Source of the DNA: Eledone cirrhosa
Lineage: Eukaryota
Length of the DNA: 64,000 bases
Assembly: GCA_964016885.1 (NCBI GenBank)
Contig: OZ024741.1
Location: 148,180,001 to 148,244,000 of the forward strand
Direction of reading: 5' to 3'
Positions 1 to 64,000 of the stretch are shown here, in pieces (within the stretch, counting starts at the first letter, position 1; each line of letters opens with the position of its first letter). A program made the position numbers and the translations under genes. The notes beneath the pieces are model-generated. The model was not told the DNA's origin and did not search any database. It was given only the letters and a program-made list of their open reading frames with translations.

Positions 1-637
1 GAGACTAATGAGTTTTTCTCATTCTAAGACAGTCCAGTGTGATTTGAAGGAGATTTGGGTGCTATTTTGAACAGATTGATTGACCATGTAGAGACTCTAT
101 AATTGGCTCAGGCCATATACAAGTAATTTAAAACTGTAATAATAATGAATGGAGTATTTGTATTTGTGTATGTGCACCACTAGTCACTGCAAATGCTATG
201 TTGACACTTTATAAAAAGCAAGCAGTGACATTGTTTATGTTCCCTATAAGCAAACAATATGCCCTGAAGAACATTTAACAGTATATACCATACTTGAAAA
301 AATAAGTTATGAGTTGCTGTCAGGAAGGGTATCTAGCCATAGAAAACCTGCCACAAGAGTCTTGTCCCAACATATTCAAGGAAAAAGGAGACAAAAATGA
401 TAAGGATGAAGATCTTAATCTTTTGATACAACCTGTCCAAAACCAGCTGGTTCATACAAATAAAATACCCATTTTGAAGGGTGCCTATTTAAATTAAAAC
501 CTTCCAAAATAATTTTATCTAAGAACCTTTTGTTAATTTACAAATACCATAGGAATTATGAAATAATAATCTTAGTAGATTCATTCAAATACAGTGTATT
601 TTATTAGAAATATCATAACAAAAGGATTAAAACTTAC

Positions 638-813
638 CTTTAAATCTGTCTGTGTGACAAGAATGAACGAACCAATTGACCAACTGGCAAGGAATTCATG
701 GGTCTTGGAATAGCACCATGATAATGCAATGCATGCTGTTGTTTGAAGGCGAGTGAAAAGAGACAATATTCGAGTTGGGTCCACAACAGACTTCTGTAAA
801 CTGGACTCAGGTC
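638..813 (-). CDS. CCDC142: Host gene coding exon (4th visible), CCDC142-like
   Basis: Acceptor ttgttgaag|GA, donor AAG|gtaagt; 176 bp, phase 1->0. Encodes ...LQTTACIALSWCYSKTHEFLASWSIGSFILVTQTDLK, resembling the recalled human CCDC142 segment LQTTLLWFLGRAQQYLAAWDPASFLLLIQKDL. Confidence 0.8.
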
Positions 814-1082
814 CTTCAACAATAAAAACATGTTTCTTTTTAATCCAGAAAAGAATTTGATAAAATAGAATCAAGAAAATAATTCTTTACTGTTTCTAAA
901 CCAAATAATACATTGTCAAAAATTATCACACAATTATTTTACATGAATTTTCTGTGTGTATCTGGTTTAGAATAGGTACATCATATACACGCATGTCATA
1001 AGAAATTACTGAAGGTTTCGTACCAGGATGTTCATCTGGATATAAAACATTGTTTTAAAACAGCAAGGAAAAATGGCCTTAA

Positions 1083-2075
1083 CCCTTTAACATTTACATC
1101 TCTCTCTATATAAAATTCTTTGTCTCTCTATCCGTCTGTCTGTTTCCTTTTGCATTCTCAAACGGCTCAACCAAATCAAAATCAAATCAAATTTTGCAAG
1201 TATTGGACGCCGGGATTAACAACATATAATTTTTTATTTTCATTTGGATTAAAACAATATAACATCTTATCTATAATATTCTTCTATAGACTATAAGTAA
1301 ATGACATTTTATAACACAACAATGATGACAACACTATATTTTGTATATGAGTATGTATGTGTCTGTGAGTTTGTGCATTTGTTACAAACATTAGGCCTTA
1401 GTAAGTTACATACACATACATCTTCACACAGAGAATTAAACACACACACATCTACACATACATATACATGTGTCATGACTGACAAGTATATGTGTATGAG
1501 TGTATGTGAGGTTGACATTAAGAGGCTTCAGTTACCAGTCAAACTAAGTTTTGTTATTTCAACTAACAAATCTCAGGGTCAATCCCTCAATGTAGTTGGA
1601 CTTGATCTCTCTACTACATGTTTCTCCCATGGTCAACTCTATGTTGGTTGCTCACGAGTTGGAAACAGCAACAATTTATTCATTTGGACACCAACATAAA
1701 ATTACACAATGAATATTGTTTACCCTGAGGTGCTTCAAGATTGACAGGTTTTCATTTTTAAATTCTATTATCATTACAATTTTAATATTTTTTTTATTAT
1801 AAAATGTAGATATTTGAAATAATTATGAGAAAAACAAATATATCTCCATATTTATTGTTTACTAATATGAATAAAAACAGCAGTAACCCGCGCAACACCG
1901 GGTGACTCAGCTAGTTACTGTATATAAACTATTGTATTTTCACAGTAAAGGCTTTGATATTATTTATTTTGAGAAAAATACCTTAACGTCGATATGAGGG
2001 GCCGGTTGAGGCCTGTTTGAACAGAAAGAGGTGAGAGAATTCTGGCTGGATATGGCTGGTTTAAATGCTAAAGGG
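1083..2075. mobile_element. Non-autonomous piggyBac-type MITE interrupted by a Helitron
   Basis: TTAA|CCCTTTAaCATTTA ... TAAATGCTAAAGGG|TTAA termini with TTAA duplication; an uninterrupted homolog lies at 38374-38572. Confidence 0.75.
1099..1914 (+). mobile_element. Non-autonomous Helitron with PIF1-helicase C-terminal remnant
   Basis: 5' TC, 3' hairpin CCCGcgcaacacCGGG then CTAG, inserted between A and T. ORF 1301-1699 contains KRLQLPVKLSFVISTNKSQGQSL...FSHGQLYVGCSRV. Confidence 0.88.
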
Positions 2076-2936
2076 TTAAACACTTGTTGCATTATTTTAC
2101 ATGAATGTTATTAAAACAGTGTCTTTAACAGTTGAATGCTTCTCCCCTACACAAAGAATATCAGTGTGAATAATCACTGGGAAAACAACAAATGGAACTG
2201 GACCTGTCAGCATTTCCACCATTTCTATGGATTCGCCAGAATTATGGAATTTACATTTCAACTACTAGCCACATACAGATTCAACTTGCTTTTTTTCTTT
2301 TCAAAGCAACCAGCCATTTTTTCCTGCTGATTCAATAATCTGTATCGTCTTACGACTAGAGAGGGAGTATTGTAGTGACCTATATTCCGCGGGCTCACAT
2401 ACATTCTCTGTGCGTGATTTAGCTCAGCTCAGCCAATCAGTGCCAGTAGAAGAGAATGTATCTCTACGCGCCCTGAGGGAAAAATTCCCCCTTTGATTTG
2501 AGAAATCTGTCTCTCGCATTCTGACTGTAAAAAGGTAAACAACTAACTTTTTTTCGTCGTGAAATCACTAGCCAACATGTAACACAACAACTTAACCACG
2601 GCCTGGCAACACTTCAGCCAGTGGACCGTGCCTTCTGAAATCCTTAATTTGTTTGTTTTATTACTCTTGGCATGCCTGCTTTACTCAGCTCTACATAGCT
2701 CAACCTTGTTAATAAATAATGTAAAACAAGCCAAAGTCGTTGCCGATTTTCTTACCACATCTTTCTACAGAACTGGTCACTCGTGGTGCTACTAACAATA
2801 ACACATCTTAACTGTTAAATTGGTGACTCTGCTGAAATAATTATCTTAACTGTTAAATGACTAATAATACTTATTTAATATATAAGAAAATTGCTTATGA
2901 ATATATATATATAAGAAAATATTATATATATATAAT

Positions 2937-3250
2937 GGAGGCACATGGCTTAGTGGTTAGAGCATTGGCCTTGCAATCGAAAGGTTGTGAGTTCAATTCT
3001 CAGACCAGGTGATGTATTGTTTCCTTGAGCAAGACACTTTATTTCATATTGTTCCAGTTTACTCAGCTGAAGAAATGAGTAAGTGCAAAGTGGTCGTGTA
3101 GGTGCCACGGCAAAAAGCACCCAGCACTCACTGTAAATGAGGTTGGTGTTAGGAAGGGCATCCAGCTTTAGAAATCAAGCCAGAATCAGTTCCCGTCCCA
3201 CCCTTGCAAGCAGGGAAAAGCGGACGTAAAATGAAATGAAATGAAATGAT
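2937..3250 (+). mobile_element. tRNA-derived SINE with RTE-derived 3' tail
   Basis: A box TGGCTTAGTGG, B box GTTCAATTC, central CCTTGAGCAAGACACTTTA..ACTCAGCTG domain, tail GGAAGGGCATCCAGC shared with the adjacent LINE, (AAATG)n end. Confidence 0.8.
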
Positions 3251-3251
3251 G

Positions 3252-5145
3252 ATATGAAGACGGGGAAGGCAACCGGTCCATCGGGTATAGCTGCCGAGAT
3301 GCTGAAGGCATCTGGGTCAGTAGGTCACACCATAAGCACACGAATTGTTAACCAGGTAATACTAGAGCGTATCATACCAAAGGATTAGTGCAGCAGCATC
3401 ATTGTCAACTGCTAGATAGGTAAAGGTGATGCACTAGATAGAAGAAACTATAGAGGTATAAAGCTGATGGACCTGGTCATGAAAGTAATGGAAAGAGTTA
3501 TAGCACAGTTGATTAGGGACCGGGTGAAACTAGATGAGATGCAATTTGGGTTTGTACCAGGAAAAGGCACTGATGCCCTCTTCCTTGTGAGGCAGTTACA
3601 GGAAAAGTACCTATCTAAAAGTAAGCCGCTCTACCTGGCATTCGTCGATCTAGAAAAAGCCTTCGACAGAGTCCTGCGTGCTATAATCTGGTGGGCTCTT
3701 AGAAAATTAGGAGTAGATGAATGGCTTGTGAAAACTGTACAAGCCATGTATAAAGGAGCAGTCAGCAAAGTTAGAGTTAGCAATGAGTATAGCGAGGAAT
3801 TTAGCATACAGGTCGGTGTCCACCAAGGCTCTGTTCTTAGCCCTCTCCTGTTCATTATAGTTTTGCAGGCAATAACAGAGGAGTTTAAGACCGGATGCCC
3901 ATGGAAACTCCTGTATGCGGATGATCTCGCACTTATAGCTGAATCCATGGTGGAAGTAGAGAAGAAATTCCAAACATGGAAGCAGGGACTAGAAAGAAAG
4001 AGTCTCAAAGTCAACCAAACAAAGACTAAGGTTCTTGTAAGTAGACGAGAAAACAGAATCCAGATTCCCTCAGTATGTAGAAAAGGTGTAGGTAGGAACT
4101 CCATCCTCTGCTCCAAATGCAAACAATGGGTACACAAGAGATGTAGTGGGATCTCAGGAAGTTTAACTAAGAATGTAGTCTTCATATGTAGCAGCTGCGC
4201 TGGGACAGCAAGCAGCAAACGACCACAGGAAACAAGCACCACCAAACTCTGGGAGGGCTCTGTAGACAGCTTCTGCTACCTAGGTGACCGAATTAGCAGT
4301 GGAGGTGGGTGTTCGGAAAGTACAATAACTAGAGTAAGAACGGGATGGAAGAAGTTCAGGGAGCTACAGCCACTGCTAGCTGCAAAAGGCTTTTTCCTCA
4401 AAATGAAAGACAGACTGTATGATGTGTGTATACGAACAGCAATGTTACATGGAAGTGAAACCCGGGCGCTGTCTGTAGAAGACTTGCGCAGATTAGAAAG
4501 AAACGAAGCTCCGATGGATGTGTAATAGTAATATACGCGAACGGCAAAGTATAAACGAATTGAGAGAGAGACTGAGCATCAGAGGAATCAAATGCTGTGT
4601 GCAGGAGAGGTGGTTGCGTTGGTATGGAAATGTGATGCGTATGAAGGATGACAGCTGCATAAAAAGGTGCAGAGCACTAGAAGTCGATGGAAGCTGCGGA
4701 GTGGGGAGACCCAAGAAGACCTGGGATAAGGTGATAAAGGCCGACCTTACCCAATTACACCTCTCAAGAGCAATGACACACGACCGTAACCTCTGGCGTC
4801 ACGCAGTAACACAGAAGACCCGACCCCCCCACAGGAACAAGCTGAAGCATATAGACAATATGCCCCCACACCCTACCACTGCAAACTGGTCGTGGAGGTG
4901 CTACGGCAAAAAAGCACCCAGCCCACACTGTAAAAGTGGACATGTAGGTGCCATGGAAAAAAGCACCCAGCACTCACTGTAAATGAGGTTGGTGTTAGGA
5001 AGGGCATCCAGCTGTAGAAATCAAGCCAGAATCCGTTCCTGTATGAGCAAGACAAGGTCAGCCGACTGGACACTGCTCACAACAGGACAACCCGTCTAAC
5101 CCATGCTAGCGTGGAAGAACGGACGTAAAACGATGATGATGGTGA
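3252..5145 (+). mobile_element. 5'-truncated RTE-clade LINE (RT, frameshifted)
   Basis: QFGF, FVDLEKAFD, GVHQGSVLSP, LYADD; frameshifted C-terminus LRWYGNVMRM/GRPKKTW/DRNLWR; 3' UTR ending in (GAT)n. Confidence 0.93.
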
Positions 5146-5792
5146 TATATATATATATAGTATGTGTATATATAAGAAAATTGCTTATGAATGAAAACTC
5201 AATTTATTTTTAGAAATATATACATATACATGTATATATGTATATGCATACATATATTGGGGAGAGTTCTCTTTTAAAACATCAATTACCAATCAACCTT
5301 GTTTTACTCATTTGCATTTATGTGTCAAGCCTTCTTTCTTTCCTATTAGTAATATTATTTAAATTTTAATAACCACATGAGAAACAAAAAACAGCAAGAT
5401 CACAGCCAACATACAGTACTTTCACTTAAAATTATGGAAGACTATCAGTATTATAATAATTTCAACAGTTCACCGGCAACAGCACCACTGACATCACCAC
5501 TTTACACATGCATATTACACACACACACAGAGCCATAATGTCACCCAGATGTTAATAGTTTTACTGTAAATGTGTTTTTTTTAGGAAGTGGGGATATACA
5601 GATGATAACTTTTGCAGGAAAAAGAGGATAAAATACAAACTATATATATTTTTTAAATATGAATTAATCACTCCAAAGTAAATAAACATAATTTTCCCTC
5701 ACTATTTATGTGAAAAGCAATTGCTTTAATTTTTTTCCCTATATTAACTAAAGTGATGACTAAATTATATAAAGCCTTACTCTCTCTTTCTT

Positions 5793-5823
<31 letters not shown>

Positions 5824-5828
5824 CACAC

Positions 5829-6142
5829 AGAGGTGTAGAGGAATGGCTTGTGAGGGCAGTGCAAGCTATGTACAGGGGTGCTATCAGTAAAGTGAGAGTA
5901 GGAATGGAGTTTAGTGAGGAATTCCAGATACAAGTAGGTGTACATCAGGGTTCGGTCCTCAGCCCGCTCATGTTCATTATAGTCCTCCAAGCTATAACAG
6001 AGGAGTTTAAGACTAGATGCCCATGGGAACTTCTCTATGCTAATGATCTGACTCTTATAGCAGAATCAGTAGAGGAGCTAGAGAATAAATTCTGGCTATG
6101 GAAACAACAGTTGGAATCAAGAGGACTGAGAGTGAACATAGC
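5829..6142 (+). mobile_element. RTE LINE RT fragment
   Basis: GVHQGSVLSPLMFIIVL...LLYAND, same family as 3467-4525. Confidence 0.85.
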
Positions 6143-6545
6143 TAGACTTCAAGGAGTATTACCTTGAAGTTCTGAAAAGGTTCAGGGAGGGGATGAGGAA
6201 GGAGAGGCTGGAGCATTAGAGAGTGATGGTTCCACCAGGACAATGCCCCTCGCTACAAGTCAATGCTGGTGACCGCCTGGATGACCAATGGAGGAATGAA
6301 TGTGGTACAACAACTACACTACAGCCGTGCCCTGGTTCCTTATGACTTCTTCCTGTTCCCTCACATCAAGGACAACCGCAGGGAAATCAGAATCGAGTCA
6401 ACACAGGACCTGAAGGAAGTATCAGGGAATTTCCTGATGGGACTGCAGAAGAAGGACTGGGAGGAAGTGTTCTAGGAGTGGGGAAGACGTCTGTGCAAAT
6501 GTGTAGATGTGAGAAATCATTATTTTGAAGAAGATAACATTTTGT
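6143..6545 (+). mobile_element. Degenerate mariner/Tc1 transposase C-terminal fragment
   Basis: HQDNAP, YSRALVPYDFFLFP (degenerate YSPDLAPxDFxLF), RLCKCVDVRNHYFE; internal stops. Confidence 0.8.
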
Positions 6546-6585
6546 AAGCTTATGAAAATAAATAATTACTCTCCTGAAATATGTA

Positions 6586-7373
6586 CATCATCATCATCAT
6601 CACCGTTTTACATCCATTCTTCCACGCTAGCATGGGTTAGAGAGGTTGTCCTGTTGTAGGTAATGCCAGGTCGAGTGACCCTGTCTTGCTCATACAGAAC
6701 TGATTTTCACTTGATTTCTACAGCTGGATGCCCTTCCTAACACCAACTTCATTTACAGTAAGTACTGGGTGCTTTTTTTACCGTGGCGCCTCCACGTCCA
6801 CTTTACAGTGTAGGCTGGGTGCTTTTTTGCCGTGGCACCTCGACGACCACTTAGCTGTGGGAGGTGATGGGGGCATATTGTCTATATGCTTCAGCTTCGC
6901 CTTGTACCCGTGGGAAGTTGGGTCTTCTGTATTATTGCGTAACGCCAGAGGTCTCGGTTCTGTGTCATCGCCCTTGAGAGGTGCAATTGGGTAAGGTCAG
7001 CTTTTATCACTTCATCCCAAGTCTTCTTGGGTCTCCCCACTCCAAAGTTTCCATCGACTTTTAGTGCTCTGCACCTTTTTATGCAGCTGTCATCCTTCAT
7101 ACGCATCATATGTCCATACCAACGCAACCCACTTTCCTGCATACAGCATTTGATTCCTCTTATGCTCAGTCTCTCTCTCAATTTGTTTATGCTTTGCTGT
7201 TCGTGTATATTACTATTACACATCCATCGAAGCATGCAAGCTTTGTTTCTTTCTAATCTACGCAAGTCTTCTACACACATTGCTGTTTGTATGCATCATA
7301 CAGTCTGCCTTTTATTTTGAGGGCAAAGCCTTTTGCAGCTAACAGTGGCAGTAGCTCCCTCAATTTCTTCCAT
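6586..7373 (-). mobile_element. RTE LINE 3' fragment
   Basis: ORF 6891-7280 closely resembles 4518-4982; (CAT)n tail at 6586-6601. Confidence 0.9.
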
Positions 7374-8130
7374 CATATATAATGAGAAAGTAAATAACCA
7401 AGGTTTAATAAATTATTTAATTGATTTACACATGTTTCATTCAAATACAGGAGGTGGTATTCTATTCCTCTGTATGGAATTCATCAGAATCATTAGATAA
7501 TATAAAAAAGATATTTTTTTTACCAACCGTATGCCGAAGGACTCCAAACACAAAAAATTTGAAAAGTGTAAACAAGCTTTACATATTGTCGGGAAAATAT
7601 TAAAAATTATGATGACTAGACACGCAAATTAAAATGTTTTAGTAATACATACACTATGTAGTGGTTGGTTTGACTGTAATATCTAATAGTTGTATTTTGA
7701 CTCAAATTAACATTATAGGAGTGAAATTAGGACTTATCAATTTAATAACCCTTATTAATTAAAATTACAACCAATTTTAATTCTAACTAGATAGTATGTT
7801 AAGAAAAAACAAAATAAAAATTATGGAAGCTTAAATTAGTAATAATGTATAAATCAGTAAAAAGATTTATATTGCTTAAGAACTATCAACCTAAATGTTA
7901 CAACTATTTTTTAATATTGTGTACATGTGCACAAACACATACACACACGGGTATATGTGTACCCATACATACATACACTTCTATGTGTGTCCACTGATAT
8001 ATGTGCATATGTGCAGGTAGAAGCATATCTGCACACACATACATATATCATGTATCAATAAGGTAATAGGATGTGTATTAGCCTAATGGTTTTACATATA
8101 TGTATAGTTGTACACACATACACTCACATA

Positions 8131-8161
<31 letters not shown>

Positions 8162-8202
8162 GCATGCATATACACACATACATACATATAACTGTATACA
8201 TA

Positions 8203-8420
8203 TCATCATCATCTTCGTTTAACGATCATCTTCCATGCTAGCATGGGTTTAGACGGGAGTTGTCCCACTTGAGGCAAGGTTGGTCGGGTGACCGTGTCTC
8301 GCTCATATAGGACTATCTGGCAGGTTTTTTACGGCTGGATGCCCTTCCTAACACCAACCACATTTACAGTGTGGAACTGGGAACTTTTTACCGTGTTACC
8401 TACATGGCCACATTACAGCG
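8203..8420 (-). mobile_element. RTE/SINE 3' tail fragment
   Basis: (CAT)n, CCATGCTAGCATGG, GCTGGATGCCCTTCCTAACACCAACC. Confidence 0.75.
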
Positions 8421-8800
8421 TGGACTGTGTGTTTTTTTTCCGTGACACCTACACGATCTCATTATCTCATTTATTTGGATATATACATACACACACAATT
8501 ACATACACAGATGAATACATACATTTAAGATGGGAATAATAATAAATGTTAAATGACAGTACAATCAATAGGCAGGGCAAACAATACCAACAAGACGACT
8601 ATTAAGTACAGTAAGAGGAAAGGAACGGAGATACTTAATTAGAATGTAAAGGTAAAAATTAATCAGGTTCCAGGGTGTTATAAAAGAAAGAATGAAAGGT
8701 TCTATGTACATTTTAAAATGGGCAGTTTTGTATCATAAAACCAGAGTTGTTTCAGGTGGGCTGGTATCAAAAGAGTTAAAATTTCATTTGAAACTCTTAC

Positions 8801-8959
8801 CTGTTGAGTTCAAACTCTGAATACAATTTTCCAGTGCAGACAATAATGGTTGATATGTGTCTTTCAAGAGCAATCCAGTTTTCGTGCTGTAGTCTCCATT
8901 ACCTAATGGACACGGATAGCATTTGTCCACTGTCCTTAAACCTTCAACTTTACAAACAC
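8801..8959 (-). CDS. CCDC142: Host gene coding exon (3rd visible), CCDC142-like
   Basis: Acceptor ttttgtttttgtttcgttaaag|, donor ACAG|gtaag; 159 bp, phase 1->1, open. VCKVEG...STKTGLLLKDTYQPLLSALE resembles recalled human SSGTAELLQQLFPPLLDALRE. Confidence 0.8.
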
Positions 8960-9425
8960 CTTTAACGAAACAAAAACAAAATCACCATCACACATCATCA
9001 TTTTATGTCCGCTTTTCCCAGCTTGCAAGGGTGGGATGGGTCCTGTTCAGCATCTCTCCCCTTGTCACGGTCCTTCGTCATCTCCTCCGTGAGTTTCAGT
9101 GTGTCATAAAAGAAAGAGTGAAAGGTTCTATGTACATTTTAAAATGGGCAGTTTTGTATCATTCTTTCTTTTATAACATGCTGAAACTCACGGCGGAGAT
9201 GACGAAGGACCGTGACAAGTGGAGAGATGCTCGAAATATGATGAAACATAAGTATATAAGCTATAGTTTATTCTGGTCTCAGTACCAAGTAAATAAATAT
9301 CACTGATGATGGATAAAAGTCTTGAAACACTAGTGTCTGGTGTTCTCAGATGGTTAATGAGATATCTGTGATATGCTTACAACTTAAAACATTCATAGTG
9401 AGACTTATACATGTTTATTATACAC

Positions 9426-10560
9426 TACCATTAAAGCCCGGCGTTGCTCGGGGTCATTAAGTTACCAAAGTTAGGTTGCACCACCCATTTTATGGCAGCA
9501 CTTTTTTGTCTGCCAGGCACTGGGTGAATGAATTGCAGACCTGGAAGCAGGAGCTGCGCCAGCAGTGACAATTGTAGTTTCGCCTATGGATATTATCTCT
9601 GTGCAAAAAAGTGTTGAAATTTATTGTTTCACAGTACTTGCGCAACACGCGCGTAGACGATGCCAGCCGAACAACAGAGCTGCGATGGAGTTGTTCTGCA
9701 TGGTTGTCTGTGTGTTTTCTAAATTTAAGACAGTAGGAAGGGTTGTGATATGAGGGAGAGTTAGCTGTTGTTTCTAGCAGGTTTAGTGACGTCATAGAGG
9801 ATATGTGTTTTCTAAATTTAAGACAGTAGGGAGTGGTGTGATATGGGGGAGAGTTAGCTGCTGTTTCTAGCAGGTTTAGTAACCTCATAGAGGATATGTG
9901 TTTTCTAAATTTAAGACAGTAGGCAGTGGTGTGATATGGGGGAGAGTTAGCTGCTGTTTCTAGCAGGTTTAGTGACCTCATAGAAGATATGTTTTCTAAA
10001 TTTAAGACATTAGGGACGGGTGTGGTATGGAGGAAAGATAGCTGCTGTTTCTAGCAGGTTTAGTGACCTCATAGAGGATATTATTGTTTATCATTATCTA
10101 TAAAAGGCAGATTGTTGTTGTTGAAGTGAGTGTGTGTTTGTATGCGTTTGGAAAAGAGGTTTTAAAAAAGATTTATCGCTTGTTGTTGAATAAATGTATC
10201 TGTATAAAAGAGAAAGTAGCAAAATGTGTGGGTTGTAGTTAGAGGTAAGCAGATGATATGAGAGAGTAAAACGGACAGTATCACCATCAAGCTTGGAAAG
10301 AGAAAGTAGCAGAAAGTATGAAGTTGTATAGATTTTGAATGGTAGTGGAAAGAGTTTAGCAGTTTAAATGACAGAGAAAAATCGTAAAATATTGAGTTTT
10401 ATCTATTTTTTGCGTAATTGTGGGTGAAATTGAAAAAATTATCTGTGCCAAGACACAATCGAAGCTATTTCGAATACTGAATTGTAAATTTCAATTGAAG
10501 AAATTCTATATCGTAGATTTCTATAAGAAAGGAGCATGACCACACACTGAGCTTTATAGA
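9426..10560 (-). mobile_element. Non-autonomous Helitron-like element with internal 93-bp tandem array
   Basis: Minus-strand 3' hairpin CCCGAGCAACGCCGGG followed by GTAG (CTAG in the copy at 63485). The 5' boundary near TCTATAAAG at ~10560 is approximate. Confidence 0.65.
9709..10080. repeat. Minisatellite, ~4 x 93 bp
   Basis: AAATTTAAGAC recurs at 9721, 9814, 9907 and 9998. Confidence 0.9.
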
Positions 10561-11232
10561 TTATGATAAACATATTATATATGCCTTCATATACATTGCT
10601 GTAAAAAAATATGGTAAAATTGTAAATTGTTGTTTTCATTTGTTTTTCTTATTTTACTTTAGTTTTCACACCATTAATTCAAACTTGCATTGTACTGGCT
10701 TTCATAACCGTATATTTCACAATGCTTCACATAACCTATAAAATTACTGAGTTTTCACAATAATTTATTTCTGCTAATATGAATGAATGTTCCACAAATG
10801 TATACATTTACATATGGTCTAAAAACAGGTATTTGTAGCAGAAAATTTTAATATCTTCTTAAAAGAACTTGCTGTTTAGCCTCCCAGTCAACCCTGTTCA
10901 AACTAACTTATGAATAAAGGCATTCTGTTTGTGACCATCTCATTTGTTTTGGGATATCTAGGACTACAATATCCAATATGTCTTTCCCTTTTTGAAGATG
11001 GTGTTATGTGATTTAAGGGGTGCTTCACTGCTATTTCTAGATGTTTCAGTAATCATGGAGAGATTCTTTCATTTGCTTGGACACATTGTTAGTATTCTGT
11101 TTCTTTTTCTTTTGCTAGTCAGTCATCAGACTGTAGGCACTACCTCCAAGGAATTTAGTCAAACATATCAACCCCGGTACTTGTTTTTTCAAGTCTGGTA
11201 CTTATTTTACCAATCTCTAAATTGTAGGATAT

Positions 11233-11280
<48 letters not shown>

Positions 11281-11334
11281 TTATAGAAGTTGTTTGATTT
11301 AGCTGCTTAATTTAGACAGTAAGATATCGTCAGA

Positions 11335-11417
11335 GGCACCTTAGCTCAATGGTGAGAGCACTTAGCCAGTATCTGAGAGATATGCAGTTCAATTCCATGT
11401 ACTGGCAACATTTTTTT
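11335..11417 (+). mobile_element. Degenerate tRNA-like SINE head
   Basis: TAGCTCAATGGT (A box), GTTCAATTCC (B box), T-run; no intact cloverleaf. Confidence 0.45.
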
Positions 11418-11599
11418 CCATTTGTAAGAGTCTTTACCTAATTTTTAGCAACTGACTGTAATTGCAGTTATTTTCTGCACTTGAACATCCTACATTAACT
11501 ATAAAATTATTTCCTTAGAGCTTCGCACACGATGTTTATATATATGTACATTGTTTATAGTTAAAACAGGGCCATAGGGAAAAATATTCACTATTGCCC

Positions 11600-12930
11600 C
11601 ATCTCTCTCATTGCTCACTCAATGAAATAAAATTCAAACGTACGAAGTGTGCAAATCTGTACTCAGAGTGCTTGCCAAGGGTTATTTGTAATGAACATAA
11701 TTTCGCAGACCATGGTTTCCACAATATAGAGTGATCAAATAAGTGCATTTGCAGCTTGCCTTTCAGTGGCTGCATAGTGCAAAATGTATAGACCATTAAA
11801 TGATAATAATAATGAAAATATTGTGTACAGTGCTCAGGTGCACTACAACTCATCAAAAAGTGTATGTATAGTACATAGGGTAATGTACAAACGTCAGGAA
11901 AATGAACAGTGCATGAGTCATAATATACACATGTGTACATGTGTATGGAAGGGATACATCAGGTGTAGTTTTGGCGAATTTCGGGAAGCGTGATGAGTGT
12001 TTTAAAGGATGCAGTGTCTCGGCAGCTAACAACTGACGCAGGCAGTTTGTTCCATGCTTCAGCAACTCTAAGCGTGAAAAAATGTTTCCAAAAGTCATGG
12101 GAGCTGTGCTGTTTTCTGATTTTGTAGGCATGTCCACGTGTGTTAGACACATGGAGATCAAAAAGGTGCTCAGGGTTGTTGTTGGCGAGATGGTTAATAA
12201 CTTTGTGGGTGTTTACCAAGTCCATTGCCAGACGTCGGAGCTTCAATGAATCCATGCCCAGGGAAGCAAGGCATTCAGAGTATGGTAGGTGTCTGATGGA
12301 GGGTATGCGCTTGGTTGCACGTCTCTGAACAGTTTCCAGGAGGTCAATGTTCTGAGCAAGATAGGGGTTCCAGATTGATGATGCGAACTCCAAGTGTGGT
12401 CGTACCATAGCTGTATACAGCTTTAAATAGATGGCTGGAGAGCGGCTAACAAAGGTCTTGCTGAGTGATGCCAAGACACCCTCGGCCTTCTTGACAATCT
12501 TAGAGACATGCTTTGTCCAACGCAAATCGCTGCTGACAGTAATGCCCAGGTCACGTTCACAAGAGGACTTCTTGAAATCAGTGTTGTGGAGGGAGTATGT
12601 GGACGCCGGATTTTTCCTCCCAAAATGCGTGGTGGTACACTTGTCCACAGCCAGCTTCAGTTGCCAGTCTGTGATCCATTGCTGCATTGTGTCCAGGTCT
12701 GATTGTAGGAAAGAGTTGTAGATTTCAGGATCAGTCCTTTTGATTTCAAAGTACAGCTTGATGTCATCTGCATATTTCAGTACCGTGGCATTCTTTAAGT
12801 TGGCATCTATGTCATTAATATATGCCACAAACAAAAGGGGACCAAGAACAGATCCCTGTGGTACACCAGATGACATCTCATATGGTGAAGAATGCTGTCC
12901 TAGAACCGTGACAACCTCTTTTCGGCTGAG
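11600..12930 (-). mobile_element. 5'-truncated CR1-group LINE
   Basis: SGVPQGSVLGPLLF, YADD, ERDLG, LETVQRRATK, TRGHAYKI, FFTLRVAEAWNKLP; the 3' UTR boundary is approximate. Confidence 0.88.
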
Positions 12931-13007
12931 AATGAAGGATATCGCTTTATCAGCGGGCACTCTCAGGGTGAAAACAGAGGGCGCTATATATATATATATT
13001 AAAAGAA

Positions 13008-13406
13008 TGAAGTTCAATTCTTGGACCGGGTGATGTGTTGTTTTCTTGAGCAAGAGACTTTATTTCACGTTGCTCCAGTTTACTCAGCTGTAGAAATGAG
13101 ATAATAGGACTGGAGTCCCTATCATTCCACTGCAAAGTGGTTGTGGAGGTGCCACGGCAAAAAAAAAGCACCCAGCCCACACTGTAAAGTGGACATGTAG
13201 GCGCCACAGAAAAAAAAGCACCCAGCACTCACTGTAAATGAGGTTGGTGTTAGGAAGGGCATCCAGCTGTAAAAATCAAGCCAGTATCAGTTCCCATATG
13301 AGCAAGACAAGGTCAGCCAACCGGACACTGCCTACAACAGGACAACCCGTCTAACCCATGCTAGTGTGGAAGAACGGACGTAAAACGGTGATGATGATGA
13401 TGATGA
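13008..13406 (+). mobile_element. SINE (5'-truncated tRNA head) with RTE 3' tail
   Basis: Same central domain as 2937-3250; 3' ~270 bp nearly identical to the RTE 3' UTR at 4878-5140; (GAT)n tail. Confidence 0.85.
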
Positions 13407-13415
13407 AGTGTAACA

Positions 13416-13656
13416 TGGTTCTTGGAGTAATAATAGTAAAAGAATGAAGACTAACATGGTCGGCTGTAGAAAAAGGGGTTTATTTACAGTATTAACAATT
13501 GCTTTGTTAATCAGGTGAGTCTAAAAGTCGCTGATTGTTAGAAATTACGTCACTCGACCTTAATTAGAGTGTTTACCTGATCAAATCATCAGAATACTGG
13601 TGTGTATATAACACAGGGCACTGGTATTTATAGATACATTGGAGAATAACATAAAT
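13416..13656 (-). mobile_element. Displaced distal part of a Penelope-like pseudo-LTR
   Basis: Reverse complement of 32130-32369; continues the minus-strand pLTR that is broken at the (AAT)n near 29480. Confidence 0.85.
13487..13599 (-). ncRNA. Degenerate type I hammerhead ribozyme motif (pLTR copy)
   Basis: CAGTATT-CTGATGA-long stem II-cAAAg (mutated GAAA)-CAATTG-TT-AATACTG. Confidence 0.5.
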
Positions 13657-14003
13657 CATCATCATCATCACCGTTTTACGTCCGTTCTTCCACGCTAGCA
13701 TGGGTTAGACGGGTTGTCCTGTTGTGGGCAGTGTCTGGTCGGCTGACCATGCCTTGCTCATACAGAAACTGATTTGGCTTGATTTCTACAGCTGGATGCC
13801 CTTCCTAACACCAACCTCATTTACAGTGAGTGCTGGGTGCTTTTTCGTGGCGCCTACACGTCCACTTTACAGTGTGGGCTGGGTGCTTTTTTGCCGTGGC
13901 ACCTCCACGACCACCTTGCGGTGGGGGGTGTGGCGGCATATTGTCTATATGCTTCAGCTTGTACCCATGGGAGGTCGGGTACTCTGTATTACTGCGTGAC
14001 ACA
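13657..14003 (-). mobile_element. RTE LINE 3' end fragment
   Basis: Reverse complement of the 4795-5140 region; (CAT)n tail. Confidence 0.88.
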
Positions 14004-14032
14004 GTAATAATAATAATAATAATAGTAATAAT

Positions 14033-14870
14033 AGGGAAGAAGACACACATGGTGGATAGAAGGTCGAGAAATCGCTCCCGTAAGTTTTGATTTTTTAACA
14101 TATTTAAATCAATTGTGAAATAACAATTCTTAGTACGAATGTTGCATAAAACATCCAGCTTGAGTCCCAAAAAATTCGGATCCACAATATATTGTTATAT
14201 CACTCAAATATTCAATTTTGTATTATACATTTTATATTCAAAAAGAAAATGGTTATAAATGGAAGGAAACCCCCTCTGTCTACACTATATAGAACAGCCA
14301 AATAACAGCAATTTCACCAACATCAGAAACTAGATACACCACCTACCCCATCACCCCTCTGTGTACACTAAATACAACAGCCCGATAACGGCAATTTCAC
14401 CACCACCACCACCACCACCAATCTCAGCATAATAATAATAATTACTATTACTATTGCCTCAAGTTTTAGTTTTAACAAAATGTTTAATTCCAATATTATG
14501 GGTAAATGTCAACACATACACGCGACTAACAATAATTTCACTAAAGATAATTTCACCACCAATACCACTACCACAGCCACGATGAAAACTCTGGTCAAGT
14601 CGACTCAAATTTCTACTCCAACTTCAACACCATCACTACAGTAATACGACCACATCACCACCACCGCTTCCTCACTATCGCTACCGCCGCTATTCCCTCC
14701 CTCTACCTCCTACTAGTTGCTGCTAGCACAGCACCGCCACCACCCCCGCCGCCGCTGCCTCAGTATCACTACCGCCACTATTCTCTCCCGCTATCCGCTG
14801 CTACATTGTAGAATTCCCACTAAAAGAGGAAAACATCAAAATATATAAATAGACTGAATTGATGACCCGG
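14033..14870 (+). repeat. Unclassified dispersed leader repeat, copy A1
   Basis: Begins AGGGAAGAAGAC directly after (AAT)n; homologous to 24553-25250; decayed T/P-rich reading frame after AAAAGAAAATG. Confidence 0.75.
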
Positions 14871-15074
14871 TCAAAATAAAAAACAAAAAAAAATAAATAA
14901 AAATAAAAGCAGCACAGCAACAACGAAAAACGTAAAGGAAATAAAAATGAAGAGAAAAACAAACGGACGGACAGAGAAGGGAAGGGAAAAACTAAGTCAG
15001 ACATTCAAATACTACATTACAATGAAACTTATGCTTATTCATTTTTGGGGTTTTTTCTGCCTGTTTGTTTGTTT

Positions 15075-18000
15075 GGGTTCGTCTACAGCGTGATAATGCC
15101 ACACAAAAGTCACGTGGAGTGACGAAACCACCGGAGACAAGTAATTCACCGGTCGTTATGTAACCATACATTCGCCAATCCTCGATAAGAGTGTTTAAAT
15201 GTCGAACCTAAACAGTTCGAATAACGGTGAAATGGAGACTAGAATGTCATGTGACAGACTCTCACCCAACAGGTGCTCCCTGGCTCAGCAGCAGGGACCT
15301 GGCTGTCAACCAAATACTGCTGGTGTTGGAGGAAGAAGAAGAAGGAAAGGGACCAGAACCAACTGGATAAAAGAATTGAATAGAACTGTTATGCAATGTT
15401 ACCTGAAGAGTAACCCCAAGGAGAAAGGCTATAGGAAAAGGATGCATAACATCTGGAACGAGATTGGTCCATTTAAATTAGATGAACAAAAACTGGCCGG
15501 GCAGGCTCGGGTAATAAGAACTAATGGGTGGATAAGCGAGCTGGAACTGGAGGAACTGGGCAGAGAGATTAGCTTGGAGTTGGAGGGTGGAGTATGCCAG
15601 GCAAACGAGCCAGTGGGAAATGAAGGTGAAGAGGTCGAGAGAACGGAGGAACCACCCGAAACAGACAATGATCTGAATGCTGAGATAAATAATACCTGGA
15701 ACAGAGATACGGCCACTGAGGAGATGAATGCTGACGGGCTAGGACAAGATTTGGTAGATATCCTAAACTTAGTGGTAGATGAATTGAACAATGATAGTGG
15801 GAGACCTATGAACCTAAGATTTGTAGACAGGAAAAGGTTAAAAGAAACAACAGCTAAGGTAAACAAAGTCATCCCATACCTTGAGGCGAGGAGCCTTCAC
15901 CAGTGCAACAATATCCTCAAAGCAACAGCAAATACGGTGAGGAAACTACTTGGTATAAAAGCGAGAGGAAACAACAGACAAGAAAGAGCAGAGCCTTGGT
16001 GGAAGAAACGACTGAGTGGTCAAATCAGGGAAATGAGAAATGACATTGGAAAGCTTGAGTCCCTACTGAATGGGACACTAAAAAACATAGACACTAAAAA
16101 TAGACTGGAAATAAAGTACAAAACTAGGAGGAAAAAGCTAAATATTATCATAGAGGAACTGAAGCAACGCATTGTAGCAAAAAGTGCAAAAATCAGGCGA
16201 TACGAGAACAGAGTCAACCAGTATAGACAGAACCGCATGTTCGACAACAACCAGAAGAACCTGTTTGGACAGCTTGAAGGGAAAGAAAGAGGCAACGACT
16301 TGATCCCTGAGGCGGAACAAACTAAAACATTCTGGAGAGGAATATGGGAGCAGGATGTTAAACATAATGACCAGGCAGTGTGGATTGAGATAGTACAGAA
16401 GGAGATCAGTGAACAGGCATGCCAACAAACTGATTTGAGTATCACAGTTGAAACTCTTAAGAGGCAGGCCAAAAAACTAACCAACTGGAAATCACCTGGC
16501 CCAGATGGTGTGCAGAGGTATTGGATTAAAAACATAACATCCCTCCACCCGAAACTGACAACCATGTTCAATGACTGCTTGATGTCAGGTGAGGTACCAG
16601 AGTGGTTGACAAAAGGTACCACAGTTCTGATAATGAAGGACCGAATCAAGGGTAATGATGTTACCAACTATAGACCTATCACATGTCTGTCCGTAATGTG
16701 GAAACTGTTGACAAGCATTATGTCTGAGGAAATCTACCATCACCTCCACACAAACAACTTGTTACCGGACGAACAGAAAGGATGCCGAAAGAAGTCACGT
16801 GGTACAAAGGACCAGTTACTTATTGATAAGATGGTAATGAGGAATTGCAAGAGGAGACTCACTGGTCTTACCATGGGATGGATAGACTACAAAAAGGCAT
16901 TTGACATGGTGCCTCATTCTTGGATCACCAAAAGCCTGGAGATCTTCAAGGTGGCAGATAACATCAGGCAGTTGTTGGGCAAAAGTATGAAGTCCTGGGA
17001 AACAGAGTTAACATCAACTGGAGAATCCTTGGGAAGCGTGAAGATCAAGAGAGGTATCTTCCAGGGAGATAGTCTGTTCCCTCTGTTGTTTGTCCTTGCC
17101 CTGATGCCCCTGACCAGTGTACTGCGAAAAGTGAGAGCAGGATACAGATTGGGAAAGGGAGGGCTTACCATCAATCACCTCCTCTTCATGGACGATCTTA
17201 AGCTCTTCGGGAAGAGTGAGAAGGAGTTGGATGTGCTTGTTGACACTGTCCGTATTTTCAGCAATGATATATGTATGCAATTTGGTATTAGTAAGTGTGG
17301 AGTCATTGTGATGAGGAGGGGTAAGTTGAGCAGAAGTAACGGAATCCAGATACCAACAGGTGAGATGATAAAAGAAATTGACTCTGAAGAAGGATACAAG
17401 TATTTGGGCGTTCTGGAGGCTGATGACATCAAGAACAAAAAAATGAAGGAATTGATAAGAACTGAATACCTTTGGAGAGTAAGGAGCATATTAAAGTCAC
17501 ATCTGAACAGTAGGAATGCCATAAGTGCAGTAAATTCCCGAGCTGTGTCTATTATTAGGTACAGTGCGGGAATTCTGAGATGGAATGTTGCTGAACAAAA
17601 AGAAATGGATAGGAAGACTAGGAAGCTATTGACTATCTACAATATGTTCCACAAGAGGAATGATGTTGATAGACTCTACTTAAGGAGATCTGAGGGTGGA
17701 AGAGATCTTATCAGCATAGAGGACTGTGTTCAGATGGAGAAAAACAACCTACACAAATACGTGACTGATAGTATGGAGCCAATGCTCAGAGCTGTACTGA
17801 AGGAGGGGACAATAGGCCAGGGGATGTCCAAGGAGGAAATAACATCAAGGAGAAAGAGCAGCCTTCAGGAAAAATCCCTTCATAGTACCTTCTTTGAGAA
17901 AACTGAATTTAGAGATCCACAGACATGGAACTGTTTGAAAAGAGGAGACCTTAAAAGGGCTACAGAAGGAATGTTAATGGCTGCGCAGGAGCAAGCCCTC

Positions 18001-18755
18001 AAAACGAAGTGGTTGAAACACCACATTTACAAGGAGGAGGCTAGCCCACTGTGCAGGATCTGTGGAGAGAGAGAGGAGACTGTGGCTCACATTGTATCCG
18101 AGTGTAAACACCTAGCCCAGACTCACTATAAGGGCTGGAGACATGATGTGATGGGCAGGGTGATCCACTGGCACCTATCCAAAGTAAACAATTTACCACA
18201 TTCTGAGAAATGGTATGAGCATAAGCCAGAGTCGGTGATAGAAAACGATCAGGTGAAGGTGCTGTGGGATTTTAGGATACAGACGGACAAGAAACTGGAA
18301 CACAATAGACCTGACCTGGTGGTTTTGGACAAAGAAAAAAGATTGTGCCTGATTGTGGATGTGGCCTGCCCATTCGACACGAGAGTACAAGAGAAGGAGA
18401 GGGAGAAAATTAACCGATACCAGGACTTAAAGTGGGAGGTAAAAAGGATTTGGAACTGCCATGAAGTCCAAGTGATCCCGATTGTCATAGGCGCACTAGG
18501 GACTATCTCAAAAAGTTTCCAGGGATGGTTAAAGAAAATTGGCCCCTTCGCGCTTTTTGGAACGCTTCAAAAGGCATGCTTGCTGGGAACAGCAAGAACC
18601 CTCCGATACGTCCTGAATATCTGAGGCTGCAGGTAGTGGCTTGATATTCATCACAACAAACTTTCCAGTTAGCTAACATCAATGACTGAGACTCAAAGAG
18701 TAATAACAATAATAATAGTAATAATAATAATAATAATAGTAATAATAGTAATAAT
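15075..18755 (+). mobile_element. R4/Dong-clade non-LTR retrotransposon, near full length, with (AAT)n tail
   Basis: Single long ORF with RT, CCHC finger and restriction-like endonuclease; short 3' UTR running into (AAT)n, the repeat type Dong elements target. The 5' boundary is approximate. Confidence 0.85.
15199..18624 (+). CDS. RT-RLE polyprotein, 1141 aa, uninterrupted
   Basis: WKSPGPDG, NYRPITCL, IDYKKAFD, GIFQGD, FMDD, CRIC..ETVAHIVSEC, RHD, RPDLVVLD...IVDVACP, KINRY. Confidence 0.92.
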   Translation: MSNLNSSNNGEMETRMSCDRLSPNRCSLAQQQGPGCQPNTAGVGGRRRRKGTRTNWIKELNRTVMQCYLKSNPKEKGYRKRMHNIWNEIGPFKLDEQKLAGQARVIRTNGWISELELEELGREISLELEGGVCQANEPVGNEGEEVERTEEPPETDNDLNAEINNTWNRDTATEEMNADGLGQDLVDILNLVVDELNNDSGRPMNLRFVDRKRLKETTAKVNKVIPYLEARSLHQCNNILKATANTVRKLLGIKARGNNRQERAEPWWKKRLSGQIREMRNDIGKLESLLNGTLKNIDTKNRLEIKYKTRRKKLNIIIEELKQRIVAKSAKIRRYENRVNQYRQNRMFDNNQKNLFGQLEGKERGNDLIPEAEQTKTFWRGIWEQDVKHNDQAVWIEIVQKEISEQACQQTDLSITVETLKRQAKKLTNWKSPGPDGVQRYWIKNITSLHPKLTTMFNDCLMSGEVPEWLTKGTTVLIMKDRIKGNDVTNYRPITCLSVMWKLLTSIMSEEIYHHLHTNNLLPDEQKGCRKKSRGTKDQLLIDKMVMRNCKRRLTGLTMGWIDYKKAFDMVPHSWITKSLEIFKVADNIRQLLGKSMKSWETELTSTGESLGSVKIKRGIFQGDSLFPLLFVLALMPLTSVLRKVRAGYRLGKGGLTINHLLFMDDLKLFGKSEKELDVLVDTVRIFSNDICMQFGISKCGVIVMRRGKLSRSNGIQIPTGEMIKEIDSEEGYKYLGVLEADDIKNKKMKELIRTEYLWRVRSILKSHLNSRNAISAVNSRAVSIIRYSAGILRWNVAEQKEMDRKTRKLLTIYNMFHKRNDVDRLYLRRSEGGRDLISIEDCVQMEKNNLHKYVTDSMEPMLRAVLKEGTIGQGMSKEEITSRRKSSLQEKSLHSTFFEKTEFRDPQTWNCLKRGDLKRATEGMLMAAQEQALKTKWLKHHIYKEEASPLCRICGEREETVAHIVSECKHLAQTHYKGWRHDVMGRVIHWHLSKVNNLPHSEKWYEHKPESVIENDQVKVLWDFRIQTDKKLEHNRPDLVVLDKEKRLCLIVDVACPFDTRVQEKEREKINRYQDLKWEVKRIWNCHEVQVIPIVIGALGTISKSFQGWLKKIGPFALFGTLQKACLLGTARTLRYVLNI

Positions 18756-19182
18756 GTTTTCTTTATTAACCACAAAGGTTTACATAAAGTAGACATTAAG
18801 GACAGTACAGGACAATACAGGACGGTACAAATGGGCATTTCTGCGTGTAAAAAAAACAGAGGATGAAATAAAATAACAAAGAAAAATTCCCCAATAGGGG
18901 GGGAGACTTCCGAGGGACATTTGTGGAGAAAGCCCATTAAAAGACCACAGTGGCCCTGACCACCAGGGCAAGTGCCCTCTCCCAGTTTTCCACCTTTAAT
19001 TTACAGACACATACTCAGACAAGGCCCATTCATTCGGGCCATTCTTGCTTCTCTCACCCATCTTTCAACAAAATGCTGGGAAGAGAGCACTTCCCTCTCT
19101 ACCCTGATTTTCCTTTTCAGATGAAATTTGAAAAAGTTAATCAGGGCATCACCGAAGAGGTAAGTGCTCGTCTTCAGCCCTT

Positions 19183-22100
19183 TCAAAGGTGTTCAACATA
19201 AACCCACAAGTCAGCAATGCTCGAACAATGGACGAGTGCGTGCAGGACGGTTTCGTCGCCCTGTGCGCATCTCGGACATGCCCGGCTGACGGCACCTCCA
19301 TGCCTGTAAAGTTTAACCCGAACTGGCAAAGCACCCCGGTAGCACTGCCAGGCCAGGGATTTCTGGAAGTTGTCCATAGGCCCCGGCCCGAAAGTCCTTC
19401 CGAAGAGATTGGCTAGTTGATTTTCGTCGACGCCTAGAGTTTCTCTAAGTACATCGTCGCTCTTCCCCTCCACTAATCCCCTATAGAACGCCAAGGTGGA
19501 GTTTCCACCGATCACATTGCCCGATTGGTCGAGGGCTGTGAGAGCCTGAAGACATTCCAGTCTCCAAGCGCTCCCTCTCGGTCTTCGCTTGACCCAGGAC
19601 TGCAGCTCCGTCAAGAAGACGAGCTGGGGAAAAACGCGTCTAGCAAACGGCAACCACACCTGATCACCGTCGAGGAAGAGGTGGAGATGTCGTAGCCTGA
19701 GCGCGTGTCTGCGCATCATCAGCCACGGCATGCCCAGCCCTCCACGTAGCGGGTGTTGACAGCAGATGGACCGCCTGACCATCGGAGCGCGTCCCTTCCA
19801 CAAGAAGCAAAAGAGCAAACGCTCCAGCGCAGTCAGGCGGGGCTTAGGACAAGGTACGACGGTCAGGCGGTAGTAGATGACGGACGCGATGTACGCGTTA
19901 GCCACCTCCGCTCGACCTTTCAGGGATAGCTTCCTTTCGGCCCATTTCTGGGTGAGAGAAGCCACCCTGCTCGTCACCTCGTCCCAGTTTTTGACCGTCT
20001 GGAGGTCCGGACCGAACCAGAGCCCTAGCAATTTAACCGGTCCGTCCGTCCAGCGCCCGACGACACTGTTGGACGGCATGGACCTGCCTCTCCAGGTGCC
20101 GAGCTGCAGGCCCACTGACTTTTCCTGGTTGATCATTGCTCCTGTCACCGCTTCGTATTCTCTTAGTGTAGTGCCGATCGCCTCGATGTGTTTGGCATTC
20201 GACACCACTATGGTGACATCGTCCGCATATGCTGACACGGATCTTCCGCATCCTAGCTCGCGCGGGACCTCCCTCAACGTCTCCAGTTTGTGCAGTAATG
20301 GCTCGAGAGTCAATACGTACAATAGGGACGAGAGGGGACATCCTTGGCGGACCGAGCGCATGATGTTGAATGGTTCCGAAAGGTGACCGTTCACTCTCAC
20401 TACAGAGCAGATGTCGCTGTGCATGGCAGCGATCCAGCCTCTGAAGACGGGCCCAAAGCCAGCCGCCCTCAGGACTGCCGCTAGGTAACGATGGTCGACC
20501 CTATCGAAGGCTTTCGACTGATCTAAATTGATCAAAGACCCATCCGTGTCAGGTTCCCTAGCTACCCTCTCTACGATGTATCGCATGAGGTGGAGGTTGT
20601 CGTGGATGGATCTGTCGGGAATGGCGCATGTCTGTGCCTCTCCCACCAGACCACCAACGACAAGCGCCAACCTCTTTGCTAGCACCTTGGCCAAAATCTT
20701 GAACTCTGTGTTTAGCAGTTATGGGCCTGAAATTATCCCCCTTGTTCGGATCCTTTCTCAGCAGCGCCACCGCTCCTCGGCTCACAGAGCTGGGAATTCT
20801 CCCGTTCTGTTGCCAGTTGCAGTAGACGTCCGCCAAGAGGCCTCCGAACAAGTCTGGCATTTGTACGTAAAGTTCATAGGGCAGACCATCCAAACCAGGC
20901 GATTTACCCCTTGTGCAACTAGTCAATGCATCCCGTACTTCAGCGGTTGTTATCGGCTTTTCGCAACACTCCGCCTCAGTGGCCGAAAGCCGCGGCAGTC
21001 CGTCGAGGTAGACACTAAAGTCCATCCCTTGATCCGGCCCGCCATTGCCCCCGAACAGTTGAGCGAAGTGTCGCTGAAAAGCTTCACACATTTGCCCGGG
21101 ATCGAGTAGCATGCGCCTGTCGTGGTCCACCAAAGACCGGATCGTGGCTTTGTTGCCACGACGCGCCTCCGCCACTCGGGCCCATTGAACGGCTTTCGTC
21201 CCCTCGTGTCTGAGAGCACGCACCCTAGCTCTGACAACGCAGCCTTCGTGCTGTGCATTGAAGAATTGGTCAAGGGCCAATTTCGCCGCAAGTACGTCGA
21301 TCGCAATGCCTTTGCTAAGCGCCTCGTCTAATTTTCTAACTAATTCTCCCTCTGCTCTATTTTTCTCTATTGCTAAAGCCTTACTAAACCTAATGGACTC
21401 TATTCTAATTGCTCTTTTCAGAGCAAACCACCACTTGTTGTTGACGATGGCCCCCGTCAACGCCCGCTTAACTAGTTCGCTAATCCGGTCTCTGTAGGCC
21501 TTGCGCGCTGGTAAGGACGCGTTTAGCTTCCAGTAGCCGGGTCCTCGTCTATGAAGCCTATCTAAGTCAAGCACACAGATTACGAATTTGTGGTCCGTGT
21601 AGCTGACTATCTTGAATTGTGGACAGCCTATGCTAGACTTATCTATTTCCCTACAAAATACTCTATCTAGATATGATCTGGATGACCCTATGCGATTTGT
21701 CCAAGTCCACATTGGTACATTCGGGAAATCTATTCGGTACCTGTCAGACAGTTCAAAACGCCTGAGCAGGTTGGTGAGACTCTTGCACCCTCCTTCCCTA
21801 TCCACTAATCCCACACAATCCCAGCGTGCATCTAAGATCCCGTTCCAGTCGCCCACTAACACTAAAGAGCGGGACGTTCCAAGAAAGGTCTCCAGACGCC
21901 GGAAGAAATCAGGCCGCCCTGCTCCTGTCGGGGCATAGACGGCCACTAACCTGAAAGCTTGCCCGTCTCCGCTGGTCACGTCCAGCACCACCAACTTACC
22001 TTCTGGGTCCAGGAAGATGGCCCGTATGGCAAGATTCAAACCTCTCCGAAAAAGCACAGCAACTCCTCCTCCAGATCCCGGACGGCTGGGAGATGCGTAC

Positions 22101-22270
22101 ACATCGTAGCCGACGAAGATCGGTGCGAAGGCCCGTGCTTCGGAGATTCTGGTCTCGCTGATGGCCACTACATCTATATTTAGTGACCTGAGGTCGTTGA
22201 GCAGGTGGCCCTGCTTCCATGACGACCCCAAGCCACGCGTATTTATGCTGCCTATTCTGAGTGAGGTCAT
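19183..22270 (-). pseudogene. Tx1 ORF2 (APE endonuclease, RT, CCHC), frameshifted
   Basis: SINTRG, VGDWN, SYLDRVF, YTDH, KSPGLDGL, DQSKAFD, RQGCPLS, YADD, CPRC..ETVLHALVHC; frameshift near 20710. Confidence 0.9.
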
Positions 22271-22304
22271 GTTGAAAAGGAGTGGAAAAGATGGGAAAGA
22301 CCAC

Positions 22305-24308
22305 TTACCTTACTTCTCGTAGGGGAAGGACGGTTTTTCCATCCTTTTCACTGCTTGTGGCCTCTTCAGGAAGGATGTCCTTATAAATCCTCCTGGAGAG
22401 TGCTTGTCGGAAGTCTCCGATGTCTTTGGGGAATTTTTGTTTTAGTGTCATGTACGTTTTCTGTGTGATGCGAGTGATTTGTATGTGTGGAGGTGGTGTG
22501 AATTTTGGGGTTGTTGTGTAGTCTTTTTCTGTGATGCTGGTGTTGTGTTGGATGTAGTGTAATAATTGCTTGTTGTTCAAATTTAATGCTGTGTAGTGTG
22601 TATCGTTTTGGTTGTTTTGTTTTGTTTGCGTTTGTTGTGGGTTTGTTTCTGTTTCGCATTTTGGTGACTTTTGTGGTGTAGGTGATGGTGGTGTTGGGGT
22701 TAATGATGGTGATGGTGTTGGTGTTTGGGTTGATGGGGTTGGTGATGCTGGTGTGGATGGTGGCATATCTGTCCTAACTTTTTTGTTTCTTAATTTATTT
22801 GTTTCCCTCTGTATTTTGTTTTTGGAGGGGGAAGGAAGAGAATTTTTTCTTTTTAGTTTCTTTTTTTTTTTCCGGATATCATTTCCCACTCCTCGTCGTC
22901 ACAATCTGTCTTCAGTTGTGATAGGCCGGGGAGTGGAAAATCCTCCACAGGCATTAGTTTTGGTTGTGACGTGGTGGATGGTGTAGGCGCTGGTGCTAGT
23001 TCTGAAGCGTTGGGTGGTGATGGTGTTGGTTTTGCTGGTGGTGGTAGTGGTGTTGGTTTTGCTACTGTTGCTGGGGTTGTTGCTGTTATAGTTGCTTCTG
23101 TTGTTGCTGCTACAGTTGTTGCTGCCATCTCTGCTACTGGTGGTCTTGATGGTTGTGTCACTGGGGTGGGTAGGAGAAGTGGCCTCAACCTTTTAGCCTG
23201 AGGGCAGAAAGCCCTTAGGTGGGTTCCTTCACCACAAACGATACACCTAGGTCTTCTGCCCTCGACAATTACCGTGAGGTGGCTGCCGTCAGTGAGGTCT
23301 ATTACCTCTGGGATCTCCTCAATGCTTTTTTGGTCCGCTTGGATCAGGAGCTCCATCCCAGATCCGGACCAGTTCTCCTGCTTTTCTTTTGCTATTGCTG
23401 TTATTTTTGTGTTGGCTTCGATGCCGGCGAGGACGGCCGCTATTAGCCAGGGAATTTCGATGGCCGGTGGAACGTGGGTCACCCTGATCTTTACAAGTCT
23501 CTGGCCACAATAGCTTGGGACGAGTATGAAGTCATCACTTCTTAATGGGGCCATGGAGTGTTCTCTAGCCTCCTCTGGTGTTTCAAAGAACACGTCCACG
23601 GTTCCATACTTCTGCCCACATCTGATGTGGGTTTTTCTTGCCCACACATGTCCCAAAGCTTTTTGGATTTGGGACTTGGATGCCCGTTCCACTCGGCGCG
23701 ATTTTACATTTATTGTTCGATACGACACGGTGCATAGGCGCCGATGCTCCATTTTATTAGGTGGGGGGGGGGGGGGGGGTGAGGCTGACCCTGTACCCGT
23801 CTTTCTTTACCATTTGTTTGGCATTTTCTAAATCCCCCTGAGTTACCATAAATGCTTCGAACTGTTTTGCTACTCTGGCAAAACTGAGGATGGGTTTTAT
23901 AATGTCATTGTTGTTGTTGTTGCTATCGTTATTTGTGTTAATATTAATTTTAGTTTCAGTTGTGGTGGTGGTGACGTCAGTCGTCTTTGGTGGGGAAGAG
24001 TCCATTTTGCTTGATTTCATTTCGACATCACGAGTTAATTTATTTTTTTCTTCTTTTGTTTCTGTTGTCGCGGTGTTGGTGGGGGTGGTGGTTGTCGCGG
24101 TGGTGGTGGTGGTGGAGGCTTTAACCCCTGCAGTCATTGGTAATGGCGGGAAATGAATGTCTGCCTGAGACAAATTTAAAATATTGCTACTGCTTATATT
24201 TTTTGTAGTGTTGGCAAACGTAGTAACATTTACAATGGTGGTGTCGGTGTGAGGTGTTAATTTGTGAGGAAGGCTTTCAGCTGCTTGGTGCAGAGGTGAA
24301 TTAGCCAT
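22305..24308 (-). pseudogene. Tx1 ORF1 (T/P-rich, zinc knuckle), broken at homopolymer runs
   Basis: ATG at 24308 (MANSPLH); VEGRRPRCIVCGEGTHLRAFCP knuckle; frames shift at the G run ~23763-23779 and T run ~22861-22871. Confidence 0.75.
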
Positions 24309-24516
24309 TTTTTTCAAAGAAATTTTTTGATAATAATAAAAGTTTAAATTTGGGGCACAAGGCCCCAATCTTTTTGGGTGTCCTTTTCGGAAAACAATGT
24401 ATGTGCGCTTATATATGGTTAACAATAACAATTTTCCATAAATGGCAATTTTTAACAAACGGAAATAACAAACCTTTGCGGAGTTCACGATGATACGATT
24501 TACTACGTAGGTCGCC

Positions 24517-24552
<36 letters not shown>

Positions 24553-24553
<1 letters not shown>

Positions 24554-25250
24554 GGGAAGAAGACGCACAAGGTGGTAGAAGGTCATGAAATCGCTCCCGT
24601 AAGTTTTTGATTTTTAACATATTTAAATCAATTGTGAAATAACAATTCTTAGTACAAATGTTGCATAAACCACCGAATGAGGTCCCATAAAATTTCGGAT
24701 CCATATTATATTGTTATATCGCTCAAATATTCAATTTTGTATTATATATTTTGTATTCAAAAAAAGAAAATGGTGATAAATGGAAGAAAACACCCTCTGT
24801 CTACACTATATAGAACAGCCAAATAACAGCAATTTCACCAACACCAGAAACTTGATACACCACCTATCCCATCACACTAAATATAACAGCCAGATATCGG
24901 CAATTTCACCACCACCACCATCAATCCCAGCATCATAATAATAATTACTATTATTATTGTCTCAAATTTTAACAAAATGTTTAATTCCAATTTTACGGGA
25001 ATATGTCAACACAATATATATTAAACATACGAACACAAACTCATAGATACTACATATCACAAAACCCAGTAACCACAACGCCACCACCCCATCCATCATT
25101 GCTACCACTATCCCATTGCCGCCGCCACCACTCCTTCATTGCTACCACCACTATTCCCCTGTTAACTTGAGAGAGAAAGGGGAAGGTGGCGGTATCACTA
25201 GACAAGGGAGAGGCTATCAAAAGATATAAATAGATTGACTTAGTGACCTG
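24553..25250 (+). repeat. Unclassified dispersed leader repeat, copy A2
   Basis: Same start AGGGAAGAAGAC after (AAT)n; aligns by eye with 14033-14870. Confidence 0.75.
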
Positions 25251-25530
25251 GCCACCGGCCAAACGTCAACATCAACAACTATGGGACTGCTGGCTCACCC
25301 CTTCCTCACCAACAATATAAAAAGCCCCGGCACCACCACCGACATAGCCAACAACAATAACAGGCAACTACAGCAAAAAGTATATTATATTATTGTAATG
25401 CACTGGGTGATTGCTGGCCTTGTGCCTGGAGTGGAGACAATTATTAATAATTTCATTCTTAAGCCACGCAATGCTCACATTAAGGAACCACTCATGATAA
25501 TAACAATTTAAAAAAAACAACAAAAAGAAA

Positions 25531-28500
25531 ACCCTGTGACCAAGAAATACCGGGATGGCGGCCGGCGGGGAATAGCCGTGTCTCTAGGGGAGAACGACCC
25601 CTCTAGTCTTGGTTGACACTCGTTCTAGAAGTGGTAACACGAAATGATTACCCCTTGGCGGATAAGGATAAAACGCGACAAAATAAAGTAAATGTCTAAT
25701 GATAAAATCTCATACCGGATCGGCCGTCACCCGGGTAAAAAAGGGCCGCGTCCCTCAGAGAGGAACCAGACTGGGGTCGAAAAATCAGCTAATGGTTCAA
25801 ACCTTCCCATCACTTCGGAGCTGGAGACCTCCCATAACCGGAATACTCCTACTGTTGGCCCTCCATGCTCACCACCAACAAATCCAAAGAAAAAGAGAGA
25901 AAAATGGTCAAGGGAAGATAATAAAGAAGTCCTTGAGGCTTTCTACACTGCCATGTACTACCCATCAAATACATCGAATACAGAACAGACATATATCAAC
26001 TGGAAAAAGAAACATCCCGAAAACAGAGGCTATATTGACAGTAACAAACTAGCCAATATACGAAGAAATATTGTAAGAAAAAAGTTACTAACTGATATAG
26101 AAATTGATCAGATCAAGCTATTAGCACAAAGTCAGCGAAGGGAAAATGAAACATGTGTCAGTGAAAACGAGGTAAACTGTAACACTTCGAATCCCAGGGT
26201 TGGGGCGGAATCACTGGCAACAGAACAAATTACAGAAAGGATCGAAAAAGTGGAGGGAGTGCATGCTCAGGATGAAACCCCAAATGAAAATAATGAGATC
26301 GTAAATGATAAAGAAATGAATGAGAATGAACTTGCCAACTTGAAGGATGAAATTATGATCGAATGGATGAAAATGAAAGAATCTGACATGGGGCAACGAG
26401 ACACCCTCCCTAAGATCCAGAACTCCAAACAGAACCAAAAGATAATACACAAGACTAACATAATTCTCAAAAACATTATCATCACAAACAAACTAAACAT
26501 TACTGATTTAAATCATCTCTATTATGCATCGGCTAAAGTCACCACTCACTTATGTGGAGTGAAGATGAAAAAACAAAGGAATTCCAACAAGAAATCTACT
26601 TGGCAAGAGAACATTAATCGCTAAATAAACCTTCTCCGATCTGACATAGAAATTTTAACAAACTATAAAGTAGGTGAACATGTTAAACAAACTAAACTTA
26701 GAAAATTGAAAAGAAAGTACAGTATAAAATCAACATGTGACATAGACATGCTGATAGAAATAATCAAGCAAAAAGTGTCGGCCAAAGCTGCTCGTATAAG
26801 GCGCTTTGAAAAACGATCTAGACTCTATAAGGACAATAATATGTTCAAAAACAACCAAAGAAACTTCTACAGAAAAATTGGTAAGTCAACAATAACTGCT
26901 AAATCAATACCACCCAAGGAGGAAGTGCAAGAATTCTGGGAAAAGATCTGGGCCGAAGAAAAAGTTCATAACATACATGCCCCATGGATAGACAGACAAA
27001 TAAATGATACAGCTCACCTTGAGGAACAAATATGGGAAAATATAACAGTTGAACAGTTGCGCTTGGCTCTAAGAAAAACCAGCAAATGGAAATCCCCAGG
27101 AAAAGACAAAATACAAAACTTTTGGATAAATGCCTTCACAGAGTCTCATGAGCTGTTAGCCCAACTTTACAATGAAATAGTTAAGGAGCCAGAAAAGATA
27201 TAATCATGGCTAGTTAACGGCATTACATTCCTGCTTCCGAAGAATGATGAGACAAACAATCCCAAAAATTACAGACCGATAACTTGCTTGACCACAATGT
27301 ATAAAATTTTAACATCAGTCCTAACTGAATACACATATGACCACCTGATAACAAATGACCTATTTCCCATTGAGCAGAAAGGGTGTAAACGAGGCTCATA
27401 TGGCTGTAAGGATCAGCTTCTGGTTAACAAAATGATACTGGAAGATTGTCATAATAGACACAAAAATCTATCGATTGCTTGGATAGATTATAAAAAAGCA
27501 TTTGATAGTTTGCCACACAGTTGGATTGAAAAATGTTTAGAGATTTTCAAAATATCCCCCGTTGTCAGGAGGTTTTTGTCATTCAGTATGAAGACATGGA
27601 AAACGACACTCCTTTTGAATAGTGAAACAAAATCACTGGAAGCTGGAGAAGTTAATATTAATTGTGGAATTTTTCAGGGTGACTCTTTATCACCGCTTTT
27701 ATTCTGCATCGCACTTATACCATTAAGTAAAATGCTCAATGAAACAAAACATGGATATAAAGTCTATGACAAAACCATTAATCACCTGTTCTACATGGAT
27801 GACCTGAAACTATTTGCAAAAAATGATGAACAATTGCAAGGGCTATTATCCACTGTGGAGCAGTTCAGTGATGACATTAAAATGGAGTTTGGACTAGATA
27901 AATGCGCCAAAGCAACGCTCACCAGAGGAAAGCTGCTGAAGAGTTCAGACATTAATCTTGATCGGGGGAATGTGATAAGAGAACTTGATCAAGAGGAAAC
28001 TTACAAATATCTAGGTGTTTGTGAAGGAGACGGAATCAAGCACTCGACAATGAGGGAAAAGATAAGGAAGGAATGTTACCGCAGAGTAAGAGCAATCTTA
28101 AGAACGGAATTGAATGCAAGGAATAGGATCGATGCCATAAACACGCTTGCCATACCAGTAGTAACCTACAGTTACAATGTCATCAACTGGTCAAGCACAG
28201 AGATCCGTAGGCTCGATTCGAAAATTCTTAACCATGCACAGAATGCATCACCCTAAGGCAGATATAGATAGAATATACCTCCCTAGAAAAGAAGGAGAAC
28301 GTGGGTTAATCCAGTTAGACATTGCGTTGAAAACTGCAACAATTGGATTATCTACATATCTAAGGGAATCACATGATTGGATGATCAAACTCGTTTTGAA
28401 ACACGAAAGCATCAAAAGATCATATTCCATTACAAAAGATGCACAAAGATACAGTAATGGACTACAAATTTCAGAAGTCCCATTTACTGCTGAAATGGAA

Positions 28501-29506
28501 AACACAGAAAAAGCAAAGCAGGTAAAAGTAACTGCAAAGAAAGAACTGCTACAGAAACTGGCTAAGAAATGGCAAGAAAAGCCTCTGTATGGAAAATACC
28601 CAGAGCGAGCTAACAATCCTGATGTTGACAAAACTTTAACCCATCAGTGGTTGGCATCCTCTGGACTGAAATCGGAGACTGAAGGACTGATTATATCAGC
28701 ACAAGATCAGTGTCTGCCAACAAAAAATTACCAAGCCAACATAATAAAAAATGGATGCAGCCCATTATGCCGTGTCTGCAAAAAACAACCAGAGACCATT
28801 GACCATATAATTTCAATGTGCAGTCCTATAGCTCCAACCGAATACCTAAACAGGCATGACAGAGCTGCACAATACATACACTGGATAATGTGTAAGCATT
28901 TTGACCTGCCCCATCAAAAGAATTGGTGGGAGCATCAACCACCTCCCATACTTGAAAAAGATCACATCTCAATCTTGTGGAACTTTAGCATCCAAACAGA
29001 CCGAAAAATAGATGCAAATAGACCTGATATAATACTGAAGGACTTTAAAAAGAGGGTATGCCTGCTAATTGATATGTCCGTTCCAATAGACAAGAATGTA
29101 TCTATAAAAACATTTGAAAAATTGAGCAAGTATAAGGACCTGGAGATAGAAATTGGAAAAATGTGGAAATTGAGAACTAAAACAATACCAGTGGCTGTAG
29201 GCGCTCTGGGAATGATACCTAAGGGGTCTAACGACTACTTTTCCCAAATCCCAGGAAACCCGCGTATAGGAGAAATTCAAAAGATAGTACTAATGGGAAC
29301 TGCCCATATACTAAGGAAGATTCTGTCAATATAAGTACATCACAAGTCTAAACACTAAAGATGCATGTGTGAGTATGTATGTTCTTTCTTGAACATGGCG
29401 GACCTTGTTGTCTCTTGAGGTCACTGGTTGTGATTTGGTGATAACTCGTATGAACATAAAGCAAGATAAATGCAACTGTAATAATAATAATAATAATAAT
29501 AATAAT
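25531..29506 (+). mobile_element. Second, divergent R4/Dong-clade LINE, full length but disrupted
   Basis: ORF pieces 25692-26624, 26706-27203, 27288-28256, 28177-29334: WKSPGKD, IDYKKAFD, YMDD, CRVC..ETIDHIISMC, RHD, RPDIIL..LIDMSVP; (AAT)n tail. Confidence 0.9.
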
Positions 29507-31500
29507 ACGGTTACTGATAATAGTAGTAGTGGTGGTAGTAGTAGTCGTAGTTGTAATGGTGAGTAGATAGATGTGTAAAATAGTAACAATAATAATAACA
29601 TGACTAACAATAATAATAACATGAAAAGAATTTTTGGAAAGACTATATATGATAGGCAAAATGCTGGTTTTTTTGTAGACTGGTGTATTGGATTGGCACC
29701 ATTCTAATATAGTGGATTGAGATCATGAATTGGCGAAAGGTTGGGATAATTTGAATGTTTTATCTTAATGGAGGTGATGCGTCTATAAAAAAAAATTTGA
29801 GGGATTGCTGAGATTGATTTAATGACCGGTTGGTCAACTGACATCTAATAACAGTGAGGAGGTATAAAGTTGGTCTGTTGGCATCAGTCTAATAGACATT
29901 TTAATCAGGGTGGTTTTGACTGGATACTGAGATCGCTAGATCGAATTATGCTGGTCGCGGTTTGAAGTTGGAGAATTTAGTGGCTGCTTTGTGCCTACAG
30001 AAGATTGTTCGCTTGATCTTGTTATTGAGCAGCATTTTATTATATTTTAGAATATGAAGCAGCTCCATATTGCAGAGTCCGCAGTGGGACATTCCATTTC
30101 TGTAAGTCCTTGCATTCGATAACTTCGACCAGCTAATCTCATATTCCCGATTAATGTCCTTAAGCTGCCAGTTTATTGGCCAACGTTGTTGTATTACCGA
30201 GTTTTCATTTTTTTATGAAGTGTCTATGCACATACCATCTTTTTTTGAAGTCGCCAACCGTAGAACCTATGTAGTGCCATGCTAGGTTGCCAGACTTGAT
30301 AGTGCACAGGTATACCATACTTGACTCCAGGCATCTTTTCTGCAGTAGGCATTTATCCAGTAGGTGGTAGTTACATTTGGAGGCCTTCCTGTGTGCAGGT
30401 TCCTCATTGCAGTTTAGTATGTTGTTTGGGATAGGCTGATTTATTGGTGTTTTGTTGCGACATATCCTGGCGTGTGGGTGGTTGTGATGCTGTTACGTGT
30501 TTGCATTTTGTATTTGATGTTACGGTGTATGTTGGTAGACTACATTCTTTAGAGATTCTTTTATAGTTGATTTTATGTATGTGTGATTCGATGTTCGCTG
30601 CAGTAGAGTAAGAGAGTTTAATGGTTTTTCTGTTGAAGATTCTATGGTATTTCTGTGGTTTAGAGAAGTGCTTATCAATTAATTTAAAGAATATAGAAGG
30701 TAGGTTGGTCCTTATGGAGGAGTTGAAAATTGGATTGAACCATAAATATTTCCTACTTCTGGTTTCTCCATATTAATGTTCGGTTCGGCTATTTTGTGTA
30801 TCTGTTGCCTATTTCTATGTTTAGTTCTATATTTGTTATTCCTATAAGTGTAGGTGGCGCAGTTGTCGTTAGGTTTGTACTTGTAGTTGCTGTCTCCATC
30901 AGGTATATATTTGAGCCCCTCATTGTGACCTGCTTTACGAAAAACTGTTATAGTAGTTTGCGTGTTCATTGAATATTTCTAGATTTGAAGAGAGGCGAGA
31001 TATTCTGAGGGATATACTGTGTGCTATCGAATTAATTATGGAGTGAGGATGGTTGGAGTTATAACTAATCTAGGCTAGATTCTGGTTATTTTTATGGAAA
31101 GGCTCTATTGGTCCTGTGTTTAAGTTGAATGTTACATCTAGGAAATTTACTTTTTTAGAATTTAGTTCGAAAGTGATACCCAGGCCTAGTCTACTGAAGA
31201 AAACCATAATGTTTTTCCATAATCTTTCCATGCTTTGATTGTTCATGTTTTTAGCCAGAAGGAGCGTGTCGTTCCTGTAAATCCTCCCTTGGAGGTTACT
31301 AAATTCCTTATGCAAGTTATGTGCTATATATATATTCCTACTATGTCTGTTACTTGCACTGAGTCGTTAGATCCCATTGTAATGTCGAAAGCTATTCTGC
31401 CTGTTTCTTCATTCCCAGTAATTATTTTCGAATCTAATAATAGTTCTCCTAGCAGCTAGTATTATTCTAATTTCATCAGAGGTTAGGTCTGAATTTTTCC
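29507..31500 (-). mobile_element. Penelope-like element body (5'-truncated RT, GIY-YIG, pLTR), decayed
   Basis: FDITMGS, IYRND (degenerate YRDD), VNFLDVTF, WFN.PP-like segment; MVYLCTI..WHYIGST..FKKRWY GIY-YIG motif near 30230-30320. Confidence 0.8.
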
Positions 31501-32369
31501 ACTAAATTCTCCAACTTCAAACTGTGACCGGCATAATTCGATCTAGCGATCTCAGTATCCAGTCAAAACCACCCGGATTAAAATGTTTATTAGACCGACA
31601 CCAACAGACCAACTTTATACCTCCTCACTGTTATTAGATGTCAGTTGACGCATCACCTCCATTAAGATAAAACATTCAAATTACCCCAATCTTAATCACT
31701 CATATGTTATCATTGTCCCTTTTACTTTTCATTCTCTATTTATCTATTTACTGTTTTCTGATTTTTATTATCTTTTATTTTTTGTTTTCGACTCCTTATT
31801 CTTTATTTTTATCTCCTATTCTTTATCTTTTACTTTTTATTTGTATCTTTTATTATTTTTATCACTTTTTATTTCGCCAATTCATGATCTCAATCCACTA
31901 TATTAGAATGGTGCCAATCCAATACACCAGTCTACAAAAAACTAGCATTTCGCCTATCATATATAGTCTTTCCAAAAATTCTTTTCATGTTATTATTATT
32001 GTTAGTCATGTTATTATTATTGTTACTATTTTACACATCTATCTACTCACCATTACAACTACGACTACTACTACCACCACTACTACTATTATCAGTAACT
32101 GTATTATTATTATTATTATTATTGTTTTCATTTATGTTATTCTCCAATGTATCTATAAATACCAGTGCCCTGTGTTATATACACACCAGTATTCTGATGA
32201 TTTGATCAGGTAAACACTGTAATTAAGGTCAAGTGACATAATTTCTAACGATCAGTGGCTTTTAGACTCACCTGATTAACAAAACAATTGTTAATACTGT
32301 AAATAAATCCTTTTTCTACAGCCAACCATGTTATTCTTCATTCTTTTACTATTATTACTCCAAGAACCA
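31501..32369 (+). mobile_element. Inverted pseudo-LTR of the same Penelope-like element
   Basis: 31501-32120 is the reverse complement of ~29480-29981 (with indels); 32130-32369 is the reverse complement of 13416-13656. Confidence 0.85.
32187..32299 (+). ncRNA. Degenerate type I hammerhead ribozyme motif with long stem II insert
   Basis: Stem I CAGTATT/AATACTG; CTGATGA; stem II TTGATCAGGT/ACCTGATTAA; cAAAA in place of cGAAA; palindromic ACAATTGT stem III. Confidence 0.55.
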
Positions 32370-32453
32370 CCTGCCTAGGAACTTTCTTAAACTGGCCACC
32401 TGATTACCTTAAACGATACCTTTTTATCCTATATATATATATATATATATATA

Positions 32454-33345
32454 AGGTTTAGGATGGTGTTTTGGACGGAACAAGAGAAAAGAAGAAAGAA
32501 TCCTTCGTCAGCTGTAAATCCGCAATCTAGATGCTTCGGCGCTTATTTAAAGGACATCTGTAGCGATTGGCAGTGCACCCGAGGCCTTTTCTTAATCAAA
32601 AGGCCAGGAGGAAAAGAAGAGAAAAAGGAGAGAAAAAAAAGAAAGGAAAAAGAAGGAAAAGAGGAAGAAGAACAAAGGGGGAAAGGTGGTGAGAAGAGAA
32701 GAAGAAAGAGAAAAAGGAAAAAAAGGAGAAAAAAGGTGAACAGATCCCATCGTGGGGAGACACAGGACAAAGGAACAGGCAAATGAGTAACCGTGAAAAA
32801 ATAGGATGAGTAAGTTATAGCACACCTGGTAGACTTAAGCCTGGTAGGATGCGCTAACAGAAGACGGTATTAGCATGTCGCCTCTATCATAGAAGAGAGA
32901 GAGAGTGAGAGAGAGAGATTAAGACACGAGCAACCGGAAGTTGAGACGGAGAAGGGAAAATGAGATAATCCAAAAGCAGTTTTACGACAGTGGTAAAACA
33001 TGTTGTAAAAGATTGCGAACAGAGATTTTACGACACGTGTAAACTTGTCAACAATCGAAACCGAAAAGATGGATAGAGTGAGGGAGAGAGAGACGAGGAC
33101 AAGGGAAGAGTCGATGCGAAAGCGTAGTAGGAACACAGATCGAACAAAACAGGTAGAGGGGGGTTACACCAGTAAATACAAAATGATAAGAAACAAAAGG
33201 AGCTGTGTGGTTACTAAAAACAAGGTTTAGGATGGTGGTTTGGACGGAACAAGAGGAGAAAAGAAGAAAGAATCCTTCGTCAGCTGTAAATCTGCAATCC
33301 AGATGTTTCGGCGCTTGGGCTTCTGTGCAGTTTCCATTTACCAAA
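32454..33345 (-). repeat. Partial tandem repeat remnant, possibly a non-autonomous Penelope-type pLTR
   Basis: ~90-bp direct repeat (32454-32543 and 33222-33316) carrying GAAAC..CTGACGA on the minus strand; abuts (TA)n. Confidence 0.45.
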
Positions 33346-33461
33346 TTTCATTCACAAGGTACTGGTCAACTCACGATTATCATAGAGCACGCTTTCCCAA
33401 AGTAGTTCCATGCAGTAATAAAAGGACTAATGATAACAACAATTAAATATATTATACTCAC

Positions 33462-33548
33462 AGTTATCCCAGCATCCAATAGCAGCAATTGTGTGAATTT
33501 TTTGTGCCAATACTTGCAGTGGTATGACTGAGCCCGATGGGAAAAGAT
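33462..33548 (-). CDS. CCDC142: Host gene coding exon (2nd visible), CCDC142-like
   Basis: Acceptor ttgttgtattctag|, donor |gtgagt; 87 bp, phase 1->1. DLFPSGSVIPLQVLAQKIHTIAAIGCWDN spliced to CVCKVEG matches recalled human WSWDQGFCQALG. Confidence 0.8.
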
Positions 33549-34174
33549 CTAGAATACAACAAAGTGATTTTAGGTTTTAATTATCTTTTACGTGAAGCGC
33601 ATCTTAATTAGAAGCTATAACATTCATTAGTGAGAAACATACAGAAATAATAATAATCTATACTATAACAAGAGCTGTGTCTGTCAGTCTGTTCATCATG
33701 CTCTCTATATAGAGAGAAGGAAATAATACTCTACTTCTCACTCACTCCAACTCCCTCTAATTAACTAAAACGTTGCAAACAAATGACAATAATACAGGGG
33801 GCTGTTTGTGTGTGTGTTTCTGTATGTCCGTCAACATATAGACAATGCAACGCAGACTTCAAAAAAAGACTTTCACTATAATAACAGGTGGTTGTTGTTA
33901 CTGAGAGAGAAATACAGTGAGAGAGAGTGTGTGTGTATGTAAAAGATAGATAGGTAAAGAGAATTGTCACCACAATAAGAGTTTTGACTGAAAACATGGG
34001 AGTTTTAAGTGCAAGTCTGTCAATACATGGAAAAAACATGTTTGTGTTTCTGTATACACTAAGGACCCCCCTCCCCCCAGCTACAACTAGTAGTAGTAAT
34101 AATAATAATAAAATAAAATAAAATAAAATAAAGAGGGTTCTTCAGTCTTATTGAGCATATGAAAACTTCTTTAA

Positions 34175-34600
34175 TGCTGGTGTCATAATAAAATGAACCC
34201 AGTACACTTTGAAACGTGTTAGTGTTGGTACCCCAATAAAATGTAGTCAGTTCACTTGGTAAAGTGGTAGGTAGTGCTAGTGTCATGATACAATGCACCC
34301 AATATACACTGTAAAGTGGCAGTGCTGATACCAGGATAAAATTCACCTAGTACATTCTATAAAGTGGTAGTGCTAGTGCCATGATAAAATGCACTCAGTA
34401 CACACTGTAAAGTGGTAGTGTTGGGGCCATGATTAAATGCACTCAGTAACATTCTGTAATGTGATTGGTATTAGGAAAGGTATCCCGTCATAGTAACCAT
34501 GATAAATATGAAATGTATGAACAAGATGTGGTCTCTGACTGTGACAACCTGTCCACCTCATACCAAAATGGAACGTGGCTGTAAAATGATGATGACAATG
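34175..34600 (+). repeat. RTE/SINE tail with expanded ~47-bp internal tandem repeat
   Basis: Repeated GTG(C/T)CATGATAAAATGCAC(C/T)CAGTACACACTGTAAAGTGG units followed by TTAGGAAAGGTATCC and a (GAT)-like end. Confidence 0.65.
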
Positions 34601-34789
34601 ATGACACAAAGTCAGAAATATTGAAAGAAGGATATAGTCAATTAACTGCACTACTTGTCTGGTACTTCATTTTATCGTCCACAGAAAGATGACAGCCAAA
34701 GTCAGCCTTAAAAGAGATATTTCTAAATGCTACACGGAGTCTTTATGCTGCTATCACTTCTGCCAATGTTTTACTCTCAATAATAATAA

Positions 34790-34978
34790 TTGTTTCTACA
34801 TTTGGCACAAGGCCAGCAATTACCCAGTACATTACTGGTACTTTATTTTATCGACCCCGTAAGGATGAAAGGCAAAGTTAACCTCGGCGGGATTTGAACT
34901 CAGACCATAAAGGGCCATAACTCTTTGCTGCAAAGCATGGCGTCCGACCCTCTACCGATACTGCCAATCCACCGCCAC
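34790..34978 (-). mobile_element. tRNA-derived SINE, second family
   Basis: Minus strand GGCGGTGGATTGGCAG..GAGTTCAAATCCCGCCGAGG..CCTTTCATCC..GGCCTTGTGCC, (ATT)n end. Related copies near 37880, 38160, 38580, 43880, 48506 and 51180. Confidence 0.8.
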
Positions 34979-35665
34979 TCTCAATAATAATAATAGTTTC
35001 AAATTTAGGTACAAAAACAGCAGTTTTGGGGGAAAAGGATTAGTCAATTAAAGCAACCTCAATCCTTGAGTGGTATCTGTTAGACACGCAATGACTAACA
35101 ACAGAATGTTTTAAGTCTGCGTGTCTGACATATATGTGTAGCTTGTGAATAAAAATTTCAAGGGGTTTCGTTGGCCGTGGTGTTCCCAGCCAAACATCTT
35201 TTGTAATGTATCGTCTTGTAGTAAGACGCCTTATGCCCCCCTGTCGGATAATGGACTAGACCTAGTTGTCTCCTCCTGGTTGAGAACACTATTTAAGTAA
35301 GCAGCAGTATTACTTTCCCAGACAGCCACAGGAAAGCAGACGGTATACACGCCAGAAAACAGCCTCTGTATCATGCCACAGAAAACAGCCAAGGGAACAG
35401 CAAACCCACACAATACTTTAGTAATTGTAATTCACCACAACTGACCGCGTCTATACTTGGTACATTCCATTTGTAATACAAATAAACATCACCATTATTT
35501 TACATTTGTCGAACATAACTCTCGTTGTGGTTATTTTCTTGATTACGCACACACCCACTCACTTTGTTATAATTCTCACAAACAAAATGGTAAATAGACG
35601 AGGGACCTTCCCTCACGTCTATGTCAACGAACAATCCAAATAGGATACCTCCAATTTACCACACC

Positions 35666-35714
35666 GGTGACCCCGACGTGATTTGAACACGTAGCCTTCT
35701 GATCTGGAGTCAGA
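35666..35714 (-). other. 49-nt copy of the tRNA-Trp(CCA) 3' region at the PBS
   Basis: Minus strand TCTGACTCCAGATCAGAAGGCTACGTGTTCAAATCACGTCGGGGTCACC: anticodon arm, T arm, acceptor 3' strand and CC(A). Confidence 0.88.
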
Positions 35715-35808
35715 TTATCTTGATTAGCGGACTTCCCCCTAATCTAGCAGATTCGGTCCAAGATCTAATTACAGACCCCTCCCCCCCTCTGACTTAACGT
35801 ATGAGTCT

Positions 35809-36381
35809 TTGAAAGGCGAGATTTTGAGAAGGAACTGTAAGTCGGTAGAGAGTCGTTTTCGGTCATTGATCGAGGACGAACGATTAGGTGACAGGACCCC
35901 TACCGCTTTTCTCCGGCATTTGCGGGATTTGAGCGATTCCCAAGATCAGGATAGCCCTTTCCTGAAGCAATTGTTCTTCTCTCGCCTACCTCAAGAGGTA
36001 CAGGCGATCCTAGCCCATATGCTAGAGGTAAATACCCTCGACCACATTGCTGTCTCTGCTGACAAAATTGTAGAAGTGACGAAGAGAGACACTTCGAAGC
36101 CAAAGTACGTTGCTTCTTCTTCTCTTCCTCAATCACGCTCATCAGCGAGTGATGAGAAATTAGTCATCACAATGGAAGCCATGACTTGTCAAATGGCGGA
36201 GTTGTGCCAGGAATTCAGGTCTTTTGGACGGCAGAGGAGCCGCTCACGAACTTATTCAACTCCTCGCCACCGTAGCCCTTCCAAAACACCAAAACCACCA
36301 TATTGTTATTACCATGAGAAATATGGTGACAAAGCCGCCCATTGTAGGCCTCCTTGTGCTTACGAGGGAAACGACGACTAG
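35809..36381 (+). pseudogene. Gypsy gag remnant (N-terminally deleted)
   Basis: LGDRTPTAFLRHLR, FFSRLPQEVQAIL, RSRS tract, CYYHEKYGDKAAHCRPPC. Confidence 0.85.
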
Positions 36382-37426
36382 AGTCACTAACGGTGGATAG
36401 TGCGCTCTGCGAAACCACATCCAACCGCCACTTTTCATTGAGGACCTGCTATCAGGTAGTCGGATAATGGACTAGACCTAGTTGTCTCCCCCTGGTTGAG
36501 AACACTATTTAAGTAAGCAGCAGTATTACTTTCCCAGACAGCCACAGGAAAGCAGACGGTATACACGCCAGAAAACAGCCTCTGTATCACGCCATAGAAA
36601 ACAGCCAACCCACACAATACTTTAGTAATTGTAATTCACCACAACTGACCGCGTCTATACTTGGTACATTCCATTTGTAATACAAATAAACATCACCATT
36701 ATTTTACATTTGTCGAACATAACTCTCGTTGTGGTTATTTTCTTGATTACGCACACACCCACTCACTTTGTTATAATTCTCACAAACAAAATGGTAAATA
36801 GACGAGGGACCTTCCCTCACGTCTATGTCAACGAACAATCCAAATAGGATACCTCCAATTTACCACAGTCTTATTGGCTAATCAACCAATGAGAGTAATT
36901 GTTGCTCAAAACCATCCGTCACTTTGTTTGCACATTTATTTATCGTTTCGCTTTCGAATCTTCCTCCTGTATTTCATCGTTTATCATCAAAATATTTTTC
37001 TCGTTTTGGTAAGTTATATTGTTAATTTATATATGATTTTTTAAATTTATATTAACTATTTTTTTTTCAGTTTGTTATAACATGCTTATAATATTGGTTG
37101 TATCATATTTACTTGTATATTTGTCCATATTATTGTTCATTTTATGTTAGATTATTTTATTATTATTATGTAAGATTATTTTTTTATTATTATGTTAGAC
37201 TATTTGTATGTAATATTTAATTTTTATTAATTCAACTATAACAATTATTATGTAAAATATATTTATTTAATATTGATTGTTTTTTGTAGTTGTTTATATT
37301 AAAAGTCTGAAAATATTTTTATACATCTTACAATAATATTTATAAGATCATTTATAAAATAACAATTATATAATCTAATTACATACAATGATAATTTATT
37401 ATTAGCGTTGCCTTAAAAAAATATTA

Positions 37427-37866
37427 AACTAGACCTGAAAAATCCGCAAGCTCAAAAGAGCCACAGAAGTTGAGCTTCAAAAGTGTGGGATTAGAGTTGT
37501 TGCTCAAAAATATTGTAATCATTATCTATCGTACACTCTGCGGCATCCTTTTATAAAAAAGAGACCATAACGAACTCAAGACGACACGATAATTATTTAA
37601 GTGAATTTATAATATAGAATTCGGTTTAAGTGCATTTCGTATTAACCATTACTAAACATCTAATATGAGATATTGAACATTAACTTAAATAATTATTGTG
37701 TCATCTTGAGTTCGTTATGAGTCTCTTTTTTATAAAAGGATGCCACAGAGTGTACAATAGATAATGATTACAATATTTTTGAGCAACAACTCTAGTCCCA
37801 CACTTTTGAAGGTTTATTATAACATTCTGTGGCTCTTTTGAGCTTGCGCATTTTTCAGGTCTAGTT
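37427..37866. mobile_element. Foldback MITE with ~175-bp terminal inverted repeats
   Basis: AACTAGACCTGAAAAAT...AATTATTTAAGT versus ACTTAAATAATT...ATTTTTCAGGTCTAGTT; ~80-bp spacer; no clear TSD. Confidence 0.8.
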
Positions 37867-38373
37867 ATATTTTATCAACCTAAGAAGGATAAGCAACAAA
37901 GATGACCCCAGCAAGATTTGAATTCAAAAGGTAAAGAGATGGAACAAATACTGCAAAGTATTTTGTCTGATCTAATGATTCTGCCATCACCTACATAATA
38001 ATAATGATGATATAAATGAAGAGTATATATGGAGTATGGTAGGATGATGAAGTTGCACAAGATATTGTGTTAAAATTAATTTCTTTGTATATCATATTGT
38101 AATGGATTTATTATTGTTATGCTGATGATGATACAGAAACAACAATAGTGATATAAGCTTCTAGTTTAGGTAGAAGGCCAACAATTTGGGGATGAGAGGA
38201 AAATAAATTAAATCAACCGTAGTACTTAACTAATATTTATCTTATTGACCCCAAAGGGATGAAAGGCAAAGTTGACTTCGGTGGGATTTGAACTCAGAAT
38301 GTAAAAAGCTGAAACAAATACAGCAAATCATTTTGTCCACCCTCTAACAATGCTGCCAAACCATGGTCTTTAA

Positions 38374-38572
38374 CCCTTTAGCATTTATATTATTCTATAT
38401 TTACTATTATATTTTCATGGTAACATAATTATCTCAAATAATATCAATTTTTGATATTATTTATTTTGAAAACAATACTTTAACATCAGTACAAGTGGCC
38501 AGTTACAGCCAGTTTGAACAGAAAGAGGTGACAGAATTCTGGCTGGATATGGCCGGTTTAAATACTAAAGGG
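38374..38572. mobile_element. piggyBac-type MITE, uninterrupted
   Basis: TTAA|CCCTTTAGCATTTA...TAAATACTAAAGGG|TTAA. Confidence 0.78.
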
Positions 38573-39185
38573 TTAAATTGTTTCTAACATAGGCTCAAGG
38601 CCAGAAATTTTGAAGGATGGGGAAATCGGTTAAATCAACCCCAGAACTATACTGATACTTTATTTTATCAACCCCAGAAAGATGATAGGCAAAGTTGACC
38701 TCAGTAAGATTTAAATCAGCACAAATACAGCTAAGTATTTGTCCAATGGTTTAATGAATCTGCCAATCCACTGCCTTTTAAAAATGGACAAAGACATCTG
38801 CAGGGAACCTAGCAATAATAATTACAATAATAATGATTTGGCAGTGGTGCTAGTATTACTTACTTCACATATACTTAATTTATTCATCCCAGACAAGTGA
38901 AAGATAAAGCTTTCAAATACACACACATATAGTCAAAAGAAGATAGTCATATACTCACACACACATATACAAAAATGAACAAACAGAAACACACACATTG
39001 ACATACAAGAACATGCAATTATGAATACACATGGGTACATAGACAAAAAGGCAGCCTCATAGATGTGCATATATACAGACATGCATACACATACATGAGC
39101 TCATGTACATACCATGCATAGAATAGCATCTTTTAAGTAGACAGAGTTAGGCATTTGTAAAATTGTACCTCCAAAATGAACTTAC

Positions 39186-40809
39186 CTTTAACGATGCCAT
39201 GATAAATCATTCGACAGAGCATTAATACTAATGCGTCATTAACCAGGAATAACGAACCTATATCTGTCCTCATTAAACTTCTCTCACCATTCCAGGCTGG
39301 TTCGTATATAAGGTGTTCAAAATTCCTACCAAAGTTCTCCCATATATTCTCCAAGTATGTGTTAACTAATTGAGATTTGATGGAGGAATTTGCAGTATCC
39401 CCCCAAGAAACAGTTTTACGACGTGAATCTGTTCTGGAGAGGACTGGTGTTCCTGAAAACCTGCGAGCTGTCAACCTGTTTACATTGATGTTCTTGCTGT
39501 CCTTTATCGAAGAATTGTTTGTGTTGTCAAGGCGTAAAAAATTTGTTGAATTGCAAATAACACTTAAGAATTTTTCAGCAAAATCTTGTTCTCGTCTGAC
39601 AAAGTCAGTAAGTGGAGACATCAAGACAGAAAGATCAGGAGCTTTTAAAGGATTCACATTTAATATGACAGTACTCAAACTTGCACTGCCATTACCAGTT
39701 TGAGTTTGTTGTTCGAAGGAATCAGATGATACTGAACTTAAGATATTTGCAGACAAATCATTCCAGACAAAGCCTGGAAGTGCACCTATATCTAAATTAT
39801 CAATGAATTCATCACTTTTGGTTAGAAACCGATGTGTATCAAAAGTGGCATAGCGTGATCTTTGGTTCGCGAAACAGTTCAAAATGTGATTTAAAGAAAT
39901 AGGTGATATAGTAACGAGGGAAGATAAATTATGAAATTTAGAGTTAATCATAATACTATTCCACATGGCCATTAAATTAGGGTCCTTGAATAATATACCT
40001 TCATTATCATGAAAGGCATTCAGCTTGGCACTTGTGACAATAGAATTAAAGTCTTCAAGACCACGAGCAACACTCCAAAACACTTCGTTGGAAACATGAC
40101 TCATCTGAGAGTGAGAAAATACTACAATACCAATTTCAATTAATTTGTGAATCCACCATATTGTGGCATCCTGTAGCTGAAAAAAGACTTTTTTTAACAT
40201 TTTTAACTCAGAGTATACACTACTTAGTAATGGCTGCATCCATTGTTGTGTTCGGATTCTCTGTTGAATGCTATTCCAATGGTTGCTGTGCACCCGCAAA
40301 TCTTCACATATTGAATTCAAACCACACAGTTTGCTTTCAATATCTTGTGGTAATTGGTTATTGTGCATGATATCGTACAATGTACAGTACTCTGTATAAA
40401 CCATAGATTCAAGTTCTTGTATGAAGAGTAGAGTAGATTTCACTCGATACATCCAATCATGTGTAAATTCTAGCCAAGCTCTCTTCTCCATAATCTTTTG
40501 AAGCTGAAGATAATATTTCCCCAGCCCGACACCATCACGGCAATGAGTGATGTTCAAGCCAGAATGATCAAATGACCGTTTGCAAGCATGTCTTCCTGGA
40601 CAAACTATACGAAATGCCCTTCGCAAAGCTCGAAGTGTTTCCTCTGCATCACTGACATCAAAGCGATTTTCTTCAAGAACTGCAAACGGAACTGGATCAA
40701 AACTGAGATCATGGATTGGTGGTGGTTCATCCTCATCAATACATTTCGTTTTTCCAATCCGGTGAAGTGATGGTAGCTTCCCTCTCATGCTGTGAACAGG
40801 TTCTAACAT
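39186..40809 (-). CDS. CCDC142: Host gene first coding exon (~541 codons), CCDC142-like
   Basis: Long non-TE ORF; acceptor gcttttgcag| 8 nt before the ATG at 40809; donor AAAG|gtaagt at 39185. ICEDLRVH, ISLNHILNCFANQR and YLENIW resemble recalled CCDC142 segments. Confidence 0.78.
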
Positions 40810-41949
40810 TTTACAAACTGCAAAAGCAAATATAAAGAACAGTTTAGAACCAAGTTGCAAGAAAACAAATCTTGATTCTCATATTGAGTTGACAAACAAC
40901 AAGCATTTTAAAATCATTTTCCTGGCTAAAGCAGTAGTTAATCTTGCAGGCCCTTTAACAGTTTTCATACTCGCAAAGGGGTTCTTTGTGAAACAATATT
41001 TAACAACAGGGTGCTCTTCCTGGTGCCAACCCTTTAAGTAGACATTTATGACATGCTGGAAGACAGTGTACCTACTGTAAACTGGGTATCTACAACATAA
41101 TTGTTTGAGTCAATAACTACTTAAATTTTAACACTTATAAGAGAAAACTTTGTAATGACTTTAAACTTTATCTTATCTTAGTTTAAACCTAAACATAAAC
41201 AAACTAATGAAGATTCTACCTGGTTAATTTGGTCTGCTGGGTACAGCAGTGAAATCTTCCTCAAATCACACCTATAAACTCAGCCCTCTACCACACCTCT
41301 CAAACATCACACATAACATTAAGAAGGCAAACTTTATAACATGTGGATGTGGGTTGGAAATAATTATTATTTGAAAAAAAATGTTCTTACATTAATAAAA
41401 TGAACTGCTGCTTGAAGTCTTCAATCAAAACCCACTTTGTAGTTGCAGTAACAACAGCTTCTTCCCAGTGAAACTCCTCAGTAAAATTGGTTGTTTACAC
41501 TTGCCGTTTTATTTATTGATAACCTGCAAAAGATGAGAAGACAAAGTAGGCGCTGTACCATTATTACAAGGTTGCCTACTCTATATATATACATATACAC
41601 TATATTCACCAGCAGTGCTGCTGATAATACATTCTTTACATGGTGTTTCATAACATATACATACAATAAAACCAACATTACATACCTCTATATTTTAATT
41701 AACAATATATAGTGTGTAAATACACTATACAACACTATAACTAACACTACATACATACATTCAATGTAAGGGACATGACAAGCTGTATAGTGGACATTAT
41801 ATACATTTATACTTTATTTATGTAGCTAACCTTACATAAATCCTCATCATATCCACAAGTCATCACCGTACATCCCATCCTTCACCTACCTCCACCCACA
41901 AGTTATCACTGTACATCCCATCCTTCACCTACCTTATACATATTCTTTC

Positions 41950-42810
41950 TTGAGACATTCTAATCACATGCCCATAGTATCGAAACTGTGATCTCTCAAT
42001 TCAGAGAAGTAGCAGCGCTACCTAGAGAAACTCTCTGATCTCATAGCTACACACTCTATCGAGTAACATTATTCCAAAGACTCTTCAGAGGAACCCTATT
42101 TCAGCCGCTTGTGTCGCAATCTTTTTCTTTTAGTCATTACCCAAGATTCATGACCATAAGTAAGGGTTGGCATAAATACAAAATTGAAGATAACAAGTTT
42201 GGCTTTTACACCTACCTCCCTTCTTCAGATGACTGAACGCTGAAGTCTGCACATTACTGCACCAGCAATTATGGCACTTAATTTAGCCTCCTGTCTTTCA
42301 TTACCCATAAAAACAGCCCCAAGATACTTCCACTTGCTTGTAGAGTCACAGTTCAGGTTTCCTAGTGTCTTCTTGGCAGAGCTGCTCTGCTAGAAAATAT
42401 GTCATGTGCTGGATAGCAATACAGTCACCATATATGCTGATTAGTTGCAATATAAGTAGACTCCTGCCAGACGAATAAGCAACCCCAAACCAAGAGCAGT
42501 AAACTACTAAGAGAGATGAAGCAATGGGTGACACTGTTAGATTTGATGAGGCGAGTAATGGCCACCTCTAAAAAGTCTAGTCTTTGCAGGTCTGACAAAA
42601 TTACCAAAATGAAGACAACCAAAAACTGCAGTATGCAATAGAAGCAGGGTAACAAGGGAGACGTTTAGGCCTAAGGTAGAGAGACCGGTTTTAAAAATAT
42701 ATTGCAGTCCCCATCTAATGGAATGAGAACTGGTGATGAGCCAGCAACCTGTACTGGGAGGCTTGAGATGGACGCACAAAGGTTGCATATCCTGAGACCC
42801 CAAAGAGAGC
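41950..42810. mobile_element. Rearranged fragments of the RTE-like LINE family at 51.4-55.5 kb
   Basis: 41950-42340 (minus) matches the 54970-55340 RT C-terminus; 42600-42810 (plus) matches the 51470-51730 5' UTR. Confidence 0.6.
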
Positions 42811-43879
42811 ATATCTTAAGAATTTCTTATAAGCTCTGAGAGTGTACATTTAAAAGCAGGGGTGCAGTGCCATCCTGTGCCCTCCTTGGCGATGGGCCTA
42901 CTATCAACTCACCCATCTAGACACAGACACTATCTCTTTCACATGCATGTGTGTAAGCTGAAAGCACAAGTGATTCATAACATATCATGTTCTCTTAAAA
43001 AATCATTCAGTCAAGGTTAGGATTGTCAGCACTGATGAAAATAGGTATAATAGCTTCACTAGCCCTTAAGCAATGTAGCGAAGGTATGTGCCACCAGAGA
43101 GTCTCACAGCAGATCGTATTCAGTCAAGAAACAATCATACCAAGTTGCTTAGAATGATAAGTAGTGCTAGAGATATGTATACTGCCTCGCTTGCTTACTC
43201 CCATAACACAAAGCAATCCTGATGCCATGGTTTCTTAAGCTGAAACGGTGTCATTCACAAGTTAGTCCACTCTAAAAGTCATCAATGACGGTGATATACC
43301 GACATATAAGAAACTTAAATTCTATTGGCTGGTATGTATTCGAATTTTTGTTTATTGAGTGATACTTCTTCCTTCGTTATGGATCAGATACATTCAGATA
43401 ATGATGGAAATGGGCATTTGACACTAGGTATATGCTAAGGTTGGGAACGTGGGGATAGATGCTATATGCCCCTTCTCCTCACCATTGCCATCATTGGATA
43501 CAAGTGACAGGACAATGGAATAAACTTGTGAATTTCTGAAACAACTTTTGATTTACAATAGAGATCCCCTTGCGTATGAACCGGTGTCATTGAAGCATCA
43601 TAAAGAGAGTCACCACAACCGCCACTCCACCAACAGACGGTGAAAACAGATCATGTCAACAATAGTGATAGATATATGACAAGGGGCGGATAAAGTCTGC
43701 ATGAAAGAAATTTCATCGAGATCCTTGCGTAGTATTAATGATAGCAAAGGCAGACAATAAAATCCATTTGAGACCCTTTAAATATCTGGCTTCTGTACAA
43801 AGAGAAAAAGGGACTTGTCTGTATATGTGGTTAAGAAGCCTGGAAGAACTGAAATCATTGGGTACACACGTGAAAAGGG

Positions 43880-44170
43880 GGTAATAATTGTTTCTACTAT
43901 TGGCACAAGGCCAAAAATTACCCAATACATTACTGGTACTTTAATTTATCGACTACGTAAGGATTAAAGGCAAAGTTAACCTATGGGGGTAATAATTGTT
44001 TCTACTTTAGGCACAAGGCCAGCAATTACCAGTGCATTACTGGTACTTTATTTTATCGACCCCCGTAAGGATGAAAGGCAAAGTCAACCTCGGCGGGATT
44101 TGAACTCAGATGGTAAAGGGACGTAACTATGCTGGAAAGCATGGCGTCCGACCCTCTACCGATACTGCCA
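43880..44170 (-). mobile_element. SINE (second family) with tandemly duplicated 3' half
   Basis: GGGGGTAATAATTGTTTCTAC..GGCAAAGT occurs twice (~43876 and ~43985). Confidence 0.75.
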
Positions 44171-45341
44171 ATAATAATGAGACTAATAAAGATATGAAGG
44201 GATAAAAATATACGGGGACGTCAAAATGAATGCGGATAGTTTAGCCGTCAGAAGGAATGGAATTTGAAGTCAAAATAACAAGGGTTCCGTTAACATATGG
44301 CAGATGATGGTTTACAATAAATATGATACATGGACCAATGTTCCAGTATATGTGTACACATATAAATGCATACACAGACAGACAAAAATAACTATATATA
44401 TATATATATTACACACACACTTTCGCAAAATACGCTGTTCCTCATTTCATTGACAAAGGTAGTTTTGGAAGATGCCGACTGTTCCATTGACTTAACATGG
44501 CAGGTAACGCGTGGATGTCACATTCTTTCACCTGGTTGACTGTCTCTTATCTCTAACATATTGCTACCAGTTTGGTGTTGCATCTTATATTCAATAGATA
44601 GGTAGCAGCAGACTTACTCAAGTGAAACAGCCGCCAACCTTGGCTGATAGCAGATACCTATGTAGCTGTATGAGAGCGTGGTGTACGTGTGTCTGTGTAT
44701 GTATGTATATATATATATATATATAAACACACACATTGAAGTACTTACATATACATATGTATAATCACACACCCATCATAAAACTGTAAATAGTAGTACA
44801 TCAATGTATTATACCATAGCGATAGTCCACGATGCTGTCTGATCAGCTTCGGCGAAGATAAAAATAAAGAAAAGGCTATCTGTTGAATTGCTGATTATGA
44901 ATTAGCAATGCGCTTACTGGCAAATGACGTACATAGCGGCAAGCAACACCACGATTACAAGTAAGGATAGGCTTTTCTTGCTAAACAATCGCCAATATTG
45001 CCAGCGTAGCGATGAAAAACCAGTTGCTAATTCTATGTATGGAACGATAAAAGCAGGTAAGATAGAGAAACAAGTCTCGTCAATTATTTCCATTTCAGAG
45101 AAAATATTATCTCAAAAGTAAATAAATATTAAATTTAAAAAAGAAGAAAAAAATAACACTTGAAGATAGATATTCCATCACCTTTTGTTTATATCATCAT
45201 CTTTCTTTTTCCTCCTCCTCCTCCTCCTCCTCTTTCTTCTCTAAGGTGAGACAAGATTTGTTCCGAAAACTCTTCCGGCACCTCAAGACATCAATCGATA
45301 GAATTTCGGTAACCGTTTCGACCTCGAAAGAGAAAAATTTA

Positions 45342-45384
<43 letters not shown>

Positions 45385-46581
45385 CAAAAGCTGTAGATTG
45401 TTTAGATTAACGAAATATCTTTGGGGGAAATCTGTAATATTTATAATAATAATAATGGTATTTCTACAGAGTGGAAAATTCCAAACAAAAGATTAAATGG
45501 TTGTAAGGCGATAGATTGGTGTCACTAGACAGACAGAATTATAATTATAGATAATAAGAGATAAAAGCTCAAATAATATCAGGGAGTATTATAAATGAAA
45601 CAATAAGCCTAAAAATCGACTGTTGGGTTGAATTTGGATAGAAAATGTAGAAGATTATGCAAAACATTTAGTACTTTCTGAATAGAATAATAAGATGTTG
45701 ATAAAAATATAAAATATTTGTCACAAACCATATCTGTAGACTGCAGGAATCCATCAAATCGCAGCTGAAATGCAAAAGTCGTAAAATCTCTCGATCATAA
45801 CAGTTCCATAAAAAGGGGAGATAACTACGACGAATCATGGAAGCCTTAATAAGTTACCTATTAGAGTTCTCTCTTTGATTTTCTAAATGAGATTCAGCTA
45901 ATCGAATGGGTGGATATTTTGTGTAAGTTATGAAGAGGACTCATATATTCCAGCGTGCCAGTAATGAGAGTTTGGGGAGATTAAACTTCAGTTTGCGCTG
46001 TTTAAGCGGATAGCTGGTTGGGGAGAAATGTACGATTTGAAGAAATATTATCCAGAATAAAGACAGAACCGGATAAACCTTGTAGCAAGAGTAGCGTATA
46101 CTACGCGCTTGCACTTTTCAAAGACTCCACGCTAATTTTTTGCAAACCACCAATTCCGATTCAATGATTCTGTACTTGTTATATCAATGTAGTTAGTATT
46201 CTGCCTCGCCCAACCTTTATAAATGACTATATATTTAGGATTAATCTGTAACGAAGGAAATGTTTCCGCGGTTCTTCTCACTGACATGGCCAATAAAAAT
46301 TGACCTTCGACCCCACTGAGAAGAAAACATAAATTCTCAGGATGCTAGGCTTATCGGCACCAATGAAGATAGCGAGAGGCCATAGGTCAATATAAATAGG
46401 CTGTCCTGAAATCCTGAGACAGCTTATTTTCGATCACTAAAATAAAACGACACCTTCCCTTGTCACTAGACTTTTGATTATTACCTTATTGATACTATTA
46501 ACGAACGATAGCTTGCCACTCTCTATTTCAGTATAACGAAAAAAGAACAAAAACATCTTCAACCTTTATGATTTGTAGTAA

Positions 46582-47230
46582 TCTATATATTAATTTCAAC
46601 AATGTCAGTATTCCGTGTGTCATAATTCTCGATTAACATTGGTTCATAGGTTTCAAACGACTCCGCCCACCTCAACGACGCCAAACTTAAATTAATATGC
46701 ATAATGCCAATGAGGGAGTGAGAAGGGAGAGTAAGAAACAGAGAGGCAAAGTGAACGCTGTCTTGGATACACTATGTATATGTGTCAGTGTAGAGACGTG
46801 TGTGATGTGTGTGGAAATAAGAGGGGAAGGAAAGCATTAACATGTGTGCGTGTGTATGTACATGCGCGAATGTTTATGTGTGTGTGCGTGTGTGCAGCGT
46901 TCCACAGACAGTAAAAACTATCAACATGTGTGAGTGTGTGTCAGTGCACGGGTGTGTGTGTAAGTTTGCATGCGTGTGCGCGTTTCCATGCGTGTATGTG
47001 TGTGTACGCGGCGTTCCACAATCGCCACGCAGTTTATCGGTCTGTGTGCCTGTCTGTCAGTCTAACATACACAGAGTTGTGGAGGGAGTAAATAGGGACC
47101 TTTTTTTTTACATTGACGGACATCTTTTATATTTATTATTGCGTCATTTTTTTGACAATTTCTCGAAATGAATACTGATAATAAAAGCAATTCATCTGTT
47201 TATCCGGGCGAAGCTGGGTACATCAGCTAG
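46582..47230 (+). mobile_element. Non-autonomous Helitron, copy 1 (internally deleted)
   Basis: 5' TCTATATATT; 3' CCGGGCGAAGCTGGG hairpin and CTAG. Confidence 0.85.
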
Positions 47231-48414
47231 TCTATATATTAATTTCAGCAATGTCAGTATTCCGTGTGTCATAATTCTCGATTATCATTGGTTCATAGGT
47301 TTTACGCGACACCGCCCACCTCAACGACGCCAAACTTAAATTAATATGTATAATGCCAATGAGGGAGTGAGAGGGGAGAGTAAGAAACAAAGAGGCAAAG
47401 TGAACGCTGTGTTGGATACACTATGTATATGTGTCAGTGTAGAGACGTGTGTGTATGATATTTTTGGAAATAAGAGGGGAAGGAAAGTAATAACTATTAA
47501 CACGTGTGCGTGTGTATGTACGTGCGCGTATGTTTATGTGTGTGTGCGTGCGTGCAGCGTTCCACAGAAAGTAAAAACTATCAACATGTCTGAGTATGTG
47601 CGTGTGTGTAAGTGCACGGGTGCGTGTGTAAGTTTGCGTGCGTGTGCGCGTTTCCATGCGTGTATGTGTGTGTACGTGCGGCGTTCCACAATCGCCACGC
47701 TGTTTATCTGTATGTGTGCCTGTCTGTCAGTCTAACATACACAGAGTTGTGAAGGGAGTAAATAGGGACCTTTTTTGTGTCATATTTTGACAATTGCTCG
47801 AAATGAATACTGATAATAAAAGCAATTCGACTTTATCAAACAGTGAACTACAGCGGCGACGGCGTGCAGCCAGGAATGAAGAAAAATGGGCCGAACAGCG
47901 CCATCGGAACGCCGAACTTCAGAGGCGAAGACGTGCCGCCATGAATGAAGAGGAGCTGGCGGAACAACGCCAACGAAACACTGGAGCCAATCAGCGACGG
48001 CGTGCTGCGATGGTTGAAGACAAACTGGCTGAGCATCATCTTTTATATTAATTATCTATATCTATATCTACATATAATATAAAAGATTGAAACTTCCATC
48101 ATCCTTTTGAAAAACGTGGAACAACCACGTCTATGCAATGATACACGTTTTACAGTCAGGCAGAAGATGAACCATCTCCTAGAGGTCACTATTCTAGGTG
48201 AGAGCATCGAGAATTGTTCATATACTATGCACACACGGTACAACGAAGAATCTGGTATATCTGGAAGATTATTTTTACTGTTTTTTTGTATCACACAGAC
48301 ACCACGGACTCGCCTCATACTGTAACCAGACAAACATCCAATACAGTCATTTTCTCTTTTACCTGTCTTCTCTTATCATCTGTTTACCCGGGCGAAGCTG
48401 GGTACGTCAGCTAA
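47231..48414 (+). mobile_element. Non-autonomous Helitron, copy 2, head-to-tail with copy 1
   Basis: CTAG|TC junction; R/E-rich repeats QRRRRAA; helicase remnant LKNVEQPRLCNDTRFTV; ends hairpin plus CTAA. Confidence 0.85.
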
Positions 48415-48505
48415 TCATATTCTATTTTTTTTTTATTCATTGAAGTGAAGTAAATTTTATATTTAAACGAAACTACTTATTTTGTTGTGTTATTTTATCT
48501 CCGAG

Positions 48506-48697
48506 AACGGTGGATTGGCAGTATCGGTAGAGGATCGGACGCCATGCTTTGACGCATAGAGTTACGGTCCTTGCCATTCTGAGTTCAAATACCGCCGTGT
48601 TAACTTTGCATTTCATCCTTACGGGGTCGATAAAATAAAGTACCAGTAATGCACTGGGTAATTGCTGGCCTTGTGCCAAAAGTAGAAACAGTTATTT
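48506..48697 (+). mobile_element. tRNA-derived SINE (second family)
   Basis: Reverse complement of the 34790-34978 element. Confidence 0.8.
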
Positions 48698-50679
48698 TAT
48701 CTCTAACAACACTTACTAACTTTGCATCTTCAGCATAACGAAAAAAGAACAAAAAACATCTTCAACCTTTATTATTTGTAGTAATCATATTCTTTTTTCC
48801 TTTATTCACTGAAGTGAAATAAATTTTATATTTAAACATTATACTTTAAATTTAATTACAATAATCAAATTGAATGGCAACGGTAAATGGACTGACTGAA
48901 TAGAATATGCTTCGATGCTGAGATTTAATAAAACTGAAATATCCCCATGGCTAATGAATATAACCTACTTCAACCTGTATTGTCTATACCCAAAAAATTG
49001 ATAAAATGATTTTATTGGAATCATCTATATAACTGATTCTGAGAACTTATGACAATATATATAAACATAAAAGATAGCCTATAAGTTCTCTTTATAACAA
49101 ATTTAGCGGGAACTGATTGTAAAAGTAAATTTAAATCATCTGACTATTCTGCTTTCGATAACATCCCCTGGAAAACTGGAAGCCGGTACAAATATGTAGC
49201 AAAACTTCAACATATTTTTCCCACGATGTTTCTCTTGGTCTGCTACATACGATCACCAAAATACTTACCTACGACCCCTGAGCCACAAATTTAGATAATG
49301 TTCTCTTGTAGGAAGCTCGAGGTGCCAGAGTGTCAGAAAAGGGGACAGTTGAAAAGACCACCTGTTTAATGTTTCTGGGCAACCTAATTCTTATATATAC
49401 CAAAAATGTTTGACCTCCAAATATCGTCTGCTTTTCGACTCTACAACAGCTTGTTTGGTCAGTCCCACAATGTAGCAAAACGCACACAAATACACATACT
49501 CGCTAACCAGCCCTGCTGGGATCGATACTAGTTGAACTTGCTACCACCACAGGTTAGTGAATTTTTAACTTTAGAATTCTACATTCACACACATAACACA
49601 CTGCGACTATACATGCATCCTTTTCCGTTATTTATTGGTGCACATGATTTCGAAGTAAATCACATTACAAATAAAAACATTAAAATTAACTGTGTTAATT
49701 CTTACCCATGTAATTTGCGAAAATCCTCTTCCTCACTGTAATATCACTTCACATCACAACAAGCAAGTACAACTACTTGTTTCCTCAAGAATGGCAAAAC
49801 TCTTGACTCACTGAGACACACTTCACTCCCTAGCCATTACTCGACCAACAAGCTACTCATCACTACCACTACAAATGAATAAATCCATCAGGCAATTAAT
49901 CCACCACCAAATAAACTTTTATCAACACCCTGCTAAAACTTTCAATGTACTAAATTTTTAAAAAAACAACCAACAAAAAGCTAGTGAACCAGTGCCGTCA
50001 ACAATGATGGTAATACGTTTGAATGTATTTAATTATTTTAAGTTCAGGATTGGTATGCCGTATACAGTAGGATTACTGGTTATATGAATGATCATACAAA
50101 CTAGGAAGTTTACGTTTTAATAAATTTATGGTTTGCATAAAACAACCCCTATAGTTTATGTTGATTACTGACACGTGGCATTGATTAAAGATAACAATTA
50201 TAATTTAATCATTTATTTCTAGGATATAATTATATAAAAGTTCAGCATGTACATACAAATGACATAGATTAAATGTATGAATAACTTTGAAGAAATAATT
50301 ATTTACAAGAGCAAGTGTTTGGTTAGAACCTTAGACCTAGTGAGTGGAATGTAACTTATAACTAAGATAGGAAATGCATTTGTGTGTGTAAATGTTAAAG
50401 AGTTACAAGCGGATATATGTATATATATGTACAAACACACGTGCATATATGCAGCGAAATCTGTCCACGCCTTGAACCTTGGGTGATACCTAAAGGTCAA
50501 ACTCTAGGTCACCACCATTTTGGTGTGAACAGGTTCATGCGCGGGCTATCCCCTCGAGGTGGGAGACAGAAAGCGAGAGGTATATAAAGCATGTATATTC
50601 CCCGGGTTTATACAGGGAGATCGGAGCATTACGCTAGCAACGAGCTATGTAAAGATTCACCGCTACCTTCAGGCCACAG

Positions 50680-50749
<70 letters not shown>

Positions 50750-51439
50750 AGCAGAACATGTAAATAGAATCCTTGCACCAAAATTATATGTGCTAACATG
50801 TTAGTTGCTGCTTTTGTTGTCGTTTAGTCGCAGACCAGTCTTGATCGAACAGACTTATGATCATTCAAGCTATGAATATTCAGTCTTTTATTTATATTTT
50901 CCCCCAGTGATAGTGTATCCGGGCTACATTGACTAATATATCATTTTTAAAGATAGGTGTGAAAAGATGTGAATAGAAGAGGGTTTGGTTACTATTTCTA
51001 GTAACCCGAACGACCACGCAGAGGCTTCCTCGTTGGTGAGACAGATGATATAATGAGAGACCTGACCTATATTTTTAATAGCTAAATTTTATAAAACATT
51101 AACTCTCTTATGTCATGACATAAACACTATTTTTTATATAGTATTTTTTTAAACGATGAATGTTTTCATTAATATATAATTTGGGCACAAGGCCAGCAAA
51201 GTTGATTAAACCAACCCAATACTTGACTGGTACTTTATTTTAACAACCCTGGAAGGATGAAAGGCAAAGTTGACCTTGGCGAGATTCAAACACAGAATGT
51301 AAAGAGCCAGAACAAATACCACAACGACTATTGTATTTATATTTAAGCTATCTATTTAGCAAACATACTACACTATATCTAAAATACACAAGAAGATAGA
51401 ATTACAATCAAATTGAATTTCCTAAATGAAAATAATCTT

Positions 51440-54400
51440 TCCTTCGCTGGTCTCAGAAAAGTAGTGACTGGTTCGAATAAGACCACCAAAAACACTGCAA
51501 TCAGGTTAGAAGCAATAAAAATGATATTACCGCATTGTCCTTCGAGCATGCTTGAAGCTCGTTGAGGAAAAAATGACGAACACGATAAATACCTTAGGTA
51601 GAGGGACCTGTTCGAAAAATATATTGTAGTTTCCATCTCATGCTGCAAACATTGGCGAGGAGTCTACGACCTGTTCTGGGAGGAAAGGGGTGGACACACA
51701 AAGGTTGCTTATCCCAAGACCCAAAAGAGGGATTGGAATGGAGCAAACAATAATCATTGAAACCTGGAACATCAGAACCCTTACAAGTAAGGAGCAAGAA
51801 CTAGTGGAAGAGACGAGATGTTACCTGCTAGATATAGCTGGGATTTTCTCAACAAATTGCCTTGGCTCTGGCACTGTAAATTTCGATGGAGAATGGAAAC
51901 TCCACAATTCAGGTGTGGCACTAGAAATTACTGCTCATGCGGGAGTGGGGGATACTTACAAGCCCTCGGCTGTCAGAATGTGTTATGGACTGGATTGGGA
52001 GAGAGGATTTGCTTATTGAAGCTTAGGTTGAAAGATATGTCTGTGGTTGGTGCAAGTGTATGCGTCAAACGGAGAGTCCAAATACAGATCCTTTAATGAA
52101 GTCATTGCAGTGTTAGATGTAGAAAAGATTGAGTCATATATTCTAATGGGAGACTGTAATGTTCATGTTGGCACTGACTACCTGACGTGAAATGGAGGGA
52201 TTGAAAGGAACGGTAGTCTCGATATAAAAACGAATGAGAGACATTATTATACTTCGGTTCTAGTAATGGGCTCTCTATTATGAACACCTTCCAGCACAAT
52301 GACATTTATAAATATACATGGTATAAGAGGAATCAGGGACAGAGATCAATAATTGATTTTGATCTCTTCGATTCTGTGCTGGATGTTCGTATTAAGAGAT
52401 GGGCTGAGGTGTCAACTGATCACTATCTTGTTATCTACACCTTGACACTACCCAAAGCCAAGGAAGCCCACAAAACTGGCTGGTCCAGGTCGACTTCAAA
52501 ATAAAGTGGGAAGCACTGGCGAATGAGGACGTTAGGACTAGGTATGCAGATACTATTCCATCCAAATTCAGGGAAATCCCTGAGTAAACAGAGTGCGTTG
52601 AAACGGAATGGAAACTGTTTAAATCGGCAGTTTGGGGTTTCAGGTGTTAAATGCTGCGAGCGAAAGCGGCTTGGTGTGGCAGGAGGTCCCGTTTGTTCAA
52701 GAATTCAAAGATGCCATCCAAGCAAAGAAGGAGACCTACAAAGCTTGGCTTGGAAATAAGTCCTTCTCACACATACGGTACAAGCAGGTGTGAAAAGTTA
52801 CAGCAGAGACAGTAAAGGCGTCCAAAGTAAAGACATGGGAGGACTTTGGGATTAAGCTGGAATCCAACTTCAGAACAGAAAAAAAGTGTTCTGGCAGACC
52901 ATCCACCGACTTCGTAATCAGAAGTCCTCCTCAACACGTGTTATCAGGAACACACCTAGGGTTCTCCTCTCTCCAAAGGGGTGCATCCTCGCGAGGTGGA
53001 GAGAATACTTTGCTGATCTCCTAAACCCGGTAACAACAGCATCTTCTGATGTACACGAAGTGCATCTGGGAGCGATGACTAATCCCTCGGAGGCTGAGGC
53101 CACAAGAACAATTAAAGAGCTCAAGTCCGCTGGGGAGGATGAAATTTAGCCCGAGATGTTAAATCCTTAAATAGAGAAGGTATTCTCTGGCTGACTTGTG
53201 AGTGCCGGGTGGCCTGGATCTCTGGAATGGCACTTAAGCAATGGCAATCGGGAGTGATAATCCCATTTTTCAAAAAGGGAGAGAAAAAGATTTCTCCAAT
53301 TAACGAGGGATCTCCTTGTTAGGACCTCCGGTAAAGCCTATGCTAAGTGCCTGACAAAGAGAGAGATGTGGGGAGATTGTCGAGTCAAAGCTAGCTGATA
53401 AACAGTGTGGTTTTCGCCCCAGACACAGCATAGCCAACCAAATATTTACACTGCAGCAGGTCTTCGAGAAACGGTGGGAGTACTACCAAGAAGTGTATTC
53501 TTGCTTCATAGACCTTGAACAGGCATACGACCGCGTTCCACAGGACCTGTTATGGAATGTTCTGCAGGAGTATGGGATTGATGGCTAGCTTCTTGTTGCC
53601 CTGATATCTCTATACGAATGCCCTAGTATTTCTGTTTGGATAAATGGAACTAAATCGAAATCATTCAATGTGGGAGACGGACTCCGCAAAAGGTTCGTAC
53701 TGTCATCTCTTCAGTTCATAATCTTCATGAACAGGATTGACATACGCAGCCGGGCTGAGAGTGGTATCACGACTGGCGGGTGTATGATCAGTCGGCTGGA
53801 TTTTGCAGACGACGTGGTATTACTTAACTCAATCAGAAGGTGATCTCTGACATGCACTTGATAGGTTTGATGCTGAGTGCTGTACCTACTACCAAATTTT
53901 TATTTATATATTTTAGATCAAAGCAATGTCAGCTCCGACTGAATTTTGAACTTAGAACGAAAAACTAAATACTGTAAAATTTTTATTCTTCAGTGCTATC
54001 ATTTCTACATCGGCGTTTCCTTGAGGCTTGGATCTGCGAGCCACATAAATGTCGCTGTGGATCCACAGTGGACTCTTTCGGACTCCACCCGCTTTCCTGT
54101 CGCCACAGTGTCGGCCGCCTTCCACGCCATGCTGCCTTCAACGAGGTCATTAAGCATGGCTTGGACGCTGCAGGCTTCCCCTCCCAGCTCGAGCCGGTGG
54201 GGATGGACCGAGGGGATGACAAAAGGCCAGACGGTGTGACCATCTTCCCGTTGCACGGTGGCAAACCCCTCGTCTGGGATGCCACTTACAGCGACACTTT
54301 CTCCAGCCGCAATCTGGTGCAGTCTGCGACTAACCCTGGTACTGCTACACGTCGGGCTGAGGAGGCCAAACTCTCCAAGTACCGGTCGCTCTCCGACAGG

Positions 54401-55550
54401 TTCGCCGTCGTGCCATTGGCAGTGGAGGTTTCTGGTGTCCTTGGCCCTAGGGCTACCTCCCCATTCACCTCCATAGGCGCTGAGCTAGCCAGTCGCAGGT
54501 GTGAGCCTTGCGAGTTGGAATGGCTCTTCTAGCGCATCTCCCTTACCATCCTTCGAGGAAACGCCTTCTCCATCCTGTCCACCGGGGCTGTGGGGAGGCC
54601 AGCACGTGGGACCCGATTTGCTCACCATACGGATTAATAGGCAAAGTTATAAACTATTGTAAATAAATAATTATTATTATATATTTTTTTTTTTTAAATA
54701 TCCAATGCACTGAATATGACTATAGTATTTGGAATTCTGAATAAATGTCATTTCTAAGTGAGACTTTGTCACTTCAATGTGAGATTAATGATTTTAAAAT
54801 GGGATTTTACGTAAAAGTAAATTATCTTAGACATACACTTAATAGGTTTGATGCTGATTGCTGAACGGCTGGAATGAAAATCAGTGCTGCGAAGACTGAA
54901 ACACTTGTCCTCTCAAGGAATCCTGCGCAGTGCACTTTACATGCGATATGAGTTCTACTGAAGTAGGTGGAGAAGTTCAAGTATCTCGGGGGCATGTTCA
55001 CTGCGATGGAAGGCAAGAGACTGAATTAAGTGCAACAATTACTGGAGCTTGTGCAGTAATGTACCAGCTTCGGCATTCAGTTATCAGAAGAAGGCAGGTC
55101 GGCGTAAAAGCCAAATTCGCAATATTCAATTCGTTATTCGTGCCAACCCTTACCTATGGTCATGCATCTTGGGTAATGACCGAAAGAATATGATCCCGAA
55201 TACAAGCAGCCGAAATGGAGTTACTCCGGAGGGTTATGGAGTAACGTTACTCGATAGAGTGCGTAGATCGGAGATCAGAGAGCCGCTACTTCTCCGATTT
55301 GAGAGATCACAGTTACGATACTACGGGCATGTAATTAGAATGTTTCAGGAAAGAATCGCTGGAAAGATTTTACGAGCAAAATCAACTGGCAGGAGACCAG
55401 AGCAAGATAACATCAATGAGCTCGGCTGATCTCGTTTGGGGATCCAGCCGGATCATTTGTAAATGGTTGCTTCTAACAAGACCCACTGGAAGGCCTGCTT
55501 GAGGACTCTTCCCTCACGACCCTCTCAGGAATCATTGGGCGAAGAAAATA
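51440..55550 (+). mobile_element. Decayed near-full-length RTE-like LINE (APE + RT)
   Basis: TWNIRTL, MGDCN, RSIIDF, STDHYLV, FIDLEQAYD, FADD, FVPTLTYGHASW, QLRYYGHV; many stops and frameshifts; interrupted at 53883-54829. Confidence 0.85.
53883..54829 (+). mobile_element. CRE-like LINE 3' fragment (zinc finger + RLE) with long target duplication
   Basis: CRCG..GLHPLSC, RH, KRPDG, VWDAT, KLSKY, PLAVE; flanked by a ~34-bp direct repeat of host LINE sequence (53849-53882 and 54830-54863). Confidence 0.8.
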
Positions 55551-55788
55551 AAATCTCAAATTATTGTCGATTAATTAACATTTTCTTTATTTCTCATGAG
55601 ATTGTCTTGTCTTAGAATATAACATTTTTAGCAAAAATCGGTTTAAATTTATAGCGAAGATACTGGGTTGTATGAATGTAACAAAACGAGACATGGTTTG
55701 TGTGTAGAATATTTAATTAACAATGGTAGATAGTATAGTTGACATGGCAAAGAAATAGATGAAAGAATGAAACAAAGTTAGTCGTTAC

Positions 55789-55930
55789 CGTTTTGATTGC
55801 CAGGCAAACGCGGCTGGCAGAAGACGCCTGGCGAAAGCCAGGCGCCGGAAGGGCAATGAGAGGCAGAGAGCCGAGAGCTATTCGTTTTATAGGGCTCTGC
55901 CGGAAGTTACAGAAAGGGTTCTACTTCCCG
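55789..55930 (-). promoter_or_regulatory. Candidate core promoter and short non-coding first exon
   Basis: TATAAAA on minus (55891-55885), Inr-like TCATTG ~34 nt downstream, ETS-type CCGGAAG(T) at ~55845 and 55900, local CpG enrichment, donor CG|gtaac at 55788. The link to CCDC142 is inference. Confidence 0.5.
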
Positions 55931-56564
55931 TCTAGATGTTAATCCAAACAAGGGAGACAACCGCTACAAATTATTTAATCCAATTTAGCAATAAGATAAT
56001 ATTATGTCGTTTTGACATAATAGGAATAAGAGGATTAATGTTATTTGTGATAGTAGCATACGAGGATTTGAAGTATCAAGTAATGTAATGGTTTTGTTAT
56101 ATGTGAGGCAATGTTAGCCGAAAGTGAATGTTGTTTGTAGTAAAGATGGATGTAACTTAGAAGTTGAAGTTCGGTTGTAAGTTTTGTAGCCACGAAAGAA
56201 GTATAAAGCTGTTGTAATGATAAGAACCTTGGGAAAAGGATTTTTTCCCATATCACGTCCGTTGGCGGACGTGGTAAAAGCACCATTAGACTTATGACTT
56301 TTTACATGTTTTATTTACAAACCGATTACAAAAATTGAGCTGGCATGCCAAATAAAAAGGAACAAACAAATCAAATGTTATAAACAAAGAAAGGCACGGT
56401 CGCTGGCAGAAATGTGGCCGGCCAGGCCGAAGTTGAATTTTACCGTTACATGTTGGCGAATTGTTGTCAAGGCAGCAAGTGGGTAGAGTGAAACAAAAGA
56501 AGCGGGAAAATCTTTGAGTTTGGCCGAAATTGATAATATCCATGCGCGACTTACGATTGGTCTA

Positions 56565-57060
56565 CAGCAAAGGTTCTCAACCCATTTCGGCCAAATGCCC
56601 CCTTTTGCCCCTCAAAATCACGAAACGCCCCCTACCCTATTTTTCCATTTTTCAATATACTACTGATTTTAATATCAGTAGATTACTGGGCCAAATCAAG
56701 TTATGTTAGAATCTTTAAAAAGATCTTTAAAAAATACTCCTACGAATTAAATACAAAAAAAGTTTCAGTCCAAAACAAAAGCAAACTATTTCAAATTATA
56801 TATTTAAAAAAAAAAGACGTGAATGTTCTCAAAGATTTTTTTTTAAATTCTATATGTTAGGTATTGTAATATTTTGAGTGGATAGACAATTCTACAATTC
56901 AAACTGTAAAGTCAAAATACAAGAGATGCAAAATATGAAGAAATTCTTATCATTCTCTTGAATCACAAACTCAAGGGAAAAATAGTACCTTGCAAAATAA
57001 AGTGCCTCGATCACAAACTAAGTTGCAACGAATGAATTGAGATGCTTGGTGACAGTGAAC
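56565..57060. mobile_element. Possible hAT/Charlie remnant
   Basis: Terminal-like CAAAGGTTCTCAACC; no partner end found. Confidence 0.3.
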
Positions 57061-57079
57061 AAACAATATCTGTATCCCT

Positions 57080-57088
57080 TATATATAT

Positions 57089-57154
<66 letters not shown>

Positions 57155-57208
57155 ATATATATAATATATATATATATATAATATATATATATATATAATA
57201 TATATAAT

Positions 57209-57271
<63 letters not shown>
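57080..57271. repeat. (TA)n microsatellite
   Basis: Directly visible. Confidence 0.97.
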
Positions 57272-57275
<4 letters not shown>

Positions 57276-57369
57276 ACAGGGGGGAAGAAAAAAATGGCTT
57301 CACTTGTGCTTTCAACAAATTTATTTTCTTCACAAAATCCAAAAAGAAATTTTTTCCGGATTAAAAAAA

Positions 57370-58123
57370 ATTTTTTTTTTTTAATTTTTTATAAATTGAG
57401 TCGTTGGTTGTTTGTTAGGTCTTAGGAGTTCTTGGTTAACGTAGGAGGTATTGTTTCGTTTTTAGAAAGACCTTTCACGCTGAGGTGCGCTTGTCAAACT
57501 GATGTGTATGTGTTGTTCTATATATAGGGATTTAACATGTTTGTGGTGCGGTGGGGGGTTTTTTCTCCCCCTTTAATAAGTGTAGGGGTGTAGGTGTGTT
57601 GAAAAAATGTTATTAGCAGTAATGAGTTGAGACAGTGAGTAGGGTTGGGTGGGGAGAAATGTAGCAAGCGCGGCCTGCCCCGGTCATTCTCGAAAAATTC
57701 CTTTATTCAGGGGAAAAAGCTTTTAGTATTCCTTTGTATCGAAAATGGTCATAGGCAAACCGCACCTGCCAAGCTTGTAAACAATTATTTTTTTCTGAAG
57801 AATTTTTCTACGTCCATCCCAAAATTAGTCCTTTGTTCAACACACACATATGTGCGTATATACGTACATACACACACGGGCATATGTAGGAATATATAGG
57901 CACACACCATCAATCACACACCCATGTACATATACATCCACATACATACATAAAAACATATAAAGACACATATAAAAACACATATACACATACGTACACA
58001 CACGAATATGTACTCATACCTCCACATGGGTATATATATATATATATATACATACATATATATACACACACACACACACATATATATATAGAGAGAGAGA
58101 GAGAGGCATACACACACACACAC

Positions 58124-58169
<46 letters not shown>

Positions 58170-58221
58170 AACACATACATACACATACACACATATACAC
58201 ATATATACACACATATATATT

Positions 58222-58263
<42 letters not shown>

Positions 58264-58302
58264 CAAACACATACATACACACACACATACATACACATAC
58301 AT

Positions 58303-58347
<45 letters not shown>

Positions 58348-59702
58348 CATATATTCATGTGTACACATAAGAAGAGGGGGGGGGGTTAGTGAAATGGAAT
58401 TTTACCTCCGAGTGTTAATTCATTTTTTCGTGTTCAGTAGTGGTTTAAATTTTTCAATGAAGAATTCTTCTTTATATCTGCGGAAATGTTCGTTATCCGA
58501 CCATATCTTGAAGAAAGGGAAGATTGTGAATTTTCCCTTCCCGCATGATGCAAAGTGTGCGCTACATGTGGTATTTCTGACTGTGGGGTCTTTAATTTGT
58601 TGTTTATGTACCCGGACTCTATCATGTAGTCCCGTTCCAGTTTCCCCAATGTAATACTCTTTACACTGTGGACATGTTGCGCAATATATTAGGTTTTTCG
58701 TTTTGAAGTTCATGTTTGCATTGACCTTGAAATTATCATGGTTTTTGAAGGACAACTGTTTGCCCTCTTCGATGAGTTCATAGGTTCCACATCTAGGGTC
58801 CCCGCATTTCGTCACTTGCATTGATTCCATGTTGGTCGTAAATTTTGCCTTGGTAATTAGTTTTTTAAGGTTGGGTGCTTGGCGTCTGCTATAAATTATC
58901 TGTGTGTTTTTTAAGAGTGCATTCATTTTGGTAGATTGCTGTAGAATCGGGAGATACTGCTTAGCAGTTTTCACAATGTTGACGTTCCCTGGGTTGTGAG
59001 TGATGACAAAAGAGATAGCAGGGTTTTCTTTTTTATGTTGTGGGTTTGGTTTTCTCAGTGTTGTTATTGGGATGTTCTTAGCCTTGGAGATGGCTGCGTT
59101 GATGAGTTTCATCGGGTATTCTTGTTTTTTAAGGAATTTTTTCAGGTCACATAATCTTTTTTCTTGTAGTACGGGGTGTGTTGCTATAGTGCAGATGCGC
59201 CTTGCCATGTTGAAGGGAATGTTCCTTTTCGTATGTGAGGGGTGTGCTGACCGGAAATTTAAGTATTGGTGTGTGTCAGTGGGTTTGCAAAATAGGTCCG
59301 TTATGATATTTTCCCCTTCTTTAATGATGAGGATATCTAGAAAGGGCAGTTCCTTTTCGTTACATTCCATAGTGAATTGTATAGCTTCATGAAGCCTGTT
59401 TAAGATCGAATAAAATTTTTGTAGGTCTGTTTGGCTTCTGTTCCAGAAGATGAAGCAGTCATCTAGGTAACGTTTCCAGTTTTTATTAATGTAGAAGGCG
59501 AAGTCGTGACTGAATGTTATCTGTAGTTGGGAATATAATTTTGCCTCTAAGTGACCCATAACGAGCGTTGCATATGTAGGGGCCACTTTGGTACCCATGG
59601 CTGTTCCTTTTATTCCGGAAAAAAATTCTTTTTGGATTTTGTGAAGAAAATAAATTTGTTGAAAGCACAAGTGAAGCCATTTTTTTCTTCCCCCCTGTCT
59701 TA
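57370..59702 (-). mobile_element. Penelope-like (Neptune-type) element, 5'-truncated
   Basis: ORF 58420-59670: GTAMGTKVAPTYA, RYLDD, LPFLD, KPTDTHQYL, NLIYCATCPQCKEYYIGET (GIY-YIG); compound microsatellite in the 3' region. Confidence 0.88.
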
Positions 59703-59759
59703 ATATACCTAACTGTACTAAGGATTACACACATTTTCCAATATATATATAGTAAAAAA

Positions 59760-62700
59760 TTGAACGGGAACAAAACAGAGAGGCAGTACGAACAAAGGTT
59801 TATTAGTTTCACGCTCTTGAGAGTGGGGTGGTGGTGGGGAACGACGTTTCGGGCATAAGCCCTTCTTCAGGTGAAAAGTGTGTGGGAAGAGAGTTCCAAG
59901 GGTGTGTAGGGGAGTGGTGGAGAGACATATAGAAAAAAGGGGGTGAGAGGAAACGGTGCAAATGAAATCAAAAATAAAGGCATGATCAAAATTAAATTAA
60001 AAATACACATGGAGTAAAACAGGTGGTGGAAGGGTGTGAGGCGTTTAGGGGTGGTGGAGGGTGGAGTGGGGAGAGGGAGACGGAGTGTCTGAGCGGGGAG
60101 GGCTGAAGGTGGTGTGTGTGTGTGTGTAGGTGTACGTGTGTGTGTGTGTGTGTATGTGAAAGCAAGGGTTGGGGGAAGAACGGGGTTGCATGTTCAGGAA
60201 GAGGTGTGTGTGGGGGGGGTGTAGGTCGGAGTGTGTGTGCGTGTGTGGATAGAGGGGTGGGGGGAGAGGATTCCGGAAGCTGAATGTGTAAATATGTGGT
60301 GGTACGCACGTGTGTGTGTGTGTGGTGTTTATGCGTGTTGTGGATGTAGGTGGCGTGTGGGGAAAAAAATGTTTGGGGTGTATGTCCGAGGGTGAGTCGT
60401 AAAGGTAATTCCGTAAAAGGATGTGGTGGAATGCTGAGTAAAATCCTTGGGATGCGGTAGATTCTCGGGATCAAGGTTCACATATGTGTAATCCGTGAAG
60501 AGATTGGTCGGAAGAGGGGAGATGTGGGGTCCGCGCGCAACAGGAAGTGGTCAGAGGGTCAAGGCAGGAGGAGGGTTGTGTGTCTGTGTGTGCGGGGAGG
60601 TGGTCAGAGAGGCATAGCAGCAGTAGGGTAGAATGGTAAGTGAAGAAAGTCGGTGTGTCAGTGTGTGCGGAGGTGCGGTGGACAGGGGAGAGGATGGGTA
60701 GGTGTGAAAGTTGGAGTGAGGAGGGGGGGTGTATTAGTAGAGGTGTTAGTGGGATGTGTGTGTGTTTGAGAAAGGGTGTGGGTGGAGCGGGGAGAGGAGG
60801 GTGTGGGGGCGATGGAGGGAGTGTAGTGTACTGGTGTGTGTGTGCGTTTTGGGATGAGTGTGTGTGTGTGGTGAAGGGGGTGTTAGTGGGTGTTAGTATA
60901 CTGGAGGTGGAGAGAGGGTTGAATGCGGGTGTGAGTGGGGGTCAGTGGTGGTAGGATGTGTAGAGTTGGTGGTGTAAGAGGGTGTGTGTGTTCGTGTGCG
61001 TAGGATTGGGGGGTGTTAGTGATATTAGTTGCGTGTAGAGTGGGTGTGTGTGTTCGTGTGCTTGGGGTCAGGGGGTGTTAGTGATGTTAGTTGCGGGGTA
61101 GTGGGGTGGATGTGTGGGGGTGAGGGTTAGTGGTGGTAGTAGGGTGTGTGTTTAGTGTGAGCGCGTGTATATATGTACCGGTGGGTGTGTGCGTGTGATA
61201 AGGAGGGGGAGAAGAAGGGAGGGATGTTAGTATGTTAGTTGGGGAAGGGTGGTCGGATGTGGGGTGGAGGTGTTAGTATTGTTAGTTGTGGGGTGGGCGG
61301 TGAAAAGGAGGGGTGTGTTAGTGGTGTTAGTGGGGGATATGTGTGGGGGGAGGGGGCGGTCGAAGGCTAAAGGAATAAGGGTGGGGAGTTCAGGCCGGGG
61401 AGAGTGTGGGTCTGTAGGGTGAAGATGGTTCGTTGTTCGACCCTGAGGAGAGTGGCGGGTGTTCCGTGGCATTGGAGTAGGCCACAGACTGTGAGGTGGT
61501 GTGCGGAATGTCCAGGGCCACCAAAGTGGCGGGCGATGGGGGAACTACCACCGAGACGAATATCTTGGAGGTGTTCAGTAAACCGGTCCGCCAGGCGACG
61601 TCCATTCTGTCCGACGTAAGTCGCGCTGCACTCCGTGCAGCGAAGTCCGTAGACTAGGTTGGAGGAGGTGCAGCGGAAGGCATGCCGGACAGAGAGAGAG
61701 TGGCCGTTGGGACCCTGGAAGGTGGTGGTGTTGGTGATGTGGGGACAGGTGTTGCAGCGGGGCCTAGAACAGGGAAAGGAACCGGGGGAGGAGAGCGTGG
61801 GTTGGGAGTAGGGAGCTATGGACGAGGAGGGTGCGGAGATTGCGTGCGCGTTGGAAGGAGGGGAGTGGTGGGGCTTGGAAGATGTGGGAGGTGGAGGGGT
61901 CGGACTGGAGGTGTCGGAAGATCCTGAGGAGTTGGGAGTAGGGAATAGAGTGTTTAGTGTGTGTGGGGTGGGAAGAAGTGAAGTCGAGGTAGGAGTGGGA
62001 GTCGGTGGGTTTGAAGAAGGCGGAGGTGACGAGGGAGTGGTGGGAGGGGTCGAAGGCGACGGAGATGTCTAAGAAGTGGACGTGGGTGGTGGAGATAGAG
62101 GTGGTGAAGTGGAGGGAGGAGTGGAAGGAGCAGAAGAAGGAGAGAAAGGAGTCGAGCTGTTCTCGGGTGAGGGTCGTGGCTCCGATACAGTCGTCGATGT
62201 AACGACCGTCCAGTTCGGGCGTGGGGCCGGTGTACTGGGCAAAGATTTGGGCCTCAACATGGCCAACAAAAAGGTTGGCATAGTTTGGGCCCATTCTTGT
62301 ACCTATGGCTACCCCCGTGACCTGTTGGTAAAACTCACCCGAGGAGAAACAGTTGAGGGTGAGGACCAGCTCGGCGAGGCGAAGGAGGGTGGGGGTGGAG
62401 GGGATGGGGAGGAGCGATGGTCGAGGTAGTGTTTGAGGGCACGTAGGCCGTCGGCGTGGGGGATGACGGTATAGAGGGACTTGATGTCTAGGGTGAAGAG
62501 GAAGGGCTGTGGGCCGGGTGGGTAGGTGAAGGAGTCGAAAAGGCGCAGGGCGTGGTTGGTGTCGGAGATGTGGGAGGGGAGGGTGGTGACAAGGGGCGCG
62601 AGGATCGAGTCAAGAAAGGCGGAGATGAGTTCGGTGGGGCAGTTGCAAGCGGAGACGATGGGGCGGCCGGGGTTGTCGGGTTTGGGGAGTTTGGGGAGGA

Positions 62701-63053
62701 AGTAGATGGTGGGGGTGCGGGGGGTGCGGACGATGAGGTGGGAAGTGGTGGTGGGGGGGGGAGTCAAGGTGTTGGATGGTGGAGGAAACTTGTTGTTGGT
62801 AGAGGGGTGTGGGATCGGAGGGTAGAGGGCGGTAGAAGAGGGGTTACGGAGCTGCCTGAGGGCTTCGGCCGTGTAGAGGTCCGCACGCCACACCACCACG
62901 GCGCCTCCCTTGTCCGCCGGTTCGATGACGATGTCATCTCGGCTACGGAGGGAGCGGAGAGCGAGGAGTTCGCCCCGTGTGATGTTATTCCGTTTGGAAC
63001 GGTGGCGGAAGTCGAAACGATTTACGGCGCTACGGCTGGCATCGACGAACGCG
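59760..63053 (-). mobile_element. Second Neptune-type Penelope-like element, decayed
   Basis: ADKGGAVV, YFLPK, GRPIVS, LDIKSLYT, MGPNYANLF, RYIDD, KPTDSHSYL; NLVYGLRC..TYVGQ GIY-YIG near 61600-61670; abuts (TA)n/(CA)n. Confidence 0.88.
59842..59871 (-). ncRNA. Minimal hammerhead ribozyme core of the Penelope pLTR
   Basis: CCTGAAGA-A-GGGC-TTAT-GCCC-GAAAC-GTCG on the minus strand. Confidence 0.7.
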
Positions 63054-63120
63054 TATATATATATATATACATAGATAGATACACACACACACACACACAC
63101 ATACACGCGCGCGCGCGCAC

Positions 63121-63208
<88 letters not shown>

Positions 63209-63210
63209 AC
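63054..63210. repeat. Compound (TA)n/(CA)n microsatellite
   Basis: Directly visible. Confidence 0.95.
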
Positions 63211-63324
63211 AAACTTGTGTGTGTGTCTGTGTGTGCCTTGTTTTGGGTACAGAAAGAATTTTGACTCCAGTTTTTATAGCCGGGTCAAATGCCACTGCTC
63301 TTTTCAACAACGTCAAATAACAAC

Positions 63325-63360
<36 letters not shown>

Positions 63361-63484
63361 CGATCTTTATGCTGAAATTTTATAGTTTTAAGCAGACAGT
63401 ATTATTGATTTAGGTGTCATAGAAACCCTGCATTTGGATTTTACCATCAATTCCACTTGGGTCCAGGTCTGTTTATATCATTTA

Positions 63485-64000
63485 CTAGCATTAAAGCCCG
63501 GCGTTTCTCGGGGTCATTAAGTTACCAAAGTTAGGTTGCACCACCCATTTTATGGCACCACTTTTTTGTCTGCCAGGCACTGGGTGAATGAATTGCAGAC
63601 CTGGAAGCAGGAGCTGCGCCAGCAGTGACAATTGTAGTTTCGCCTATGGATATTATCTCTGTGCAAAAAAGTGTTGAAATTTATTGTTTCACAGTACTTG
63701 CGCAACACGCGCGTGGACGATGCCAGCCGAACAACAGAGCTGCGATGGAGTTGTTCTGCATGGTTGTCTGTGTGTTTTCTAAATTTAAGACAGTAGGGAG
63801 GGTTGTGATATGAGAGGGAGTTAGCTGTTGTTTCTAGCAGGTTTAGTGACCTCATAAAGGATATGTGTTTTCTAAATTTAAGACAGTAGGGAGTGGTGTG
63901 ATATGGGGGAGAGTTAGCTGCTGTTTCTAGCAGGTTTAGTGACCTCATAGAAGATATGTTTTCTAAATTTAAGACAGTAGGGATGGGTGTGATATGGGGG
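63485..64000 (-). mobile_element. Helitron-like element with 93-bp array, second copy (runs off the window)
   Basis: Nearly identical to 9426-10030; hairpin CCCGAGAAACGCCGGG and CTAG terminus on minus. Confidence 0.75.

What the first reader, a model, noticed from the sequence alone, without database searches (positions are those of the whole stretch)
13416..32369. A ~19-kb stack of retroelements from different clades joined at one (AAT)n tract
Seen: a Penelope pLTR is split at its internal (AAT)n. The two halves (13416-13656 and 29507 onward) are separated by an RTE tail, leader A1 + R4/Dong LINE 1, a full Tx1 LINE in opposite orientation, and leader A2 + R4/Dong LINE 2. Most outer junctions are (AAT)n (14005-14032, 18701-18755, 24517-24552, 29479-29506). 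The intact inverted pLTR (31501-32369) shows the pre-insertion state. Knowledge: Dong and several Tx1 families are repeat-targeted. Inference: a mobile element distributes a microsatellite landing pad that RLE- and APE-type elements both use and regenerate, forming a self-perpetuating hotspot.
Basis: partly seen in the sequence, partly recalled or inferred. Interest (0 to 1): 0.75.

Follow-up and report, generated by a model that had tools for sequence, protein, structure and literature searches.

The report
Retrotransposon stack inside a Penelope repeat
An old Penelope jumping gene is split at a short AAT repeat by 16 kb of younger jumping genes of two unrelated kinds, which sit in such repeats across this genome facing opposite ways and likely add fresh repeat each time they insert; the same spot is occupied in about half of the other Penelope copies checked, although Penelope likely supplies only a small share of these landing sites.

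Summary
The stack is real in the assembly. One Penelope-like insertion with inverted arms is split by 15,850 bp: a Dong/R4-like LINE (+), a Tx1-like LINE (-) and a second Dong-like LINE (+), all in the arm's (AAT)n tract, plus an RTE tail 2 bp outside it.

Elsewhere in the genome, 137 of 145 ends of these LINEs abut the repeat: Dong on the AAT strand, Tx1 on the ATT strand. So do 25 of 32 5'-truncated Dong copies (background 0.25%). The RTE family does not (0 of 29). The same tract is occupied in 18 of 37 other classifiable Penelope arms, twice by 8-9 kb stacks.

Two corrections. The RTE is not AAT-targeted. Penelope looks like a minor supplier of pads: 0 of 145 LINE ends touched a pLTR, while 121 touched Dong, Tx1 or SINE relatives. 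No read was seen to span a junction, so that check stays open.

The scan found the Dong/Tx1 AAT system many times before on other DNA of this genome; the Penelope seed was not in the notes shown. Verdict: a new variant of known microsatellite targeting (Dong, Kibi/Koshi, SART/TRAS).

The parts
13416..13656 (-). Outer piece of the split pLTR arm (3' end of the Penelope-like element, without the terminal tail)
   Evidence: 95.4% to 32130-32369; best genomic match to the intact arm
13657..14002 (-). 5'-truncated RTE-type tail with (GAT)n end; 2 bp outside the AAT tract, 4 bp of target lost; not AAT-targeted; closest to its family majority (0.3%)
14003..14032 (+). (AAT)n tract 1, 30 bp, outer end of the original pLTR tract
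14033..18700 (+). Dong/R4-like LINE 1, full length: leader A1 plus open 1141-aa ORF 15199-18624 (RT, CCHC, PD-(D/E)xK-type end)
18701..18755 (+). (AAT)n tract 2, 55 bp, tail-to-tail junction; starts with the TAATAACAA tail variant shared by 20 of 29 other LINE 1 copies
18756..24516 (-). Tx1/L1-like LINE, both ends present (5' GGCGAC, 3' GAAAAC); ORF1 and ORF2 (APE, RT, zf-RVT) broken by frameshifts
24517..24553 (+). (AAT)n tract 3, 37 bp, head-to-head junction
24554..29478 (+). Dong/R4-like LINE 2, full length: leader A2 (87% to A1 over about 500 bp) plus ORF 25692-29334 with two stops and a frameshift; 35-41% aa identity to LINE 1
29479..29506 (+). (AAT)n tract 4, 28 bp, inner end of the original pLTR tract
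29507..31500 (-). Inner piece of the split arm and 5'-truncated, decayed Penelope-like ORF (RT end and GIY-YIG-like end, read by eye; no Pfam hit)
31501..32405 (+). Inverted, unsplit arm with (ATT)7 tract at 32102-32124 and about 36 bp terminal tail beyond 32369; (TA)n follows at 32430

Best explanation
One old Penelope-like insertion is split at the (AAT/ATT)n tract of one arm by a Tx1-like LINE and two Dong-like LINEs, which likely inserted one after another because their endonucleases likely cut opposite strands of that repeat and each insertion likely leaves fresh repeat on both sides. SHOWN: the nesting; the strand rule (Dong sense strand reads AAT at both ends, Tx1 and a SINE read ATT); repeat at the 5' junctions of truncated copies; more repeat after than before; the same tract occupied in other Penelope arms. 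INFERRED from target-primed reverse transcription (established knowledge): the Dong RLE nicks the (ATT)n strand and the Tx1 APE nicks the (AAT)n strand, and the repeat tail of the RNA pairs with the nicked strand. Target duplication, a templated tail and slippage then rebuild a pad on each side. INFERRED order from divergence: Penelope, then Tx1 (centre), then the two Dongs in the pads on either side. The RTE tail came independently and probably last. The Penelope tract is a frequently used seed, but likely a minor one beside the tails of Dong, Tx1 and SINE copies.
For: Ends of the 29 nearest non-window copies: LINE 1 5' 25/29 and 3' 28/29 AAT; LINE 2 3' 28/29 AAT; Tx1 5' 29/29 and 3' 27/29 ATT. 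The Tx1 5' junction is ATTATT|GG in 29 of 29. Dong copies picked by 3' identity alone and truncated within view start at AAT in 11/17 and 14/15. Over all fetched loci the counts are 39/55, 34/37 and Tx1 7/10, against 0.245% background. Neighbouring elements obey the polarity in 107 of 109 pairs. In 60 evenly spaced 10-kb stretches, 6 of 16 tracts abut these LINEs and all 8 LINE ends there have the expected strand. The LINE 1 tail variant TAATAACAA recurs in 20 of 29 copies, so the tail start is inherited. Of 52 distinct other pLTR arms, 18 are occupied at the tract, 19 are empty and 15 are uninformative (hand tally); 10 of the 18 hold a LINE and 9 have both flanks. Two hold 9.2-kb and 8.1-kb stacks. 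Divergence: arms 21/618 apart (about 1.7% each), Tx1 51/3641, LINE 1 38/3607, LINE 2 31/3648, RTE 1/328; Tx1 vs LINE 2 p=0.027. RTE control 0/29 and 0/19.
Against: No read or contig was seen to span a junction. No enzyme was tested. Copies were sampled as the 29 closest of 40 scored, which favours young copies and the largest chromosomes. Tx1 vs LINE 1 (p=0.20) and LINE 1 vs LINE 2 (p=0.40) ages do not differ, and the arm age interval (1.1-2.6%) overlaps the Tx1 and LINE 1 values. Seven of 32 truncated Dong copies do not start at AAT, and two neighbour pairs break the polarity (L017, L071). One LINE 1 sits on the pLTR sense strand where the tract flips (L257). Nine of 18 occupied arms show one flank only or a deleted inner side. 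The exact-pattern sample favours arms whose tract was restored by a SINE tail. Clade names rest on architecture and target, not on a tree with reference elements.
Confidence: 0.8

Rival explanations
2. The repeats are only the elements' own tails, and the stack is passive pile-up in transposon-rich DNA.
For: The tails are partly inherited. Most neighbours are other elements' tails.
Against: Repeat lies at the 5' junctions of truncated copies (25 of 32) and of full-length Tx1 (29 of 29), where a tail cannot explain it. The RTE control is 0 of 19 and 0 of 29. Polarity holds in 107 of 109 pairs.
Confidence: 0.04
3. The stack was moved or copied in as a block by recombination or duplication between repeats, not by serial insertion.
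For: At G000:C28:114.44-114.46 Mb four full LINE 2 copies repeat every 4,955 bp with the same identity values and near-identical spacers, so duplication builds some arrays.
Against: Here the three LINEs belong to three families. The nearest relatives have varied neighbours, and no second copy of this stack appeared among 40 scored hits per search.
Confidence: 0.05
4. Assembly artefact: repeats joined through AAT tracts.
For: No spanning read was seen, and the joins lie in simple repeats.
Against: The two halves are the closest matches of the intact arm and join up to within 4 bp across 15.85 kb. Other loci show the same split at the same tract.
Confidence: 0.04

Closest known systems
Dong (R4 clade, RLE): Bombyx Dong, DongAg, DongBg, Darwinula Dong1/2 (PMC3812793, PMC7998251, PMC3774820; passages read)
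   Same: [quoted passage not shown]
   Different: Two families with 35-41% aa identity share a leader 87% identical in DNA. They share the target with an APE-type LINE. No ribozyme was detected by Rfam.
Microsatellite-specific Tx1 families: Kibi (TC)n, Koshi (TTC)n, crocodilian (TTCC)n/(TTTC)n (PMC4494074; passages read)
   Same: Two ORFs, APE-RT-zinc finger, strict microsatellite target.
   Different: The target is (ATT)n, not listed in the passages read or found in searches. It is shared with an RLE clade.
SART and TRAS on Bombyx telomeric (TTAGG)n (PMC7265360; passages read)
   Same: Two families in one repeat in opposite orientations, with strand choice set by the endonuclease.
   Different: Their endonuclease domains can be swapped and both are R1-clade APE elements (clade recalled). 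Their target is telomeric and host-made. Here the partners are RLE and APE, and the target is interstitial and partly rebuilt by the elements.
Tx1 in Tx1D and Tx1-Mar/SINEU in Mariner-N4 (PMC4494074; passages read)
   Same: One transposon carries the target of a LINE and its SINE around the genome.
   Different: There the target is a unique sequence of the host transposon. Here it is a generic microsatellite that Penelope happens to carry and supplies in a minority of cases.
Penelope-like elements with inverted pLTRs and a 30-40 bp one-sided tail (PMC8557442; passages read)
   Same: 5'-truncated body, adjacent inverted copy, tail at one end, ends at (TA)n in many copies.
   Different: An internal ATT tract is used as a hotspot by other clades; no paper on this turned up in one search.

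Membership tests
R4/Dong clade (LINE 1, LINE 2) | Single ORF with RT followed by CCHC and restriction-like endonuclease; no APE | tested here: met
   1141-aa ORF, Pfam RVT_1 only. CxxC...HxxxxC, RH and PD...D...K motifs read in the translation (motif definitions recalled). Best solved relatives are R2 proteins, E 2e-29, ahead of L1, E 8e-13.
R4/Dong clade (LINE 1, LINE 2) | (TAA)n target | tested here: met
   target as stated in PMC7998251
R4/Dong clade (LINE 1, LINE 2) | No N-terminal zinc fingers; divergent Myb/SANT domain | tested here: inconclusive
   No N-terminal Pfam hit. The remote Myb match needs an HHpred-type search, which was not run.
R4/Dong clade (LINE 1, LINE 2) | RT phylogeny groups with R4 and Dong | not testable with these tools
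   The 120 homologues listed carry no clade names; no Repbase references are held.
R4/Dong clade (LINE 1, LINE 2) | HDV-like ribozyme at the 5' end (shown for Bombyx Dong, PMC3774820) | tested here: inconclusive
   No ribozyme family up to E=5 over 13300-33000; Rfam may lack a fitting model.
Tx1 clade | ORF1 plus ORF2 with APE, RT and C-terminal zinc finger | tested here: met
   Exo_endo_phos, RVT_1 and zf-RVT; L1 ORF2p is the closest solved relative.
Tx1 clade | Target-sequence preference (over 20% of flanks, criterion of PMC4494074) | tested here: met
   29 of 29 5' ends and 27 of 29 3' ends at ATT
Tx1 clade | RT phylogeny groups with Tx1/Keno/Kibi/Koshi rather than L1 | not testable with these tools
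Homologues carry no clade names.
Penelope-like element | pLTR in tandem or inverted arrangement with a one-sided 30-40 bp tail | tested here: met
   compared with the description in PMC8557442
Penelope-like element | RT followed by GIY-YIG endonuclease | tested here: inconclusive
   The decayed frames show an RT-end-like stretch and a Y...YIG...R stretch by eye (motifs recalled). Pfam gave no relevant hit.
Penelope-like element | Hammerhead ribozyme in the pLTR | tested here: inconclusive
   One CUGANGA core on the sense strand at arm position 694; no Rfam hit.
RTE clade (tail at 13657-14002) | RT ORF ending in an RTE-type C-terminus and a short tandem-repeat tail | tested here: inconclusive
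   A longer copy at 3416-5146 has RVT_1 plus PHD and a (GAT)n tail. The clade motifs are recalled and no tree was built.

The most novel reading that the evidence does not exclude
A three-tier niche among transposons. A Penelope family that ends in (TA)n repeats carries an ATT tract to new places. An APE-type LINE, its likely SINE and two RLE-type LINE families colonise the tract from opposite strands and multiply it. Penelope arms would then seed a sizeable share of the thousands of polarised stacks in this genome.
Probability: 0.2. Interest if true: 0.68.

Novelty: new variant of a known kind. Interest (0 to 1): 0.48.

Why it matters
An RLE and an APE enzyme reading opposite strands of one 3-base repeat form a natural pair for testing how unrelated retrotransposon endonucleases recognise a target. 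The inverted Penelope arms supply a built-in before-and-after control: an empty 23-bp tract beside one that has grown to 15.85 kb. They also give a clock for pad growth. The mechanism would explain part of the transposon hotspots and AAT microsatellites of such genomes. A 2026 octopus annotation lists Dong-R4 and L1-Tx1 among the recently active LINEs and maps hotspots, without a targeting explanation in the parts read (PMC13282606).

Tried and rejected
- Read support: the run search found only short-contig and RAD-seq runs. Two layings showed no piece bridging a junction. Run X16 covers the Penelope body at depth about 12 with no differences in the listed pieces, but it may not be independent. 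Neither for nor against.
- Leader A as a separate element: rejected.
- RTE as an AAT-targeted member: rejected. Of the 28 rows that labelled truncated, 9 stop at the same reference position and are not truncations, so they were dropped, leaving 19.
- Tx1-derived leader (earlier notes): against this window's Tx1 5' region only low-complexity matches appeared; other Tx1 families were not tested.
- Rfam: no ribozyme. Pfam on the decayed Penelope frames: nothing relevant. Homologue searches gave no clade names. The protein atlas gave no result.
- The automatic pLTR classifier called L269/L381, L376 and the 573-641 piece of L154/L169 'empty' because BLAST aligned over expanded repeats. These were corrected by hand.
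- One search was cut in the middle; those loci were recounted.
- Nine literature searches returned no paper on an ATT-specific Tx1, on Dong/Tx1 sharing, or on a pLTR as landing pad. Repbase and most subscription journals are not covered, Kojima and Fujiwara 2004 was not read, and no supplements were read; an ATT-specific Tx1 may be listed there.
Full report
SETTING. The window is G000:C2:148,180,001-148,244,000 of a 3.0-Gb animal assembly. The repeat content looks octopod to me (recalled, and echoed in earlier notes); this was not determined here.

ANATOMY. Self-comparison shows an inverted repeat. The arm at 31501-32369 matches three pieces on the other strand: 29833-29983, 29483-29738 and 13416-13656. 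Between the last two lie 15,850 bp, in this order: an RTE-type tail (13657-14002, minus), 30 bp AAT, LINE 1 (14033-18700, plus), 55 bp AAT, a Tx1-like LINE (18756-24516, minus), 37 bp AAT, LINE 2 (24554-29478, plus) and 28 bp AAT. LINE 1 has an open 1141-aa ORF with RT and a restriction-like end, closest to R2 proteins among solved structures. LINE 2 is 35-41% identical to it in protein and carries two stops and a frameshift. The Tx1-like copy has APE, RT and zf-RVT in broken frames. The body at 29984-31500 is a decayed, 5'-truncated Penelope-like ORF read by eye; Pfam does not confirm it. The layout (truncated body, adjacent inverted copy, 30-40 bp tail at one end) is the one described for Penelope-like elements in PMC8557442 (passages). 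The right arm indeed runs about 36 bp beyond 32369.

ONE INSERTION, SPLIT. Each split half is the best non-self match to the intact arm among 40 scored candidates (95% vs 93%; 99% vs 82% for the next-ranked hit). The intact arm reads ...CATAAAT GAAA AC AAT...; the split arm reads ...CATAAAT [RTE] AC AGT AAT.... So the halves meet to within 4 bp, and the RTE lies 2 bp outside the tract without a target duplication.

TARGETING. For five ends I took the 29 closest non-window copies. The repeat abuts 25, 28 and 28 of 29 Dong ends as AAT on the sense strand, and 29 and 27 of 29 Tx1 ends as ATT: 137 of 145. The Tx1 5' junction has one phase in 29 of 29. A tail cannot explain a 5' junction, so truncated copies are the key test. 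Among Dong copies chosen by 3' identity alone, 11 of 17 and 14 of 15 start at AAT; 12 and 14 others were not truncated within view. Over all loci fetched by then the counts are 39/55, 34/37 and Tx1 7/10, against a background of 0.245%. The control family, the RTE tail, has no AAT/ATT at 29 3' flanks (19 are TA-rich) and none at 19 truncated 5' ends. Of the 145 ends, 109 abut another LINE 1, LINE 2, Tx1 or a roughly 190-bp SINE with ATT ends, and 107 of these pairs obey the rule that Dong faces one way and Tx1/SINE the other. In 60 evenly spaced 10-kb stretches, 6 of 16 tracts of five or more units abut these LINEs, 4 tract rows abut the SINE and 6 abut nothing in my library. Two of the 60 stretches hold stacks, so stacks are common in this genome.

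RENEWAL. The intact arm has 23 bp of repeat; the split arm has 150 bp in four tracts. The first nine bases of the LINE 1 tail carry the same AAC variant in 20 of 29 copies, so the tail start is copied from the element. How the rest grows (target duplication, slippage) is inferred.

THE PENELOPE PAD. Three searches gave 65 non-window loci, which reduce to 52 distinct arms. By hand are occupied at the tract by Dong, Tx1-like or SINE copies, 19 are empty and 15 are uninformative (inversion junctions, truncations, two RTE cases, one unidentified 400-bp insert). That is 18 of 37 classifiable arms, 95% interval 32-66%. Ten hold a LINE and nine have both flanks. G000:C3:345.96 Mb and G000:C1:142.07 Mb are independent 9.2-kb and 8.1-kb stacks split at the same tract. 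As a rough control, among 10 arms from the inner-side search that run through an empty tract, one is broken by a Tx1 end in the next 220 bp. The pad is therefore a real, recurrent hotspot. It is not the main source. No pLTR abuts any of the 145 LINE ends. Of the 36 ends without a library neighbour, 12 are other Dong/Tx1 relatives, 2 are CR1 tails and 22 are simple or unique DNA. pLTR is 0.14% of the even sample, the SINE 1.94%, and Dong/Tx1 relatives 4.1%. The family is also old: other arms are 67-93% identical to this one.

ORDER. The arms differ at 21 of 618 positions, about 1.7% each if they were identical at insertion. Against the majority of their nearest relatives, the window's Tx1 differs at 1.4%, LINE 1 at 1.05%, LINE 2 at 0.85% and the RTE at 0.3%. 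Only Tx1 vs LINE 2 is significant, p=0.027. The picture fits Tx1 first, in the centre, then one Dong in each daughter pad. Subfamily structure and the choice of nearest copies weaken this dating.

LEADERS. A1 and A2 are the true 5' ends of their families. They are 87% alike over about 500 bp, while the ORFs do not align as DNA. In a tree of 32 leaders, 15 LINE 2 leaders form a well-supported group, but three LINE 2 copies (L285, L294, L295) fall with or near the LINE 1 leaders. This fits exchange of leaders but does not prove it. Three tandem duplicates were left out of the tree, and 25 of 60 loci had no full leader in view.

MECHANISM. By target-primed reverse transcription (established knowledge), the nicked primer strand is complementary to the element RNA. 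Dong would therefore nick the ATT strand and Tx1 the AAT strand, each RNA tail pairing with its strand, and every insertion would leave two pads. The enzymes were not tested.

COMPARISON. Dong targets (TAA)n in insects, mollusks and cnidarians (PMC3812793, PMC7998251; passages). Tx1 families target (TC)n, (TTC)n, (TTCC)n or other transposons (PMC4494074; passages). SART and TRAS share a telomeric repeat in opposite orientations (PMC7265360; passages). Retrotransposon tails give birth to microsatellites (PMC3812793; passages). Each ingredient has a precedent. An ATT-specific Tx1-like family sharing its target with Dong, and a pLTR serving as seed, were not found in nine searches, which do not cover Repbase or most subscription journals. 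It works like Dong, Kibi/Koshi and SART/TRAS. Membership in R4/Dong and Tx1 is met on architecture and target and is untested by phylogeny. This scan has reported the Dong/Tx1 AAT system and the shared leader many times in this genome. No note shown names a Penelope seed, and a sequence look-up with the arm found nothing.

LIMITS. No read was seen to span a junction. The samples are small and favour close copies.

VERDICT. Observation confirmed with corrections; interpretation partly supported; new variant of a known kind; interest 0.48.

Noticed in passing
window 14033-14520 and 24554-25013; L285, L294, L295: Two Dong-like families with 35-41% protein identity share an 87% identical leader; three LINE 2 copies carry leaders that group with or near LINE 1 leaders.
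   Followed up: partly
window 25395-25445: A SINE 3' fragment is a fixed part of the LINE 2 leader in most copies that reach that far.
   Followed up: partly
L306-L308 (G000:C28:114,443,349-114,463,144): Four full-length LINE 2 copies in tandem, period 4,955 bp, with near-identical spacers, likely duplicated rather than inserted one by one.
   Followed up: partly
L159, L161, L163-L165, L167, L169, L171-L174, L180: 12 of 28 pLTR arms end at arm position 848-855, mostly against TA (some CA or CT) repeats, which suggests that this Penelope family itself prefers (TA)n.
   Followed up: partly
pLTR positions about 505-525 and 550-570 (window 32005-32070 equivalents): The SINE repeatedly sits at two further ATT-like motifs of the same pLTR.
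   Followed up: partly
L022, L027, L085, L089; L055, L057, L112, L131, L134, L137: At least one more Tx1-like family (ORF1 about 50-55% identical) and older Tx1-like 3' ends use the same ATT pads.
   Followed up: partly
L035, L124: The tails of a CR1-like element also seed stacks.
   Followed up: partly
L012, L018, L059, L117, L287: Tracts turn from (AAT)n into (AAG)n just before a Dong 5' end.
   Followed up: no
window 13127-13406 and 3416-5146: A second RTE-type tail lies 10 bp left of the Penelope end; a longer RTE-type copy carries a PHD finger after RT.
   Followed up: no
window 9416-10081 and 63476-64000; 9049-9231; 37418-37873: A 93-bp tandem repeat unit present twice in the window at 96% identity, and two palindromic stretches.
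   Followed up: no
window 39133-40878 (-): A 581-aa open frame without a Pfam hit.
   Followed up: no

What the first reader, a model, noticed from the sequence alone, without database searches (positions are those of the whole stretch)
35664..35720. Gypsy PBS extended to 49 nt of tRNA-Trp, ending at tRNA position 27
Seen: after the 5' LTR, complementarity to tRNA-Trp(CCA) runs through the T arm and the whole anticodon arm, stops at TCTGAC (position 27) and joins directly to mid-gag; the leader and gag start are missing. Knowledge: plus-strand synthesis normally stops at m1A58, giving an ~18-nt PBS, and G26 is commonly m2,2G, an RT block. Inference: a fossil read-through of a hypomodified primer tRNA that arrested at G26 and jumped into gag, recording tRNA modification state in the genome.
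Basis: partly seen in the sequence, partly recalled or inferred. Interest (0 to 1): 0.7.

Follow-up and report, generated by a model that had tools for sequence, protein, structure and literature searches.

The report
Retrotransposon fossils map tRNA methylation stops
A broken jumping-gene copy carries a 50-base DNA copy of the tRNA that primes it, joined into its gag gene; it is one of 32 such long over-copies found in this genome, whose ends pile up near two tRNA positions that are methylated in flies and humans, so together they likely record where the host tRNA is modified.

Summary
Observation confirmed. A 1.65-kb CsRn1-type Gypsy copy (35217-36867, target duplication GTCT) has, after its 5' LTR, 50 bases complementary to mature tRNA-Trp (48/50), ending at position 27, then 3 filler bases and gag codon ~37 of 258 (early gag, not mid-gag). 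None of 19 family copies has a long PBS. Genome-wide, 38 sites (32 events) copy the tRNA to about position 44 or beyond. Of the 30 events ending at or below 42, 20 end at 35-40, 7 at 27-29, none at 30-34, one near 8. Position 58 is miscopied in 9 of 32 events, so read-through is often bypass of a likely m1A58, not only a hypomodified primer. Fly and human tRNA-Trp carry m1A58, m1G37, m2,2G26 and m1G9. A stop at m2,2G26 is likely but not unique: a cDNA anticodon hairpin also completes at 27, and a 7/8 match lies 14 nt from the landing. The mechanism is published for HIV-1 proviruses (PMC12657518), and this scan found the class before, in this genome (e1-10321918) and in others. What I can add is the 27-29 cluster and the empty gap in this genome.

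The parts
35213..35216 (+). left target-site duplication GTCT
   Evidence: contigs of public runs show this flank sequence with a single GTCT and no element
35217..35663 (+). 5' LTR, 447 nt, TG...CA
   Evidence: aligns to both LTRs of full-length copies
35664..35664 (+). 1-nt spacer between LTR and PBS, as in the family
35665..35667 (+). complement of the tRNA CCA end, first base mismatched
35668..35714 (+). copy of tRNA-Trp(CCA) positions 73 to 27, A57 isodecoder, 46/47. Position 58 (35683) and position 37 (35704) are copied correctly; position 49 (35692) is mismatched
   Evidence: no gene with the 49 variant over 35685-35714
35715..35717 (+). 3-nt filler TTA; its first base stands opposite G26
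   Evidence: T here equals the commonest m2,2G26 misreading of fly and human tRNA-Trp by TGIRT, but one base is weak evidence
35718..36381 (+). gag from codon ~37 to its stop, with a frameshift in a C run near 35780; CHCC motif CX2HX9CX3C at 36304-36357
36382..36458 (+). start of the protease region, cut just before the DTG motif
36459..36867 (+). 3' LTR lacking its first 26 nt; 3 substitutions and one 12-nt gap against the 5' LTR in 421 columns
36868..36871 (+). right target-site duplication GTCT

Best explanation
This is an integrated, doubly deleted CsRn1-type Gypsy copy whose primer-binding site is replaced by a 50-base copy of tRNA-Trp; it likely arose when plus-strand synthesis ran past position 58 and position 37 of the primer tRNA, likely stalled before dimethylated G26, and then jumped to early gag instead of the PBS. 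Shown: the anatomy, the match to host genes, the short PBS of the family, the recurrence of such copies, the clustering of their ends, and the position-specific errors at 58. Inferred: that RT copied RNA in this one copy; that the host's tRNA-Trp carries the modifications mapped in fly and human; that the stop is chemical; that 0-2 bases are trimmed or left unpaired at the jump, which gives ends at 27-29. Odds by step: over-extension plus ectopic transfer about 0.9; methylated G26 as the main cause of the stop about 0.55.
For: Family PBS is short: of 29 gag-bearing loci, 19 had an alignable LTR end, 18 with the native short PBS and 1 with a 15-nt tRNA match, none long. 410 exact 18-nt Trp PBS sites exist; 141 continue to position 51 (44 with T at 58; 97 without); 38 reach about 44 or beyond, merging to 32 events. 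Ends: 20 of 30 at 35-40 (null 12.5, P=0.005), 7 at 27-29 (null 1.8, P=0.0016), 0 at 30-34 (P=0.004). The seven 27-29 events land on different acceptors: gag, own LTR reversed, leader reversed, LTR-side sequence of another copy, own strand, and two not placed at the joint. Position 58 is wrong in 9 of 32 events with all three wrong bases (P=2e-5 against 5%). In the 34-row table the other unfreed positions 76-42 have at most 2 mismatches, except 47 with 4, three of which fit a U47 isodecoder. Position 37 is wrong in 2 of the 8 events that pass it and run on. One copy runs to about position 8-9 with a wrong base at 26 (L245). Fly and human Trp-CCA show signatures at 9, 26, 37 and 58; fly misincorporation is 0.996 at 26, 0.53 at 37, 0.87 at 58. 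HIV-1 proviruses with 7-54-nt primer inserts at deletion junctions are published.
Against: Only 2 of 30 events end exactly at 27 (P=0.09), and one of them is a fold-back whose hairpin itself selects 27. Look-elsewhere P for a 3-nt window is 0.08. The 35-40 cluster straddles 37: 8 of its 20 events copy 37 correctly, which a clean m1G37 block does not predict. The wrong bases at 58 (G 4, A 3, C 2) do not follow the strongly A-biased TGIRT spectrum for most fly and human Trp-CCA. L245 has 5 other mismatches to the reference gene, so its error at 26 is weak. This copy has no error at 58 or 37, so alone it cannot be told from a DNA-templated copy. Background mismatch rates are biased low by the one-mismatch filter. 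No tRNA sequencing of the host was available. An LTR end upstream was confirmed against short-PBS copies for only 20 of 38 sites.
Confidence: 0.58

Rival explanations
1. The read-through is the same, but the stop is structural. Once positions 31-27 are copied, the new DNA can fold into an anticodon-arm hairpin that peels its end off the tRNA, just as RT meets the D stem. Ends at 27-29 would then arise without any modification.
For: The copied strand folds with its last bases paired in that hairpin (-7.6 kcal/mol, z -2.4 for 50 nt). L243 is a fold-back primed from this hairpin; L187 and L188 look like fold-backs at the T arm. Ends near completion of the T stem (45-52) are also common. The position-49 change, seen in 5 of 34 rows including this copy, perfects the T-arm hairpin in DNA.
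Against: The anticodon hairpin alone is weak (-2.3 kcal/mol, z -0.9). Ends at 28-29 (5 of the 7) precede full hairpin formation. It does not explain the 35-40 cluster or the errors at 58 and 37.
Confidence: 0.25
2. The end is set by the landing site. A longer or ragged over-copy paired with gag through its last 8 bases and was trimmed there, then slipped 14 nt and left 3 filler bases, so this copy's end does not mark the RT stop.
For: The only 7-of-8-or-better match to the copy's last 8 bases in the 4.8-kb interior lies 14 nt upstream of the resumption point in 2 of 3 full-length copies; the third has a variant there. Short matches occur at other landings (L133, L079, L249, L076).
Against: With 10- or 12-base ends that site no longer stands out. 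The product is not a clean join at the match. Six other events end at 27-29 on other acceptors.
Confidence: 0.1
3. A DNA-level event: break repair that switched from the PBS to one of the tRNA-Trp genes and back into gag, or a later deletion that shortened a longer tRNA copy.
For: The genome has about 60 exact gene-like matches. The element's own PBS already supplies the CCA complement. This copy has no error at 58 or 37. The element has a second, near-blunt deletion with no tRNA at the joint.
Against: It predicts neither errors focused on 58 nor clustered ends. None of the 38 sites runs through the whole gene into its flank. The LTRs differ by only 3 substitutions, so there was little time for later changes.
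Confidence: 0.06
4. The family simply has a long PBS, or the stretch is an assembly artefact.
For: Three other lineages do propagate long PBSs, ending at 48, 45 and 37.
Against: 0 of 19 copies of this family have it. Intact TSD, correct spacer and LTR ends, and 31 other events argue against an artefact.
Confidence: 0.01

Closest known systems
Delayed (aberrant) second-strand transfer of HIV-1, with tRNA-Lys3 inserts (Hardy et al. 2025, PMC12657518; abstract and passages of Results section 11 and Discussion read)
   Same: Integrated defective copy; primer tRNA copied past position 58 and defining the deletion junction. 44 cases, inserts of 7-54 nt, 5 of 44 with a change at 58.
   Different: Somatic HIV proviruses against inherited Gypsy copies of many LTR types. 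In the passages read, the authors take read-through as non-recognition of m1A58 and do not map ends to positions 37 or 26. Here ends cluster at 35-40 and 27-29, and some over-copies were propagated.
Minor plus-strand strong-stop products P1-P5 and the primer over-extension sequence of lentiviruses (review PMC13191261, passages of section 10; PMC8599865, passages)
   Same: Stops at 58, 55/54 and 37, and full copying of unmodified tRNA. This family's leader carries a 10-nt box complementary to tRNA 52-43 on which an over-copy re-annealed (L249).
   Different: Those products come from in vitro or cell work, and long ones are described as unable to complete transfer. No stop at 26 is listed in the passages read.
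CsRn1 clade of Ty3/Gypsy elements (PwRn1, AgCR; PMC2582038, passages)
   Same: tRNA-Trp PBS, CHCC Gag motif, DTG protease, 4-bp TSD, PR-RT-RH-IN order.
   Different: This copy is a non-autonomous double deletion with an over-copied primer. No RT phylogeny was run.
Dead-end plus-strand strong-stop DNA of yeast Ty1/Ty3 (PMC5371799, section 2.2 read)
   Same: The tRNA-copied PBS is usually not inherited: 18 of 19 family copies keep a PBS that differs from the tRNA.
   Different: Ty3 stops after 12 nt and the product is a dead end; here long products were integrated.
Helenus/Ajax TRIMs (PMC10886601, passages)
   Same: tRNA-like sequence in a non-autonomous LTR element.
   Different: There it lies inside the LTR as a putative pol III promoter, likely from a SINE. 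Here it is the antisense primer copy at the PBS.

Membership tests
CsRn1-clade Ty3/Gypsy | tRNA-Trp primer-binding site | tested here: met
   feature
CsRn1-clade Ty3/Gypsy | Gag CX2HX9CX3C (CHCC) motif | tested here: met
   36304-36357
CsRn1-clade Ty3/Gypsy | 4-bp TSD and TG...CA LTRs | tested here: met
CsRn1-clade Ty3/Gypsy | DT/SG protease, then RT, RNase H, integrase | tested here: met
   in full-length family copies L125 and L127; deleted in the window copy
CsRn1-clade Ty3/Gypsy | RT phylogeny groups with CsRn1 | not tested
   no reference RT sequences fetched
Delayed second-strand transfer product | LTR, PBS, then further primer-tRNA complement past 58 defining a deletion junction | tested here: met
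Delayed second-strand transfer product | related elements lack the extension | tested here: met
   0 of 19
Delayed second-strand transfer product | template was RNA (modification-type errors) | tested here: inconclusive
   met for the class (9 of 32 wrong at 58); this copy has no error at 58 or 37
Modification-induced RT stop at m2,2G26 | host tRNA-Trp has G26 and it is dimethylated | not testable with these tools
   G26 is present in the genes; dimethylation is shown only for fly, human and S. pombe
Modification-induced RT stop at m2,2G26 | ends enriched just 3' of 26 | tested here: inconclusive
   27-29: 7 of 30, P=0.0016; 27 alone: 2 of 30, P=0.09; look-elsewhere 0.08; confounded by the hairpin
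Helenus-type TRIM | tRNA-like promoter inside both LTRs | tested here: not met
   the only Rfam hit in 35000-37000 is at the PBS, on the minus strand

The most novel reading that the evidence does not exclude
This genome holds a readable, multi-site map of germ-line tRNA-Trp methylation written by Gypsy RT: errors at m1A58 and m1G37, stops at m1G37 and m2,2G26, and one copy that misreads 26 and ends near m1G9. Over-copying is common enough that several lineages turned it into their inherited primer site, and this family's leader keeps a 10-nt rescue box for over-copied ends. Assemblies could then give tRNA modification maps, by isodecoder, for animals with no tRNA sequencing.
Probability: 0.45. 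Interest if true: 0.65.

Novelty: new variant of a known kind. Interest (0 to 1): 0.42.

Why it matters
The single copy is a replication accident of a kind already published for HIV-1. Its value is as one point in a distribution. If the stops and errors are chemical, LTR fossils report which tRNA positions were modified in the cells where transposition happened, which isodecoders primed, and how often RT bypassed each mark. That can be tested against tRNA sequencing. It also shows that long over-copies are integrated and sometimes inherited in retrotransposons.

Tried and rejected
Hypermutable CAG/CTG as the cause of the position-49 change and the TTA filler: rejected (transition rates CAG 0.5%, CTG 1.9%, CHH 1.7%, CG 3.0% over 28 copies). 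An A49 isodecoder: no exact match outside the window over 30 nt. Reading the 97 non-T copies at 58 as 97 events: rejected; about 28 of the first 30 loci are one propagated lineage, and the other 67 were only partly fetched. Position 57 as an error: rejected; both A57 and G57 genes exist. Read check: no RNA holder listed. Contigs of 4 runs (2 samples, 1 study) did not cover 35642-35711, which proves nothing. One contig crossed the 3' joint with only 30 bases on its short side. Pfam found no family for the window's gag part; a full gag gave DUF7041. ARAGORN found no tRNA gene in the window. Ten paper searches listed no paper on modification-mapped endpoints in genomic LTR elements, but they also missed Hardy 2025, so absence from print is not shown. 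Pulsinelli and Temin 1991 (recalled) and Wu 1999 were not held. PMC11770116 (passages), PMC4787781 (passages) and PMC10986323 (abstract) gave background only. PMC5066629 gave passages and one supplement passage listing m1A, m22G and m1G for Trp; one of its files could not be searched.

Full report
1. Observation. The window lies at G000:C2:148180001-148244000 of a 3.0-Gb genome. Direct repeats at 35243-35663 and 36459-36867 are two LTRs. The 5' LTR runs 35217-35663 (TG...CA), and GTCT flanks the element on both sides. After a 1-nt spacer, 35665-35714 is complementary to mature tRNA-Trp(CCA). 46 of 47 bases match the genome's own genes, positions 73 to 27, and the three bases copying CCA have one mismatch. 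The genes continue with C (G26); the window has TTA, then gag from 35718. In four family copies the distance from LTR end to this point is 759-805 nt, of which 650-696 is leader. The join is at codon ~37 of 258. A second, near-blunt deletion joins the protease start to base 27 of the 3' LTR. The LTRs differ by 3 substitutions and one 12-nt gap, so the copy is young.

2. Family. Gag has the CX2HX9CX3C motif. Full-length relatives of about 5.8 kb have a DTG protease, RT, RNase H and integrase. With the Trp primer and 4-bp TSD these are the CsRn1-clade features of PMC2582038 (passages); no tree was built. Of 29 other gag-bearing loci, 19 had an alignable LTR end: 18 carry a native PBS two bases shorter than the tRNA complement, 1 a 15-nt match, none a long one. 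The long match is private to this copy. Keeping a non-tRNA PBS parallels Ty1/Ty3, where the tRNA-copied PBS is not inherited (PMC5371799 section 2.2).

3. The class. The genome has 410 exact 18-nt Trp primer sites. In all 81 on contig 1, 39 end at 57-59 and the rest run further. 44 sites continue exactly to position 51 and 97 do so with a non-T base at 58. Most of the 97 appear to be one propagated lineage (about 28 of the first 30 loci), so I counted events. All 38 sites reaching about 44 with at most one other mismatch were fetched and merged into 34 rows, then 32 events after stricter merging. Two events ending at 43-44 were left out of the end test because the search pattern censors them. 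Of the other 30: 42 and 41 one each; 40 x4, 39 x3, 38 x5, 37 x2, 36 x3, 35 x3; none at 34-30; 29 x3, 28 x2, 27 x2; one near 8-9. Against a constant drop-off, 35-40 has P=0.005, 27-29 P=0.0016, the empty 30-34 P=0.004, 27 alone P=0.09, and any 3-nt window P=0.08. An upstream LTR end shared with short-PBS copies was shown for 20 of 38 sites against a 76-sequence library; the rest were not confirmed.

4. Errors. Position 58 is wrong in 9 of 32 events (G 4, A 3, C 2). Other unfreed positions from 76 to 42 had 0-2 mismatches in 34 rows, except 47 with 4, where a U47 isodecoder exists. The filter lowers this background, but 9 of 32 exceeds even 5% (P=2e-5). Position 37 is wrong in 2 of the 8 events that run past 35. 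L245 is wrong at 26 and ends near 9, but it has 5 other mismatches. In mim-tRNAseq tables (PMC8062790, supplement rows), fly and human Trp-CCA have signatures at exactly 9, 26, 37 and 58, assigned to m1G, m2,2G, m1G and m1A. m2,2G26 is read mostly as A, which is the T found at 35715. The spectrum at 58 here is less A-biased than with TGIRT. So the primer was often modified at 58 and bypassed. This copy, correct at 58 and 37, may come from a partly unmodified tRNA or from correct bypass; it cannot tell which.

5. Mechanism. Likely order: plus-strand synthesis from the PPT copies the LTR and the attached primer, passes 58 and 37, and stalls near 26. The long end no longer fits the PBS or the 10-nt box in the leader (on which L249, ending at 40, did re-anneal). 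It transfers to the minus strand in early gag, possibly guided by the only 7/8 match in the interior, 14 nt upstream. A further jump or later deletion removes pol and the PPT. The intact 5' LTR start and TSD show integrase-type insertion. Rivals for the stop: the cDNA anticodon hairpin, which completes at 27 and primed the fold-back L243; an end fixed by the landing match; a DNA-level event. The spread of acceptors argues for a cause in the tRNA, but does not separate chemistry from structure.

6. Known work. Hardy et al. 2025 (PMC12657518, abstract and passages) describe this architecture in 44 defective HIV-1 proviruses, 5 with a change at 58. Stops at 58, 55/54 and 37 are reviewed in PMC13191261 (passages) and PMC8599865 (passages). 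Its supplements and Fig. 5b, which I did not see, may show insert ends. The scan has reported the class on other DNA in this genome (e1-10321918, e1-9536341) and in several other genomes; these are unreviewed notes and are not used as support.

7. Verdict. A real feature, a germ-line retrotransposon variant of a known error. The count-based case for a multi-site modification record is suggestive and directly testable. Interest 0.42.

Noticed in passing
family leaders, e.g. L122, L123, L125, L127 just after the 5' LTR: The native PBS is 2 nt shorter than the tRNA complement and is followed 9 nt later by a 10-nt box complementary to tRNA positions 52-43 (chance about 1e-5), repeated in some copies. 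It resembles a primer activation or over-extension sequence, or a decayed old over-copy. L249 re-annealed on it.
   Followed up: partly
L061, L063-L066, L073, L074, L077, L081, L084, L089, L096, L099, L100, L103, L105, L107, L108: A propagated lineage with a 29-nt PBS ending near position 48, a very short leader, and gag and/or pol matches downstream in most copies.
   Followed up: partly
   Followed up: partly
L083, L102, L104, L239, L242: A lineage with a 40-nt PBS ending at 37-38, gag matched downstream in four of five; base 58 differs between copies (T, T, T, A, A), which suggests re-copying of the tRNA in later rounds.
   Followed up: partly
L243; L187, L188: Fold-back insertions apparently self-primed from the anticodon-arm or T-arm hairpin of the tRNA copy.
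   Followed up: partly
window 35692 and 4 other events: A recurrent C-to-T change at tRNA position 49 that perfects the T-arm hairpin in DNA; no such gene found; unexplained.
   Followed up: partly
G000:C4:353.40-353.49 Mb: A tandem array of over 40 tRNA-Trp genes, mostly the A57 form; G57 and U47 forms also occur.
   Followed up: partly
G000:C14:21.37-21.46 Mb: 13 matches to the long-PBS pattern, mostly about 5.7 kb apart: likely a tandem array of one element.
   Followed up: no
window 22600-24120: G/T-rich 9-nt periodic repeats, likely a Pro/Thr-rich coding stretch on the minus strand.
   Followed up: no
window 60001-64000: Very strong GC skew (0.68, 0.31) with high GC; likely a G-rich satellite.
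   Followed up: no
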